Below, piece by piece: positions 1 to 58,288 of a stretch of 58,288 nucleotides of DNA (its first letter is position 1; every line of letters starts with the position of its first letter). Below the pieces are notes generated by a model. It searched no databases. It was not told the DNA's origin and saw only the letters and a list, made by a program, of their open reading frames with translations. The stretch is from assembly GCA_045579745.1 (NCBI GenBank), contig JAZNMQ010000002.1:1-58288 (forward strand), given 5' to 3'. A program made the translations under genes and the position numbers. The DNA is from Candidatus Flemingiibacterium sp. (GTDB taxonomy: Bacteria; Bacillota; Clostridia; Oscillospirales; CAG-272).

Positions 1-1
1 C

Positions 2-94
2 GCTGAAGGTTCTGCGAATTTTCCGAAAGGTTACCACGAATTTGTGCGCGCTCTCGATGCAATGCTCGCAGAGCAAGAAACCGGTCATAAATAA
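2..94 (+). CDS. 3' end of a hypothetical protein gene truncated by the window edge
   Basis: Open frame AEGSANFPKGYHEFVRALDAMLAEQETGHK-stop followed by hairpins at 111-175; no start in window. Confidence 0.5.
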   Translation, partial: AEGSANFPKGYHEFVRALDAMLAEQETGHK

Positions 95-110
95 ATGAAA
101 TCCAGAAGCC

Positions 111-175
111 GGGAACTTCGGTTCCCTCCTTCTCAAAGTCCTTCTCTATCTATAATGCGAGGAGGATTTTGAGAA
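111..175 (+). terminator. Two tandem hairpins (GGGAAC-TTCG-GTTCCC; 17-bp imperfect stem 130-175)
   Basis: Inverted repeats read directly; first has a C-UUCG-G tetraloop; poor U-tract so function uncertain. Confidence 0.45.
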
Positions 176-224
176 AGAAAATTCTTCAACCTAAACATAA
201 ATCATGAATAAGGAGGCATATACA

Positions 225-662
225 ATGCGTTATGTTGGAAAATGGGTCTTTCACTCGATTGGTATAGTGGCGGATTCTGATAAAATGATCTATCTCAGTA
301 CCGAGGACTATCTGAAATCTCCAATGCCATATATCGATGAAACAGACGAAGAAGCAGTCGCCGATGAATTACGGGAGAGAAAATCCATGATCGGAATGCA
401 GATCGAGATCTGCGAAGACGGAAAGCTGTATATGCTGATGCCGCTTCCGCAGGGTGCCACCAAAGAGGAAGTCGATGCGGCTGTTGCCTCCGGTGAGATA
501 AGCATGCGCGGAGGTATGATGGCGAATGGTCCAGAATCGTGGGAAGAACGTGACGGTGTGCTGTGGTATACGACCGAACTCAGTGAGGACGGGTGGACAA
601 AAGGTTCAGACGATGACGGCTTTATTTTCTTCATGACTGTCCGATTTGTAAAAGCCGAATGA
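225..662 (+). CDS. Hypothetical acidic cytoplasmic protein
   Basis: ORF 204..662; AGGAGG at 211-216 favours ATG 225; no recognisable family. Confidence 0.8.
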   Translation: MRYVGKWVFHSIGIVADSDKMIYLSTEDYLKSPMPYIDETDEEAVADELRERKSMIGMQIEICEDGKLYMLMPLPQGATKEEVDAAVASGEISMRGGMMANGPESWEERDGVLWYTTELSEDGWTKGSDDDGFIFFMTVRFVKAE

Positions 663-677
663 TCAAGGAGACAGCAC

Positions 678-1103
678 ATGAGTATTTTCGACAGCGGAAG
701 ATTCTGTGCAGCCGTGCCGGAGGGATGGATGGCGTTCTGCGGTACGGACAGCGGCGGAAAGATCACACCGAAGAAGGTGCATATTTATAAAGGGATATCG
801 CTTCAGACGGATATTTTTACCCACTCCGGTATTACGGTCTGCTTCTTTGGCAAGGAGGACTATTACCTTTCACCGAGGCACTTTTATGAAAACATTGTGG
901 ATATGGAGCCTATCCCCCTCGGGCCTTACACCTGGAACGGATATACCTGTACAAGTCTTGGATACCCTTATATAATGCTGGACACGGAAAAGGACGGATA
1001 CATCTTTCAGGTAATGATTCTCATGAAAAACGGAGAACATGAAATTTCACTTGATGATACGGATGTGAGACTCATCATCGGGAGTCTTACGCTGGCAGAA
1101 TAA
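678..1103 (+). CDS. Hypothetical protein, possibly PsbP/Mog1-like fold
   Basis: RBS AAGGAG before ATG; VPEGW near N-terminus and ..IIGSL at C-terminus resemble that fold; family assignment tentative. Confidence 0.75.
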   Translation: MSIFDSGRFCAAVPEGWMAFCGTDSGGKITPKKVHIYKGISLQTDIFTHSGITVCFFGKEDYYLSPRHFYENIVDMEPIPLGPYTWNGYTCTSLGYPYIMLDTEKDGYIFQVMILMKNGEHEISLDDTDVRLIIGSLTLAE

Positions 1104-1143
1104 CGGTCGGATTTATAGAATACACAGACAAGGAGTGAGGCAA

Positions 1144-2229
1144 TTGGCAGTTTTGCAGGAATACAAATGCCCCTGCTGCGGCGGTGCGATCGCCTTTGTC
1201 AGCGGGCTTCAGAAAATGAAATGCCCCTATTGTGATACAGAATTTGAAATGGAAACGCTGGTTTCTTATGATGATGCGCTGAAGACAGATCAGGCGGATC
1301 AAATGAAGTGGGAAACAGAGGCAGGCGGTGATTGGCAGTCAGGCGAATCGGAGGGCTTGCGCGTTTACGTCTGCAAATCCTGCGGCGGCGAGATCGTTAC
1401 AGACGAAACCACAGGTGCTTCTTCCTGTCCGTACTGTGATAATCCGATTGTGATGATGGGGCAGTTTGCCGGTGCATTGAAGCCGGATTATGTGATTCCG
1501 TTCAAGCTTGACAAAAAAGCCGCCATTGCCGCACTGAATAGGCATTATGGCGGAAAAAAGCTGCTTCCGAAAGTATTCAAGGATCAGAATCATATCGAAG
1601 AAGTCAAGGGAATATACGTTCCCGTGTGGCTGTTTGACGCGGATGCTCACGCGCAGATTCGTTACAAAGGGACCAAAACCCGTACATGGAGCGACAGCCG
1701 GTACTATTATACAGAAGTAAGCCACTATCTGATCAGTCGAAGCGGGTCGGTCGGCTTCGAGCGTATTCCCGTGGATGGTTCCTCCAAAATGGATGATACC
1801 TTGATGGAATCCATCGAGCCGTATCGCTTTTCGGATGCCATAGAGTTTCAAACTGCATATCTGGCAGGCTTTCTTGCAGATAAATACGATGTGGATGCAG
1901 AGACAAGCATTGAACGGGCAAACGAGCGCATTAAAAAGAGTACCGAGGATGCTTTTGCAAAAACGGTAAACGGTTATAACAGTGTTGTTCCGGAGAACAC
2001 CTCGGTCCAGCTTGAAAACGGTCATGCAAAATATGCGCTGTATCCGGTTTGGCTTCTGAACACCGCTTGGAAGGGCAAAAAATATACATTCGCCATGAAC
2101 GGGCAGACCGGCAAGCTGGTCGGCGATCTTCCTCTTGATAAAGCGGCGGCAGGACGGCTGCAGTTCGGACTTACCGCACTGATTACCGCTGCAGCGTTTG
2201 CACTGTCGTGGCTGATCTGGCTTATATAA
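1144..2229 (+). CDS. Double zinc-ribbon protein with C-terminal transmembrane helix
   Basis: CPCCGG...CPYC and CKSCGG...CPYC ribbons, YVPVWLF and FAMNGQTGK motifs, hydrophobic C-terminus; RBS AGGAG 1131-1135 favours TTG 1144. Confidence 0.85.
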   Translation: MAVLQEYKCPCCGGAIAFVSGLQKMKCPYCDTEFEMETLVSYDDALKTDQADQMKWETEAGGDWQSGESEGLRVYVCKSCGGEIVTDETTGASSCPYCDNPIVMMGQFAGALKPDYVIPFKLDKKAAIAALNRHYGGKKLLPKVFKDQNHIEEVKGIYVPVWLFDADAHAQIRYKGTKTRTWSDSRYYYTEVSHYLISRSGSVGFERIPVDGSSKMDDTLMESIEPYRFSDAIEFQTAYLAGFLADKYDVDAETSIERANERIKKSTEDAFAKTVNGYNSVVPENTSVQLENGHAKYALYPVWLLNTAWKGKKYTFAMNGQTGKLVGDLPLDKAAAGRLQFGLTALITAAAFALSWLIWLI

Positions 2230-2241
2230 GGAGGCAGCAGA

Positions 2242-3036
2242 ATGAAAAAATATTTATACATCATGCTTGCAATCGTTCTTCTGTTTGCCGTAAGTGTATT
2301 GCCGGTTACGGCTGAGAATTCCTATCCTCGCCTGACCGATGATGCGGATGTGCTTACCGATGTGGAAGAAGCTGAAATTCTCGAAATACTTGACAAGACA
2401 AGTACGAATCATCATGTCGATATCATAATTTGTACCGTTCCGTCCATCGGAGCACATTCTGCGGCGGAATATACCGACAATCTGTTTGAAGAACGGTTTT
2501 ACGGAATGGGCGATGACCGAAGCTGTGTTCTGCTGCTGGTCAGTATGGAGTACAGCGATTGGCATATTACCACCGCCGGTTACGGAATTACAGCCTTTAC
2601 TGACGTGGGCATTGACTATATCGGAGAACAGATCGTTTCGATGATGTCGGATGGGGATTTTGCCGATGCCTTTTTGGAATATGCTTCGATTTGCGATCGA
2701 TTCCTTGATATGGCGCGAAGCGGCAATCCATTTGATGCGGATGATCTTCCGAAAGAACCTTTTCCTGTTGTGCGGAATCTGATTATATGTCTTCTCATTG
2801 GCACAATTGCCGCATGGATTCTGACGGGAAAGAAGAAAGCAGAGCTGATTTCCGTGAAAAAGCAAAACGCGGCAAAGAATTATATCAGAGGTGACAGCCT
2901 TAAAGTGATCGAATCCAAAGACCTCTTCCTTTATAAGACACTTACGAAAAGTGAAAAATCGGGCAGTTCGGAGTCTTCATCGACACATACCACGAAGTCC
3001 GGAACGACTGTCGGGGGCGGAGGCGGTAAATTCTGA
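2242..3036 (+). CDS. TPM (TLP18.3/Psb32/MOLO-1) domain membrane protein
   Basis: Signal peptide, RLTDDADVLT start of TPM fold, TM helix, Ser/Gly-rich tail ending GGGGGKF. Confidence 0.85.
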   Translation: MKKYLYIMLAIVLLFAVSVLPVTAENSYPRLTDDADVLTDVEEAEILEILDKTSTNHHVDIIICTVPSIGAHSAAEYTDNLFEERFYGMGDDRSCVLLLVSMEYSDWHITTAGYGITAFTDVGIDYIGEQIVSMMSDGDFADAFLEYASICDRFLDMARSGNPFDADDLPKEPFPVVRNLIICLLIGTIAAWILTGKKKAELISVKKQNAAKNYIRGDSLKVIESKDLFLYKTLTKSEKSGSSESSSTHTTKSGTTVGGGGGKF

Positions 3037-3060
3037 CAGGTACTATGAAAGGAAGATAAG

Positions 3061-6000
3061 ATGAATCAAAAAATGAAACGGATATGGAGTTTGTTGCTCT
3101 GTTTATTGCTGCTGATCAGCACAAATTTCGGCCATTTACAGCAAGATCACATACATAGTCTCACGGAGCCGAAGGATGCTCAGGACGATCATGAACACGA
3201 ACAGCTATCTAACGATACGCCGGATTTGCTGTATATTTGTGAAAATGTCCTCGAATTTGCCCTTTCGATTTTTGCAGTTCCTGTATCTGCCGCATACGAA
3301 GACGGCGTGGAGTGTGAGCACTGCGGTGGCTGGCGCTACGACGACTGGCTGTGTGAAAACGGCGATCACTGCGGTGAAGGTTCTGGCACTTCCTGTTATG
3401 AGGAGCACCACTGCGGCTACTGCGGTGCCTGCGATGACGATCATGAGATGTGTGACGACTGCGGCAACTGTCTTGAAGATCATTGCGAATGCGAAGATAA
3501 ATGCCGCGGATGCTATGAGATGGGAGAAACGGTCTGTTCGGATTGCGGTGAGAAATGCTCCGGTTGTGACTGGATCTGTGATGACTGCGGAAGATGTACC
3601 GAATGTATCGGTGATACCCTGTATTGCTCCCACTGCGATGTCTGCATTGAATGTGCAGATTGGGTCTGCTACTGCGGTGACGGATGCAATCTGTGCGCAG
3701 TAGGATGTCCGGACTGTCGTGAGGTCTGTTCCGCCTGTGAGCCTGATGCGCTCTGTGATTACTGTTTCCACTGCTTTGACTGCCTTGGCGGCGAGGGTAA
3801 CTACTGTTCAGACTGCCGTCTGTGCATCAACTGTGTGGACGCGGTTTGCTACTGTGGCGGCGGATGCTCCGAATGTACGCTGATCTGTAAGGAATGCAAT
3901 GAAAAATGCGAAAACTGTGCAGACGGCGGTATCTGCGGGGACTGCGGAACCTGCGCGGATTGTGCAGGAGAATTTTGTGTTGGCTGTGAGGTCTGCATCA
4001 ATTGTGTCGATTGGATATGCTACTGCGGAGAAGGATGCTTCCAATGCGAGGTCAGCTGTCCGGACTGCCGTGAGGTATGCTCTGCGTGTGATCTTGATGC
4101 ACTGTGCAGTAGCTGCTATTATTGCTTTGATTGCCGCGGCGGTGAAGGAGATTACTGCCCTGATTGCGGACTTTGTATTGAATGCGTGGATATGGTGTGC
4201 GCTTGCGGTACAGGATGCTCCGAGTGCGTGCTCATCTGTACAGACTGTGAGGATAAATGCGAAAACTGTGCGGACGGCGGCATCTGCGAGGACTGCGGCA
4301 CCTGCTATGACTGTGTGGGCGGTGACGGCAACTTCTGCATCAACTGCAATAAATGCAAAAACTGTGTGGATGCGGTCTGTTCTTCCTGTGGGGAGGGCTG
4401 CTCGGAGTGTACGGAGCTTTGCCCCGAATGCAATGAAAAATGCATGAACTGTGCAGACGATCAAATCTGCAGCGAATGCGGTGTCTGCTTCGACTGTGTT
4501 GGCGGCGATGGAAACTACTGCGCAGAATGCGGTGTGTGCAAGAACTGCGCCGAGATGGTTTGCTACTGCGGAAACGGCTGCTCAGACTGTGCGATCATTT
4601 GCCCCGATTGTCAGGAAAAGTGTGAAAACTGTGCCGATGACGAGCTGTGCGGTGAATGTGGTGTCTGCTTCGATTGTGTCGGAGGAGACGGCAATTACTG
4701 CGCGGAATGCGGAATCTGTAAAAACTGCGTCGATGCTGTCTGCATTTGCGGCGGTGGATGCTCGGACTGCGCAGATATCTGTCCTGAATGCGCTGAAAAA
4801 TGTGAAAACTGTGCCGATGATGAGCTGTGTACTGACTGTGGCATCTGCAAGGACTGCGTAGGCGAAGAAAACTTCTGTGCCGACTGCGGAGTTTGCTACA
4901 ACTGTGTCGATATGGTCTGTGTCTGCGGCGGCGGATGCTCGAACTGCACTGTAATCTGCGAGGAATGCGGGGAGAAGTGCTTAAACTGCTCCGACGGTGA
5001 GCTTTGCACAGAATGCGGCATTTGCGTTGACTGTGCCGGTTCGGACAGTTTCTGTATCATATGCGGACTTTGCTCTGATTGCGGCATCGTCTGTCCCTGC
5101 GGCGAGGGATGCGAAAACTGTGCAGATATCTGTCCGGACTGTGGTGAGAAATGCTCCTCCTGCTGTGACGAATTTTGTGCGTCCTGCGATATTTGCCGTG
5201 AATGTGCAGGCGACTTATACTGCGAGGATTGCGGTCAATGCGGTGACTGTACGGAAATCTGCGAGGAATGCGGCATCGTTTGTGCGGACTGTGCGGAGTC
5301 CGTGTGTGAAGACTGCGGCAAATGCTCGGGATGTATCGATGAATTCTGCCCTGACTGCGGCATTTGCATCGACTGTGCCGACAGTATGTGCCGGGACTGC
5401 TATTATTGCGGCGACTGTGCGGATAACCTTTGCACAGACTGTGGTGAATACTGCTCTGACTGCGCCGGATTCTGTGAGGAATGCGGAAAATGCGAAAACT
5501 GCGTGGAAATCTGCCCCGATTGCGAACTGTGTAAGGAGTGCTGTGCCGAAAGTGCAGAGAATCTCGGCTGCGATCACGGAATCTGTCCGGAAAGCGCAGA
5601 ATGGAAAAACCATTACTGCACGGAAGGTGGGCACTGCGTAGGCAAATCAAGCAAAATTGAGTACGATGAGGATGAGCACTGGACGAACTGCGGCGACGGC
5701 TGCGATAAACGACTGAACTCGGAGTTGCATACCTTCGGTAAAGGTGAGATCACAAAAGAAGCAACGACGAAGGCGGACGGTGTGATGACGTTTGCCTGCA
5801 CGGTCTGCAGTTTTGAAAAAGAAGAAGCCGTTCCCAAGCTGACTGCTGGACATACGCACGAATATACGGATGTCGTAACACAACCGACGTGTGAATCGGG
5901 CGGATATACAACGCATACCTGCGAATGCGGACACACATATATGGATAATCAGACGTCAGCGGTGAAGCACGATTATCGGCCCAGATATACCGATACGGAG

Positions 6001-6774
6001 CACTGGACTGAATGTACCTTCTGTAATGAAGCCACGGATAAGACTGCACACAAGCTCGGTGAATGGAAAACGACCGTGAAGGCAGGCTATACCTTTGCGG
6101 GTGAGAAACAGCGCGCGTGCAAGATTTGCGAATATACAGTATGTGAAACTATTCCCGTTTTGATCGTGCCGGAAAACAAATATGTGGTAATCATTCCGGA
6201 TTACCCGATAACAGATGAAACACCCTCTATTGAAGTGGGCGACACAAATAACGATTCCGAAACTGAGTCACCGACAGTCAGCCCCCAACCCGATTCAGGC
6301 AGTGAGTCACCGGAGTCAAAGAATCCCTCTGCGACCACTACCAAGGAGCTGTTAAGCAAAGGCACCGACAATACTGTCCCCGCACTGCCCACACTTCCTC
6401 CTACCGAAGACGGAAACATATTCGAGGGATGGGTTGATAAGACAACAGGTGAACCGGTGAAAAAAGGCGATAAGCTCACGGGAAACATAGAAATTGAGCC
6501 CGTCTGGAAGGACTGCGGTGAGGACAAGCACGCCGATGCAGACAAGGATAATCACTGCGACGAATGCGGATACATCATCGTGAAAGAAGTGAAGCCGGAG
6601 GAGACAACGGCACCTGCCGAGGATATAGCATCTGACACCGGACATGAGGATGAAAAAACACCGAAGGATACTGACGGTACACCGAGTTGGATGATTATCG
6701 TTATTTCGTGCTTCGGCGGCGTGATTGCAATATGCGGCACCCTATTGGCTGTTTTCCTGAAGAAAAAGAAATGA
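3061..6774 (+). CDS. Giant cysteine-rich repeat surface protein (signal peptide, ~48 four-Cys blocks, His/Cys modules, C-terminal TM anchor + KKKK)
   Basis: 1237-aa ORF with RBS GAAAGGAAG; about 220 Cys by hand count; TM 6688-6759 then KKKK-stop; function unknown. Confidence 0.93.
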   Translation: MNQKMKRIWSLLLCLLLLISTNFGHLQQDHIHSLTEPKDAQDDHEHEQLSNDTPDLLYICENVLEFALSIFAVPVSAAYEDGVECEHCGGWRYDDWLCENGDHCGEGSGTSCYEEHHCGYCGACDDDHEMCDDCGNCLEDHCECEDKCRGCYEMGETVCSDCGEKCSGCDWICDDCGRCTECIGDTLYCSHCDVCIECADWVCYCGDGCNLCAVGCPDCREVCSACEPDALCDYCFHCFDCLGGEGNYCSDCRLCINCVDAVCYCGGGCSECTLICKECNEKCENCADGGICGDCGTCADCAGEFCVGCEVCINCVDWICYCGEGCFQCEVSCPDCREVCSACDLDALCSSCYYCFDCRGGEGDYCPDCGLCIECVDMVCACGTGCSECVLICTDCEDKCENCADGGICEDCGTCYDCVGGDGNFCINCNKCKNCVDAVCSSCGEGCSECTELCPECNEKCMNCADDQICSECGVCFDCVGGDGNYCAECGVCKNCAEMVCYCGNGCSDCAIICPDCQEKCENCADDELCGECGVCFDCVGGDGNYCAECGICKNCVDAVCICGGGCSDCADICPECAEKCENCADDELCTDCGICKDCVGEENFCADCGVCYNCVDMVCVCGGGCSNCTVICEECGEKCLNCSDGELCTECGICVDCAGSDSFCIICGLCSDCGIVCPCGEGCENCADICPDCGEKCSSCCDEFCASCDICRECAGDLYCEDCGQCGDCTEICEECGIVCADCAESVCEDCGKCSGCIDEFCPDCGICIDCADSMCRDCYYCGDCADNLCTDCGEYCSDCAGFCEECGKCENCVEICPDCELCKECCAESAENLGCDHGICPESAEWKNHYCTEGGHCVGKSSKIEYDEDEHWTNCGDGCDKRLNSELHTFGKGEITKEATTKADGVMTFACTVCSFEKEEAVPKLTAGHTHEYTDVVTQPTCESGGYTTHTCECGHTYMDNQTSAVKHDYRPRYTDTEHWTECTFCNEATDKTAHKLGEWKTTVKAGYTFAGEKQRACKICEYTVCETIPVLIVPENKYVVIIPDYPITDETPSIEVGDTNNDSETESPTVSPQPDSGSESPESKNPSATTTKELLSKGTDNTVPALPTLPPTEDGNIFEGWVDKTTGEPVKKGDKLTGNIEIEPVWKDCGEDKHADADKDNHCDECGYIIVKEVKPEETTAPAEDIASDTGHEDEKTPKDTDGTPSWMIIVISCFGGVIAICGTLLAVFLKKKK
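3667..5250 (+). repeat. Nine imperfect intragenic ~180-nt (60-aa, 16-Cys) tandem repeats
   Basis: Units start at 3667, 3847, 4018, 4198, 4378, 4561, 4741, 4918, 5092; consensus CxCGxGCxxC-x3-CxxCxxxCxxC-x5-CxxCxxCxxC-x4-7-CxxCxxCxxC-x4. Confidence 0.9.
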
Positions 6775-6897
6775 TAAAGCATATCAACTCGGTTGAATAA
6801 TTTCATATACCCTATGTCATTATCATGATGAGGCTTCTCACGGTTTGGTGAAATTGATCGCTTCGAATTTTGGCAAATTATCACGCTTTATTGAAAC

Positions 6898-6950
6898 AAA
6901 CCACACGGAATTCTTCAAAATCAGTAAAGAATTCCGTGTGGTTTCATTTT
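6898..6950 (+). terminator. Rho-independent terminator (18-bp perfect stem) after the Cys-rich gene
   Basis: AAACCACACGGAATTCTT-11nt-AAGAATTCCGTGTGGTTT followed by CATTTT. Confidence 0.75.
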
Positions 6951-7102
6951 CCTATTCGGTTTGTGTTATTTCTCCGATAAGGCTATCACGCTTTGTCCGT
7001 ACTCCTTTTCTCACGCTTGCCATGCAAGATACCGTGTGTTTGCGCTATCGGGCGATGACAGCGTACACCTCTTTCAAAGAGGTGTAGCATCTAAATCTGG
7101 AC

Positions 7103-7130
7103 AAAAGCAAAGCCCCGCGCGAAGCGGGGC
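7103..7130 (-). terminator. Rho-independent terminator of the XRE regulator gene
   Basis: GCCCCGC-5nt-GCGGGGC followed on the minus strand by TTTGCTTTT. Confidence 0.7.
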
Positions 7131-7139
7131 GAAGGAAGG

Positions 7140-8210
7140 TTATCTATACTTGTCTAAAACTGCTTTGTAATCAGGGTTCTTCAGAAGCTCTGCTCGTCTA
7201 CCGCCTGCAGCGTTAGCGCAATAATCAAGATTGAATTTAAGAAGATTCTCCCGCGCAGCGTCAGAATAGCGGTCAAACACGTGATTCAAGGCTTCATTCT
7301 TTTTTCTCAATTCTTCAAGCTTTTTGGTTGCATACAGATTTTTATCCATAACTTCTATGATCTGCTCGTCTGTCCCGCCTCGGTAGCATAGATCATTTTC
7401 CATTCGTCCAAGAAACGACTTTGCCATCATAAGGAAGAACGCTTCGCCGGTTTCCTCAAATGCGGATAACATCAAGTCACCATAATGCAATGCACGCTCA
7501 GCCTTTTCTGCCATCGAAATCATAGGATTAAAGAACACGGTTCTGCCGAGCTTATCAGACGCAAAATCAACAAGCTCAAACATATTCTTTTGAACATGGA
7601 AATAGTATTCGCTTGTATCCTTGGCAAACAATTGCTCGGTCTTTTGCCCGCAGGTCGTGAACCAATCGGTGAATTTAGTTTTGTAAATTTCAAGTGCATC
7701 TTCTGTTTTACCTTCTGCGTGGAGAATTTTCGCACGCATATTCCATGCATTGAGTCGCAAATTTTCCTCGGTGCAACCCTCCAATATCTTTTCGCAGATA
7801 GCAAGGAATTCATCCTTGTGTGCAATCAGAACGGCCGGATCGTTGTCAGCCATATCGCCACCGATATTCCACATATAGTAGTGCATTATAAAGTAATCAT
7901 TCGGATAATCATGATATGCTTTAACGATGATCTCACGCCCCTTTTTGTCATTCCAATTCTTTCTGTACAGAGCAATTACCTCGTCGATCTCTGCTTGTAT
8001 CTTTTCTTGATTGTAACCCATAAGCTCATCAAGAGTTACGCCGAAATAATACGCCAAGGGTTGCAGAAGCGTAATATCAGGATATGTTTCGCCTCTTTCC
8101 CACTTACTGACTGCCGCGCAGGTAACATTCATTGCAACCGAAAGCTGTTCCTGAGTAATGTTTTTAGCAGAGCGCAAACGCTTAATGTTTGCACCGATAT
8201 TCATTTCCAT
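7140..8210 (-). CDS. XRE-family helix-turn-helix transcriptional regulator with helical (TPR-like) C-terminal domain
   Basis: IGANIKRLR...ITQEQLS...AVSKWERGETYPDI...LAYYFGVTLDELMG; RBS AAGGAG. Confidence 0.9.
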   Translation of the reverse strand: MEMNIGANIKRLRSAKNITQEQLSVAMNVTCAAVSKWERGETYPDITLLQPLAYYFGVTLDELMGYNQEKIQAEIDEVIALYRKNWNDKKGREIIVKAYHDYPNDYFIMHYYMWNIGGDMADNDPAVLIAHKDEFLAICEKILEGCTEENLRLNAWNMRAKILHAEGKTEDALEIYKTKFTDWFTTCGQKTEQLFAKDTSEYYFHVQKNMFELVDFASDKLGRTVFFNPMISMAEKAERALHYGDLMLSAFEETGEAFFLMMAKSFLGRMENDLCYRGGTDEQIIEVMDKNLYATKKLEELRKKNEALNHVFDRYSDAARENLLKFNLDYCANAAGGRRAELLKNPDYKAVLDKYR

Positions 8211-8290
8211 AATTATAGCTCCTTCGAAATAAAAGTAAGCCGACGTCTGCTTCTGTTTATATTATAGCATTAAAATAGCTGCAGTAAAGG

Positions 8291-8308
8291 TATTGTTCGG
8301 AAACAATA
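8291..8308. promoter_or_regulatory. Palindrome TATTGTT-N4-AACAATA upstream of the XRE gene, candidate operator
   Basis: Perfect 7-4-7 inverted repeat just upstream of a TGnTATAAT -10 (8261-8269, minus strand). Confidence 0.35.
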
Positions 8309-8374
8309 TATTAACTCAAAGTTTAAAAAAAGTAGCATTGAGCCAAAATCAGAACAGTAAGCAAAGCTTTTTAT

Positions 8375-8416
8375 AAAAAACAGCTCTACTCCTTTTTTGA
8401 AAAGAGTAGAGCTGTT
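8375..8416 (-). terminator. Terminator of the minD-mgsA transcript
   Basis: AACAGCTCTACTC/GAGTAGAGCTGTT stem with T-tract on the minus strand. Confidence 0.75.
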
Positions 8417-8515
8417 AAATTTCAGATATCCTACGGAAGGTGATAATTATTTTCCCTGCCCGTTTGCTCAGGTACAGTCCGGCAAATGGCGCAGCACCTC
8501 CGTTGATCGTCCGTA

Positions 8516-8947
8516 TTATCTGAGATTCGCAGGACGATTATAATCCGACTTTGGATTTACGATCTCACGCCAATCAAGTCCTCCGTTTTCAAGCGCACAA
8601 ACCAAAACCTCTGCGGTTGCAATATTTGTCGCTACGGGAACATTATAAACATCACACATACGGAATAGATTGTTATGCTCTTCATCGTAAGCAGTATCTC
8701 TCGATGTATCGCGGAAATATATCAGCAAATCGATCTCGTTGTAAGCTATACGAGAGGTTATCTGCTGAGTACCGCCTTGGTTACCGGACAGCAATCTTTC
8801 AATACGCAGACCTGTGGCATCGGAAATATACTTTCCCGTAATACCTGTAGCACAAAGGTTGTGCTTACAAAGAATGCCGCAATATGCAATGCAAAATTGT
8901 GTCATTAACTCTTTTTTCTTATCATCCGCGATAATTGCAATCTCCAT
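8516..8947 (-). CDS. mgsA: Methylglyoxal synthase-like protein with degenerate active site
   Basis: MGS fold motifs (ATGxTG, LSG..GGxQQ, NVPVATNIATAE) but H19, D71 and H98 equivalents (E. coli numbering) replaced. Confidence 0.85.
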   Translation of the reverse strand: MEIAIIADDKKKELMTQFCIAYCGILCKHNLCATGITGKYISDATGLRIERLLSGNQGGTQQITSRIAYNEIDLLIYFRDTSRDTAYDEEHNNLFRMCDVYNVPVATNIATAEVLVCALENGGLDWREIVNPKSDYNRPANLR

Positions 8948-8978
8948 ATCTAATCCCTTTCTTTAAAAAGACGTGAAA

Positions 8979-9776
8979 CTAAATCTTATCAAAAAGGCGT
9001 TTTACCTGCCTTTTTGCCTTCATTCCACGAAATCCGTGGAACAATGGAACATATTTTCCGCAAAGTCTGCAAGCGATATTATCAAAGGCTACCGAAGCGT
9101 TGGAATTTTTAAGCTGGAAGGTTAATCTGCCATTTTCGGCAGCTATCATCAATTCGTTTTCAAACGGCACAATTCCACACAGCTGTATGTAGGATTTATC
9201 AATGATCTCATTGATTCCCGGGCGATTACCTTTTATTGCGCTTGCAAAGTCAAAGCTGTTTATTAAAAGCTTTTGCGCCGGAACATGGTTGTGCATGAGA
9301 TAATCACCGGTCTGTCCGGCAGCTCTAATGCTCGAGGGCTGATGCGATGCAACAATAATTGCGCTGTCTGCAACCTTGGAATTTAAAACCGCAGGAACAC
9401 CGAGCGAGCCCGGAGTGTCAAGCAGGATATAATCGAGCGGCAATAATTCCGTCGCATCATTGATTATCCGTCTGAATTCAGACGCGGTTATCTCATCGCC
9501 ACCTATGTACGGGGCAGCCAAAAACCATAGATTTTTTGAGCGTTCATCCTGAATGATTGCACGTTCAAGCGTTGCGCGCCCTTTTGCGACATCGTAGATG
9601 TCGTACATTATGTCGTTTTCCACACCGAGAACCAAATCAAGGCACCTCATATCGAAGTCGCAGTCTGCGAGAAGAACCTTTTTTCCACGGCGTGCAAGTG
9701 CCATTGCAAGATTGGCGGCAACCGTCGATTTACCGACTCCGCCCTTGCATGATGTAATCAAAGTAATTTTAGCCGT
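8979..9776 (-). CDS. minD: Septum site-determining ATPase MinD
   Basis: KGGVGKST deviant Walker A, DxDxxMRCLDLVLGVEN, C-terminal amphipathic KRLFDKI; start placed at ACG 9776 (GGAGG 8 nt upstream); start codon uncertain. Confidence 0.85.
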   Translation of the reverse strand, partial: TAKITLITSCKGGVGKSTVAANLAMALARRGKKVLLADCDFDMRCLDLVLGVENDIMYDIYDVAKGRATLERAIIQDERSKNLWFLAAPYIGGDEITASEFRRIINDATELLPLDYILLDTPGSLGVPAVLNSKVADSAIIVASHQPSSIRAAGQTGDYLMHNHVPAQKLLINSFDFASAIKGNRPGINEIIDKSYIQLCGIVPFENELMIAAENGRLTFQLKNSNASVAFDNIACRLCGKYVPLFHGFRGMKAKRQVKRLFDKI

Positions 9777-10142
9777 GTCAGAAACCTCCAGCCGTGCCAC
9801 AATCGCACAATGATTAAGTTCATAGCATGTCCACATAAAAATCGAGCAAAACTTGCTTTCTCTTTGCAAATATGCCATCGATGCACTATAATAATACCAT
9901 GTTTTTATCATTTTTGTCAATAGCATTGCTTGTATTTTTGCTTTGTTTTATATTTTTTTACATTTGTGAAAATAATGATTCATAATTAAAATGCCGTTTT
10001 TTGATTGTATTTTGCGTTTCAATATAAAATGAACTAAAATATTTCCATCAATTGCAGAAATATTTACAAAATGATTATTGTAATTTCAAGCGATTTATTG
10101 TATAATTATTTTAACTATTTTTATTTAAGGAGAATTTTATCC

Positions 10143-11390
10143 ATGGTTAAGAATAATATGGACTTTATCCGTCAATTCGACCCCGAAATTGGCGATGCAA
10201 TTGAAAAGGAATATGCCCGTCAGCAGAGAGGGCTTGAGCTTATTGCATCTGAAAACGTTGTATCTCCCGCAGTTATGGCTGCTATGGGAACAGTACTTAC
10301 CAACAAATACGCTGAGGGCTATCCCGGAAAGCGTTACTATGGCGGCTGCGAATGTGTTGACATTGCCGAGAATATTGCTATCGAGCGTGCAAAGAAGCTC
10401 TTTGGAGCAGAGCATGCTAATGTTCAGCCACACTCCGGCGCTCAGGCTAATATAGCCGTATACTTAGCCCTTCTTAATCCGGGCGACACCGTAATGGGTA
10501 TGAATCTTGCTCACGGTGGACATCTTACACACGGAAGCCCCGTAAACATCTCCGGTATTCTTTACAACTTCGTTCCTTACGGCGTTGAGGATGATACCGG
10601 AATGATTGACTACGACAAGGTAGAGTTCCTTGCTAAAGAAAACAAGCCTAAGCTGATTGTTGCAGGCGCATCCGCTTATCCCCGTGTTATCGACTTCAAG
10701 CGTCTTTCCGAGATTGCCAAGAGCGTCGGTGCATACTTCATGGTTGACATGGCGCACATCGCAGGACTTGTTGCCGCAGGACTCCATCCAAATCCTGTAC
10801 CGTATGCAGACGTTGTAACAACCACCACACACAAGACACTTCGCGGTCCTCGCGGAGGCATGATCCTCTGCCGTGAGGAGCTTGCAAAGGCTATCAACAA
10901 GGCTGTGTTCCCCGGAAATCAGGGCGGTCCGCTTATGCACGTTATCGCTTCAAAGGCAGTTTGCTTCGGCGAGGCTCTCAAGCCTGAATTCGCACTTTAT
11001 CAACAGCAGATTGTAAAGAATGCGAAGGCTTTGGCTGATTCCCTCATTGCAGAAGGCTTCGATCTCGTTTCGGGCGGCACAGATAACCACCTGATGCTCG
11101 TTGACCTTCGCAATATGAATGTTACGGGTAAAGATCTCGAGCACAAGCTCGACGAGGTGTATATCACTGTCAACAAGAACTCCGTGCCTAACGATCCGCA
11201 GTCTCCGTTTGTAACAAGCGGCGTTCGCATCGGCACGCCCGCTGTCACATCCCGCGGACTTGTCGAGGAAGATATGAAGACAATCGCACGCCTTATCAAG
11301 CTCACAGTCACAGATTTTGATAATTCTGCTGACTACATCCGCTCAGAGGTTACAAAGATTTGCAATAAGTATCCGCTTTACGAGGGCTAA
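10143..11390 (+). CDS. glyA: Serine hydroxymethyltransferase
   Basis: [35 protein letters not shown]; RBS AAGGAG before ATG 10143. Confidence 0.98.
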
Positions 11391-11423
11391 TATTTAAATT
11401 TTGCAATTATTCGGAGTGATTAT

Positions 11424-12683
11424 ATGATTACAATTCGGAGTGCTGAAATTCTATGTGTCGGCACCGAGCTGCTGCTCGGCGATATAGTCAACACAGATGC
11501 GGCATTCATTTCCCGGCGTCTTGCCGGACTTGGCATCAATCAATTTTATCAAGGTGTTGTAGGTGACAATCCTGCTCGTCTGGAGATAGCTTTAAAGCTA
11601 TCTCTTGAACGAAGCGACCTGATAATACTGACAGGCGGACTCGGTCCCACTTATGATGATCTGACCAAGGAAACCGCCGCAAAGCTCATGGGACGTTCAA
11701 TGTTCATGCACGAGGAAAGCCTTGAGCGAATGATGGCAAGGCTCAACCGTTACGGCAAGGCAATGACCGAAAATAACAAAAAGCAGGCAATGATGCCCGA
11801 GGGAGCGATTGTATTCAAAAACGACTACGGCACAGCCCCCGGACTTGCCATCGAGGATGAAGCGAAAGGAAAGGTTATTATCCTTCTTCCGGGTCCTCCT
11901 CGCGAGCTTGAACCGATGTTCGTTGAGCAGGTCGAGCCGTACCTGAAAAAATTCTCCGACCATCTGCTTTACTCCAAAAATGTCAACATATTCGGCATGG
12001 GCGAATCAAGAGTTGAAGCAATTCTTCGAGAAATGATGCTCGAATCAAAGAATCCCACCATTGCACCGTATGCTAAAGAGGGCGAGGTTTTGCTTCGCGT
12101 AACAGCTTCGGGAAAAAGCGAGAGCGAATGTGCGGCTCTGTGCGATGAGGCAATCGCAAGGATCCGCGAAACTGAAGTTGGAGAAATGATTTACGGCATA
12201 GATGCAGGCTCACTTGAGCAGAGTCTTGTTAACGAGCTCTGCCGCCAAAAAAAGACAATAGCGTGCGCTGAATCCTGCACGGGCGGATATGTTGCAAAGC
12301 GAATAACAAATATCAGCGGCTCGAGCGAGGTGCTCGAGGGAAGTATTGTCACCTACGCAAACCGAATAAAGGAACAGTTTGTAAATGTTTCACATGAAAC
12401 ACTCGAAAAGCATGGAGCGGTATCGCGTGAAACGGCAATCGAAATGGCTCGAGGCGTCAGAGCGCTGTTCGGCTCAGATATCGGCATTTCAACTACAGGA
12501 ATTGCCGGGCCGACCGGAGGAACCGCAGATAAGCCCGTAGGACTTGTATACGTCGGCGTATCATACGGTGACAAAGAGGAGGTCCGCGAGCTGAGCATCG
12601 GCAACGGCCTTGCAACACGAGAATATATCAGATATGTATCGGCAAGCAATGCGCTTGATTTGGCGCGCCGAATACTACTGTAA
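11424..12683 (+). CDS. cinA: Competence/damage-inducible protein CinA (MoCF-like domain + PncC NMN deamidase)
   Basis: VGTELLLG, TGGLGPTYDDLT, LPGPPRE, AESCTGG, TGIAGPTGG. Confidence 0.95.
   Translation: MITIRSAEILCVGTELLLGDIVNTDAAFISRRLAGLGINQFYQGVVGDNPARLEIALKLSLERSDLIILTGGLGPTYDDLTKETAAKLMGRSMFMHEESLERMMARLNRYGKAMTENNKKQAMMPEGAIVFKNDYGTAPGLAIEDEAKGKVIILLPGPPRELEPMFVEQVEPYLKKFSDHLLYSKNVNIFGMGESRVEAILREMMLESKNPTIAPYAKEGEVLLRVTASGKSESECAALCDEAIARIRETEVGEMIYGIDAGSLEQSLVNELCRQKKTIACAESCTGGYVAKRITNISGSSEVLEGSIVTYANRIKEQFVNVSHETLEKHGAVSRETAIEMARGVRALFGSDIGISTTGIAGPTGGTADKPVGLVYVGVSYGDKEEVRELSIGNGLATREYIRYVSASNALDLARRILL
12386..12401. promoter_or_regulatory. parS site (1 mismatch) inside cinA
   Basis: TGTTTCACATGAAACA versus consensus TGTTTCACGTGAAACA. 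Confidence 0.7.
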
Positions 12684-12712
12684 CCATCAAAGTCAAGAAA
12701 GGAAGCTCTATC

Positions 12713-13993
12713 ATGAATGCAACTGCGCTAATTAACGCAATCAAAGGCGGAGAGTATACCGCTATTTTCACTGAGCTTTACGGAGAGGAGAATGTAAAGC
12801 TTCAGGAAGCTCGCTATATCAATGTAGTAAACGAATTTGCTAAAATGTTTGGCGGCGAGCGCGAAATTTCGCTGTTCTCTGTCGCAGGAAGAAGCGAAAT
12901 TTCCGGAAACCACACAGATCACAACTACGGACGCGTTCTTGCGGCATCCATTAATCTCGATATCATCGCGGCAGCTTCTCCGAGAGATGATTTGCGTGTC
13001 AATATCAAATCAGAGGGCTTCCCTATTGATGAGGTTGATATAACCAATCCTACAGTTGACGAAGCACTTTATTACACTTCAAAATCTATTATTTCGGGAA
13101 TGTGCAGCGGATTTTTGAAATACGGTCACAAGGTCGGCGGCTATGATGCTTACACCACCTCCAACGTATTCAAGGGCTCCGGTCTTTCATCCTCTGCGGC
13201 ATTCGAGGATATGGTCGGACTGATCCTCAACGGCTTTTACAACGACGGAAAGGTCGAAAATGCCGAGATAGCAAAAATAGCACAGTACTCTGAAAACGTA
13301 TTCTTTGGAAAGCCAAGCGGACTTATGGACCAAACAGCCTGCGCAGTAGGCGGTTTTGTAGCCATTGATTTCAAAAACCCCACGGAGCCTATAATCGAGA
13401 AGCTCCCATTTGACCTTACAGCGGCAGGCTACAGCCTTTGCATTGTCAATACAGGCGGAAACCACGCTGACCTCAACGAGGATTATGCTTCCGTTCCTGC
13501 AGAAATGAAAAAGGTTGCATCATATTTCGGGAAGCCCGTGCTTCGCGAAGTTAAGCTTGAAGAGATCCTCAAAAACATCGAGGCGCTTCGTAAGTTCGCA
13601 GGCGACCGTGCAATAATGCGTGCCATCCATTTCCTGAATGAAAATGAGCGTGTAGCTGCTCAAACCGAGGCACTCAAATCCGGCGACATCGACGCATTCC
13701 TGAGCGATGTAATCGCATCGGGCAATTCAAGCTATAAGTATCTGCAAAACGTCTTCACCGTTAAAAACGTTAACGAGCAGGGGCTTTCGCTCGCGCTCTG
13801 TCTTGCAGAGCTTGCACTTTCGGGCAAAAAAGCCGCTTACCGCGTTCATGGCGGAGGTTTTGCAGGCACAATTCAGGCATTTGTAAAGAACGAGGACGTT
13901 GCTGATTTCCGCTCTGCTCTTGACGAGGCATTCGGCGACGGAGCAACGACTGTTCTCAAGGTTCGCCCGTACGGTGCAATCCGCATCCAATAA
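12713..13993 (+). CDS. galK: Galactokinase-family GHMP sugar kinase
   Basis: GRSEISGNHTDH, GSGLSSSAAFE, GKPSGLMDQ, RVHGGGFAG. Confidence 0.85.
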   Translation: MNATALINAIKGGEYTAIFTELYGEENVKLQEARYINVVNEFAKMFGGEREISLFSVAGRSEISGNHTDHNYGRVLAASINLDIIAAASPRDDLRVNIKSEGFPIDEVDITNPTVDEALYYTSKSIISGMCSGFLKYGHKVGGYDAYTTSNVFKGSGLSSSAAFEDMVGLILNGFYNDGKVENAEIAKIAQYSENVFFGKPSGLMDQTACAVGGFVAIDFKNPTEPIIEKLPFDLTAAGYSLCIVNTGGNHADLNEDYASVPAEMKKVASYFGKPVLREVKLEEILKNIEALRKFAGDRAIMRAIHFLNENERVAAQTEALKSGDIDAFLSDVIASGNSSYKYLQNVFTVKNVNEQGLSLALCLAELALSGKKAAYRVHGGGFAGTIQAFVKNEDVADFRSALDEAFGDGATTVLKVRPYGAIRIQ

Positions 13994-14466
13994 TGGCAAA
14001 AAAGAAGAAACGCTCGAATTTGACCTCTTTTGCAGGTTCGCTTGAATCGTCAAAGGAGGTCAAAGCCTCAATTAAACGCTTTAATTTCAAGCGCGCAATC
14101 ATCATTCTGCTATCGACGCTTGCTGCATTCAGCTTACTTGAAGCAGTTGTCGGATTTGAGGCATCGCGCGGGATGCAGATCAGCATTATTACGATAGTCT
14201 ATTATATTATCGCAACGATATTGTTTCTTGCAATAGTGTTTTTGAACCGAGGACTGTCAAAATCGGAGCTCACACCCGAGATGCTCGACGAAGGAACTCC
14301 GCCCGAGGAAGCCTCACGCATTTGCAGTCTTGTCAACAGACAAAAGAAAATTGCAAAAAAATTAATGCTCGTCTTAATTCCGCTTGTGTTATCAATACTT
14401 CTTGATATGCTGTATCTTTTTTACAGCGATTTCTTCAAGGGAATAATTGACGCTCTGACAATATGA
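13993..14466 (+). CDS. Hypothetical membrane protein (about 3 TM helices)
   Basis: Translationally coupled ORF with hydrophobic segments. Confidence 0.8.
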   Translation: MAKKKKRSNLTSFAGSLESSKEVKASIKRFNFKRAIIILLSTLAAFSLLEAVVGFEASRGMQISIITIVYYIIATILFLAIVFLNRGLSKSELTPEMLDEGTPPEEASRICSLVNRQKKIAKKLMLVLIPLVLSILLDMLYLFYSDFFKGIIDALTI

Positions 14467-15260
14467 TGACTGATACAATAAATCAATTTACCGTCTACGC
14501 CTTGGCATCCGGCTCCAAGGGCAACTCTGTATATGTACGCCTTGGCGAGGACGAGCTCCTGATCGACGCCGGAACAAGCTGTAAGAATATCTGCTGCGCC
14601 TTAAATTCAATCGGCACGGATATCAGGAATATCAAAGCTATTTTTATAACGCACGAGCACAGCGACCATGTTTCGGCTCTTGAAACAATCTCAAAAAAGT
14701 ACGCTATTCCCGTGCATTTCACCGAACAGTCCGCAAGGGTGCATCTGAACTCGTCAAAAACCGAAAACACATCGAATGTCGCGGTGATTCATCCGCCAAT
14801 TTACAGCGAAATCGTTGGAGATCTGACCGTGCGTTCATTTGCAACACCTCACGACAGCGTATCAAGCGTAGGCTTTGTAGTATCGGACGGAACCGCCGAG
14901 CATACTCTCGCGTTAGCTACCGATATCGGATGTGTGACAGACGAAATTTCAGACGCGCTTATCGGCGTAGAAAATGTAATACTTGAATCAAATCATGACG
15001 AAAATATGCTGCTTTGCGGAGATTATCCGTATGAACTCAAGCGACGCATACGGTCCGACTACGGTCATCTTTCAAACGAATCCGCCGCAATTTTCATCAG
15101 CAGACTTGCAAGATCCGGAACAAAGCGGATCATGCTTGCTCATTTGAGTAGGGAAAATAATCTTCCCGAGCTTGCATATCAAACCGCTCTCGATGTATTA
15201 AAAGGCACCGATGTCCATCTATCCGTCGCCGCACCGAATACCCCAACGAGGCTTGTATAA
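14463..15260 (+). CDS. yycJ: MBL-fold metallo-hydrolase, YycJ/WalJ family
   Basis: LASGSKGNS, THEHSDH, ESNHD, GHLSN, LAHLSRENN; upstream of rlmH as is usual. Confidence 0.9.
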   Translation: MMTDTINQFTVYALASGSKGNSVYVRLGEDELLIDAGTSCKNICCALNSIGTDIRNIKAIFITHEHSDHVSALETISKKYAIPVHFTEQSARVHLNSSKTENTSNVAVIHPPIYSEIVGDLTVRSFATPHDSVSSVGFVVSDGTAEHTLALATDIGCVTDEISDALIGVENVILESNHDENMLLCGDYPYELKRRIRSDYGHLSNESAAIFISRLARSGTKRIMLAHLSRENNLPELAYQTALDVLKGTDVHLSVAAPNTPTRLV

Positions 15261-15264
15261 GATT

Positions 15265-15747
15265 ATGCTTAGAATACATATTGTCCATGTGGGAACTATA
15301 AAAGAAAAATATTTAAGCGATGCCGTGGCTGAATACGAGAAACGCCTGAGCGCATACTGCTCTGTCGATAATATTTCCGTTCGCGAGGAAAGGCTTCCCG
15401 ATAAGCCCTCTCAAGCCGAAATTCAAACCGCATTGAAGCGCGAGGGAGAGCGAATTTTGACTTCTCTGCCTCAACGAAGCTATAACATCGCACTTTGTGT
15501 TGAGGGCAAGCAAATGCCGAGCGAGGCATTTGCCGAGCGCATTACATCGATCACCAACGACGGCTATTCGGATATCTGTCTGATTATCGGCGGCTCTGAC
15601 GGGTTGTCTGACGAGGTCAAGCGCTCCTGTCACATGCGTCTTTCACTCTCCGAAATGACCTTTCCGCATCAGCTTATGCGTGTGATTCTGCTCGAACAGC
15701 TCTACCGCGCATTCAACATCCGAGCAGGTGGAAAATACCACAAATAA
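15265..15747 (+). CDS. rlmH: 23S rRNA pseudouridine-1915 N3-methyltransferase
   Basis: VGTIKEKYL, IIGGSDGL, MTFPHQLMRVILLEQLYRA, KYHK. Confidence 0.96.
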   Translation: MLRIHIVHVGTIKEKYLSDAVAEYEKRLSAYCSVDNISVREERLPDKPSQAEIQTALKREGERILTSLPQRSYNIALCVEGKQMPSEAFAERITSITNDGYSDICLIIGGSDGLSDEVKRSCHMRLSLSEMTFPHQLMRVILLEQLYRAFNIRAGGKYHK

Positions 15748-15797
15748 TCGCTGTGTGTGGTTGATATCTCCAAACGTTTTATGAAAGGAATCCTCAT

Positions 15798-17312
15798 ATG
15801 AGAAACATACTAAAAAAAATAGCGGTGCGAATCATTCCGATTGGCATTATGGCTTTTTTGATAGTTTCAGCAATTGCATATCAGCGTGGGGTTTATGATA
15901 TTACCTTCATTGAACGTCCGGATAACGATACCACCACCTCGCAGGACAGAGTCGAAGACACATCTCCGATTGACACAGGAACTCCATCGAGCCCCAAGGA
16001 TACAAGCTCTGCCGATACAAATCAGGATGAAACAGCTCCTCCCCCTCTCACAGATACAAAATCTCAAACAATCGCAAATTTTCTTGCCTCGCTTGATAAA
16101 ACGAGTGCGCTTATCTCAGACGGATATCTAATTACCGATGCAAAATATGACGCATCAACAAAGCTCACACTTCAATCGCCGTCTATCACTCCCAATCCCA
16201 TCTTCTCGATTCGAGCGAAAACAATATTGGTTTCTGAGCGAATATATGACGAGCTTGACAGCAGCTATACTACCGTTATGAACGCCTCTGAAGTTGCACG
16301 TCCGCATATTGAAGCATATATGGATTATATTCTTGTTGATAACGGAAGAACGGTCGATGTTCTCGCGAAGGACGGAACTATTCTTTATAAGAGCTTTGAT
16401 ATTGACAAATATATGCCTGCATATACACGAGATAAGAACGATCACGCACTTTTCAAGACCGAAGAGCCATCTCAAAGCAAATCCGGCGCAAAAATCATCA
16501 AATACTATTTTCTCGACGAAACCGGAAAGCTTATTGAAAGCGATTACATCGACGAGGCTGATAATCGCGGCTTATACGCCAATTACCCGACCTATTACGG
16601 AAAGACAGACAACAACTATTATGCCTATTACAAAAACGGCTACTTCGGTTACGGAAACCAAAACAAATATATGAGTACATCCTATCGCTACAAGCAAGCT
16701 TATAACTTCAGCGAGGGATTTGCGTGCACAATTGACGATAACGGTGTCGTGAAATTCATTCAGAAATGGTTTTACGCCCAGATTACAAACACGAAAATAT
16801 ATATCAACTCGTCAAGACGCCGTGTATATGCCAACTATAAAGCACCCGATACAAAAGGTATAGAATCAATCGGTTTCTTTTATTTCGACCACGGTTTAGT
16901 GCGTGTCAGAAATCAGGAGTATGATGCCTATCACTACGAGACGATGAATAAAATCGACGTCACAATTGACGAAGATTATATTATAAAGTCAGATGGCAAA
17001 AGGTTCCCCACTCCCCCCGATTACACCATAAAAGGTTACTCTGACGGAGTAATTTTGCTTGAAAAAGACGGTTATTACGGCTTCATGGATTATACCGGAA
17101 AATGGATTGCTGACCCAATCTACACAAGTGCAAGTCCATTCAACGAGGGCCTTGCCGTAGTTGAGCTGGACGGCGTATACGGTATGATAGACACAAACGG
17201 TGAATTTGTTATTCCGCTTGCCTTCGACTATGTCGGCAGTGCAACGGGCGGCATCGTAACCGCCTACGATGAAGGATGCGGTTGGCAAATTTTCAATAAA
17301 ATGCAAAAATAA
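15798..17312 (+). CDS. Membrane-anchored WG-repeat (KWG-like) protein
   Basis: N-terminal TM, T/S/D linker, repeats FSEGFA, YGFMDYTGKW, FNEGLAVV, YGMIDTNGEFVIP. Confidence 0.85.
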   Translation: MRNILKKIAVRIIPIGIMAFLIVSAIAYQRGVYDITFIERPDNDTTTSQDRVEDTSPIDTGTPSSPKDTSSADTNQDETAPPPLTDTKSQTIANFLASLDKTSALISDGYLITDAKYDASTKLTLQSPSITPNPIFSIRAKTILVSERIYDELDSSYTTVMNASEVARPHIEAYMDYILVDNGRTVDVLAKDGTILYKSFDIDKYMPAYTRDKNDHALFKTEEPSQSKSGAKIIKYYFLDETGKLIESDYIDEADNRGLYANYPTYYGKTDNNYYAYYKNGYFGYGNQNKYMSTSYRYKQAYNFSEGFACTIDDNGVVKFIQKWFYAQITNTKIYINSSRRRVYANYKAPDTKGIESIGFFYFDHGLVRVRNQEYDAYHYETMNKIDVTIDEDYIIKSDGKRFPTPPDYTIKGYSDGVILLEKDGYYGFMDYTGKWIADPIYTSASPFNEGLAVVELDGVYGMIDTNGEFVIPLAFDYVGSATGGIVTAYDEGCGWQIFNKMQK

Positions 17313-17379
17313 GATATTGATGAAGTCTTGTGCGGCTTCATCAATATTTCATTAATACTACGAAAGAATATTGTGTATT

Positions 17380-19293
17380 ATGACGAACATTCCTGAATAT
17401 TACGCCGGTCAAGCTGATGTTTGCGTTATTGGCGCAGGGCATGCCGGCATTGAAGCTGCACTCGCAGCGGCGCGCCTCGGTTTTTCCACAATACTGTTCA
17501 CAATCAATCTTGACGCTGTTGGAAATATGCCGTGCAACCCCTCTATCGGCGGAACCGGCAAAGGACATTTGGTATACGAAATCGACGCACTCGGCGGCGA
17601 AATGGGCAGAGCGGCTGACAAGGTTATGCTTCAAAGCAGAGTATTGAATCTCGGCAAGGGCGCGGCAGTCCACTCCAAGCGAATACAGGCAGATCGCGCT
17701 GAATACAAGCGAATAATGAAGCAAACCATCGAAAATACCCCTAATCTCCGACTTATTCAGGCTGAGATAACCGACATCCGTACAACTCAAATCGACGGCA
17801 TTAAGCGTGTCTGCGCTGTAATAACCAATTTGGGCGCAAGATGGGACTGCAAGGCGGCGATAATCTGCTCGGGTACATATCTTCGCGGCAAGGTCATCGT
17901 CGGCGAGGTTTCCTACAGCTCGGGGCCTGACGGAATGCTGCCGGCAAATGAGCTGACAGCAAATCTTGAGCGCGAGGGCATCACAATGATGCGCTTCAAG
18001 ACCGGAACTCCGGCGAGAGTTCATCGCAACTCCATCGATTATTCAAGGCTTGAAATTCAGCCCGGCGATAATGAGGTTGACCCATTTTCTGTCGATTCAG
18101 ACAGAGAAAAACTAAACAATGCCGAACAGCTTCCCTGCTATATCGTATACACAAATAAGAACACACATGAAATCATTCGCTCAAACATGTCAAGATCTCC
18201 GCTATATTCAGGCATGATTGAGGGAATCGGCCCGCGCTATTGTCCAAGCATTGAGGATAAGGTCATGCGCTTTGCCGATAAGGAACGCCATCAGCTCTTC
18301 ATCGAGCCGATGGGACGCGACACAAATGAAATGTACATTCAAGGCTTTTCTTCGTCGCTTCCTGAGGAGATTCAGATGCAGATGCTTCATTCCCTCCCCG
18401 GATTTGAGAATGCACAGGTAATGCGCACAGCTTACGCCATCGAATATGACTGCATTGACCCCACACAGCTCTACTCCACACTTGAGTTTAAAGAGATATC
18501 GGGGCTTTACGGCGCAGGGCAATTCAACGGAACCTCCGGCTATGAGGAAGCCGCCGCACAAGGTCTTGTCGCAGGTATAAATGCCGCACTGAAGCTTCGC
18601 GGTGACGAGCCGATGACTCTCTCACGACAGAGCTCATATATAGGTACTCTGATTGATGACCTCGTTACCAAAGGCACAAAAGAGCCCTATCGCATCATGA
18701 CATCGCGTTCTGAATACCGACTGCTGATACGGCAGGATAATGCCGCCGAGCGTCTTACCCCTATCGGAAGACGGGTTGGACTTATTTCCGATGAGCGTTG
18801 GAGCGCATTCGAGCTTGAGCAAGCACAGATAAAGGCTGAGATCAAGCGACTTGAATCCACCACCATTCCGCCGAGCAAGGAGCTTTCCGATATTCTTAGC
18901 GCCAATGCGTCAGCACCGATTACCACGGGCATTCGTATTGTCGAGCTGATAAAACGCCCTGAGCTCTCATATGATAAGCTGGCATGCGTTGACACATCTC
19001 GTCCCGAGCTTCCCATTCGTGTTCGGGTTCAGGTTGAAACCAACATCAAATATGCCGGTTATATTAAGCGTCAGCTTTCCGATGTTGCACGAACAGCGAA
19101 GCTCGAAGAAAAGAAGCTGCCGAGCTCCTTTGATTACAGCCAGATCAAGGGAATCAGAATCGAAGCCGTACAGAAGCTCAACAAGATTCAGCCTCTGAAT
19201 ATCGGTCAAGCTTCGCGTATAAGCGGCATCTCTCCCGCTGATATATCCGTTCTGCTAATTTATTTTTCTAACCACAAGGAAAAGGAGCAATAA
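17380..19293 (+). CDS. mnmG: tRNA uridine 5-carboxymethylaminomethyl modification enzyme MnmG (GidA)
   Basis: [55 protein letters not shown]. Confidence 0.98.
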
Positions 19294-20033
19294 TGTTGGA
19301 AATACAAGAATTCAGCGCTCTTTTCAAAAAAATCATGGGGCTTAACAAGCTTTCCGAGCTTTGCGATGACGACGCAATTATCAAGAAGTTTTATGCTCTT
19401 ACAAACAGAATGCTCGAGGTCAATTCTTATATGAATTTGACCGCTATAACGGATATTCCCGAAATTATTCTGAAGCATTATGTCGATTCTCTTATGATTT
19501 CGAATCACCTCCCTCACGGAGCATCTATTATAGATATCGGCTGCGGCGCGGGCTTCCCGTCGCTTCCCCTTGCAATCGTTCGCGATGATTTAAGAATAAC
19601 TGCGCTTGACAGTACTGCAAAGCGCGTGAATTACATCAAGGAAACCGCAAAAATGCTGTCCCTTTGCAATATAAACCCTGTTGCGGCTCGCGCAGAGGAT
19701 TACGTTAAGCAGGACGGCAACTTTGAGAAGTATGATTTTTCGTGCGCGAGAGCCGTCGCAAGATTGAATGTTCTCTGTGAGCTTTGCATGCCGTATGTCA
19801 AGCAAGGCGGAGCTTTTTTGGCGATGAAGGCTAACGCCGCCGATGAGCTGACCGAGGCTCGTAACGCGATCTCGGTTCTTGGCGGCGAACTGTCAGCGGT
19901 TGATGAATTTGAGCTCACCTGCGAGGACGATTCTGCATCCAATCCGCGCTGTATAATTACCATCAACAAGATTTCCCACACGCCGAAAATTTATCCGCGC
20001 AATAACTCACAAATCAAGAAAAAACCTCTGTAA
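19293..20033 (+). CDS. rsmG: 16S rRNA m7G527 methyltransferase RsmG (GidB)
   Basis: MNLTAI, KHYVDS, DIGCGAGFPS, ARAVA; follows mnmG. Confidence 0.96.
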   Translation: MLEIQEFSALFKKIMGLNKLSELCDDDAIIKKFYALTNRMLEVNSYMNLTAITDIPEIILKHYVDSLMISNHLPHGASIIDIGCGAGFPSLPLAIVRDDLRITALDSTAKRVNYIKETAKMLSLCNINPVAARAEDYVKQDGNFEKYDFSCARAVARLNVLCELCMPYVKQGGAFLAMKANAADELTEARNAISVLGGELSAVDEFELTCEDDSASNPRCIITINKISHTPKIYPRNNSQIKKKPL

Positions 20034-20063
20034 TACAGCTTTTTTGCGTAATATATCCCATAA

Positions 20064-20104
20064 TAAAACAGCTCGTTTTAATATTCGACGAGCTGTTTTA
20101 TTTA
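20064..20104 (+). terminator. Terminator after rsmG
   Basis: TAAAACAGCTCGTT...GACGAGCTGTTTTA plus T-tract. Confidence 0.75.
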
Positions 20105-20187
20105 TCTATCTCCTTTTTTCGCTCATTTTCACGCTGTGAGTGTGTTAATATGAAAACACAGCCATAATAAAAAGGAGATGTAGAAAA

Positions 20188-21129
20188 ATGACCACATTAA
20201 ATCTATTCAAAAACTCAGCGAAAAGAGCTCTCGAAAACGAGCAGGAAAAGCTTCGCAAATCGTGGAACGAACTCTCCGAAAGAGAACGAGCATTCAACGA
20301 AACGAAAGAATTTGGCAGAATACATATGTTGCCGACCGAACGTATAATTGCGAATCCAAATCAGCCGCGCAAACAGTTCGAGGATGAATCGCTAATCAAT
20401 CTCGCAGACAGCATACGGCTGTACGGCATACTTCAACCGCTCACAGTCAGACGTGTTGACACTAAGGGTCAATACGATTCAATGTTTGAAATTATTGCAG
20501 GTGAGAGGCGTTACCGAGCCGCAAAAATGCTTGGATTTGCAACCGTTCCGTGCATAATTATCAAAGTGGACAATAAGAAATCGGCGGAGCTTGCAATAAT
20601 AGAAAATATCCAAAGAGAAAACCTGAACATTTTCGAGCAAGCAAGCGCGATAGCATCGCTCATTGATATGTACGGGCTCACGCAGGAAGAAGCCGCCAGA
20701 CAGCTCTCTATGAGTCAATCGTTTATCGCAAATAAGCTCAGGATTCTTCGTCTGACGCCTCCCGAGCGCGAGAAGATTCTTGAATTCGGGCTTACCGAAC
20801 GTCATGCGCGCGCTTTGCTTAAAATTCAGTCAACGGAACAGCGCATTCGAATCATCGACTATATTCACGCGCACAATTTGAATGTAGCCACCACCGAGTC
20901 ATACATCGACCGGCTGATCAGCGAGAACAACCAGCTTCAACGGCCGCGCCCACAGCGCAAGATAATACTGAAGGATATGCGTATCTTTTACAACTCCATC
21001 GATAAAGCCGTTTCGCTGATCAAGCAAGCAGGCATTCCCGTCGAGGATGAGCGCATAGAGCTTGAAAATCAAGTCGAGATCAAAATACGAGTGCCGAAAG
21101 CATCGCTTCACGCATTTAATCGACAGTAA
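20188..21129 (+). CDS. noc: ParB-family nucleoid occlusion protein Noc-like
   Basis: NPNQPRK, IIAGERRYRA, IENIQRENL, IANKLRIL, LTERHARALL, KDMRIFYNSI; position between rsmG and parA. Confidence 0.85.
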   Translation: MTTLNLFKNSAKRALENEQEKLRKSWNELSERERAFNETKEFGRIHMLPTERIIANPNQPRKQFEDESLINLADSIRLYGILQPLTVRRVDTKGQYDSMFEIIAGERRYRAAKMLGFATVPCIIIKVDNKKSAELAIIENIQRENLNIFEQASAIASLIDMYGLTQEEAARQLSMSQSFIANKLRILRLTPPEREKILEFGLTERHARALLKIQSTEQRIRIIDYIHAHNLNVATTESYIDRLISENNQLQRPRPQRKIILKDMRIFYNSIDKAVSLIKQAGIPVEDERIELENQVEIKIRVPKASLHAFNRQ

Positions 21130-21145
21130 TGTTTCACGTGAAACA
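21130..21145. promoter_or_regulatory. parS centromere site (perfect consensus)
   Basis: TGTTTCACGTGAAACA immediately after the noc stop codon, upstream of parAB. Confidence 0.95.
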
Positions 21146-21184
21146 TTTTTCGCCATAATTAAAGTGAGTATTTACAAAATATCA

Positions 21185-21213
21185 TTGACTTTTTTTCGGA
21201 TTATTGATATAAT
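21185..21213 (+). promoter_or_regulatory. Sigma-A promoter of parA-parB-serS
   Basis: TTGACT-17nt-TATAAT with extended -10 TG. Confidence 0.75.
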
Positions 21214-21286
21214 AATATGTATGAATGTATGTTGAAATAACAGCGTTTCAACGCATACATGTATCTTATCAAAGCGGAGGCGGCCA

Positions 21287-22051
21287 ATGGCATATACAAT
21301 ATCGTTAGCTAATCAAAAAGGCGGCGTCGGCAAAACGACATCCGCAGTAAATTGTGCCGCCGCATTAGGTGCTCTTGGCAAAAAGGTTCTGCTTGTTGAC
21401 CTCGACCCGCAAGGAAATGCAACAAGCGGAGTCGGAATCCAACGCAAAAAGATCAAATGCTCAACCTACGACCTTATGATTGGAAGGGTGACAGCGACTG
21501 AAGCTATTATTCAAACCGCTTTCACCAATCTATGGGTTATACCTGCACAAATATCCTTGACAGGCGCGGAATTTGAATTAGTCGACATCGAAAGGCGCGA
21601 ACTGCTTCTCAAAAACGCTTTGTCCGAGATCGATGCTGAATTCGATTATATTATAATCGATTGTCCTCCGTCGCTCGGAATCCTTTCGATCAATGCTCTT
21701 GCCGCAAGCAACGGCATAATAATTCCTATGCAATGCGAGTTTTACTCGCTTGAGGGACTGTCGCAGCTGCTATTGTCAATAAAGCAGGTAAAAAAGCTGT
21801 ATAATCATACACTCGAAATAACAGGCATCCTTATAACCATGTACAACGGCCGTCTGAATCTTTCAATGCAGGTGCTCGATGAGCTGAAAAAATATTACTC
21901 GGACAAGCTCTTTAAAACGGGCGTCGTGCGTAACGTCAAGCTCTCCGAGGCTCCGAGCTATGGCGAACCAATTATATACTACGACAAGCATTCAAAAGGC
22001 GCGCTTGCCTACATGGATATTGCCCAGGAAATAATCGACCGCACCAACTGA
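21287..22051 (+). CDS. parA: Chromosome partitioning ATPase ParA/Soj
   Basis: NQKGGVGKTT, DLDPQGNATSG, IDCPPSLG, QCEFYSLEGL, RNVKLSEAPSYG. Confidence 0.97.
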   Translation: MAYTISLANQKGGVGKTTSAVNCAAALGALGKKVLLVDLDPQGNATSGVGIQRKKIKCSTYDLMIGRVTATEAIIQTAFTNLWVIPAQISLTGAEFELVDIERRELLLKNALSEIDAEFDYIIIDCPPSLGILSINALAASNGIIIPMQCEFYSLEGLSQLLLSIKQVKKLYNHTLEITGILITMYNGRLNLSMQVLDELKKYYSDKLFKTGVVRNVKLSEAPSYGEPIIYYDKHSKGALAYMDIAQEIIDRTN

Positions 22052-22083
22052 CAGCCAATATTAACCGTGAAAGTGAAAATGAT

Positions 22084-22974
22084 ATGAAGAAAAAACAAGC
22101 GCTTGGGCGTGGCATTGATTCGGTGTTTCTTGACAATTCATACGATACTCAGGATAACATCTCAACGCTTCGTCTGTCTGAGATAGAACCGCGGCGAGGT
22201 CAGCCGAGAAAGCACTTTGACAACGAAGCCTTATCACAGCTGGCAGATTCCATTGCAGCCAACGGCTTAATACAGCCAATTATCGTAAGGGCTCAGGAAT
22301 CCTCCGATTTTTATCAAATAATTGCAGGTGAACGCCGCTGGCGTGCCGCAAAAATGGCCGGGCTGAGTGAAGTTCCGGTCGTGATACTCGATATTGACGA
22401 CAAAAAAGCGGCTGAATATGCACTTATAGAAAATATTCAGCGTGAAGATCTGAACCCGATAGAAGAAGCTCAGGGATATTATGCGCTGATAAATGAGTAT
22501 GAGCTGACTCAAGAGCAGGTAGCAAAGCAGGTAGGAAAAAGCCGTGCAGCTGTAACCAATTCGCTCAGGCTCTTAGAGCTTCCCGAGGCGGTTCTTGCGT
22601 TGGTATCAAATAAAAGCTTATCCGCCGGTCATGCACGCGCATTGCTTGGCATTAACGATAAAAGCTCGATAGAAGCTGCAGCGCAGCTTGTAATTGATCG
22701 AGAGCTGTCTGTACGTGCAACCGAGGATTATGTAAAGAAGCTTAATCTTTCGCCTGAAGCCGAGCCAAAAGAAGCTGACCCGAATGAGCTTATCGAAAAG
22801 AATTACTACTCATCACTCGAGGACCGAATTGAAAAAATGTGCGGTCTGAAGGTTAAGATTTCACATACAAAGCGCAGCAAGAGCATAACCGTTGCATATA
22901 CAGACGCCAATGAGCTTGAAGAGCTGTTAAAGAAGCTCCTAGGCAGCGAAAACACCGAAAATTTATTTGCATAA
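22084..22974 (+). CDS. parB: Chromosome partitioning protein ParB/Spo0J
   Basis: ALGRGI, QPRKHF, IIAGERRWRAA, ENIQREDLNPIEEA, GKSRAAVTNSLRLL, SAGHARALL. Confidence 0.97.
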   Translation: MKKKQALGRGIDSVFLDNSYDTQDNISTLRLSEIEPRRGQPRKHFDNEALSQLADSIAANGLIQPIIVRAQESSDFYQIIAGERRWRAAKMAGLSEVPVVILDIDDKKAAEYALIENIQREDLNPIEEAQGYYALINEYELTQEQVAKQVGKSRAAVTNSLRLLELPEAVLALVSNKSLSAGHARALLGINDKSSIEAAAQLVIDRELSVRATEDYVKKLNLSPEAEPKEADPNELIEKNYYSSLEDRIEKMCGLKVKISHTKRSKSITVAYTDANELEELLKKLLGSENTENLFA

Positions 22975-22992
22975 AACAAGGGAGTTAATAAA

Positions 22993-24282
22993 ATGCTTGA
23001 CATTAAATACATCAAAGAAAACACCGAAGACGTTATAACCCGTCTTGCAAACAAAGGAAAGGATGCGCGCGAGGAAATTGAAAGAATTATCGTCCTCGAC
23101 ACACAAAGACGTGCTCTTATTTCTGAAACAGAGGCACTTAAAGCCGAACAGAATAAGGTTTCCAAATCAATTCCTCAGCTCAAAAAGAACGGCGAAGATG
23201 TAACACCTATCTTCGCACAGATGAAGGAGCTGTCAAAGAAGATCGATGAGGGCGATGAGAAGCTCAAAGGCATCGACCTTGAATACACAAATCTCATGCT
23301 CAGCCTTCCCAATCTTCCCGACCCCGATTTAAAGCCCGGCGGAAAGGAAAACAACGAGGCGCTTCGTTATTACGGCGAGCCTCACAAGTTTGATTTTGAG
23401 CCGAAGAACCACGTTGATATTTGCACAGACCTCGGTCTTATCGATTACAAGCGCGGCGTAAAGCTCTCCGGAAACGGATTCTGGATTTATCGCGGACTTG
23501 GCGCGCGTCTTGAATGGGCACTTCTCAATTACTTTGTTGATACACATATCGGCGACGGATACGAGCTTATTCTTGTTCCTCACATGCTCGGCTACGAATG
23601 CGGACTCACCGCCGGTCAGTTCCCGAAATTCGCAGATGATGTATTCTGGCTCGAAACAGCCGAGGACGAGCGTCGTCGCTTCATGCTCCCGACCGCAGAA
23701 ACAGCTCTCGTATCACTTCACCGCGGAGAGATCCTTACCGAGGCTGACCTTCCGAAGAAATATATCAGCTATACTCCTTGCTTCCGCAGAGAAGCAGGCT
23801 CATACCGTGCAGACGAGCGTGGAATGGTACGCGGACATCAGTTTAACAAGGTTGAAATGGTTCAGTACACTCGCCCCGAGGATTCCGATGACGCATTTGC
23901 AGAGCTTGTAGGCAAGGCGGAAGCACTTGTAAGCGGACTCGGCTTCCACTTCAGAACAGTCAAGCTTGCCGCTGAGGACTGCTCCGCATCTATGGCTCGC
24001 ACATACGATATCGAAATTCATATTCCTTCAATGGATGGATATAAAGAGGTAAGCTCGGTTTCTAACGCACGCGACTATCAGGCTCGCCGCGGTCAAATGA
24101 GATTCAAGCGCGAATCTACAGGAAAGATTGAGTTTATGCACACTCTCAACGGTTCAGGACTTGCTACAAGCCGTATACTTCCCGCTATTGTTGAGCAAAA
24201 TCAACAGAAAGACGGAAGCGTCCTCGTTCCTGAGGTTCTCCAGAAATACCTTGGCTGCGAGATCATTAAAAAGGATAACTAA
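22993..24282 (+). CDS. serS: Serine--tRNA ligase
   Basis: MLDIK, N-terminal coiled coil, PTAET, FRREAG, HQFNKVE, EVSSVSN, HTLNGSGLA. Confidence 0.97.
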   Translation: MLDIKYIKENTEDVITRLANKGKDAREEIERIIVLDTQRRALISETEALKAEQNKVSKSIPQLKKNGEDVTPIFAQMKELSKKIDEGDEKLKGIDLEYTNLMLSLPNLPDPDLKPGGKENNEALRYYGEPHKFDFEPKNHVDICTDLGLIDYKRGVKLSGNGFWIYRGLGARLEWALLNYFVDTHIGDGYELILVPHMLGYECGLTAGQFPKFADDVFWLETAEDERRRFMLPTAETALVSLHRGEILTEADLPKKYISYTPCFRREAGSYRADERGMVRGHQFNKVEMVQYTRPEDSDDAFAELVGKAEALVSGLGFHFRTVKLAAEDCSASMARTYDIEIHIPSMDGYKEVSSVSNARDYQARRGQMRFKRESTGKIEFMHTLNGSGLATSRILPAIVEQNQQKDGSVLVPEVLQKYLGCEIIKKDN

Positions 24283-24354
24283 ACATTTGAGCTCGTATTA
24301 ATAGCGGCCAAGCGCCGTTATTAATACGCCAATATGATAAAAAGGAGGAATACA

Positions 24355-24903
24355 ATGGATTTTTTTGAAGCGTTATGGAATGACCTTCAAAAGGTTGTCG
24401 GAAAACCAATCATGCTTGGCAGTCAACCGATAACAACACTTAACATCATAGTATGGTCACTTTTTATCGGCTTTATGATAGGCATCGGTGTAACCTTATA
24501 TAATAAATTCGTACTTGGCTCGATCGTACGCCGACTTATCGAACGCGGAGCCAATACAGAGGACAGCGCCGTTTTGGCTGCTGAAATAGGCTGCGCGAAC
24601 CCGTTTACGAGGTTTGCACTCAGAAAAAGCGGTTCTTTTCGTAAGATTGTACGAATGAAGGGCGACAGCGAAGCTGAGCGCAGCAATGAACCGTTTGATA
24701 CTGCAAGATTCTATATTCCCGATGAAACCGTACACCGCGCAGAAGTAATCTACGGTAATACAGGTACAAGTGTAATTACGGTATTGCTTTCAATTCTCGC
24801 TTTATTGGTTGTTGCACTTCTTTCGTTTATTATAATACCCGACCTCATACAAATGTTCTCAAATTTCATTTCAAACGTAACACCAAACAGTAATATACTT
24901 TAA
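24355..24903 (+). CDS. Hypothetical membrane protein (2 TM helices)
   Basis: AAGGAGG RBS before ATG 24355; hydrophobic segments at both ends. Confidence 0.8.
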   Translation: MDFFEALWNDLQKVVGKPIMLGSQPITTLNIIVWSLFIGFMIGIGVTLYNKFVLGSIVRRLIERGANTEDSAVLAAEIGCANPFTRFALRKSGSFRKIVRMKGDSEAERSNEPFDTARFYIPDETVHRAEVIYGNTGTSVITVLLSILALLVVALLSFIIIPDLIQMFSNFISNVTPNSNIL

Positions 24904-25026
24904 GACAGAAAACAACTATTTCATACGGCTTTGTGTCGTTACGGCATTTGGGTACAATCTTCACAACCCCAGCCACAATTCCACTATAAGGAAGCTTTTT
25001 AGCCGAGATTATGCGGCATTAAAGCA

Positions 25027-25890
25027 ATGGTAAAAAAAATGAATTATGAAAAAACAAAAAAACGCGGCCGTCGTTACCGCAGTACAGTCAGTATTTTTCT
25101 GACAATCTTGATAATAGCCGCTATTGCAGTCGGAGCTGTAGCCGCAGGAATCTATTTCAGCGGAATACGCTATTTCAGCATGAACACCGAGGATGGCGGA
25201 AAGGTTAAATTCTTCGGCAGAGTTGACTCCGACGGCGAACCGCTTACGGGCAAGCTCTATTACTCAAACGGAATGACCGCCGAGGTTGACATGGAGAAAA
25301 ACTCTGTTGTATACTCAAACGGCGATATTTACGAGGGAGAGCTTGATGACCTGAAGCGTAATGGCAAGGGCAAGCTTATCTATGCCAACGGTGATGTTTA
25401 TGAGGGCGAATTTGTCGATGAGCGTATCATGGGCTTTGGCGTTTATACCTTCTCAAACGGAGATGTTTATGAGGGAAATCTCATCGATGGAAAGAAGGAC
25501 GGCTTCGGAACATATTCGTGGGCTGACGGCTCTGTTTACTCAGGAATGTTCAAGGATGATATGAAGAACGGCGAAGGCACATATACATGGTCGGACAATT
25601 CTTCATATACAGGCTCGTATGTCAACGAATTGAAAGACGGCAAGGGCACATATACCTTCTCGAACGGAGATAGATACTCAGGAGATTTTGTTGCTGACGT
25701 GCGCACCGGCACCGGCGTATATGTTTGGGCGAACGGCGACATGTACGAGGGCGAGTTTCTTGATAATAAAATGCACGGCAAAGGTAAATATACGTGGATT
25801 AGCGGCAGAGTGTTCGAGGGCGAGTTTGAACAAGGCAAAATCGTTAATAACGAAGCTGCCGACGAACAAGAAGCGACTGGCGAACAATAA
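25027..25890 (+). CDS. MORN-repeat protein with N-terminal membrane anchor
   Basis: Eight 23-aa repeats of type NGDxYEGxFxxxxxxGxGxYTW. Confidence 0.92.
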   Translation: MVKKMNYEKTKKRGRRYRSTVSIFLTILIIAAIAVGAVAAGIYFSGIRYFSMNTEDGGKVKFFGRVDSDGEPLTGKLYYSNGMTAEVDMEKNSVVYSNGDIYEGELDDLKRNGKGKLIYANGDVYEGEFVDERIMGFGVYTFSNGDVYEGNLIDGKKDGFGTYSWADGSVYSGMFKDDMKNGEGTYTWSDNSSYTGSYVNELKDGKGTYTFSNGDRYSGDFVADVRTGTGVYVWANGDMYEGEFLDNKMHGKGKYTWISGRVFEGEFEQGKIVNNEAADEQEATGEQ

Positions 25891-25920
25891 TATAGCAATC
25901 CTTACATAATACAAAACTGT

Positions 25921-26018
25921 AAAAGGGACACCTTCCATAATCGGATGAGGTGTCCCTTTATCGTTAGGTTAAACAAAAAAGCTTTGTCCGCATTTATAGC
26001 TTAAAGCGGACAAAGCGC
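25921..26018. terminator. Pair of terminators between convergent MORN and RNHCP genes
   Basis: AAAGGGACACCT/AGGTGTCCCTTT and GCTTTGTCCG/CGGACAAAGC stems. Confidence 0.7.
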
Positions 26019-26038
26019 ATTATTATTTTGTAGTATAA

Positions 26039-26371
26039 TCAATAATTTGGACCTGCTGTGAGCTTAATGAGCAAACCTATATCATCAGGCTGAACCTTTG
26101 CAGGATATGCAGCCTTGTTTCGAACAGTTTTACCGCATTTTTCGCATCGATAAACAATAATATAGCCCTTTTTTGGATCGGGAAGCACTTGGATCGGGCG
26201 TAACAGTCCAAGACATTCATTCGCACGGTCGCCGGGATTTATATCGATATGTATCGAGCAAAGGCATTTCGGGCAGTGGTCGCGCGAAGTTACGCCGAGC
26301 GGCTTTACCTCAAAGCCACAATTTTTACATATAAAACCGGAATCATTTTTCTGAAATCGCTTTTCTTCCAT
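26039..26371 (-). CDS. RNHCP-domain zinc-binding protein
   Basis: FICKNCG...RDHCPKCLCSIHIDINPGDRA...CxG...YRCEKCG. Confidence 0.9.
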   Translation of the reverse strand: MEEKRFQKNDSGFICKNCGFEVKPLGVTSRDHCPKCLCSIHIDINPGDRANECLGLLRPIQVLPDPKKGYIIVYRCEKCGKTVRNKAAYPAKVQPDDIGLLIKLTAGPNY

Positions 26372-26459
26372 TTTCAGGATTAATCTCCTTTATATTCATG
26401 TTTAATAACATAATTTACGCAAATAATAATTGTGAACCAAACCGAAAGGAAAGTTTACA

Positions 26460-26972
26460 ATGATAAACCAAATTAGAAAACGATTATTTATTATAACACT
26501 CGCCGTAATTTTTGCAATGAGTCTTTTGATTATTTCAACTTCGGCAATGGGAGTACGCGCGGGCATGGATCAAGGCGAAAACAATACTCTCGACTCTGTA
26601 CTTGACGATACCACAAGCGATTCGGCAAGCGGTGACTCAAACACAAACGACTCAAGCGGGAGTGACAGCACCCAGAACAACACATCCGACTCAACCGGCG
26701 CGGGAACAGGCGAATTCGGAGTAGACACATCCGATAATGCAAGCAACTCTGCTAATGGGGCGGACGATACCTCACGGGAAAACGCTTTAACAAACGACTC
26801 CATGAACGCAAGCGACGGAATTGCAACTGACAGGGACGGAATAATTGATGATGGCTTAGACACCGAGGAGAGCACCAATAACGATATGAGCATTTGGGGT
26901 ATAGTTATCGCAATTATAATTATTGCCGCAATAGCAGGTCTGATAGCAGTCTTTTTTACAAAAAAGAAATAA
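26460..26972 (+). CDS. Exported low-complexity D/S/T/N-rich protein with C-terminal TM anchor
   Basis: Signal peptide ending STSA, acidic disordered middle, TM helix plus KKK; RBS GAAAGGA. Confidence 0.8.
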   Translation: MINQIRKRLFIITLAVIFAMSLLIISTSAMGVRAGMDQGENNTLDSVLDDTTSDSASGDSNTNDSSGSDSTQNNTSDSTGAGTGEFGVDTSDNASNSANGADDTSRENALTNDSMNASDGIATDRDGIIDDGLDTEESTNNDMSIWGIVIAIIIIAAIAGLIAVFFTKKK

Positions 26973-26977
26973 TTATC

Positions 26978-27015
26978 GTGCTGTCGCACAGCGTTAAACG
27001 CATTTGCGGCAGCAT
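26978..27015. terminator. Hairpin between convergent genes (GCTGTCGCA...TGCGGCAGC family)
   Basis: Inverted repeat read directly. Confidence 0.6.
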
Positions 27016-27018
27016 ATT

Positions 27019-28413
27019 TTATTTTCCAACGCAGAAGCGATGGAAGATTCCGTCAACGATCTCCTCAGATACCTTTCTGCCATCCAGCTCGCCGAGCTCT
27101 GACAAAGCCGTTTCAATATCAAAGCCATACATGTCGGTAGAAAGCCCACTCCTTAAATGAAGCATAGCATTTCTGACAGCATCAAGCGCGCGGCTAACAG
27201 AAGCGTTTTGACGAGCGTTTGTCAGAACAGCTTGACTGTTATAATCGATTTCACCCTTTATGTATAGTTCTTCAACAGTCTTTATAAGTTTATCTATACC
27301 GCTTTCACTGCCTCTGAGCGAGCAAATATTGATAATTTCGCAAAAAGCTCCCGAGCTGCGAAGCAATTCAACATCAAGCCTCTCGTTTAAATCACATTTG
27401 TTGAGAATCGCTATCTTTACACACGGCAAAGCCTTCAGCTTTTCAAGAAGCTCAAGGTCTTCATTATCAAAAGCATCCGAGCTGTCAAACACTGCCAAAA
27501 CAAGCTCTGCGCGCTCAAGCATTTCAAGCGAACGGCGCACGCCGATCTGTTCGACGATATCAGAGGTTTCGTGAATGCCTGCCGTATCGCATAGGCGAAG
27601 CAATACCCTACCGCATGATACCGTTTCTTCAATTGTATCGCGTGTGGTGCCTGCAACATCGGTCACAATGGCTCTATCCGAGCCTACAAGAAGATTAAGA
27701 AGCGAAGACTTGCCGACATTAGGCTTTCCGACAATTACCGCGCGTATGCCCTCACAGACAGCTCTTCCAACACGATAGGACGCCTTTAGCCCTGAAAGTT
27801 CACTTTCAATAAGCGAAAGCTCCGCTAAAACCTCGTCATCTGATAGCTCCGCAAGATCTTCATCCGGGAAGTCAACATTTGCATACATTCCCGTAACGAC
27901 AGTTTTAAGCCTTTCATAAAGCTCGTCCGCTTTATCGCGAACAACACCTCGTTCATGGGAAATAGCCAGAGAAAGCTGTTCCTCGCTCTGTGCATCAATA
28001 AGCATTCCAACCGCCTCTGCCTGAGAGAGCGATAGCTTTCCGTTTGTAAAAGCTCTTCGAGTAAACTCACCTGCGGTTGCCTGAACAGCCCCACATTCAA
28101 ATAAGGCCTCTAAGACCTTTTGCGTGAGCAGTATTCCGCCGTGACAGCTTATTTCAACAACATCCTCACCCGTATATGATTTGGGTGCACGAAAAACCGT
28201 GCACATACCATCATCAATTTGCACGCCGTTCTTTATAATACGACCATATACGCATTGACCGTGCTCCTGCATAGTAAGTGATTTGCCATTTGAAGCTCGA
28301 AAGCATCTGTCGGCTATCTCTACGGCTTCATCTCCCGAAATGCGAATAACGGCGATACCGCCTCGGCCGTATGCCGTTGAAATAGCGGCGATGGTATTGG
28401 TTCTATACACCAT
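27019..28413 (-). CDS. mnmE: tRNA modification GTPase MnmE (TrmE)
   Basis: TIAAIST..GRGGIAVIRISG, GKPNVGKSSLLN, GTTRD, DTAG, NKCD, FCVGK. Confidence 0.98.
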   Translation of the reverse strand: MVYRTNTIAAISTAYGRGGIAVIRISGDEAVEIADRCFRASNGKSLTMQEHGQCVYGRIIKNGVQIDDGMCTVFRAPKSYTGEDVVEISCHGGILLTQKVLEALFECGAVQATAGEFTRRAFTNGKLSLSQAEAVGMLIDAQSEEQLSLAISHERGVVRDKADELYERLKTVVTGMYANVDFPDEDLAELSDDEVLAELSLIESELSGLKASYRVGRAVCEGIRAVIVGKPNVGKSSLLNLLVGSDRAIVTDVAGTTRDTIEETVSCGRVLLRLCDTAGIHETSDIVEQIGVRRSLEMLERAELVLAVFDSSDAFDNEDLELLEKLKALPCVKIAILNKCDLNERLDVELLRSSGAFCEIINICSLRGSESGIDKLIKTVEELYIKGEIDYNSQAVLTNARQNASVSRALDAVRNAMLHLRSGLSTDMYGFDIETALSELGELDGRKVSEEIVDGIFHRFCVGK

Positions 28414-28444
28414 TGCGTATAAAAACTCCTTTGAAATTGATATT

Positions 28445-28474
28445 AAAAAGCGCGTCGGTATGCACCAACGCGCT
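28445..28474 (-). terminator. Terminator-like hairpin between jag and mnmE
   Basis: AGCGCGTTGGT-GCAT-ACCGACGCGCT followed by T-tract on the minus strand. Confidence 0.6.
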
Positions 28475-28503
28475 CAATTCTTGATTTAAATCAAGGGGTA
28501 AAT

Positions 28504-29424
28504 TCAATTTGATGAATCGTCGCTGTTTCCTAACAGGCTGTTGATGTATTCATCAAAATCCTTGAATTTTTTCGGTTGCTCGCGCTGAGGTTTTTCCTTT
28601 GAACCGTATGTGGAAATAAGGTCGGATAGTTCCTCGGCTGACATCTTCTCGCCATCATCATAAAGAGGAGCTGACGGTTTTGCATCCTTTGCGGAATTTT
28701 TGAAATCCTTGCGTTTGTCGTGTCTTGACGGTCTTGATGAACGTCTTGATTCAGACTTTTCTTTTTTTCCTGCCGGGACACTGAAGCCCTCACTTTCGAG
28801 GAAAATAACAACGCGGCGATTTGAGTCAATGCCTACCGAATTTGTGGAAACGCCCTCAATTCCCTGAACCTCGGAATGTATGATTCTTCTTTCATAAGGC
28901 GACATGGGCTCAAGCATAATGCTCTTTTTGTTCTTATTTACCTTTGAAGCCATTCTGCGTGCAAGTGCACGGAGTGTCTGCTCACGCTTAGCGCGGTAGT
29001 TTTCAACGTCAACCGTGATATGAACATAATCGCGTGACTCATCCTCTTCCCTTTTGTTAGCTGCAAGATTAGTCAGATACTGAAGCGCCTCAAGTGTATC
29101 TCCGTGATGTCCGATAAGAGCGCCTGCCTCATCTCCGATAATGTTGATAATACGGTCGTTTTTCTTAGAGTTGAGCATCTCAACCTTAGCGTTGATTTCC
29201 ATGTTGGAGAGCAAATTCTCAACAAATTCCTTTGCCACAATATCTCCGCCAATAACGCGCTCTACCTTTATTTTTGCCGGCTCAGCACCGAGCCCGAGAA
29301 AACCGGATTTTTCGCGTTCGATAACCTCATAGCTGAGCTTATCCACTTCAATTCCGAGCTTCTCTGCAGCATCCTGCAGGGCAAGCTCAACGGTTTTTCC
29401 TGTAAAAATCAGTTCTTGTTTCAC
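28504..29424 (-). CDS. jag: RNA-binding protein Jag/EloR/KhpB (Jag_N, KH, R3H)
   Basis: FTGKTVELAL, GFLGLG, LIGHHGDTLEALQYL, PMSPYERRIIH. Confidence 0.93.
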   Translation of the reverse strand: MKQELIFTGKTVELALQDAAEKLGIEVDKLSYEVIEREKSGFLGLGAEPAKIKVERVIGGDIVAKEFVENLLSNMEINAKVEMLNSKKNDRIINIIGDEAGALIGHHGDTLEALQYLTNLAANKREEDESRDYVHITVDVENYRAKREQTLRALARRMASKVNKNKKSIMLEPMSPYERRIIHSEVQGIEGVSTNSVGIDSNRRVVIFLESEGFSVPAGKKEKSESRRSSRPSRHDKRKDFKNSAKDAKPSAPLYDDGEKMSAEELSDLISTYGSKEKPQREQPKKFKDFDEYINSLLGNSDDSSN

Positions 29425-29468
29425 AGTTTTGCTGTTTCCTTTCGAAATTTAACAAACCAAGCAGCTGA

Positions 29469-30620
29469 TTATTCAGCCTTATCCTCGGTATCTTTGTCAT
29501 CATTATTTTTGTGTCTATCGTTATCATCATCCTTCAGCTTCGGAGCTTCGTCGGGAGAAACGCCTTCTTTAAGAGTAGGCTTTTGCTCAACCTTTTTTTC
29601 CTCGGATTCAGGAGTTTCATAGTCGTCTTCGTCAATACGATGAAGAGATCTTACCTTTTTCTTTTGCTGCTTTTTTGACAGCGGCTTTAAATTAGCTTCA
29701 CGCTCAGCAGCCTTGTAGTCTTCCTCGGTGAAATGAGGAATTGGAATAAGCTTTGACAAAATAATCTGCTGTATAACGCCAAGAATATTACGGTAAATCC
29801 AGTAAAGACCGATTGCAGCCGCAATTGTAAAGGTAATGTATACCGAAAGAAGCGGCATCGAGAAAAGCATAATATTCATAGAAGCATCATTTTTTGTATT
29901 CTGATTGGGATTATAGGTAAATTTACGAGTAATAAATGTGCTTCCGAGAGTTACGATAAGAGTAAGAAGCGGAATCAAAAGCAGTGCGTTGAAATTTTCG
30001 AAGCTCGGGATCATAGAGAGATCCATTGTACCGTTGAATGCGGTAAAATTAGGAAGAATTTCCTCTGAAATAACCTCTCCGTTTCCGTCCACGAAGTTTG
30101 AAAGACCAAGCTCACGCATTTTTGTGATGAGATCTATCTGACGAACTGCACGGTCTGCAGCAAAGGTCTCAAATCCTGCTGTCTGAGCAGCAGACATAAG
30201 CTCATATACCTTTGCCTGAATAGACGTTACTACCTCTGCGCTGAATCCGCAGATATATTTGAGGGGGTTTACAACAACATTATAAAGTGCAAAGAGAATG
30301 GGCATCTGGATAAGGAGAGGCAAACATCCACCCATGGGATTGTAATTCTCTCTCTGATAAAGCTCCATTATCTCATTGTTGAGCTTTTGCTGAGTTGCCT
30401 GGTCATTTCGTCCCGCATACTTTTTTCTGATTGCCATTTCCTTAGGACGAAGCATTGCCTGCCTAACAGAATTTTTCTGCTGTTTAATTGCAAAAGGCAG
30501 GAGAAGTATCTGAAGTACGACAGCGAATAAAAGCAATGCCACAGCATAGTTTTGAGTCAGCTGATAGCAGATCTTGATAATAAAGCCAAGCGGCACATTG
30601 ATTATATCCCAAATATTCAT
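29469..30620 (-). CDS. yidC: Membrane protein insertase YidC
   Basis: NPMGGCLPLLIQMPIL, GLYWI; origin-region synteny; ATG 30620 preferred to the longer ORF. Confidence 0.93.
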   Translation of the reverse strand: MNIWDIINVPLGFIIKICYQLTQNYAVALLLFAVVLQILLLPFAIKQQKNSVRQAMLRPKEMAIRKKYAGRNDQATQQKLNNEIMELYQRENYNPMGGCLPLLIQMPILFALYNVVVNPLKYICGFSAEVVTSIQAKVYELMSAAQTAGFETFAADRAVRQIDLITKMRELGLSNFVDGNGEVISEEILPNFTAFNGTMDLSMIPSFENFNALLLIPLLTLIVTLGSTFITRKFTYNPNQNTKNDASMNIMLFSMPLLSVYITFTIAAAIGLYWIYRNILGVIQQIILSKLIPIPHFTEEDYKAAEREANLKPLSKKQQKKKVRSLHRIDEDDYETPESEEKKVEQKPTLKEGVSPDEAPKLKDDDNDRHKNNDDKDTEDKAE

Positions 30621-30654
30621 ATTACTATGTAATCTCTCCTTTATATTTACACGG

Positions 30655-30888
30655 CTATTGTTTTCTACGGTTTTTCTTTTCGGGAACAGGGTCATATCCG
30701 CCCTTCCCGAACGGATTGCACCTCAGTACACGCCATACAGTCAGCGCAAAGCCGACAAAAAAGCCTCTCTTTTGAAAAGCTTCAAGTGCATATTGCGAAC
30801 AGGTCGGCTGAAATCTGCAGCAAGGTGCTTTGAGCGGCGAAATATATTTTCTGTAAAGCTTTAATAAAAAAATAGCAACATACTTCAC
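30655..30888 (-). CDS. yidD: Membrane protein insertion efficiency factor YidD
   Basis: YRKYISP...[11 protein letters not shown]...[14 protein letters not shown]. Confidence 0.96.
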
Positions 30889-31262
30889 TTTACAATCATC
30901 CCGAGTCTTTCAAATGCCATAGACATATCCGATGAGACATTCCACGACTTTGCATTTACGATACCTGCTCTTGCAACCAAAACAACAAGAAAGCCCTTTT
31001 TTATATTGCAATTTTTTGATGAGCTGAGATATCCCTCACGAATTATTCTCTTAGCGCGATTTCTGACAACCGCACCGCCGAGCTTTTTTGTTACGGTAAT
31101 ACCAACGCGGTTTACCATCTGACCCGTAGGATTTGCCTTCGCCAATTTTTTAGCCGCATAATCGGGCAATAGGTAAACGACAACATATCTCCCGACGAAT
31201 TTTTTTCCACGGGAATATGCCTTTGAATAAAGATGATTTTCCCTAATGGCACGCAGCTTCAT
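30885..31262 (-). CDS. rnpA: Ribonuclease P protein component
   Basis: [21 protein letters not shown] (RNR motif). Confidence 0.95.
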
Positions 31263-31466
31263 ATTACAATTATTTCCCTTTTTATAAACAAATCAAACAT
31301 TCAGTCCGATATTTTTTATATGACAATAAAAACCCCCGAAATACGGGCTCTATCCCCGACAACTTCGGCGGTTCATGATACGTATAATCATAAAATCCGG
31401 CATACTTCAATACAACCCAATATCAAATACTGGGTTGTATCTCTGTTTGCTTCTTTAAGCAGAAAC

Positions 31467-31601
31467 TTAGTATGTGAGTTTCTTTCTTCCCTTAGCGCGT
31501 CTTCTTTTAAGGACTTTTCTGCCATCAGCAGTTCTCATTCTTTTTCTGAAACCGTGCTCAACCTTTCTCTGACGCTTTTTAGGCTGGTAAGTTCTAAGCA
31601 T
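31467..31601 (-). CDS. rpmH: 50S ribosomal protein L34 (missed by the ORF track)
   Basis: Hand translation [44 protein letters not shown]; RBS AAGGAGGT. Confidence 0.98.
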
Positions 31602-31707
31602 GTATTGACACCTCCTTAAACAGTACAAAGAATCTTGTATAACGGATGCCCACCAAACAAGATGTAATATTTCTAAATGAATATAAATTCACACAGTAAC
31701 AACTAAT

Positions 31708-31737
31708 ATTATACACAATTGAAATACCTTTTGTCAA
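31708..31737 (-). promoter_or_regulatory. Sigma-A promoter of the rpmH operon, overlapped by a DnaA box
   Basis: TTGACA-18nt-TATAAT on minus strand; TTATACACA at 31709-31717. Confidence 0.7.
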
Positions 31738-31855
31738 GGGCTTTTTTAAAAAAACTTCGATATTATCAAAAAAATTTAAAATAAATTTGATTTGATATTT
31801 GGTAAAATTTCTTGTAAACAATTGCATTTTATTTGCTTATTTTTTAATTAAAGAC

Positions 31856-31884
31856 TTGATATTTTTACCGTTTTGTGATATAAT
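31856..31884 (+). promoter_or_regulatory. Sigma-A promoter of dnaA
   Basis: TTGATA-17nt-TATAAT with extended -10 TG. Confidence 0.7.
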
Positions 31885-31952
31885 ATTTTTAAGATATATA
31901 TTAATATGAAATATTTTTACATTCCATTTACTGAAGACGAAAGGAAAAACTT

Positions 31953-33386
31953 ATGCAGCCTTTTAACGATATATGGAATCTTGCACTTGCTGAGCTTCTC
32001 AAGCAGTATGGAAAAACTATTTCCGATTTGTGGTTTACAAGTCTTACTCTTCACGATATAACCGATACAACCGCGGTTATTATTTGTGATATGCCATTCA
32101 AGTACAAGATTTTAAAAAAGCAATACATAAATTCCATAACAGACGCACTTGAAACGGTAATGGGATTCAAGGTGAATGTGGTCATTGTCGATAAAACCAA
32201 CGACCCCGTCGAATACTCAACCTATGTTCAGACACTCGGTGATGTTCCCGAACCGGTTAATCTTGCTGAAATTCCTCAGAATGACACAATGATCGCCGAT
32301 GCTGAAACGCAGAAAAACAATGCTGCTAATTCAACACCAAATGCGTTTCCGACACATCAAAATGAATACACATTTGAAAACTTCATTGTAGGAAGCTCGA
32401 ACAATCTGGCACATGCAGCCTCCGTGGCTGTTGCGAATGATCCAACCTGCCGCGAAAATGCTGATAATTTCACATACAATCCCTTATTTATCTACGGACC
32501 GAGCGGACTTGGAAAAACTCACCTTCTTTATGCTATCATAAATCACATTCGCATCACAAGACCTGAAATGAAGATAGTGTATGTCAAGGGTGAGGAATTT
32601 ACAAATCAGCTTGTTGACAGCATCAGTAAAAAAACACCGGAGCAATTTCGCGAAAAATACAGAAAAGCTGATATTCTTCTTATTGACGACGTTCAGTTTA
32701 TTGCAGGACGCGAAGCTACGCAGGAAGAATTTTTCCACACGTTTAACGCACTCTATGAAGACCATAAGCAGATCATTCTGACATCAGACCGTCCGCCAAG
32801 AGATATAAAAACTCTCGAGGACAGACTTAAAACAAGATTCGAATGGGGAATTACCGCAGATATTCAACCGCCGGATGCAGATCTTCGTGCGGCAATACTC
32901 AAAAAGAAGGCTGCGTCAATGAATATTCAGCTTTCAAATGAGGTTGTTAATTTCCTTGCCGAACATCTAAAGAGTAATATCCGTCAGGTTGAGGGTGCAA
33001 TAAAAAAGCTTGGTGCTCTCAGCATATTAACCGGAGCTCCAATTACCATTGAGCTTGCTAAAAATTCAATCTCAGACCTTATGACAGGAGGAGAATCTGA
33101 GGGAGTAACCGTAGAAAAAATACTTGATAAGGTTGCGAAGAAATTCGGTATTTCTGTAGAAGATATCAAGGGAACAAAACGAACCAAGGAAATCGCATAT
33201 GCCCGTCATATTTCTATTTTCCTGATCCGCAAGCTTACAGATATGTCACTTCCGAAGATAGGAAAGCTTTTGAAACGAGATCATTCAACAATTCTATCTT
33301 CGCTCAAAACAGTTGAAAGAGAGCTTGGCGGAAGTACACAGACAGATGCTGATGTAAATGAGCTTATGAAAGAGATAAAATCGTAA
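31953..33386 (+). CDS. dnaA: Chromosomal replication initiator DnaA
   Basis: YTFENFIVG, YNPLFIYGPSGLGKTHLL, LLIDDVQF, QEEFFHTFN, RDHST. Confidence 0.99.
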   Translation: MQPFNDIWNLALAELLKQYGKTISDLWFTSLTLHDITDTTAVIICDMPFKYKILKKQYINSITDALETVMGFKVNVVIVDKTNDPVEYSTYVQTLGDVPEPVNLAEIPQNDTMIADAETQKNNAANSTPNAFPTHQNEYTFENFIVGSSNNLAHAASVAVANDPTCRENADNFTYNPLFIYGPSGLGKTHLLYAIINHIRITRPEMKIVYVKGEEFTNQLVDSISKKTPEQFREKYRKADILLIDDVQFIAGREATQEEFFHTFNALYEDHKQIILTSDRPPRDIKTLEDRLKTRFEWGITADIQPPDADLRAAILKKKAASMNIQLSNEVVNFLAEHLKSNIRQVEGAIKKLGALSILTGAPITIELAKNSISDLMTGGESEGVTVEKILDKVAKKFGISVEDIKGTKRTKEIAYARHISIFLIRKLTDMSLPKIGKLLKRDHSTILSSLKTVERELGGSTQTDADVNELMKEIKS

Positions 33387-33830
33387 TTCAACATGCTCGT
33401 CTGAATTTTCAACATGTTGTTATCAGGTATGTGGAAAACTATGTTTAAACTTGTATTTTTTCTTTTATTTTCTTAGTTTTTTTACTTGTTAGAAATAATG
33501 TAAATACGGTGAATTTTACTTTTATTCTACACAAGAAATAAAATTATTATCCACAAGAAAAAATTTGCAGTTATTTTTCTAAACATGTTTTTTAACATAC
33601 TAACAGATTTTTTTCAACATTCTCAAACATAAATCGATATATCCAGTTTATCAAGAAATTTTCTCCACAGCAAATAAACTTAAATTCAACATGAAAATTT
33701 CACATTGATATTCAAATTTTTACAGAAATTATGCCTATAATTTCATTTTCAACATAAGTAACAGGCCCTAATACTACGACTATTATTATTATATATTTTT
33801 TATTTTTATTATATAAAATAACCACGTTTC
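33387..33830. other. Replication origin oriC (dnaA-dnaN intergenic region)
   Basis: TTATCCACA 33547-33555, TGTGGAAAA 33430, TTCTCCACA 33661, tandem degenerate boxes 33746-33763, GGCCC, DnaA-trio run TAATACTACGACTATTATTATTA 33769-33791, AT-rich tract. Confidence 0.92.
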
Positions 33831-33890
33831 AAACCAAGCCTAAAAAGGCAGAAAGGACGCCTTCGCTAAAGCGGAGGCTAAGGAAAAAAC

Positions 33891-35027
33891 ATGAAGGTAA
33901 AATTCAGCCGCCCTATATTACTCGACGCTGTCGGAACAGCAATGTATAGCGTTTCATCTAAAAACACGATATCCGCAGTTGAATGTATTTTAATTAACTG
34001 TGAAGAGGATAAGGTAATTATCTCATCATACGACCTTGAAAAAGGAATGAGAATCGAAATCGATGCGGAGATTGAAGAAACCGGCTCGTGCCTTATTAAC
34101 GCACAAAGCTTCTATTCGATTATAAAATTGATGCCTGCAGGTATTATTGAGCTGGCATCATCTGATACATGGAGAACTAAAATTTCAAGCGGAAACTCGG
34201 AATTTGAGCTCAACGGCTTGAACCCAAGCGATTTTCCGACCCTGCCTGATATTGAAAATGAAAACAGCTTTACTATTAAACAGGGCGATATGAAAAATAT
34301 GATAGCTCAAACGCTTTTTGCTGTAGCGCAAAACGATGCAAGACCTACCTTCAACGGTGCTTACTTCAAGATGAAGGGCAATCATATTACAACGGTTGGT
34401 TGTGATGGATTCAGACTTGCAATCAGAGAAAAAGTTTGCGAGCTTCAAAATGCAAATGAGGATCTTGACGTTTCATTTATAATTCCGGGCAGAACGCTGA
34501 ATGAGATCCTGAAGCTGTTAAACGAGCCTGAGGAAACTGTAAATATCATTTTGAACCGTAAACAGGTTCTATTCCGCTTTGAAGAAAAAAATATTACATT
34601 CTTCTCCCGTCTTATTGAAGGAGAGTATATAGATTACGATCGTATTATTCCCAAAAACAGCACAATATTTGTAGATGTTGATACGGATATTTTTGCAAGC
34701 GCGGTTGAGCGCGCGGCTCTTGTAACCGATGATTCCTCAGGAAAGAACAAATCACTTGCGCGCTGCTTCTTCCACGATAATAAGCTTGAAATAACATCCG
34801 TTTCCGTAAATGGAAAGGTACGCGATGAAATATCGACCTCTCAAACCGGCGCAGATATTGAAATCGGCTTTAACTGCCGTTATCTTACTGATGCGCTGAA
34901 GGCTTCAATGTGTGATAAGCTTCATCTTTCGCTTTCATCACCTTATATCAGTATGGTTATTGAGCCGCTTGAAAATGACGAAAAGGACCACTTCATATTC
35001 CTCGTTCTTCCGTGTAAAATGAAATGA
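33891..35027 (+). CDS. dnaN: DNA polymerase III beta sliding clamp
   Basis: DFPTLP, CDGFRLA, FFSRLIEGEYIDY, IGFNCRYL; synteny. Confidence 0.97.
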   Translation: MKVKFSRPILLDAVGTAMYSVSSKNTISAVECILINCEEDKVIISSYDLEKGMRIEIDAEIEETGSCLINAQSFYSIIKLMPAGIIELASSDTWRTKISSGNSEFELNGLNPSDFPTLPDIENENSFTIKQGDMKNMIAQTLFAVAQNDARPTFNGAYFKMKGNHITTVGCDGFRLAIREKVCELQNANEDLDVSFIIPGRTLNEILKLLNEPEETVNIILNRKQVLFRFEEKNITFFSRLIEGEYIDYDRIIPKNSTIFVDVDTDIFASAVERAALVTDDSSGKNKSLARCFFHDNKLEITSVSVNGKVRDEISTSQTGADIEIGFNCRYLTDALKASMCDKLHLSLSSPYISMVIEPLENDEKDHFIFLVLPCKMK

Positions 35028-36166
35028 TTGTTAAGCGTATAAGCTACAAAAATTTCAGAAATATTGAAGAAGCTGAAATTTCGTTTACTCCGGGTGTTAA
35101 TGTTCTGATCGGTAATAACGCCGAGGGAAAAACAAATGCACTTGAGGGAATATATCTTTTAGCTTCGGGAAAAAGCTTTCGAACTCCACATGAAAGAGAA
35201 ATGGTTAGATTCGGTTCCGATTTCTTTCATGTCGAGCTTGACCTAATTGATATAAAACGCGAGCAGAATATATCCTTTAAGGCATATTCATCCGAGTCAA
35301 ATAAGCGCAGAGAATGCCAAAAAAACGGTGTTCAGCTTGGTCGGATATCAGAGCTTATAGGCACATTCAGAGCTGTTTTGTTTTGTCCGGAGCATCTTTC
35401 AATCGTTAAAGCAGGTCCTTTGGAAAGACGCTCGTTTATGGACATAGCAATATGTCAGCTAAGACCTGTTTATTTAAAATCACTTCAAAGGTTCAATAAG
35501 ATCATTCAACAGAGAAATGCTTTGTTGAAACAGCTTTCGGAAAATTCAGGCGATAGGGCTTTGCTTGAAATATTATCTGACCAGCTGGCAAGAGAATCGG
35601 CACTGATATTTAAAACGAGAACAGAATACATTGACAGGCTCAACAGCTTTGTCAAAGGATTCTTTTTGGAGCTTACTGATGGCTTTGCTGATGGTTTTGG
35701 AGAAGAAGCAAAAGAAATTCCGGAGCTTAAATACAAAAACAGTCTTAAAATAAATGAAAAGCTTAGTGAGATGGATGCATATGACCAATATTTCAAGCTT
35801 CTGACATCAAATACAGAGCGCGAGATTGCTGTTGGAGCCACGCTGTACGGCTCACACAAGGATGATATAGAAATATATTTAAACGGCAAGGAAGCGCGTC
35901 AATTCGCCTCACAGGGGCAGCAGAGATCAATTGCACTTGCAATGAAGCTCGGCGAGGGAGAAATTTCGATGGAATATTCGGGTGAATATCCGGTATTTCT
36001 GTTTGATGATGTGCTAAGTGAGCTCGATTCTCGCAGACAGCAGTTTCTTTTGTCAAGGCTTGATTCGAGGCAGGTTATTATGACTACATGTACACCGCCT
36101 CCTGTCGATTCTGATGCCGCATTTATCAATGTGGAAAAAGGAGTATACACTAAAAAAGAGGTTTAG
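35024..36166 (+). CDS. recF: DNA replication and repair protein RecF
   Basis: NFRN, GNNAEGKTN, GKSFR, ASQGQQRS, LFDDVLSELD. Confidence 0.96.
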   Translation: MIVKRISYKNFRNIEEAEISFTPGVNVLIGNNAEGKTNALEGIYLLASGKSFRTPHEREMVRFGSDFFHVELDLIDIKREQNISFKAYSSESNKRRECQKNGVQLGRISELIGTFRAVLFCPEHLSIVKAGPLERRSFMDIAICQLRPVYLKSLQRFNKIIQQRNALLKQLSENSGDRALLEILSDQLARESALIFKTRTEYIDRLNSFVKGFFLELTDGFADGFGEEAKEIPELKYKNSLKINEKLSEMDAYDQYFKLLTSNTEREIAVGATLYGSHKDDIEIYLNGKEARQFASQGQQRSIALAMKLGEGEISMEYSGEYPVFLFDDVLSELDSRRQQFLLSRLDSRQVIMTTCTPPPVDSDAAFINVEKGVYTKKEV

Positions 36167-36167
36167 A

Positions 36168-36431
36168 ATGTACGTTCATGCCGGAAATAACAGAATAATC
36201 AGAAAAAAGGATATAATAGGTATCTTTGATATGGACACAGCGACTATGGAGGATGCTACATGCGAATATCTCCGAGCTGCTGAAAAGGATGGAAATATGG
36301 TTAATATCAAAGAAGAAATACCTAAATCCTTTATAGTTGCAAGACATAATGAGAAAAATGATACAGTTTATGTTTCTCAAATTTCAACACCGGCTCTTTT
36401 AGGAAGAATAAAAGCCGGAATAAAAGAATAA
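36168..36431 (+). CDS. remB: DUF370 / RemB (YaaB) family protein
   Basis: MYVHAG...DIIGIFD...PKSFIV...VYVSQISTxxLxxR; between recF and gyrB. Confidence 0.88.
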   Translation: MYVHAGNNRIIRKKDIIGIFDMDTATMEDATCEYLRAAEKDGNMVNIKEEIPKSFIVARHNEKNDTVYVSQISTPALLGRIKAGIKE

Positions 36432-36508
36432 ATAAGTTCAATCATGGACGGTCAAAGCTGACTGTCAAAGAAAGGAAGCCGCCGAGCTTCGGAGGCAAGG
36501 TTGTTTAA

Positions 36509-38473
<1,965 letters not shown>

Positions 38474-38478
38474 GAAGT

Positions 38479-38704
38479 TTTTACACATATGATTTAACAC
38501 ACTAAAGTTATCAACAACTTGTAAAGAAGTATGTGGAAAACTTGTTGAGCGAATTGTTAAAAATAGAATCTGATTTATAAAAATAGCACCTAATAAGCTA
38601 AAAAAATAATGTTGAAAACGTGGAAAACATATTAACAACGGTTTTTCAATTCATGTGGAAAACTTGTTGAAAACATGATTTTCACAAAAATAACAGGTGG
38701 AGAA
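38479..38704. promoter_or_regulatory. DnaA-box cluster between gyrB and gyrA
   Basis: TTATCAACA 38508, TGTGGAAAA 38532 and 38654, TGTTGAAAA 38610 and 38665, CGTGGAAAA 38619, TTTTACACA 38479. Confidence 0.75.
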
Positions 38705-38733
38705 TATTTTCCGCCATAACAAAGAGGACAATA

Positions 38734-41259
38734 ATGGATAACAAAGATAAGAACGAAACGCTGGAATTCCCCGACCAAAAAATAGTCGGCATAGAGATGG
38801 ATCATGAGGTAAAGTCATCCTTTATCGCATATTCAATGAGTGTCATTATGTCGCGTGCGCTTCCCGATGTAAGAGATGGCTTGAAGCCCGTACACAGACG
38901 AATTCTTTACTCTATGTACGAGGATAAGCTGACATATGACAAGGAATTCCGTAAATCGGCAACGACAGTCGGTAATGTGCTTGGTAGATATCATCCTCAC
39001 GGAGATTCAGCCGTATATGATACAATGGTACGCCTTGCACAGCCGTTTTCACTCAGATATCCTTTGATCGAGGGTCAAGGTAACTTCGGTTCGATTGACG
39101 GCGACCCTGCGGCAGCCTATCGTTATACAGAAGCCAGACTTGCAAAGATGGCTAACGAGATGATGTCGGATATTGAGAAGGATGTAGTAGATTTTGTACC
39201 TAACTTCGATAATAGTCTGCAGGAGCCCACGGTTCTTCCTGCACGCTTCCCTAACCTTCTTGTAAACGGTTCAATCGGAATTGCAGTCGGTATGGCTACA
39301 AATATTCCGCCGCACAATCTTGGTGAGGTTATTGACGGTACAATTTATCTCATGGATAATCCCGAATGTACAATAAAGGATTTGATGGGATATATAAAAG
39401 GTCCTGATTTCCCGACATGTGCAACACTTTATGGCTCAAATGGAATTTACGAAGCGTATACAACAGGACGCGGACGAGTCATGGTACGCTCGAAATGTAC
39501 AATTGAAGAAGAAAAGCGCCGTATTATCGTAACCGAGATTCCTTATCAGGTAAACAAGAGCCTTCTTGTAGAAAACATCGGACATCTTGTAAATGAGAAG
39601 CGAATCGAGGGTATAACTGATGTTCGCGACGAATCAGGCCGCGACGGTATGCGTATTGTTATCGAGCTTCGCCGTGATGCAAACGCTCAGGTTATTTTGA
39701 ATCAGCTCTACAAGAATACACAGCTTCAGGACACATGTGCTATCAATATGATCGCGCTTGTTGATAACGTTCCTAAGGTTTTGAACCTCAAGCAGATACT
39801 TGAATACTATATCGAGCATCAGGAAAGTGTTATTACACGACGTGTTTCATTTGATTTGTCGAAGGCGAAGAAGGAAGCTCACATTTACGAGGGCTATAAA
39901 ATAGCAATTGACAATATTGAAGAGATTATAAATATCATTCGCGCAAGCTCATCTGTTTCGGATGCTAAGGTTCAGCTTATGGAGCGTTTCGGACTGACGG
40001 AAGCTCAGGCTCAGGCAATTGTCGAAATGACGCTCGGCAGACTTTCGGGAATGGAGCGCCAGAAGATAGAGGACCGTTTAGCAAGACTTTACGAAACTAT
40101 TGAGGAGCTCGAAGCAATTCTTGCGGATGAGTCGAAAATCAGGCAAATCATCAAGGATGAAATGCTCGATATCAAAACGCGCTTTGCTGATACTCGCCGT
40201 ACAGAGCTTGTCGCAGCTGAGGACGATATCGTTTATGAGGACCTTATCGAGCGTCATTCCTGCGTGATTACGCTTACAAACGATGGATATATCAAGCGTC
40301 AGCCCGCAAATACTTACACCTCACAAAGAAGAGGCGGTAAGGGTATTATTGGTATGACTACCAAGGATGAAGATTCGGTTGCTGATGTAATGGTAGTCCA
40401 TAGCCATTCAATGATTATGATGTTTACAAATACGGGTAAAGTGTTTGTACGCAAGGCATATCAAATACCCGAGGCAGGACGTACCGCAAAGGGCTCAAAT
40501 ATTGTAAATATACTTGAGCTTAGTGAGGGAGAAAAGGTAACAGCATCGATTTCGGTAAATGGCTTCAGCGATAACGAGTATTTGTTTATGACAACTCGCA
40601 AGGGTGTTGTAAAGAAAACTCTCCTATCTGAGTTTGAATATCAGAGAAAGGGAGGAAAAATCGCTATCTCTCTCGATGAAGGCGATGAGCTTGTATTTGT
40701 TAAGCATACAAACGGCAGCGATGGCATAATTATTGCAACTCATAACGGTCTGTCAGCGAGATTCGAGGAAGTCGATGTTCGCGCAATGGGCAGAACTGCA
40801 CGAGGTGTCAGAGGCATTAACCTTGCTGAAAACGACTACGTAGTAGGATGTACGCTTGTTGATAACGAAAAGGCGCTTATTACCATCACCGAAAACGGAT
40901 TCGGAAAGAGAAGTGAATTTAGTAACTTCACTCCTCACAGCCGCGGTGTAAAGGGAGTTATGTGCCACGGAATCAACGAGAAAACAGGCGCACTTGCCGG
41001 TATTGCTACCGTATCAGAAACAGACGATATTATGATTATTACAAATGACGGTACAATAATCAGAACACCTGTATCAGGAATCCCATTCTACAGCCGTTCG
41101 GCAGGAGGCGTAATTGTAATGCGTCTGACGGAAGGTGCTTCAATCGTAAACTTTGCAAAGGTCACGAGCGAAGAAACCGATACCGAGCCAAAAGCGGAAG
41201 ATGACACCGAAATTGTTGAAGCAATAGAAGAAACCGTTAACGAGGATGATGAAGTATGA
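38734..41259 (+). CDS. gyrA: DNA gyrase subunit A
   Basis: [29 protein letters not shown] catalytic Tyr, GyrA-box QRRGGKG. Confidence 0.99.
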
Positions 41260-41789
41260 GGAAGCTATGCTTCATATTAATCGGAATTATGATTTTGCTT
41301 GCATCATGCGGCGGAGCAGCTTCTGATGACGAAATTATAGGCTCGCTTGAAGCACTTGCGCCGAGTGCAAAGGAGCTTTACAGTATAATCTACAGCGACG
41401 TGCTTCCGCATGGTGAAATTGAAAAGGACGGATATGCTAAGATTTCGGAAGAATCTCAGTATAAATCAATCTCTGAGCTAAAGGAAGCGTTATCTAAGGT
41501 ATTTACAAGTGATTACTGCAAGATAATTTCAAATACTGCTTTCGTTGGAGTTTCGAGCGACGAGGGGGCTATTCACGCAAAATTTATCGAGCGTGAGAAC
41601 GGATTATATGTAAAGCCTGAGGTAACAGAAGATTTCGGAGCAGCTCGCGATTTTGATTTTTCAAATGCAAAGGTTATAAAAAAGAATCCATATATGGCGA
41701 TCGTGCTTATTACACATGTTGACGGGGATACTGAGGTAACTATGAGAAGCGTTAACGGTGTGTGGCTTATTGATAGTCCAATTTTCTAA
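41256..41789 (+). CDS. Hypothetical lipoprotein (possibly IseA-like)
   Basis: Lipobox LASC; overlaps gyrA stop; family similarity only tentative. Confidence 0.78.
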
Positions 41790-41808
41790 ATGAAACGGAG
41801 AAAAATTT

Positions 41809-42936
41809 ATGAAAGCAAAACAGCAAACAAAGCCTGTTCCGACTAAGATAGTCGATAGAGATGAAAAGCGCAAGGCAATCGAGGGCGCTATAGGTCAGAT
41901 AGAAAAGAGCTACGGTAAAGGAACAATTATGAGAATGGGTGAGGCTCCCGAGCTTGAAGTCAGCGCGATTTCAACAGGTTCTCTTACACTCGATATGGCA
42001 CTTGGAATAGGCGGAGTTCCGCGCGGAAGAATCGTTGAGATTTACGGTCCGGAATCCTCGGGTAAAACAACAGTTGCACTTCATGTTGTAGCTGAAACTC
42101 AAAAGCTGGGCGGCGAAGCTGCATATATTGATGTGGAGAATGCACTTGACCCCGTTTATGCAAAGGCACTCGGAGTAGATACAGACAGCCTTCTCGTTTC
42201 TCAGCCGTCAAGCGGTGAGCAGGCACTTGATATTGCAGAGGCACTCATTCGCTCCGGAGCTATTGACGTAGTTGTAGTTGACTCGGTTGCAGCTCTTGTT
42301 ACACAGCAGGAAATTGATGGAGATATGGCGTCTTCTCATGTAGGTTTGCAGGCAAGACTTATGTCGCAGGCACTCAAAAAGCTTTCGGGTGCTGTTGCTA
42401 AATCAAACTGCGTAATTATTTTTATAAATCAGCTGCGTGAGAAAATCGGTATTTCCTACGGTAATCCCGAAACTACACCTGGTGGTCGCGCGCTTAAATT
42501 CTACGCATCGGTTCGAATGGAAATTCGCCGCGCAGAACAGCTCAAGGATGGCGCAGATGTATACGGAAACCATGTAAAATGTAAAATTGTAAAAAACAAG
42601 GTTGCACCGCCATTTAAGCTTGCTGAGTTTGATATTATTTACGGCAAGGGTATTTCCAAATCGGGCGAGATAGTCGATATCGGAGTAGAGCTTGGATTTA
42701 TCACAAAGAGTGGTTCATGGTTCTCGTATGAGGGACAGCGTATCGCGCAGGGTAAGGAAAATACACGCAAATACTTCGAATCAAACGAAGAGCTTATGAA
42801 GGAGCTTTCCGATAAAATCAAGGCTAAGCGCGATGATGTCGAAGCAATGATGAATAACGATTATGACGGCTCGGATGATGATGAGATGGATGACGACGAT
42901 CTCGATATCCGTCTGCTCGAAACAGACGATGACTGA
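41809..42936 (+). CDS. recA: Recombinase RecA
   Basis: [49 protein letters not shown]. Confidence 0.99.
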
Positions 42937-43628
42937 TGCCGAAAATCGGTATTACGATAATAAAGCTTGAGCCTCGCAAGATGGGCGAGGAGGTCGAGCT
43001 GACGGTAAAGCTTGCTCCGATAGGGGCGGAATCAGACACGCACACGGATATACGAAAGCTTTGCGTAGCCTCAAAGATGATGTTTGAGATCGGGAATATC
43101 GGCGTCGGAAGCTTGCCGTATAAGCTCAGCGAGGAGCAATTCGATTCACTTGAGTATAATTCAAAGCTGTGGGAGGTCGTTCGAAAGGGGCTTGACCTAC
43201 TCTCTTATGGCGATAACACAAAGTCGGCACTTATAACAAAGCTCAAACAGCGAGGATACGACAAGTTTTTAGCGGAGGATGCTGTCGAATATATTGCCGG
43301 GCTCGGGTATATCGATGAGAGCAGAATAATGGCGCGCCTGGTTGATCAGCTCGCTAACGTAAAGCTGTACGGCACCTCGCGAATAAAAAATGAGATCAGA
43401 AAAAAGGGGATTTCCGAGGAAATTATCCGCGAAGAATTGCAGGAGCTGTTAAAGACGGTGGATTTCAGAGAAAATATTATGCGTCTTTTAAAGCGAAAAT
43501 GCGATTTTTCAAGGCTGTCAGAGCAAAAGTATCGTGAGAGTATTTATGCGGCATTTTACCGACTTGGATATTCTCCTCAGGAAACAAAATCCGCAATAAA
43601 AACCATTCAGGAAGAGGAATATGAGTAA
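42936..43628 (+). CDS. recX: Regulatory protein RecX
   Basis: Coupled to recA; KLKQRGY, LGYIDE, G..RIKNEIRKKGI, RLGY helical repeats. Confidence 0.85.
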   Translation: MPKIGITIIKLEPRKMGEEVELTVKLAPIGAESDTHTDIRKLCVASKMMFEIGNIGVGSLPYKLSEEQFDSLEYNSKLWEVVRKGLDLLSYGDNTKSALITKLKQRGYDKFLAEDAVEYIAGLGYIDESRIMARLVDQLANVKLYGTSRIKNEIRKKGISEEIIREELQELLKTVDFRENIMRLLKRKCDFSRLSEQKYRESIYAAFYRLGYSPQETKSAIKTIQEEEYE

Positions 43629-44958
43629 TAATAAAATCAAGGTAGGGTTTGTATCGCTCGGTTGCCCTAAAAATCAGCTTGATACTGAAGTCATGCTGCA
43701 CGAGCTTTACGAGGAAGGCTTTGAGATTGTGTCCGAAGATATTGAAGCGGATGTAATCGTTGTCAATACCTGCGCTTTTATTGAAAGTGCAAAGCAGGAA
43801 GCAATTGATAATATTATCGATATCGGCTGGCTAAAGAAAAATCGCAGCCTGAAGGCTATAGTTGTAACGGGATGTCTTGCAGAGCGTTACAGAGATGATA
43901 TTTTTTCTGAGCTGCCCGAGGTCGATGCTATACTCGGTGTCGGAAGCATACATAAAATTGCCGAGGCTGTGCGCAGTGCGGTAAACGGCAAAAAATATTC
44001 GTCCTACGAGGATAAAAATGAGGTAAAGCTCGGAGGCGAACGCATTGTTACGACCCCCGAATATTATGCTTATCTGAAGATTGCGGAGGGCTGTGACAAT
44101 CACTGTGCCTACTGCGCAATTCCGTCAATCAGAGGTAAATTCCGCAGCCGTCCGATGGAGGAGCTTGTTGCGGAAGCAAAGACTATGGAGGAGCTGGGCG
44201 TAAAGGAGCTTGTTCTTGTTGCTCAGGACACCACTCGTTACGGACATGATATTTACGGTGAATACAAGCTTGCTGAGCTAATTGGAAAGATTACCGAGCA
44301 AACATCTATTCCATGGATCAGAGTGCTGTACTGCTATCCGGATAAGATTACGGACGAGCTTGTTGACGAATTTAAAAACAACCCGAGGCTTCTCAAATAT
44401 ATTGACCTGCCCATACAGCATATTTCAGACAGAATGCTCCGTGCGATGAATCGCCACGGTGATGGAACGCTGATACGCTCGGTTGTAAAGAAGCTTCGCG
44501 ACAATGTACCCGAAATGGTAATCCGCACGACGGTTATTGTTGGTTTCCCCGGAGAAACTGAGGAAGACTTTACAGAGCTTTGCGAGTATATCAAGCAAGC
44601 AAAATTCGACCGTTTGGGAGCCTTCACATTCTCACGCGAGGAAGGCACTCCCGCGTATGATTTTGAGAATCAAATCGACGAACAAACCAAGCAGGACAGA
44701 TACGATACAATAATGTTCACTCAGGGCAATATTGCCGAGGAACGCAACTCTTTTATGGTCGGAAAAACGATTAAGGTGCTCTGCGAGGATTATGATCCGG
44801 TTTCCGAGGCATACTATGGACGCTCTGCCGCCGATGCGCCTGAGATAGACGGAAAAGTATATTTCCATGCACCGAAAAAGAGCGTTGAACCCGGCGAATT
44901 TGTCGAAGTAAAAATCACAGAGGCACTTGATTGGGACCTCGTTGGTGATAAAATATAA
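43621..44958 (+). CDS. rimO: Ribosomal protein S12 methylthiotransferase RimO
   Basis: SLGCPKNQLD, NTCAFIESA, GCLAERY, CDNHCAYC radical SAM motif, APEIDG. Confidence 0.96.
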   Translation: MSNNKIKVGFVSLGCPKNQLDTEVMLHELYEEGFEIVSEDIEADVIVVNTCAFIESAKQEAIDNIIDIGWLKKNRSLKAIVVTGCLAERYRDDIFSELPEVDAILGVGSIHKIAEAVRSAVNGKKYSSYEDKNEVKLGGERIVTTPEYYAYLKIAEGCDNHCAYCAIPSIRGKFRSRPMEELVAEAKTMEELGVKELVLVAQDTTRYGHDIYGEYKLAELIGKITEQTSIPWIRVLYCYPDKITDELVDEFKNNPRLLKYIDLPIQHISDRMLRAMNRHGDGTLIRSVVKKLRDNVPEMVIRTTVIVGFPGETEEDFTELCEYIKQAKFDRLGAFTFSREEGTPAYDFENQIDEQTKQDRYDTIMFTQGNIAEERNSFMVGKTIKVLCEDYDPVSEAYYGRSAADAPEIDGKVYFHAPKKSVEPGEFVEVKITEALDWDLVGDKI

Positions 44959-44969
44959 GGAGAATATAT

Positions 44970-45551
44970 ATGAATCTTCCGAATAAACTCTCGCTGATGC
45001 GAGTAATAATGGTTCCGGTATTTGTCGCAGTAATTGTACTGCCGCTGTTTCCGGACACTTGGATGCGAATAATCGGTGCGGCGATTTTTATACTGACTGC
45101 GCTTACAGATATGCTTGATGGAATGATAGCTCGAAGATTTAACCTTATAACCGATTTCGGAAAATTTATCGACCCGCTTGCTGATAAATTTATGGTGTTC
45201 GGAGCAATGATTGCCATATTATGCCGATTCGATTATCTCAGACCGATTTTTGTTTGGGCAGCACTTATTGTAATCTTCCGCGAGCTTGCGATCACATCGA
45301 TGCGACTTATCGTATCAAAAAGCTCCGGTGTGGTTATAGCGGCGGCATGGCTTGGCAAGGTGAAAACGGTTACACAGATCATTTGTATTATCACTATACT
45401 GCTTGAGCCGGTAATAATTCCTGAAGCCTCTGCTATTCATAACATGCATATCTTCAGCTATATTACAATCGCGGCTATGATTGCAATGACAATTTGGTCC
45501 GGCGTTGACTACTTCAAGTCATATTGGAAGCTTCTCGATTCCAACAAATAA
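44970..45551 (+). CDS. pgsA: CDP-diacylglycerol--glycerol-3-phosphate 3-phosphatidyltransferase
   Basis: MNLPNKL, TDMLDGMIARR...FGKFIDPLADK, GKVKT. Confidence 0.96.
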   Translation: MNLPNKLSLMRVIMVPVFVAVIVLPLFPDTWMRIIGAAIFILTALTDMLDGMIARRFNLITDFGKFIDPLADKFMVFGAMIAILCRFDYLRPIFVWAALIVIFRELAITSMRLIVSKSSGVVIAAAWLGKVKTVTQIICIITILLEPVIIPEASAIHNMHIFSYITIAAMIAMTIWSGVDYFKSYWKLLDSNK

Positions 45552-45564
45552 GAAAAAAGTCTTC

Positions 45565-45942
45565 TCATTCAGAGAAGGCTTTTTTTGTCGTGCGAAACAG
45601 CGTCAGGTCATTTAGCTTGATAACACGGTCACTTATCTGTACTATTGGAAGCTTGTAGGAACGCGTCTTATAATCTACAGACAGAATATTACCGTTAAGC
45701 TCAAATGGCATGGTCTGGTCAGCGCAAATCAGTTCACCGTTTTTTGTAAATATAAAAGTCCTGCTGCCGCTAATCCATTCTCCCACCAAAAATTCAGCAT
45801 CAATAGCATCGTTTTGAGTTGATTCGACAATCGAAACAGGCACAGTAGCATCTGATACAGGTGTATATGCAAAGCTGCTAACAACGAAATTACACAGTAG
45901 AAAAATCAAGGTTGATATAGAAATAGCGATATTTTCGAGCAT
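45565..45942 (-). CDS. Hypothetical exported protein (DUF5640/lipocalin-like beta domain possible)
   Basis: RBS GGAGG, hydrophobic N-terminus, LVGEW...FTKNG motif. Confidence 0.65.
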   Translation of the reverse strand: MLENIAISISTLIFLLCNFVVSSFAYTPVSDATVPVSIVESTQNDAIDAEFLVGEWISGSRTFIFTKNGELICADQTMPFELNGNILSVDYKTRSYKLPIVQISDRVIKLNDLTLFRTTKKAFSE

Positions 45943-46058
45943 TATCTTCCTCCACGAACATGATGTTATTATTATTTCTTGGGTTAAGAAATGTATAACA
46001 CAGAAGTCAAAACGGAAGATAATAATGTTTAGCAGAACTTCAATATTTTACATAAAAA

Positions 46059-46210
46059 GGAGCTGTTGCACTCTAGTGCAACAGCTCCCATAAAATACAG
46101 CTTGTCACCCATTCAGGGTTCCATTTATGTGTGCTAAGCACACTTAAATCGCAGTATTTGGGCGCATTCGCGCCCGGGGCTGTTGCAAATTTTCAACTTG
46201 CAACAGCCCC
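46059..46210. repeat. Two related palindromes GCTGTTGCA...TGCAACAGC flanking two smaller hairpins; includes the nifJ terminator
   Basis: GGAGCTGTTGCACT/AGTGCAACAGCTCC 46059-46088 and GGGGCTGTTGCAA/TTGCAACAGCCCC 46176-46210. Confidence 0.75.
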
Positions 46211-46228
46211 AAAATAATTCAGTTAGAA

Positions 46229-49200
46229 TTATTCAGCGTCCGGAGCGTAAAGGTCTGCAAATTTGATCAGACGGTCGTACTTAGCCTTTGCATTAACTTC
46301 AGCTTCAGCAAAGAGCTTTTCAGCGCGCTCAGGGAACTGGTTCAAAAGACGGCTGTAACGGTTTTCAGACTTAATAAAGTCTACATAGCTTGCGGTAGGA
46401 GCCTTGGAATCGAGCGAGAAGGGATTCTTACCTTCAGCCTTGAGCGAAGGATTGAATCTGAACATCTGCCAGTAACCTGCATCAACTGCTCTCTTCATTT
46501 CGAGCTGGCAGTTCTGCATTGTGCCCTTAATACCATGCATTTCGCAAGGAGCGTAACCGATAACGATAGACGGTCCCGGATAAGCCTCAGCCTCTGTAAG
46601 AGCCTTGAGGAGCTGGTTCATGTCAGCACCCATTGCAACCTGTGCAACGTATACATAACCGTAGGACATAGCAATTTCAGCGAGGTTCTTCTTGCCGATT
46701 GCCTTACCAGCAGCTGCAAACTGAGCTACCTGACCGATGTTGGAAGCCTTGGAAGCCTGTCCGCCGGTGTTGGAGTAAACTTCGGTATCAAATACCATGA
46801 TGTTTACATCTTCGCCGGAAGCAAGAACGTGGTCAAGACCGCCGAAACCGATATCATATGCCCAACCGTCGCCACCGAAGATCCATACGGACTTCTTAGC
46901 GAGGTAATCCTTTTCAGCAAGAATCTTAGGAGCTACAGGGCAACCCTGTGCTGCAGCTTTTTCGAGCTCAGCGATAAGTGCTTCTGTAGGAGCAGCATTT
47001 GCCTTGCTGTTGTCCTTAGTTTCAAGGAATGCGGAAGCTGCTGCCTTGAACTCGTCGGAAGCCTTTTCGGAAGCCATCATCTCATTGATATAGCCAATAA
47101 GACGGTTTCTGATAGCCTTCTGACCGAGGTGAATACCAAGACCATGCTCAGCGTTGTCCTCGAAGAGCGAGTTAGCCCATGCCGGACCCTTACCGCTTCC
47201 ACGGTTTACAGTGTAAGGAGTAGCAGGTGCGGAACCGCCCCAAATGGACGAACAACCGGTTGCATTGGAGATGTACATGCTCTCACCGAAGAGCTGTGTA
47301 ATAAGACGAGCGTAAGAGGTTTCAGCACAACCTGCGCATGAGCCGGAGAACTCAAGAAGAGGCTGCTTGAACTGTGAACCCTTAACGGTGGTGTTGATAA
47401 GCTCGGCTTTCTCGGAAACGTTAGCAACAGCATAGTCCCAAGGAGCCTGCTGGTCAGCCTGAGTAGAAGCGAGAACCATTTCGATTGCCTTCTTATCAGT
47501 GCCATCCTTTTCAGCCTTTGCAGTTACAGGGCAAGCCTTTACGCAAAGAGTACAACCCATACAGTCAGCAGGCGAAATAGCCATTGTGAACTTGTAGTTG
47601 GTCTTGATAACCGGCTTAGCTGTGAACTTGGTAGCTGCAGGAGCATTAGCAGCTTCATCCTCAGTCATAGCAAACGGACGGATTGCTGCATGCGGGCAAA
47701 CGAATGCGCAGTTGTTACACTGTACGCAGTTTTCGGGAATCCAGTTAGGAACATATACAGCAACGCCGCGCTTTTCAGAAGCGGTAGAGCCCTGCGGGAA
47801 TGTACCGTCAACATAATCGGTGAAAGCAGATACGGGAAGCTTGTCGCCTGCCATTGCGTTTGTAGGAGCAACGACGGTGTTTACGAACTTCTCAAGGTCT
47901 GCACGCTCGCTCTTGAATGCAGCCTTAGGAGCATCCGGAGCGCAGTTCTTCCAGGATTCGGGAACATTGATTTCAACATATGCATCAGCACCTGCATCGA
48001 TAGCAGCGTAGTTGAGGTCAACGATAGCCTGACCCTTCTTGATGTAGGACTTGTATGCTGCCTTCTTCATGTAGTCGATTGCTTCATCCTTCGGAAGAAT
48101 GTTAGCAAGTGAGAAGAATGCAGACTGAAGAACAGTGTTCTTAACCTTAGCGTTACCGATCTTCTTTGTAGCGATGGTGGTAGCGTCGATGGTTATGAAC
48201 TTAATATTGTTATTTGCGATGTAAGACTTAACATTTGCAGGAAGATTTTCATCAAGCTCCTCAGCAGACCAAGCGCAGTCGAGAAGGAATGTTCCGCCCG
48301 GCTTAACGTCAGAAATCATGTCATATTTCTTGAGGTAAGAGGAGTTGTGGCATGCAACGAAGTCAGCCTTGTTGATGTAGTAAGGAGACTTGATCGCGTT
48401 ATCACCAAAACGAAGGTGCGAGATGGTAATACCGGAGGTCTTCTTGGAGTCATACTGGAAGTATGCCTGAATGAATTTATCGGTATGGTCACCGATGATC
48501 TTGATGGAGTTCTTGTTAGCACCAACAGTTCCGTCGCCGCCAAGACCCCAGAACTTGCACGCAATTGTGCCGGGAGCAGCAGTGTCGGGAGAGGGCTTTT
48601 CTTCAAGAGAAAGGCCTGTTACATCATCAACGATACCGATGGTGAAGTTAGCCTTAGGCTCGTCCTTAGCAAGGTTCTCATATACAGCGAAAATGCTGGA
48701 AGGAGGAGTATCCTTGGAGCCAAGACCGTAACGACCGCCAACGACGGTAGCCTTAACACCCTTGGTAGCAAGGGAAGTAACAACATCGAGATAGAGCGGC
48801 TCGCCAAGAGAACCGGGTTCCTTGGTTCTGTCAAGAACAGCAATCTTCTTAGCAGTTGCAGGGATAGCTTCGATGAGCTTTTCAGCAACGAACGGACGGT
48901 AAAGTCTTACCTTAACAAGACCAACCTTTTCGCCTGCTGCTGTGAGGTAATCAATAACTTCCTCAGCAACATCACAAACAGAGCCCATAGCGATGATAAC
49001 GCGATCAGCATCCGGAGCACCGTAGTAATTGAAGAGCTTATAATCGGTACCTATCTTAGCGTTAACCTGATTCATGTAATCTTCAACGATTGCAGGAAGT
49101 GCATCATAGTATTTGTTGCAAGCTTCACGGTGCTGGAAGAAGATGTCACCGTTTTCGGCGGAACCGCGGAGAACGGGATGTTCAGGGTTGAGTGCACGAG

Positions 49201-49813
49201 CACGGAACTCAGCAATAGCGTCCTCGTCTACCATGCTCTTGAGCTCGTCGTAATCCCAAACTTCAATCTTCTGAATTTCGTGAGATGTACGGAATCCGTC
49301 AAAGAAGTTAACGAACGGAACGCGGCCCTTGATTGTGGACAGATGAGCAACTGCGCCGAGGTCCATAACTTCCTGAGGGTTGGATCCGGCAATCATAGCG
49401 AAACCTGTCTGACGGCAAGCGTAAACGTCGGAGTGGTCACCGAAGATGTTCAGCGCGTGAGAAGCTACGCAGCGCGCAGATACATGAATTACGCAGGGGA
49501 GAAGCTCACCGGCGATTTTGTACATATTCGGGATCATGAGAAGCAGACCCTGAGAAGCGGTATAGGTGGTCGTAAGAGCACCTGCTGCAAGAGAACCGTG
49601 AACGGTACCTGCTGCACCTGCTTCAGACTGCATTTCGGTCACGCGAACCTCGTCTCCGAAGATATTCTTGAGACCGGTGGCAGACCAGGAATCGGTCAGC
49701 TCCGCCATAACGCTGGACGGAGTGATCGGGTAAATCGCAGCAACTTCAGTAAACGCGTAGCTTACATGAGCGGCAGCGGTATTACCATCCATGGAAATTT
49801 TCTTTCTTGCCAT
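46229..49813 (-). CDS. nifJ: Pyruvate:ferredoxin (flavodoxin) oxidoreductase
   Basis: IYPITPSS, MQSEAGAAG, GLGGDGTVGANK, two CxxCxxCxxxCP motifs, GSCAGC, GGDGWAYDIG. Confidence 0.98.
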   Translation of the reverse strand: MARKKISMDGNTAAAHVSYAFTEVAAIYPITPSSVMAELTDSWSATGLKNIFGDEVRVTEMQSEAGAAGTVHGSLAAGALTTTYTASQGLLLMIPNMYKIAGELLPCVIHVSARCVASHALNIFGDHSDVYACRQTGFAMIAGSNPQEVMDLGAVAHLSTIKGRVPFVNFFDGFRTSHEIQKIEVWDYDELKSMVDEDAIAEFRARALNPEHPVLRGSAENGDIFFQHREACNKYYDALPAIVEDYMNQVNAKIGTDYKLFNYYGAPDADRVIIAMGSVCDVAEEVIDYLTAAGEKVGLVKVRLYRPFVAEKLIEAIPATAKKIAVLDRTKEPGSLGEPLYLDVVTSLATKGVKATVVGGRYGLGSKDTPPSSIFAVYENLAKDEPKANFTIGIVDDVTGLSLEEKPSPDTAAPGTIACKFWGLGGDGTVGANKNSIKIIGDHTDKFIQAYFQYDSKKTSGITISHLRFGDNAIKSPYYINKADFVACHNSSYLKKYDMISDVKPGGTFLLDCAWSAEELDENLPANVKSYIANNNIKFITIDATTIATKKIGNAKVKNTVLQSAFFSLANILPKDEAIDYMKKAAYKSYIKKGQAIVDLNYAAIDAGADAYVEINVPESWKNCAPDAPKAAFKSERADLEKFVNTVVAPTNAMAGDKLPVSAFTDYVDGTFPQGSTASEKRGVAVYVPNWIPENCVQCNNCAFVCPHAAIRPFAMTEDEAANAPAATKFTAKPVIKTNYKFTMAISPADCMGCTLCVKACPVTAKAEKDGTDKKAIEMVLASTQADQQAPWDYAVANVSEKAELINTTVKGSQFKQPLLEFSGSCAGCAETSYARLITQLFGESMYISNATGCSSIWGGSAPATPYTVNRGSGKGPAWANSLFEDNAEHGLGIHLGQKAIRNRLIGYINEMMASEKASDEFKAAASAFLETKDNSKANAAPTEALIAELEKAAAQGCPVAPKILAEKDYLAKKSVWIFGGDGWAYDIGFGGLDHVLASGEDVNIMVFDTEVYSNTGGQASKASNIGQVAQFAAAGKAIGKKNLAEIAMSYGYVYVAQVAMGADMNQLLKALTEAEAYPGPSIVIGYAPCEMHGIKGTMQNCQLEMKRAVDAGYWQMFRFNPSLKAEGKNPFSLDSKAPTASYVDFIKSENRYSRLLNQFPERAEKLFAEAEVNAKAKYDRLIKFADLYAPDAE

Positions 49814-49919
49814 GTTGGATATCCTCCTAAATTGAAAAAATATTTTACAAAATTACACGCCAAAAACACCCGATACGCTAAAAAACAGCATAAAAAGGGC
49901 ATTAAGACGCCACAATAAT

Positions 49920-49984
49920 ATAATATCACTTTTTTGCAAAAATGTAAAGACTAAAAATGATGAAAGTTGTAAACAATTTTACAA
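49920..49984 (-). promoter_or_regulatory. nifJ promoter with upstream Rex-like operator
   Basis: TTTACA-17nt-TATTAT (49948-49920, extended TG) and palindrome TTGTAAA-CAAT-TTTACAA 49967-49984. Confidence 0.55.
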
Positions 49985-50075
49985 ACTTTTTATAGATTGT
50001 GAGTAATGATGGAATATGATGGCGAAAAATCGTCAATAATTAACGGTTGGGTCAATTTTTTCTAAATCGGACAGC

Positions 50076-50303
50076 TTAGTCGTTGTCAGGAGTTTTGCAA
50101 ATTTCGGCATCGAGCTCATCACGAATGCTTTTTATTTTTGCGGCATCGATTTTGCCCTTGCTTTTTTCAAAATAAGCCACGCTGTTTCTTGCCATAAGTA
50201 AAAACTGATTGTTGAGTGTACGTCCCTCGGATTTTGCTACATAATACAGCTTTTCGAGCAGATCATCCGAGATGCGCAGATTTACATTTTTTTGGTTTTT
50301 CAT
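50076..50303 (-). CDS. Arc-like ribbon-helix-helix DNA-binding protein
   Basis: VNLRISDDLLEKLYYVAKSEGRTLNNQ; RBS GAAAGGA. Confidence 0.85.
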   Translation of the reverse strand: MKNQKNVNLRISDDLLEKLYYVAKSEGRTLNNQFLLMARNSVAYFEKSKGKIDAAKIKSIRDELDAEICKTPDND

Positions 50304-50431
50304 AATCGTGTCCTTTCGTGGTTTTGTTATTGATATTAATATTATCTGACAAAATTTGAAATTGCATATTGAAAAAGTGTTTCCTATGTGTTAAAATTAG
50401 GATAAGATTTGATCGGAAAGGGAGAAAATTT

Positions 50432-51988
50432 ATGTTAGCAATTGTATACTCAGCCGGCTTGTCGGGAATAGATGGCTTTCCCGTTATCGTTGAGTGCAAT
50501 TCTCAAGAAAAGCTGCCGCAATTTGAGATAATAGGTTTACCCGATGCGGCGGTAAAGGAATCCAAGGATAGAATCATCTCGGCTCTCGAAAACAGCGGAT
50601 TCGAATTTCCCGATACTGCACTGACAATCAATTTAGCACCTGCTGACCGCAAAAAAGAGGGCTCGTCATACGACCTTGCAATGATGGTTGCGATTATGAA
50701 ATCAACACATATGCTCTCGAGTAAGCTTGATTTGTCAAAAAGCTGTTTTATCGGTGAGTTATCGCTTTCGGGAAACGTCCGCTCCGTCAAGGGCGTGCTT
50801 TGCATGGTTTTAGCGGCAAAAAATGCAGGAATGACGGATGTTTATGTGCCTTATGCAAATGCGGGCGAGGCATCGGTTGTAGAGGGCATTAATATATACG
50901 GCGTGGAGAGTGCATATGCGCTGATCAACCACTTTACAGGCAAAGCACCGCTCTTGCCAATTCGATTTGACAAAAAGCTGTTTGAAACGAATCTGTCAGA
51001 GGCATACGACGATTTTGCGGATGTCAAGGGTCAGGAAAAAGTAAAGCGAGCACTTGAGATTGCCGCGGCGGGAGGACATAATGTTTTGATGATAGGCCCT
51101 CCGGGTACGGGAAAATCCATGCTTGCAAAGCGTCTTCCGACTATTCTTCCGGAGCTTTCATTTGAAGAAGCGATTGAAACTACAAAGATTCACTCAATTG
51201 TCGGCCTTCTCGGTGAGGATGTTTCGATAGTAACGAAGCGTCCGTTCCGTTCACCCCATCACACAATGTCAGCACCAAGCCTTGTAGGCGGAGGAACAAA
51301 TCCTCAGCCCGGTGAAATATCGCTTGCACATAACGGCGTGCTTTTCCTTGATGAGCTGCCCGAGTTTAACAAGGCGGTTACCGAATCGCTCAGACAGCCG
51401 CTCGAGGATGGCGTGGTAACCATAACCCGAACAAGCGGAAAGGTTACATATCCCTGCTCATTTATGCTTATAGCGGCAATGAACCCGTGCAAATGCGGAT
51501 TTTACGGCCATCCGACACACAAATGCAGCTGTAAAGCCGCAGATATAAAGAGGTATTTGTCAAAAATCAGCGGTCCTCTTGTTGACAGAATGGATATTCA
51601 GGTTGAGGTTTCCTCTTTGCCGTATAAAGAGATATCCGCTCCGTCAAATGGCGAAACATCGGCTCAGATACGCGCGCGTGTAAATCGGGCGCGAGAATAC
51701 GCGCGTAAGAGATGCGAAAAGGCGGTTCACGAGGATCCGTCTATACAGATGGTTTACTGTAATGCGGATATGTCGTCGCGCCATTTTGCGAAATTCTGTC
51801 AGCTGAGCAAATCCGCTTCGGACATATTACAAAAAGCATACGAAAAGCTTGGACTTTCCGCACGCGGATACGACAGACTCCTCCGAGTGGCAAGAACTAT
51901 CGCAGACCTTGATTTGAGTGAAAATATTGAGGATATACACATCGCGGAGGCGATACAGCTTCGAAGTCTTGATAGAAAATATTTTTAA
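50432..51988 (+). CDS. comM: YifB/ComM family Mg-chelatase-like AAA+ ATPase
   Basis: GLPDAAVKES, INLAPAD, GPPGTGKSMLA, RPFRSPHH, LAHNGVLFLDE, AMNPCKCG, SARGYDR. Confidence 0.95.
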   Translation: MLAIVYSAGLSGIDGFPVIVECNSQEKLPQFEIIGLPDAAVKESKDRIISALENSGFEFPDTALTINLAPADRKKEGSSYDLAMMVAIMKSTHMLSSKLDLSKSCFIGELSLSGNVRSVKGVLCMVLAAKNAGMTDVYVPYANAGEASVVEGINIYGVESAYALINHFTGKAPLLPIRFDKKLFETNLSEAYDDFADVKGQEKVKRALEIAAAGGHNVLMIGPPGTGKSMLAKRLPTILPELSFEEAIETTKIHSIVGLLGEDVSIVTKRPFRSPHHTMSAPSLVGGGTNPQPGEISLAHNGVLFLDELPEFNKAVTESLRQPLEDGVVTITRTSGKVTYPCSFMLIAAMNPCKCGFYGHPTHKCSCKAADIKRYLSKISGPLVDRMDIQVEVSSLPYKEISAPSNGETSAQIRARVNRAREYARKRCEKAVHEDPSIQMVYCNADMSSRHFAKFCQLSKSASDILQKAYEKLGLSARGYDRLLRVARTIADLDLSENIEDIHIAEAIQLRSLDRKYF

Positions 51989-51995
51989 ACACCCC

Positions 51996-52166
51996 TGTGG
52001 AAAACTGTGAAACTAAAGCTACACAAAAAGCTGATAACTTACGCAAATTTGCACATTTTTGTGGAAAACCATGTGAAAAGTGTGAGAAATTGCTTTAATT
52101 CGATTGAAAATTATCCACAATGCCAACATGTTGATATGTGGATAAATAAAATCGGACTGTGGAAAA
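51996..52166. promoter_or_regulatory. DnaA-box cluster between convergent comM and proA
   Basis: TTATCCACA 52111, TGTGGATAA 52137, TGTGGAAAA 51996, 52060, 52158. Confidence 0.8.
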
Positions 52167-52172
52167 CTTTAT

Positions 52173-52212
52173 AAAAAACAACGGAGCCTCGAGTTTTGAG
52201 GCTCCAATTTTC
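52173..52212. terminator. Bidirectional terminator between comM and proA
   Basis: GGAGCCTC-7nt-GAGGCTCC flanked by A- and T-tracts. Confidence 0.65.
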
Positions 52213-52220
52213 TGTTTTAT

Positions 52221-53468
52221 TTATCTTACCTGTCCATTTCCGATTATAAGATATTTTTCGGTAGTGAGTGCGCCGAGCCCCATGGGACCGCGCGCATGAA
52301 GCTTTTGCGTCGATATTCCAAGCTCTGCACCGAATCCGAACTCTCCACCATCGGTGAATCTTGTCGATGCGTTGACATAGACAGCAGCGGCGTCAATCTC
52401 GCTTTGGAATTTTGCTGCATTTTCCATGCTGCGAGTAATGATAGCCTCGCTGTGACCTGTATTATGTCGATTGATGTGAGCTATTGCCTCATCAATGTCT
52501 GACACGATTTTGACTGCGAGAATGTAGTCGTCATATTCTGTTTCCCAGTCCGATTCAGCTGCGGCACCGCAGGTGATTATCTCGCGAGTTTTTTCGCAGC
52601 CGCGAAGCTCAAGCGATGCACCGCTTAGCGCCGAAACAAATTTGGGCAGAAATTCTGCCGCTTCAGCTTCATGTATGAGCATGGTTTCAATTGCATTGCA
52701 AACTGACGGGCGCGACATTTTGGCGTTAATGGCGACATTAACCGCAAGGTTAAGATCAGCCGATTTGTCAATATAGATATGACAGTTGCCAGCTCCCGTT
52801 TCGATTACGGGAACGGTTGCATTGTCAACAACGCTTCTGATAAGTCCTGCGCCTCCGCGTGGAACGAGAAGATCGACAAGTCCTCTCATCTGCATGAGTG
52901 CCTTGGAGCTTTCGCGCGAGGTGTCATCGATAAAGCCTATTGCATCAGACGGCAAGCCGTTTTCGCTTAACGCACGCTTCATAATTGAAACGAGCACACG
53001 ATTGGTTTCAATAGCTTCCTTGCCTCCGCGAAGGACACACGCGTTTCCGGTTTTTATGCAGAGCGCGGCGGCATCGACTGTAACATTCGGGCGAGCCTCG
53101 TATATTATTGCGACAACGCCGAGCGGAACTCTGATATGCTCAATAACAAGCCCATTTGGACGAGTTGTGCGCGTGCCTGAGCCTATCGGGTCCTCGAGCA
53201 TTACAAGCTCTTTAAGACTGTCTGCAATGGCGTTAATGCGCTTTTCATCAAGCTTCAGACGGTCAAGCATAGGAGCGGGTACACCGTTTTTATCTGCATT
53301 TGCAAGGTCGAGCTTGTTAGCACAAATAATCGAATCGCATTCACATTTAAGAAGCTCCGATATTTTTAACAGCACATTATTTTTTACTTTTGTGCTTGCT
53401 TTGGCAGGTGAATTTTTAGCATCGACAGCCGCTTTACAGATCGATTTTACATATTCAAAGGTTTCCAT
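52221..53468 (-). CDS. proA: Gamma-glutamyl phosphate reductase
   Basis: VPLGVVAIIYEARPNVT, LRGGKEA, PRGGAGLI, SVCNAIE, NASTRFTDG, KLHARGPMG. Confidence 0.97.
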   Translation of the reverse strand: METFEYVKSICKAAVDAKNSPAKASTKVKNNVLLKISELLKCECDSIICANKLDLANADKNGVPAPMLDRLKLDEKRINAIADSLKELVMLEDPIGSGTRTTRPNGLVIEHIRVPLGVVAIIYEARPNVTVDAAALCIKTGNACVLRGGKEAIETNRVLVSIMKRALSENGLPSDAIGFIDDTSRESSKALMQMRGLVDLLVPRGGAGLIRSVVDNATVPVIETGAGNCHIYIDKSADLNLAVNVAINAKMSRPSVCNAIETMLIHEAEAAEFLPKFVSALSGASLELRGCEKTREIITCGAAAESDWETEYDDYILAVKIVSDIDEAIAHINRHNTGHSEAIITRSMENAAKFQSEIDAAAVYVNASTRFTDGGEFGFGAELGISTQKLHARGPMGLGALTTEKYLIIGNGQVR

Positions 53469-53493
53469 TTGTTCTGCCTTTCAAAAAACAGTA

Positions 53494-54672
53494 TTAAATA
53501 CGAACAAGTGTCGCAAGCGATGCCTCAAGAGCATCGAGAAAAATATCAGCATCTTTGATGGTATTCGAAGAGCCAAGGCTTACGCGTATCGTGCAGTCGG
53601 CATCATGCTCGGAAAGTCCAAAAGCGCGAAGCACATGACTTCCGTGCCCCGTATTTGATGAGCATGCAGAGCCGCTCGAAACGAATACTCCCTTTTGAGA
53701 GAGACTGTGAAGCATTGTTTCGCTTTTTATTGATGGGAGTGTGATGCTTATTATATGACCGACAGAGCTTTCGGGGATATTCAGCTTTATTCCTTTAAAT
53801 GCCGCTCTGTTTAAGAGATTGCTAATAATGTGAGAGCGAATTTCGGATATTCTTGAGATATCACTATCAAGCGTTGAAAACGCTGAGCTTGCGGCTGCAC
53901 CGAATCCGACAATTCCAAGAACATTTTCGGTTCCTGAGCGCATACCGAACTCCTGACCGCCGCCGAATATTATCGGAACGAGCTTTTTTGCCGTCAAAAC
54001 AGCAGGAGATACATACAGTGCGCCGATGCCCTTTGGTCCGCCTATCTTGTGTGCGCTGAGCGTGATCAGATCGGCTCCGAGCGATTTTTCGGTGAAGCGC
54101 ATCTTCATATAGCCTTGTACGCAGTCTGTGTGTATGAGAGCGTCCGGATTGGCGGATTTTATGATTTTGGAAATACGCTTAATATCATATATCGCTCCAG
54201 TTTCATTGTTAACAAGCATGAAGCTTGCGAGTATGGTATTTCTGTCGGCTGTGCGTTCGATAAGCTCATAGTCCGGCACACCGTTTGGAGTCGGTATTCG
54301 TACAATCTCGAAGCCACGACGCTCAAGCTCATCGACGGTGCTGAGTATAGCAGGATGCTCGCTGTCAGAAACAATTATTTTTTTGCCGATATTATTCTTT
54401 TTAGACAAAGCAGTACCAAGCAGTGCGAGATTGTCAGCTTCGGTTCCGCTTGCAGTAAATATCAGCTGTTTTTGGGAAATCTTCGTTATACCCTTGATTC
54501 CGATAGTAGCTAAGATTTTGCGTCGTGAATCTGATACAAGCTTTTCCGCATCAACACCCATTGTGTGAAGGCTGGACGGGTTTCCGAATGTGTCCATTGC
54601 ATCGCAGATCGCGCTTCTTGCCGCCTCGCAAAGCGGAGTGGTTGCACTGTTGTCAAAATAAACGCTTCCCAT
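53494..54672 (-). CDS. Cysteine desulfurase (IscS/NifS family)
   Basis: YFDNSATT, GNPSSLH, SGTEADN, SAHKIGGPKG, RSGTEN, SSGSACSS. Confidence 0.93.
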   Translation of the reverse strand: MGSVYFDNSATTPLCEAARSAICDAMDTFGNPSSLHTMGVDAEKLVSDSRRKILATIGIKGITKISQKQLIFTASGTEADNLALLGTALSKKNNIGKKIIVSDSEHPAILSTVDELERRGFEIVRIPTPNGVPDYELIERTADRNTILASFMLVNNETGAIYDIKRISKIIKSANPDALIHTDCVQGYMKMRFTEKSLGADLITLSAHKIGGPKGIGALYVSPAVLTAKKLVPIIFGGGQEFGMRSGTENVLGIVGFGAAASSAFSTLDSDISRISEIRSHIISNLLNRAAFKGIKLNIPESSVGHIISITLPSIKSETMLHSLSQKGVFVSSGSACSSNTGHGSHVLRAFGLSEHDADCTIRVSLGSSNTIKDADIFLDALEASLATLVRI

Positions 54673-54678
54673 TTTGAC

Positions 54679-55203
54679 TTATTTGAACTCGAAGTGGTCG
54701 AGAATTGCTATTACATCCTCAATGTGTTTGTCGTACATATCTGTGGTTGCGGTATATGTGAAAATATAAACCTGATTATCCTTGATGGTTACAAGCTGCA
54801 TGATCTTGTAGTTAAGATCAGACATCGAAGCGGTGTAGATATACTGCATGCCAGGAACACCGTCGAGCGTAATTTCATCGGTATCGACATATTCGAGGTC
54901 GGGGAAAATTGCTTTGAGGTCAGGCTCATAATTCTTCCAGTAATCCTCAACGCTGAAAATTGTTCCGTCAAGTCCGAATGCCATCATAGAAATGTTTGAT
55001 GGATCGCGCGCGTCGAAATATGCCGAGGTAACACCTGTCGAAACATCGGATATCCACTCATCGGGGACATACAGGTTATATGTCACTCCGTCGTTTGAGA
55101 TCCTTTTGAAGCCCATTGGAGCGGTTGGGTCAGCCTGAGTGCACGAGGCAAGCATTGTCAGAGCAAGAAGCAGTGTGATAATCAGTGTAATCGTTTTTTT
55201 CAT
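54679..55203 (-). CDS. DcrB/PsbP-related lipoprotein
   Basis: ATG 55203 with RBS GAAAGGA, lipobox LASC, LYVPDEW, YIFTYTA; the longer ORF call runs into rnpB and is rejected. Confidence 0.8.
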   Translation of the reverse strand: MKKTITLIITLLLALTMLASCTQADPTAPMGFKRISNDGVTYNLYVPDEWISDVSTGVTSAYFDARDPSNISMMAFGLDGTIFSVEDYWKNYEPDLKAIFPDLEYVDTDEITLDGVPGMQYIYTASMSDLNYKIMQLVTIKDNQVYIFTYTATTDMYDKHIEDVIAILDHFEFK

Positions 55204-55405
55204 GTTATTTCCTTTCAGTCCGTTCGGGCGTATTTTACTATAATTAATCATTGATGCTATTATACAACCTTTGGATATGGTTGTCAACTTGATTTTGTAA
55301 ACATAAGTGCGGTATTTGTTAAAAAATCGCGTTTTAAAGCTTGCAAGTGAGTATAAAAAGATCCGACAGGAAGATGACTCCATGTCGGACTCCAGAACAA
55401 AAAAG

Positions 55406-55770
55406 CGACCGGGTCTATAAGCCGGGTTCTGTAATCGGCGATTATCTATCTTTGCGTGACGTCTCCGACACGCTCCGCGTAAAACGCATGCCACCCGTAG
55501 GCTCTGTCGGGCAAACAGCCACAAAAGCGGATCCTACATACGGTGTTGCTTCGGATAGGGTTTACAGCGAGCCTATGTTACCATAAGCTCGGGTGAGCTC
55601 TTACCTCGCCTTTCCACCCTTACCGTGACAAGCACGGCGGTATATCTCTGTTGCACTTTCCCGGAGGTCACCCTCGGCGGACGTTATCCGTTATCCTGCC
55701 CTATGAAGCCCGGACTTTCCTCATGATAATACCTTTCGGCAACATATCACGCAACCGCCCGACCCGGTCA
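55406..55770 (-). ncRNA. rnpB: RNase P RNA (type A)
   Basis: Minus strand GAGGAAAGTCCGGGC, GAAAGTGCAACAGA, TAAACCC, ACAGAACCCGGCTTA; terminal P1 helix GACCGGGTC/GACCCGGTC. Confidence 0.97.
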
Positions 55771-55778
55771 TGACTTAA

Positions 55779-55807
55779 ATTATACCATAAAAGCACGGGA
55801 TTGTCAA
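55779..55807 (-). promoter_or_regulatory. Consensus sigma-A promoter of rnpB
   Basis: TTGACA-17nt-TATAAT with TG extension, 8 nt upstream of the RNA 5' end. Confidence 0.9.
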
Positions 55808-55879
55808 CATTTTTTCTGCCTATGGCGACATTATGGAAAAAATGTCAATTAAAAAAATTATTTATTTACACTCTGTATA

Positions 55880-55908
55880 TTGAACGAAAAAAATTTATGT
55901 GATATAAT
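55880..55908 (+). promoter_or_regulatory. Sigma-A promoter of the activase gene
   Basis: TTGAAC-17nt-TATAAT with TG extension. Confidence 0.65.
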
Positions 55909-56046
55909 TATAAGGTATCAAAATGCAAATCAGGCATTCATGGCTGAGCTTTCGTCCTGACGGCAGCTCGGGAAATGCCAACTTATGAAACTCATCAAAA
56001 AATTTTGTTAGAATTATTCGCTTGTGCGAGAACATGGAGAAAAAGA

Positions 56047-58288
56047 ATGAGAATCGGACTGGATGTTGGGTCCACTACACTAAAATGTGTTGTACTCGAT
56101 GATGATAATAAAATCATATATAAATCATATAAGAGACACTTCGCGCAGATAACCGAAAGCACGGTTGAGCTTCTCAAAACACTCAGCAGCTCAATAAATG
56201 GCGCGGACAACGCTGTGCTATCTATATCCGGCTCGGCAGGAATGGGTATGGCTGAGTCATGCGGTATAGGCTTTGTGCAGGAGGTTTATGCAACCCGACT
56301 TGCTGTAAAGCGACTTATTCCCGAAACGGATGTCGTAATAGAGCTTGGCGGTGAGGATGCGAAGATTCTCTATTTAGACGGCACAATGGAAGTGCGTATG
56401 AACGGTTCGTGTGCAGGCGGAACAGGAGCGTTTATTGACCAGATGGCGACGCTTCTCGCAATAACGCCTGATGAGCTTAATGAGCTTTCTCACGGATGTG
56501 AAAAAATATATACAATTGCATCGAGATGCGGAGTTTTTGCAAAGAGCGATATTCAGCCGCTTATAAATCAGGGCGCGAAGAAAGAGGATATCTCCGCGAG
56601 CATTTTCTATGCCGTGGTTAATCAGACTATCGCAGGACTTGCGCAGGGACGCCCGATAAAGGGAAATGTTGTGTATCTCGGAGGTCCTCTGACGTTCATG
56701 GACGGACTACGAAATGCGTTTGACAAATCGTTGTCGCTCGAGGGTGTTTGCCCTGAAAACTCGCTGTATTTTGTATCCATCGGCGCGGCACTCGGTGCTG
56801 AGCTTGCAAGCAGCGGTGCTACTTTAAAAGAGGCTATTGAGCGGATCGAGGGCTACAAAACTGAGGGAAGATATTTGTCATGCCCGCCCCTATTCAACTG
56901 CGAGGAAGAATACAAGGAGTTTGAAGCAAGACACGCAAAAGATAAGGTCGAATATTTTTCACCCGATGATTACAGAGGAAATGCGTACATAGGAATCGAT
57001 GCGGGCTCGACTACCGTAAAAGCGGTTGTAATGAACGAGGACCGCAACATTCTTTGCTCGCTCTACAAATCAAACAGCGGTAATCCCGTTCCGATAATTC
57101 GCGAATTCCTTACGGTATTTTACAATAAATATCCGCATATCAAAATAGCCGGCTCTGCGGTAACCGGCTATGGCGAGGAGATAATCAAAAATGCGTTCGC
57201 GGTAGATTTCGGCATTGTCGAAACGATGGCACATTTCTTCGCGGCAAAGAAATTCATGCCGAACGTCGATTTTATCATCGATATCGGCGGTCAGGATATC
57301 AAGTGCTTCAAAATCCGAAACGGTGCGATTGATAATATCTTTTTAAACGAAGCCTGCTCATCGGGATGTGGCTCATTCCTTCAAACATTTGCAGGCGCAC
57401 TCGGACAGAATATTGATGAGTTCGCAAGGGAAGGCCTGTTTGCAAAAGCTCCCGTGGATCTCGGCTCGAGATGCACTGTATTTATGAACTCCTCCGTCAA
57501 GCAGGCTCAAAAGGATGGCGCGACGGTTGATAATATTTCGGCAGGACTGTCGATTTCGGTCGTTAAAAACGCGCTGTATAAGGTTATACGCGCATCGGGT
57601 CCCGAATCACTTGGCAAGAACATCGTTGTGCAGGGCGGTACATTCCTAAATGATGCGGTGCTCCGCGCTTTTGAGCAGGAAATCGGCTGTGATGTCGTTC
57701 GACCGAACATAGCAGGCTTGATGGGCGCATACGGTGCGGCAATCTACGCAAAAGACTGCTCAAAGGGCTCGTCAACGATAATCGATGCGGATATGCTTGC
57801 AGAGTTCAAGCATGATGTAAAGGTTACAACCTGCGGTCTTTGTGAAAACCATTGCAGATTGACCGTAAACACCTTTAACGGCGGCAGAAAATTCATAGGC
57901 GGAAACCGCTGTGAACGGCCGACAGCTCGTGCAAAAGCCGGCGAGAGCTTTAACCTATACGAATATAAGCTCTCTCTGCTCTCCGAATATAACAATAAGC
58001 CAAGCTCGCCAAAGGCTCGAATCGGCTTGCTGATGGGACTTAATATGTACGAAATGCTGCCTTTCTGGCATAAGTTTTTCACACAGCTCGGCTTTGAGGT
58101 CGTATTATCGCCGCGCTCGGACAGAAAGCTATACCTGTCAGGTCAGCAGACGATTCCATCGGATACGGTATGCTTCCCCGCAAAGCTTATACACGGACAC
58201 GTTGAGGCGCTTCTCGATATGAATGTAGATGCGATCTTCTATCCGTGTATGACATATAATTTCGACGAAAAGCTTGGCGACAATCACT
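56047..58288 (+). CDS. 2-hydroxyacyl-CoA dehydratase activase-like multidomain protein (two BcrAD/BadFG ATPase domains + DUF2229), truncated at window end
   Basis: Hand translation MRIGLDVGSTT, ELGGEDAK, MNGSCAGGTG, GIDAGSTT, DIGGQD, NEACSSGCG, CGLCENHC; no stop before 58288 so absent from ORF track. Confidence 0.92.
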   Translation, partial: MRIGLDVGSTTLKCVVLDDDNKIIYKSYKRHFAQITESTVELLKTLSSSINGADNAVLSISGSAGMGMAESCGIGFVQEVYATRLAVKRLIPETDVVIELGGEDAKILYLDGTMEVRMNGSCAGGTGAFIDQMATLLAITPDELNELSHGCEKIYTIASRCGVFAKSDIQPLINQGAKKEDISASIFYAVVNQTIAGLAQGRPIKGNVVYLGGPLTFMDGLRNAFDKSLSLEGVCPENSLYFVSIGAALGAELASSGATLKEAIERIEGYKTEGRYLSCPPLFNCEEEYKEFEARHAKDKVEYFSPDDYRGNAYIGIDAGSTTVKAVVMNEDRNILCSLYKSNSGNPVPIIREFLTVFYNKYPHIKIAGSAVTGYGEEIIKNAFAVDFGIVETMAHFFAAKKFMPNVDFIIDIGGQDIKCFKIRNGAIDNIFLNEACSSGCGSFLQTFAGALGQNIDEFAREGLFAKAPVDLGSRCTVFMNSSVKQAQKDGATVDNISAGLSISVVKNALYKVIRASGPESLGKNIVVQGGTFLNDAVLRAFEQEIGCDVVRPNIAGLMGAYGAAIYAKDCSKGSSTIIDADMLAEFKHDVKVTTCGLCENHCRLTVNTFNGGRKFIGGNRCERPTARAKAGESFNLYEYKLSLLSEYNNKPSSPKARIGLLMGLNMYEMLPFWHKFFTQLGFEVVLSPRSDRKLYLSGQQTIPSDTVCFPAKLIHGHVEALLDMNVDAIFYPCMTYNFDEKLGDNH

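Follow-up and report, generated by a model that had tools for sequence, protein, structure and literature searches.

The coding sequence at 3061..6774 (+) of a 58,288-nucleotide stretch of DNA from Candidatus Flemingiibacterium sp. (hereafter the window) specifies a protein of 1237 aa containing 224 Cys, which we tentatively read, with a little less than even confidence, as a wall-spanning, Sec-exported surface stalk whose tetracysteine modules would be stapled by metal, probably Zn, and which bears a conserved N-terminal head. Signals for export, the manner of anchoring, the structure of the repeats, their conservation and a new fold predicted with confidence are shown here, and the stapling, the identity of the metal, the shape of a rod and a part in projection or binding are inferred. 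An array of this kind is undescribed, with no Pfam, NCBIfam or PDB family match for either the repeats or the whole protein, as the preliminary description of this DNA had anticipated.

Gene context and anatomy of the cysteine array

Coordinates are positions of the whole window and aa numbers refer to the 1237-aa product. The ORF list and translation show a reading frame open throughout 3061-6774 (+), and relatives keep the full length. A ribosome-binding site, AGGAAG, can be read at 3050..3055 (+), 5 nt ahead of the ATG, and an 18-bp terminator-like hairpin followed by UCAUUUU lies 3' of the stop (6898..6951, +; dG -26 kcal/mol, z -7.5). The upstream neighbours, given as context only, encode a double zinc-ribbon membrane protein (1135-2229, +) and, directly upstream, a TPM-domain membrane protein (2242-3036, +) whose stop (3036) is separated from the ATG of the Cys-rich gene by a 24-nt gap. 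Among the related loci having upstream sequence, this pair adjoins the 5' side in 8 of 20 and is therefore not a universal neighbour. The only support for transcription is a single contig of 413 nt, near-identical in sequence, from an RNA library that may contain DNA.

Cysteine makes up 18.1% of the protein. About 220 Cys in some 48 four-Cys blocks, an array of about 740 aa at 3313-5544 and a density of 16 Cys per 60 aa had been described, and these figures are borne out: the array covers aa 85-828 (744 aa, 201 Cys, 27%), any 60 consecutive residues between aa 121 and 840 include 16-18 Cys, and a regex finds 47 non-overlapping blocks with 190 Cys in total (24 CxxCxxCxxC, 12 CxxCxxxCxxC, 9 CxCxxxCxxC and two with a CC end). 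CxxC spacing is dominant (119 of the 223 Cys-Cys gaps), and about 50 four-Cys sites follow one another in a chain with a spacing of roughly 15 aa. Across a crude collection of 1728 ORFs from this genome, none shorter than 100 aa, the median Cys content is 1.6% and the runner-up ORF holds 30 Cys; the reading frame and Cys columns are moreover kept in 27 loci from other genomes, so that the array is not a product of chance.

The conserved N-terminal head and a 60-aa, 16-Cys super-repeat were missed in the preliminary description. Nine tandem units, 57-61 aa long, occupy 3577..5175 (+), and in every one of them four four-Cys blocks account for 16 Cys, as established by alignment A1, hmmsearch of the units and AlphaFold2 (AF2) modelling of units 6-7. 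In A1 the central part comprises ten such units, in the same range of lengths and sharing 16 invariant Cys, the tenth being degenerate; this last unit, together with the simple 13-15-aa modules xxCGxCxxCx(3-4)C that follow it and a terminal CC, spans 5176..5544 (+), where unit matches are weaker and the blocks reach aa 828. The knuckle motifs CxxCG and CPxC recur across units and are conserved. At the DNA level the array has a 180-bp period (74% match), with a repeat-versus-repeat match of 73-77%.

The array is very acidic (pI 4.05) and contains 40 aromatic residues (F/Y/W). Its composition invites a rival reading, which we consider unlikely, of an extracellular metallothionein-like sponge that captures, stores or detoxifies Zn, Cu, Cd and other metals in sulfidic gut contents and is not mainly a structural rod. 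Its 27% Cys is close to the density of metallothioneins, a His-rich stretch follows the leader, and of the 10,646 Cys encoded by the crude ORF collection this one gene contributes 224. However, neither the window nor related loci place a gene for metal transport, metal sensing or efflux beside the array gene, and no metallothionein family was matched in Pfam or NCBIfam.

Export signals, anchor and relatives

A Sec-type leader occupies about aa 1-25 (3061..3135, +; MNQKMKRIWSLLLCLLLLIS, beginning MNQKMKRIW), with K4, K6 and R7 in the n-region followed by a hydrophobic core (hydropathy window 8-26); it lacks a twin arginine and a conserved lipobox. At the other end, aa 1209-1233 form the sole strongly hydrophobic C-terminal stretch, a TM helix with a hydropathy peak of 2.49, followed by the KKKK tail at aa 1234-1237 (6685..6771, +). 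Sequence and hydropathy thus agree with the leader, single TM helix and KKKK described previously, and the protein contains neither an LPxTG sortase motif nor CxxCH, also as described. The best explanation of this layout is export via Sec, after which the TM helix would hold the protein with KKKK inside the cell, in the cytoplasm.

Between the leader and the array, aa 26-77 (3136..3291, +) comprise a His- and acid-rich stretch and then a second hydrophobic segment, a weak one, that ends in ...PVSA|AYEDG. This is the least conserved part (30-44% identity to orthologues) and may be a pro-region. The conserved head, aa 78-172 (3292..3576, +; YEDGVECEHCGGWRYDDW...CYEEHHC...), is the end farthest from the anchor and shows the highest non-Cys identity in three of five orthologue comparisons (63-75%). 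It is confined to the array-protein family (24 matches), is kept even in the distant relative L031, and has no Pfam or PDB match. On the membrane side of the array, Cys/His stalk modules at aa 836-1040 (5566..6180, +) show invariant H, W and C columns in alignment A3, and their conserved patterns, H-W-x2-C-x2/3-C-x8-H and C-x2-C...H-x-H, are reminiscent of C2H2-type metal sites; they too lack a Pfam or PDB match. Contig C72 encodes a BspA-LRR surface protein with a weak paralogous match to this stalk. A linker rich in Pro, Thr, Ser and acidic residues (aa 1041-1205) then places about 165 non-Cys residues between the membrane and the Cys/His stalk with the array beyond. Within this linker, aa 1104-1143 (6370..6489, +) resemble the Listeria-Bacteroides repeat (Flg_new) weakly, at 15.8 bits against a Pfam cut-off of 27, and the closest clusters in the Atlas consist of Flg_new-bearing surface proteins from Bacillota.

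The array proteins are a real, conserved family. The 260 relatives come almost entirely from one family of uncultured gut Clostridia (Oscillospiraceae in record titles), and wherever a relative has a name from its source, it is annotated as hypothetical. The gene is single-copy per genome and patchily distributed, being carried by 18 of 301 genomes of the bacterial family. A Pfam scan of the window's protein finds neither SLH (PF00395) nor CWB2 (PF04122). Among the matches listed, 96 of 120 relatives have SLH, and P0124 and P0125 have three CWB2 repeats in place of the TM helix; a rescan found SLH in P0024, P0025 and the L031 ORF and CWB2 in P0124. This exchange of a TM anchor for wall-binding domains places the array outside the cell, as had been proposed for an exported protein tethered outside the membrane. 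Patchy occurrence argues against the sponge, and a projecting stalk accounts better for the conservation of the head and for the three types of anchor.

Across the 524 distinct units compared, Cys fills 14 of its 16 columns in at least 99% of cases, whereas non-Cys identity within the array is 49-62% in orthologue comparisons. Unit number is 8-23 per protein when contig-truncated genes are included and 11-23 in complete genes (species-level relatives), and the joints that bear on strain-level variation in this number come from contigs of less than 95% likeness. The end units are orthologous, the central units resemble each other, and P0003 contains identical duplicated unit pairs. Variable unit number, orthologous end units and the well-conserved, family-specific head support the stalk reading; against it, the repeats are at most 77% identical in DNA, unlike those of classical variable-length stalk proteins. 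If, as only the architecture suggests, the protein has a projecting role, the rod, the Cys/His stalk and the Pro/Thr linker would hold the Cys/His-rich head away from the wall, and the head would be the likely ligand-binding end.

Predicted fold and the possible means of cross-linking

Sequence and fold searches gave no significant match to Zn-binding families. The weak, non-significant matches are mostly to Zn sites (ADH structural-Zn lobe, E 0.49; MetRS knuckles, 0.36; LIM, 0.23; FYVE/PHD/RING folds), and unit positions 4-18 (CGxCxxCxGGxGN[YF]C) align, again non-significantly, with the C-x2-C-x2-C-x7-C lobe of 5vkt and 5tnx. AF2 was run without ligands on units 6-7 with an in-register repeat alignment (A4) and gave a pLDDT of 95.5 and a pTM of 0.80, the five models spanning 86.6-95.5. 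A first run with a poorly registered alignment reached a pLDDT of only 47.5, so that a good model depends on the alignment. The two-unit model has no PDB match in a fold search, in which six of ten weak matches are Zn fingers, and the fold, predicted with confidence, is new. Apart from isolated beta-bridges, each unit contains a single helix of 7 residues, and because secondary structure is nearly absent the modelled fold would need cross-links to hold together. The contrast between Cys columns and non-Cys identity, together with AF2 confidence, is best explained by a defined fold and not a loose sponge, and the unit-unit geometry appears fixed in the model. The strict spacing, confident fold and apparently fixed geometry likewise tell against a metallothionein-like role.

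In the stalk reading, about 745 aa outside the cell would form a rigid rod with almost no core, built from roughly 47-50 tetracysteine mini-modules, four to each 60-aa, 16-Cys super-repeat; of the surface filament proposed previously, only such a single-chain rod stands. Each module would most likely be stapled by one thiolate-bound metal ion acquired after export, with Zn2+ the most probable metal and Fe2+ possible. The binding of dozens of metal ions, as suggested previously, is plausible. The dominant CxxC spacing is the usual one in metal knuckles and suits structural disulfides poorly. Against the metal reading, exposed thiolate sites are prone to oxidation and unusual outside cells.

The cross-links could instead be disulfides, the exported Cys oxidising to about 100 bonds in a cystine ladder that resists proteases, much like the Cys-rich surface repeats of eukaryotes, a reading that we regard as quite unlikely. 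Extracellular Cys-rich repeats of eukaryotes are usually disulfide-bonded, 16 Cys, an even number, are present in 442 of the 524 units, and the scarce secondary structure of the AF2 fold also fits a cystine knot. However, DSBA, Thioredoxin_4, VKOR and DsbB were not found in the host genome (94.65% complete) or in any of five other carriers searched, the hosts are gut anaerobes to judge from record titles and PFOR, and the CxxC spacing is ill suited. Moreover, 32 of 524 units carry another residue (Asn in 25, Glu in 6) in place of the tenth Cys alone, no partner Cys being lost with it, and 24 of these 32 units show only 15 Cys; such a single loss would leave an odd thiol. Disulfides are therefore disfavoured, and the same two findings, missing oxidative folding genes and singly lost Cys, led to rejection of the protein as a disulfide-rich extracellular repeat. 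The missing Dsb genes in MAGs are compatible with spontaneous or other oxidation. These arguments for metal over disulfide hold equally for a sponge.

The chain of four-Cys sites might also serve as an electron conduit, its modules holding [4Fe-4S] clusters or rubredoxin-type Fe(Cys)4 along which electrons would hop from the membrane outward, but this is very improbable. To its credit are the spacing of about 50 sites, the resemblance of CxxCG and CPxC to rubredoxin knuckles, eight occurrences of C-x2-C-x3-C-P and two of CxxCxxCxxxCP, and one weak PDB match (E 0.44) to the Fe-S region of a reductive dehalogenase. Clusters, which the preliminary description had offered, are nevertheless disfavoured, since the Sec-type leader has no twin arginine, TatC was not found in the host genome, and Pfam gave no Fer4 family for the whole protein (E up to 1) or for its pieces (E up to 10), whereas PFOR in the same window matches five Fer4-type models. 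Ferredoxins also use about twice the 15 residues available here per cluster. Any wire would lack a membrane oxidoreductase partner, none lying beside the gene in the window or related loci, and would be parted from the membrane by the non-Cys linker. Mononuclear Fe(Cys)4 can form and load spontaneously without assembly machinery, so the Sec/Tat argument leaves one version standing, a self-assembling extracellular chain of about 50 redox-active Fe(Cys)4 centres acting as an electron-hopping wire without haem or Fe-S clusters. We hold this to be a very long shot; if true, it would give a gut anaerobe a route of extracellular electron transfer that needs no cofactor machinery outside the cell.

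Lastly, a thiol redox buffer against oxygen had been suggested. In a reading of this type, some 220 surface thiols would act as a sacrificial shield, scavenging oxygen or peroxide and being re-reduced by gut sulfide or cysteine. A very high surface thiol density on a strict anaerobe suits the idea, yet we give it hardly any credence: no DsbD_TM or CcdA/DsbD-type membrane reductase was found in the host genome, and a scavenger needs no near-invariant Cys spacing, rigid fold, conserved head or stalk.

Comparison with known systems and significance

The protein shares with the Giardia VSPs, rightly named earlier as an architectural analogue, a type-I layout of leader, CxxC-rich ectodomain, one C-terminal TM helix and short basic tail, as well as 14 occurrences of CxxCxxxCxxC. 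VSPs contain about 12% Cys, roughly half the density of the array, which is also bacterial, has a regular 60-aa super-repeat and comes from a single-copy gene, not a switching family. PMC2996952 reports Zn binding by VSPs in substoichiometric amounts, discusses CxxCxxxCxxC as a candidate Zn motif and gives a C-terminal CRGKA tail after the TM helix as the defining feature. The array protein ends in KKKK without CRGKA and matches no Pfam VSP model at E up to 1, and is thus not a VSP.

Periscope proteins and fibrillar adhesins (SasG, Rib, Sgo_0707) have a non-repeat N-terminal domain, a tandem rod array and a C-terminal anchor, with a repeat number that varies between relatives, as laid out in PMC8201768. 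The array protein has the same order (head aa 78-172, array aa 173-830, TM anchor) and a similarly variable unit number. It differs in its 15-aa modules, presumably metal- or Cys-stapled, as opposed to beta-sandwich domains of about 80-130 aa, and in lacking a sortase motif and a known adhesin fold in the head. Periscope proteins also have repeats that are highly similar in DNA and make length vary between strains; with array repeats at most 77% identical, rapid length switching within a strain is no more than conceivable here.

Metallothioneins resemble the array in Cys density, CxC/CxxC spacing and expected thiolate metal binding. They are small, leaderless, cytosolic and have few or no aromatic residues; a 1237-aa protein with leader, TM helix, 40 array aromatics and no Pfam or NCBIfam match was not assigned to them, and its fold is predicted to be fixed although the model contains no metal. 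Structural Zn(Cys)4 sites (medium-chain ADH lobe, zinc ribbons, LIM/RING/PHD fingers) have paired CxxC(G)/CPxC knuckles around one metal; the array conserves such knuckle motifs, and its matches to Zn proteins in sequence and fold are all non-significant. Polyferredoxins and Fer4 dicluster proteins also have many Cys in CxxC-type runs, some blocks ending in C-P, but the array has twice the Cys density and a Sec-type leader in a host where TatC was not found. As surmised previously, neither a ferredoxin or polyferredoxin (Fer4 unmatched while that of PFOR is detected, CxxCxxCxxxCP only twice) nor a multihaem c-type cytochrome (no CxxCH among 119 CxxC) was recognised in the protein, and a Tat-exported Fe-S protein was likewise rejected.

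Exported proteins of Gram-positive anaerobes have long been assumed to avoid cysteine, and the 224 Cys of this one protein, set against 573 in the 124 other leader-bearing ORFs of the genome, make that assumption testable. If the stalk reading is true, the array would represent a new fold family and a second bacterial way to build long surface stalks, from metal-held modules of about 15 residues, roughly fifty in a row, as against strings of beta-sandwiches; to our knowledge, no array of tetrathiolate sites would then be denser. The module is small, repetitive and confidently modelled, and could therefore be a scaffold for the design of metal-binding proteins or nanoscale spacers. For the organisms themselves, it would mean a large, previously unseen sink for Zn (or Fe) on the surfaces of common uncultured gut and rumen Clostridia.

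Anatomy and composition of the Cys-rich protein

The Cys-rich gene (3061-6774, + strand) is the longest ORF of its neighbourhood, and its 1237-aa translation contains 224 Cys (18.1%) and 119 CxxC motifs, with 16-18 Cys in each 60-aa window across aa 121-840. The array at 3313-5544 (aa 85-828) accounts for 201 Cys in 744 aa (27%), and a regular expression finds 47 non-overlapping four-Cys blocks with 190 Cys, close to the count of about 48 given in the preliminary description. This composition is far outside the range of the genome: a roughly compiled set of 1728 of its ORFs has a median Cys content of 1.6% and a second-highest Cys count of 30, and the 124 other leader-bearing ORFs have 573 Cys in total and a median of 0.9%.

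The leader at the N-terminal end carries no twin arginine on inspection of the sequence, and a lipoprotein reading was rejected since its Cys has no lipobox before it and is not kept in relatives. Next comes a stretch rich in His and acidic residues, poorly conserved, in which a second segment of weak hydrophobicity ends PVSA/AYEDG; this part (3136-3291, aa 26-77) may represent a pro-region that is cleaved off, or else another site of processing. At the equivalent position, relatives of the SLH type have a short HxH stretch and then an AxA-like site. A conserved head (aa 78-172) comes next, after which the unit alignment places ten tandem super-repeats (units) of 57-61 aa, each with 16 invariant Cys, and then, as far as aa 828, simple modules of 13-15 aa with the pattern xxCGxCxxCx(3-4)C. 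From the anatomy of the units and the simple modules, the basic module is a stretch of about 15 aa with four Cys, and the 60-aa super-repeat is built of four such modules. Beyond the array come Cys/His stalk modules (5566-6180), in whose alignment certain H, W and C columns are invariant, a linker rich in Pro, Thr and acidic residues that includes a weak Flg_new-like segment (15.8 bits, cut-off 27), and a TM helix (aa 1209-1233). This helix is the sole strong hydrophobic stretch at the C-terminus; as first described, it is followed by KKKK, and neither CxxCH nor LPxTG occurs in the 1237 aa. The ectodomain has a pI of 4.05.

The stalk modules (H-W-x2-C-x2/3-C-x8-H) are weakly matched (E 7e-4) in a second locus of the same genome (L002, contig C72, 9972-11909), whose product is an exported BspA-type LRR protein of 645 aa with 30 Cys. 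Names assigned automatically to Atlas neighbours include 'C2H2-type zinc finger' and 'CTCHY-type'. The module looks like an unnamed one common to Clostridial surface proteins.

The gene has an AGGAAG motif 5 nt 5' of its ATG and, 3' of its stop, a hairpin of 18 bp with its U-tract (dG -26 kcal/mol, z -7.5). Transcription is weakly hinted at by one 413-nt contig that maps to 5943-6355 with one mismatch and comes from a gut metatranscriptome library that may contain DNA. Small shares of words with the gene (highest 0.21) were found in 20 sequencing runs, and in the four runs examined the pieces were mostly 90-95% alike to the gene and were thus read as relatives of it; uncovered stretches and depth in those four runs are uninformative on the gene. 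Skip joints near 4301-5314 stem from low-likeness contigs and do not count as evidence for length variants.

Family, anchors and gene neighbourhood

The family is anchored in more than one way. A near-length search recovered 260 relatives at E <= 0.001 among 1786 candidates; among the 120 listed, all source-given names are "hypothetical protein", the first 22 are 54-72% identical and have the same TM-anchored layout, whereas SLH domains are present in 96 of the other 98. A profile of the unit run against longer proteins gave 218 matches, all belonging to the Cys-rich family, two of them with CWB2 repeats, and a re-scan located CWB2 in the relative P0124 and SLH in P0024, P0025 and a distant relative, L031. 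As the three kinds of anchor (TM helix, SLH and CWB2) are all C-terminal, the array is extracellular and the N-terminal head is the far end, which bears out the earlier proposal that the protein is tethered outside the membrane.

The distribution is patchy. Of the 301 genomes in the window's family, 18 match the unit profile and represent 14 of its 97 genera; within the window's own genus two of five genomes match, and outside the family one of 398 genomes sampled across the class does (two not scored). There is one copy per genome. The 27 loci in representative genomes are all from MAGs, labelled Oscillospiraceae, Candidatus Flemingiibacterium, Eubacteriales or Clostridia, with one Lachnospiraceae and one Anaerotruncus, and those isolate or contig names that give a source point to ruminant, deer and human guts. 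The head is confined to the Cys-rich family (24 matches). The distant relative (L031:853-3159, from G308, a genome of another family of the class) has the same head and an SLH anchor, and its array consists of a 28-aa, 8-Cys repeat, CPGCG.ACSEC..VC.NCG.CE.C, which suggests that the 60-aa super-repeat arose later by elaboration of a shorter module. No description of the family was found in the literature open without subscription.

No conserved partner gene emerged from the window and 20 related loci with upstream sequence. The pair found at 1135-3036, encoding two membrane proteins, one with a double zinc ribbon and one with a TPM domain, lies directly upstream in eight of the 20, homologues of the ORFs 204-662 and 678-1103 do so in four, and the remaining eight lack both pairs and have DUF6935 or other surface proteins in that place. 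With no pair constant, the idea of a dedicated maturation operon was dropped. Neither a radical-SAM nor a thiol-oxidoreductase gene adjoins the Cys-rich gene, and in other loci the genes beside it frequently encode other surface proteins, an SLH-VWA-Flg_new_2 protein being one example. The zinc-ribbon/TPM pair is conserved (91-92% and 74-76% identical in loci L003 and L004) and lies elsewhere in some other loci. The two small ORFs at 204-1103 (152 and 141 aa) are 57-85% identical in related loci and match nothing in Pfam or NCBIfam. Convergent to the Cys-rich gene is a gene (7140-8210, - strand) for a protein of 356 aa that carries a Cro/C1-type HTH at its N-terminus; this gene has its own GC-rich terminator at 7130-7112. 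The chromosomal origin region occupies 27019-41259 (mnmE, dnaA at 31953-33386, gyrB, gyrA), and mnmG is at 17371-19293. About 25 kb from dnaA, the Cys-rich gene lies in the core chromosome and outside any obvious mobile element.

Predicted fold and chemistry of the cysteines

The earlier expectation that no named family covers the repeats held: the whole protein has nothing above threshold in Pfam and no match in NCBIfam, and five pieces searched in Pfam at E up to 10 gave the weak Flg_new-like segment as their sole match. Searches of PDB sequences, run with profiles of one and of two units, with the full-length protein and with head and stalk, returned nothing significant, head and stalk giving no match. 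The best non-significant matches were a LIM domain (E 0.23), the MetRS zinc-knuckle region (0.36), an RNA-polymerase zinc ribbon and a dehalogenase Fe-S region (both 0.44), and the structural-zinc lobe of alcohol dehydrogenase (0.49). The resemblance to this lobe gained nothing from a richer profile and is kept as a lead. AF2 modelling hinged on the register of the alignment: three units with a poorly registered alignment of full-length homologues (A2) were unusable (pLDDT 47.5), whereas two units (aa 470-589) with 96 in-register rows (A4) reached pLDDT 95.5 and pTM 0.80, all five models being at least 86.6. Secondary structure in the model is limited to isolated beta-bridges and, in each unit, a single short helix, and the unit is a new predicted fold of no known family. 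From the high pTM we infer that neighbouring units keep a fixed orientation, i.e. would form a rod.

In the alignment of 1255 units, of which 524 are distinct, Cys makes up 99% or more of 14 of the 16 Cys columns. The ninth Cys is displaced by one column in 75 units, and the neighbouring column is Cys in all 75. The tenth is replaced in 32 units (Asn in 25, Glu in six) with all other Cys kept; 24 of these print 15 Cys, and we read the other eight as six that include the first Cys of the next unit, one alignment shift and one with an extra Cys elsewhere.

The preliminary description had proposed that the Cys modules bind metal ions or Fe-S clusters, and of these the binding of metal ions is plausible. 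Fe-S clusters are disfavoured by the Sec-type leader, by TatC not being found in the 94.65%-complete genome, and by the lack of any Fer4 match in a library that recovers five Fer4-type models from the window's PFOR. The site density of the array is about twice that of ferredoxins, which we also count against them. An electron conduit is very unlikely. Disulfides are disfavoured too, and a disulfide-bonded rod seems distinctly unlikely: DSBA, Thioredoxin_4, VKOR, DsbB and DsbD_TM were not found in this genome, nor were the first four in five of five other carriers, the hosts are gut anaerobes, and the loss of a single Cys in a unit would leave an odd thiol. A shield of free thiols is extremely unlikely. 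PFOR (46229-49813, - strand) and a BcrAD/BadFG-type activase (55975-58287, + strand) are consistent with a strictly anaerobic fermenter.

By exclusion, and from the resemblance of the motifs to CxxCG/CPxC knuckles, putative thiolate-metal stapling of the modules remains, a process that can run spontaneously once Sec has exported the protein. The metal would by default be Zn2+, and Fe2+ in rubredoxin-type sites is possible. Each putative site could be a compact CxxCxxCxxC block or an offset C-x2-C-x2-C-x(3-7)-C, and the sequence fits both. That the protein serves as a metal sponge is unlikely.

Repeat evolution and likeness to known stalk proteins

Outside the Cys positions, the array is 49-62% identical to that of orthologues, and the head 63-75%. 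Set against the upstream zinc-ribbon gene, 91-92% identical in the two closest loci, the array retains its Cys scaffold while its surface drifts. Proteins have 8-23 units when contig-truncated genes are included, and 11-23 in complete genes. Units at the ends show positional orthology (82-83% identity outside Cys), central units are up to 77% alike, and repeats match at 73-77% at the DNA level. One relative, P0003 (1297 aa), has unit pairs duplicated identically at the protein level, so the number of units is still changing in at least some lineages, although the DNA repeats of the window are only about 74% alike.

The analogy with Giardia VSPs drawn earlier holds for topology, CxxC richness and the CxxCxxxCxxC motif but not for their defining CRGKA tail, which is absent. 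Metallothioneins have a similar Cys density but differ in size, location and fold. The architecture matches that of fibrillar adhesins and periscope-type stalk proteins (PMC8201768): a conserved head at the distal end, a rod of variable length, a linker and anchors of exchangeable type would together project from the cell. On this likeness, we tentatively propose a projecting stalk with a binding head, a reading that falls a little short of an even chance. The protein would be a wall- or membrane-anchored repeat stalk, a known kind of protein, and what is new within that class is its module, which is unusual in its chemistry and has a new predicted fold.
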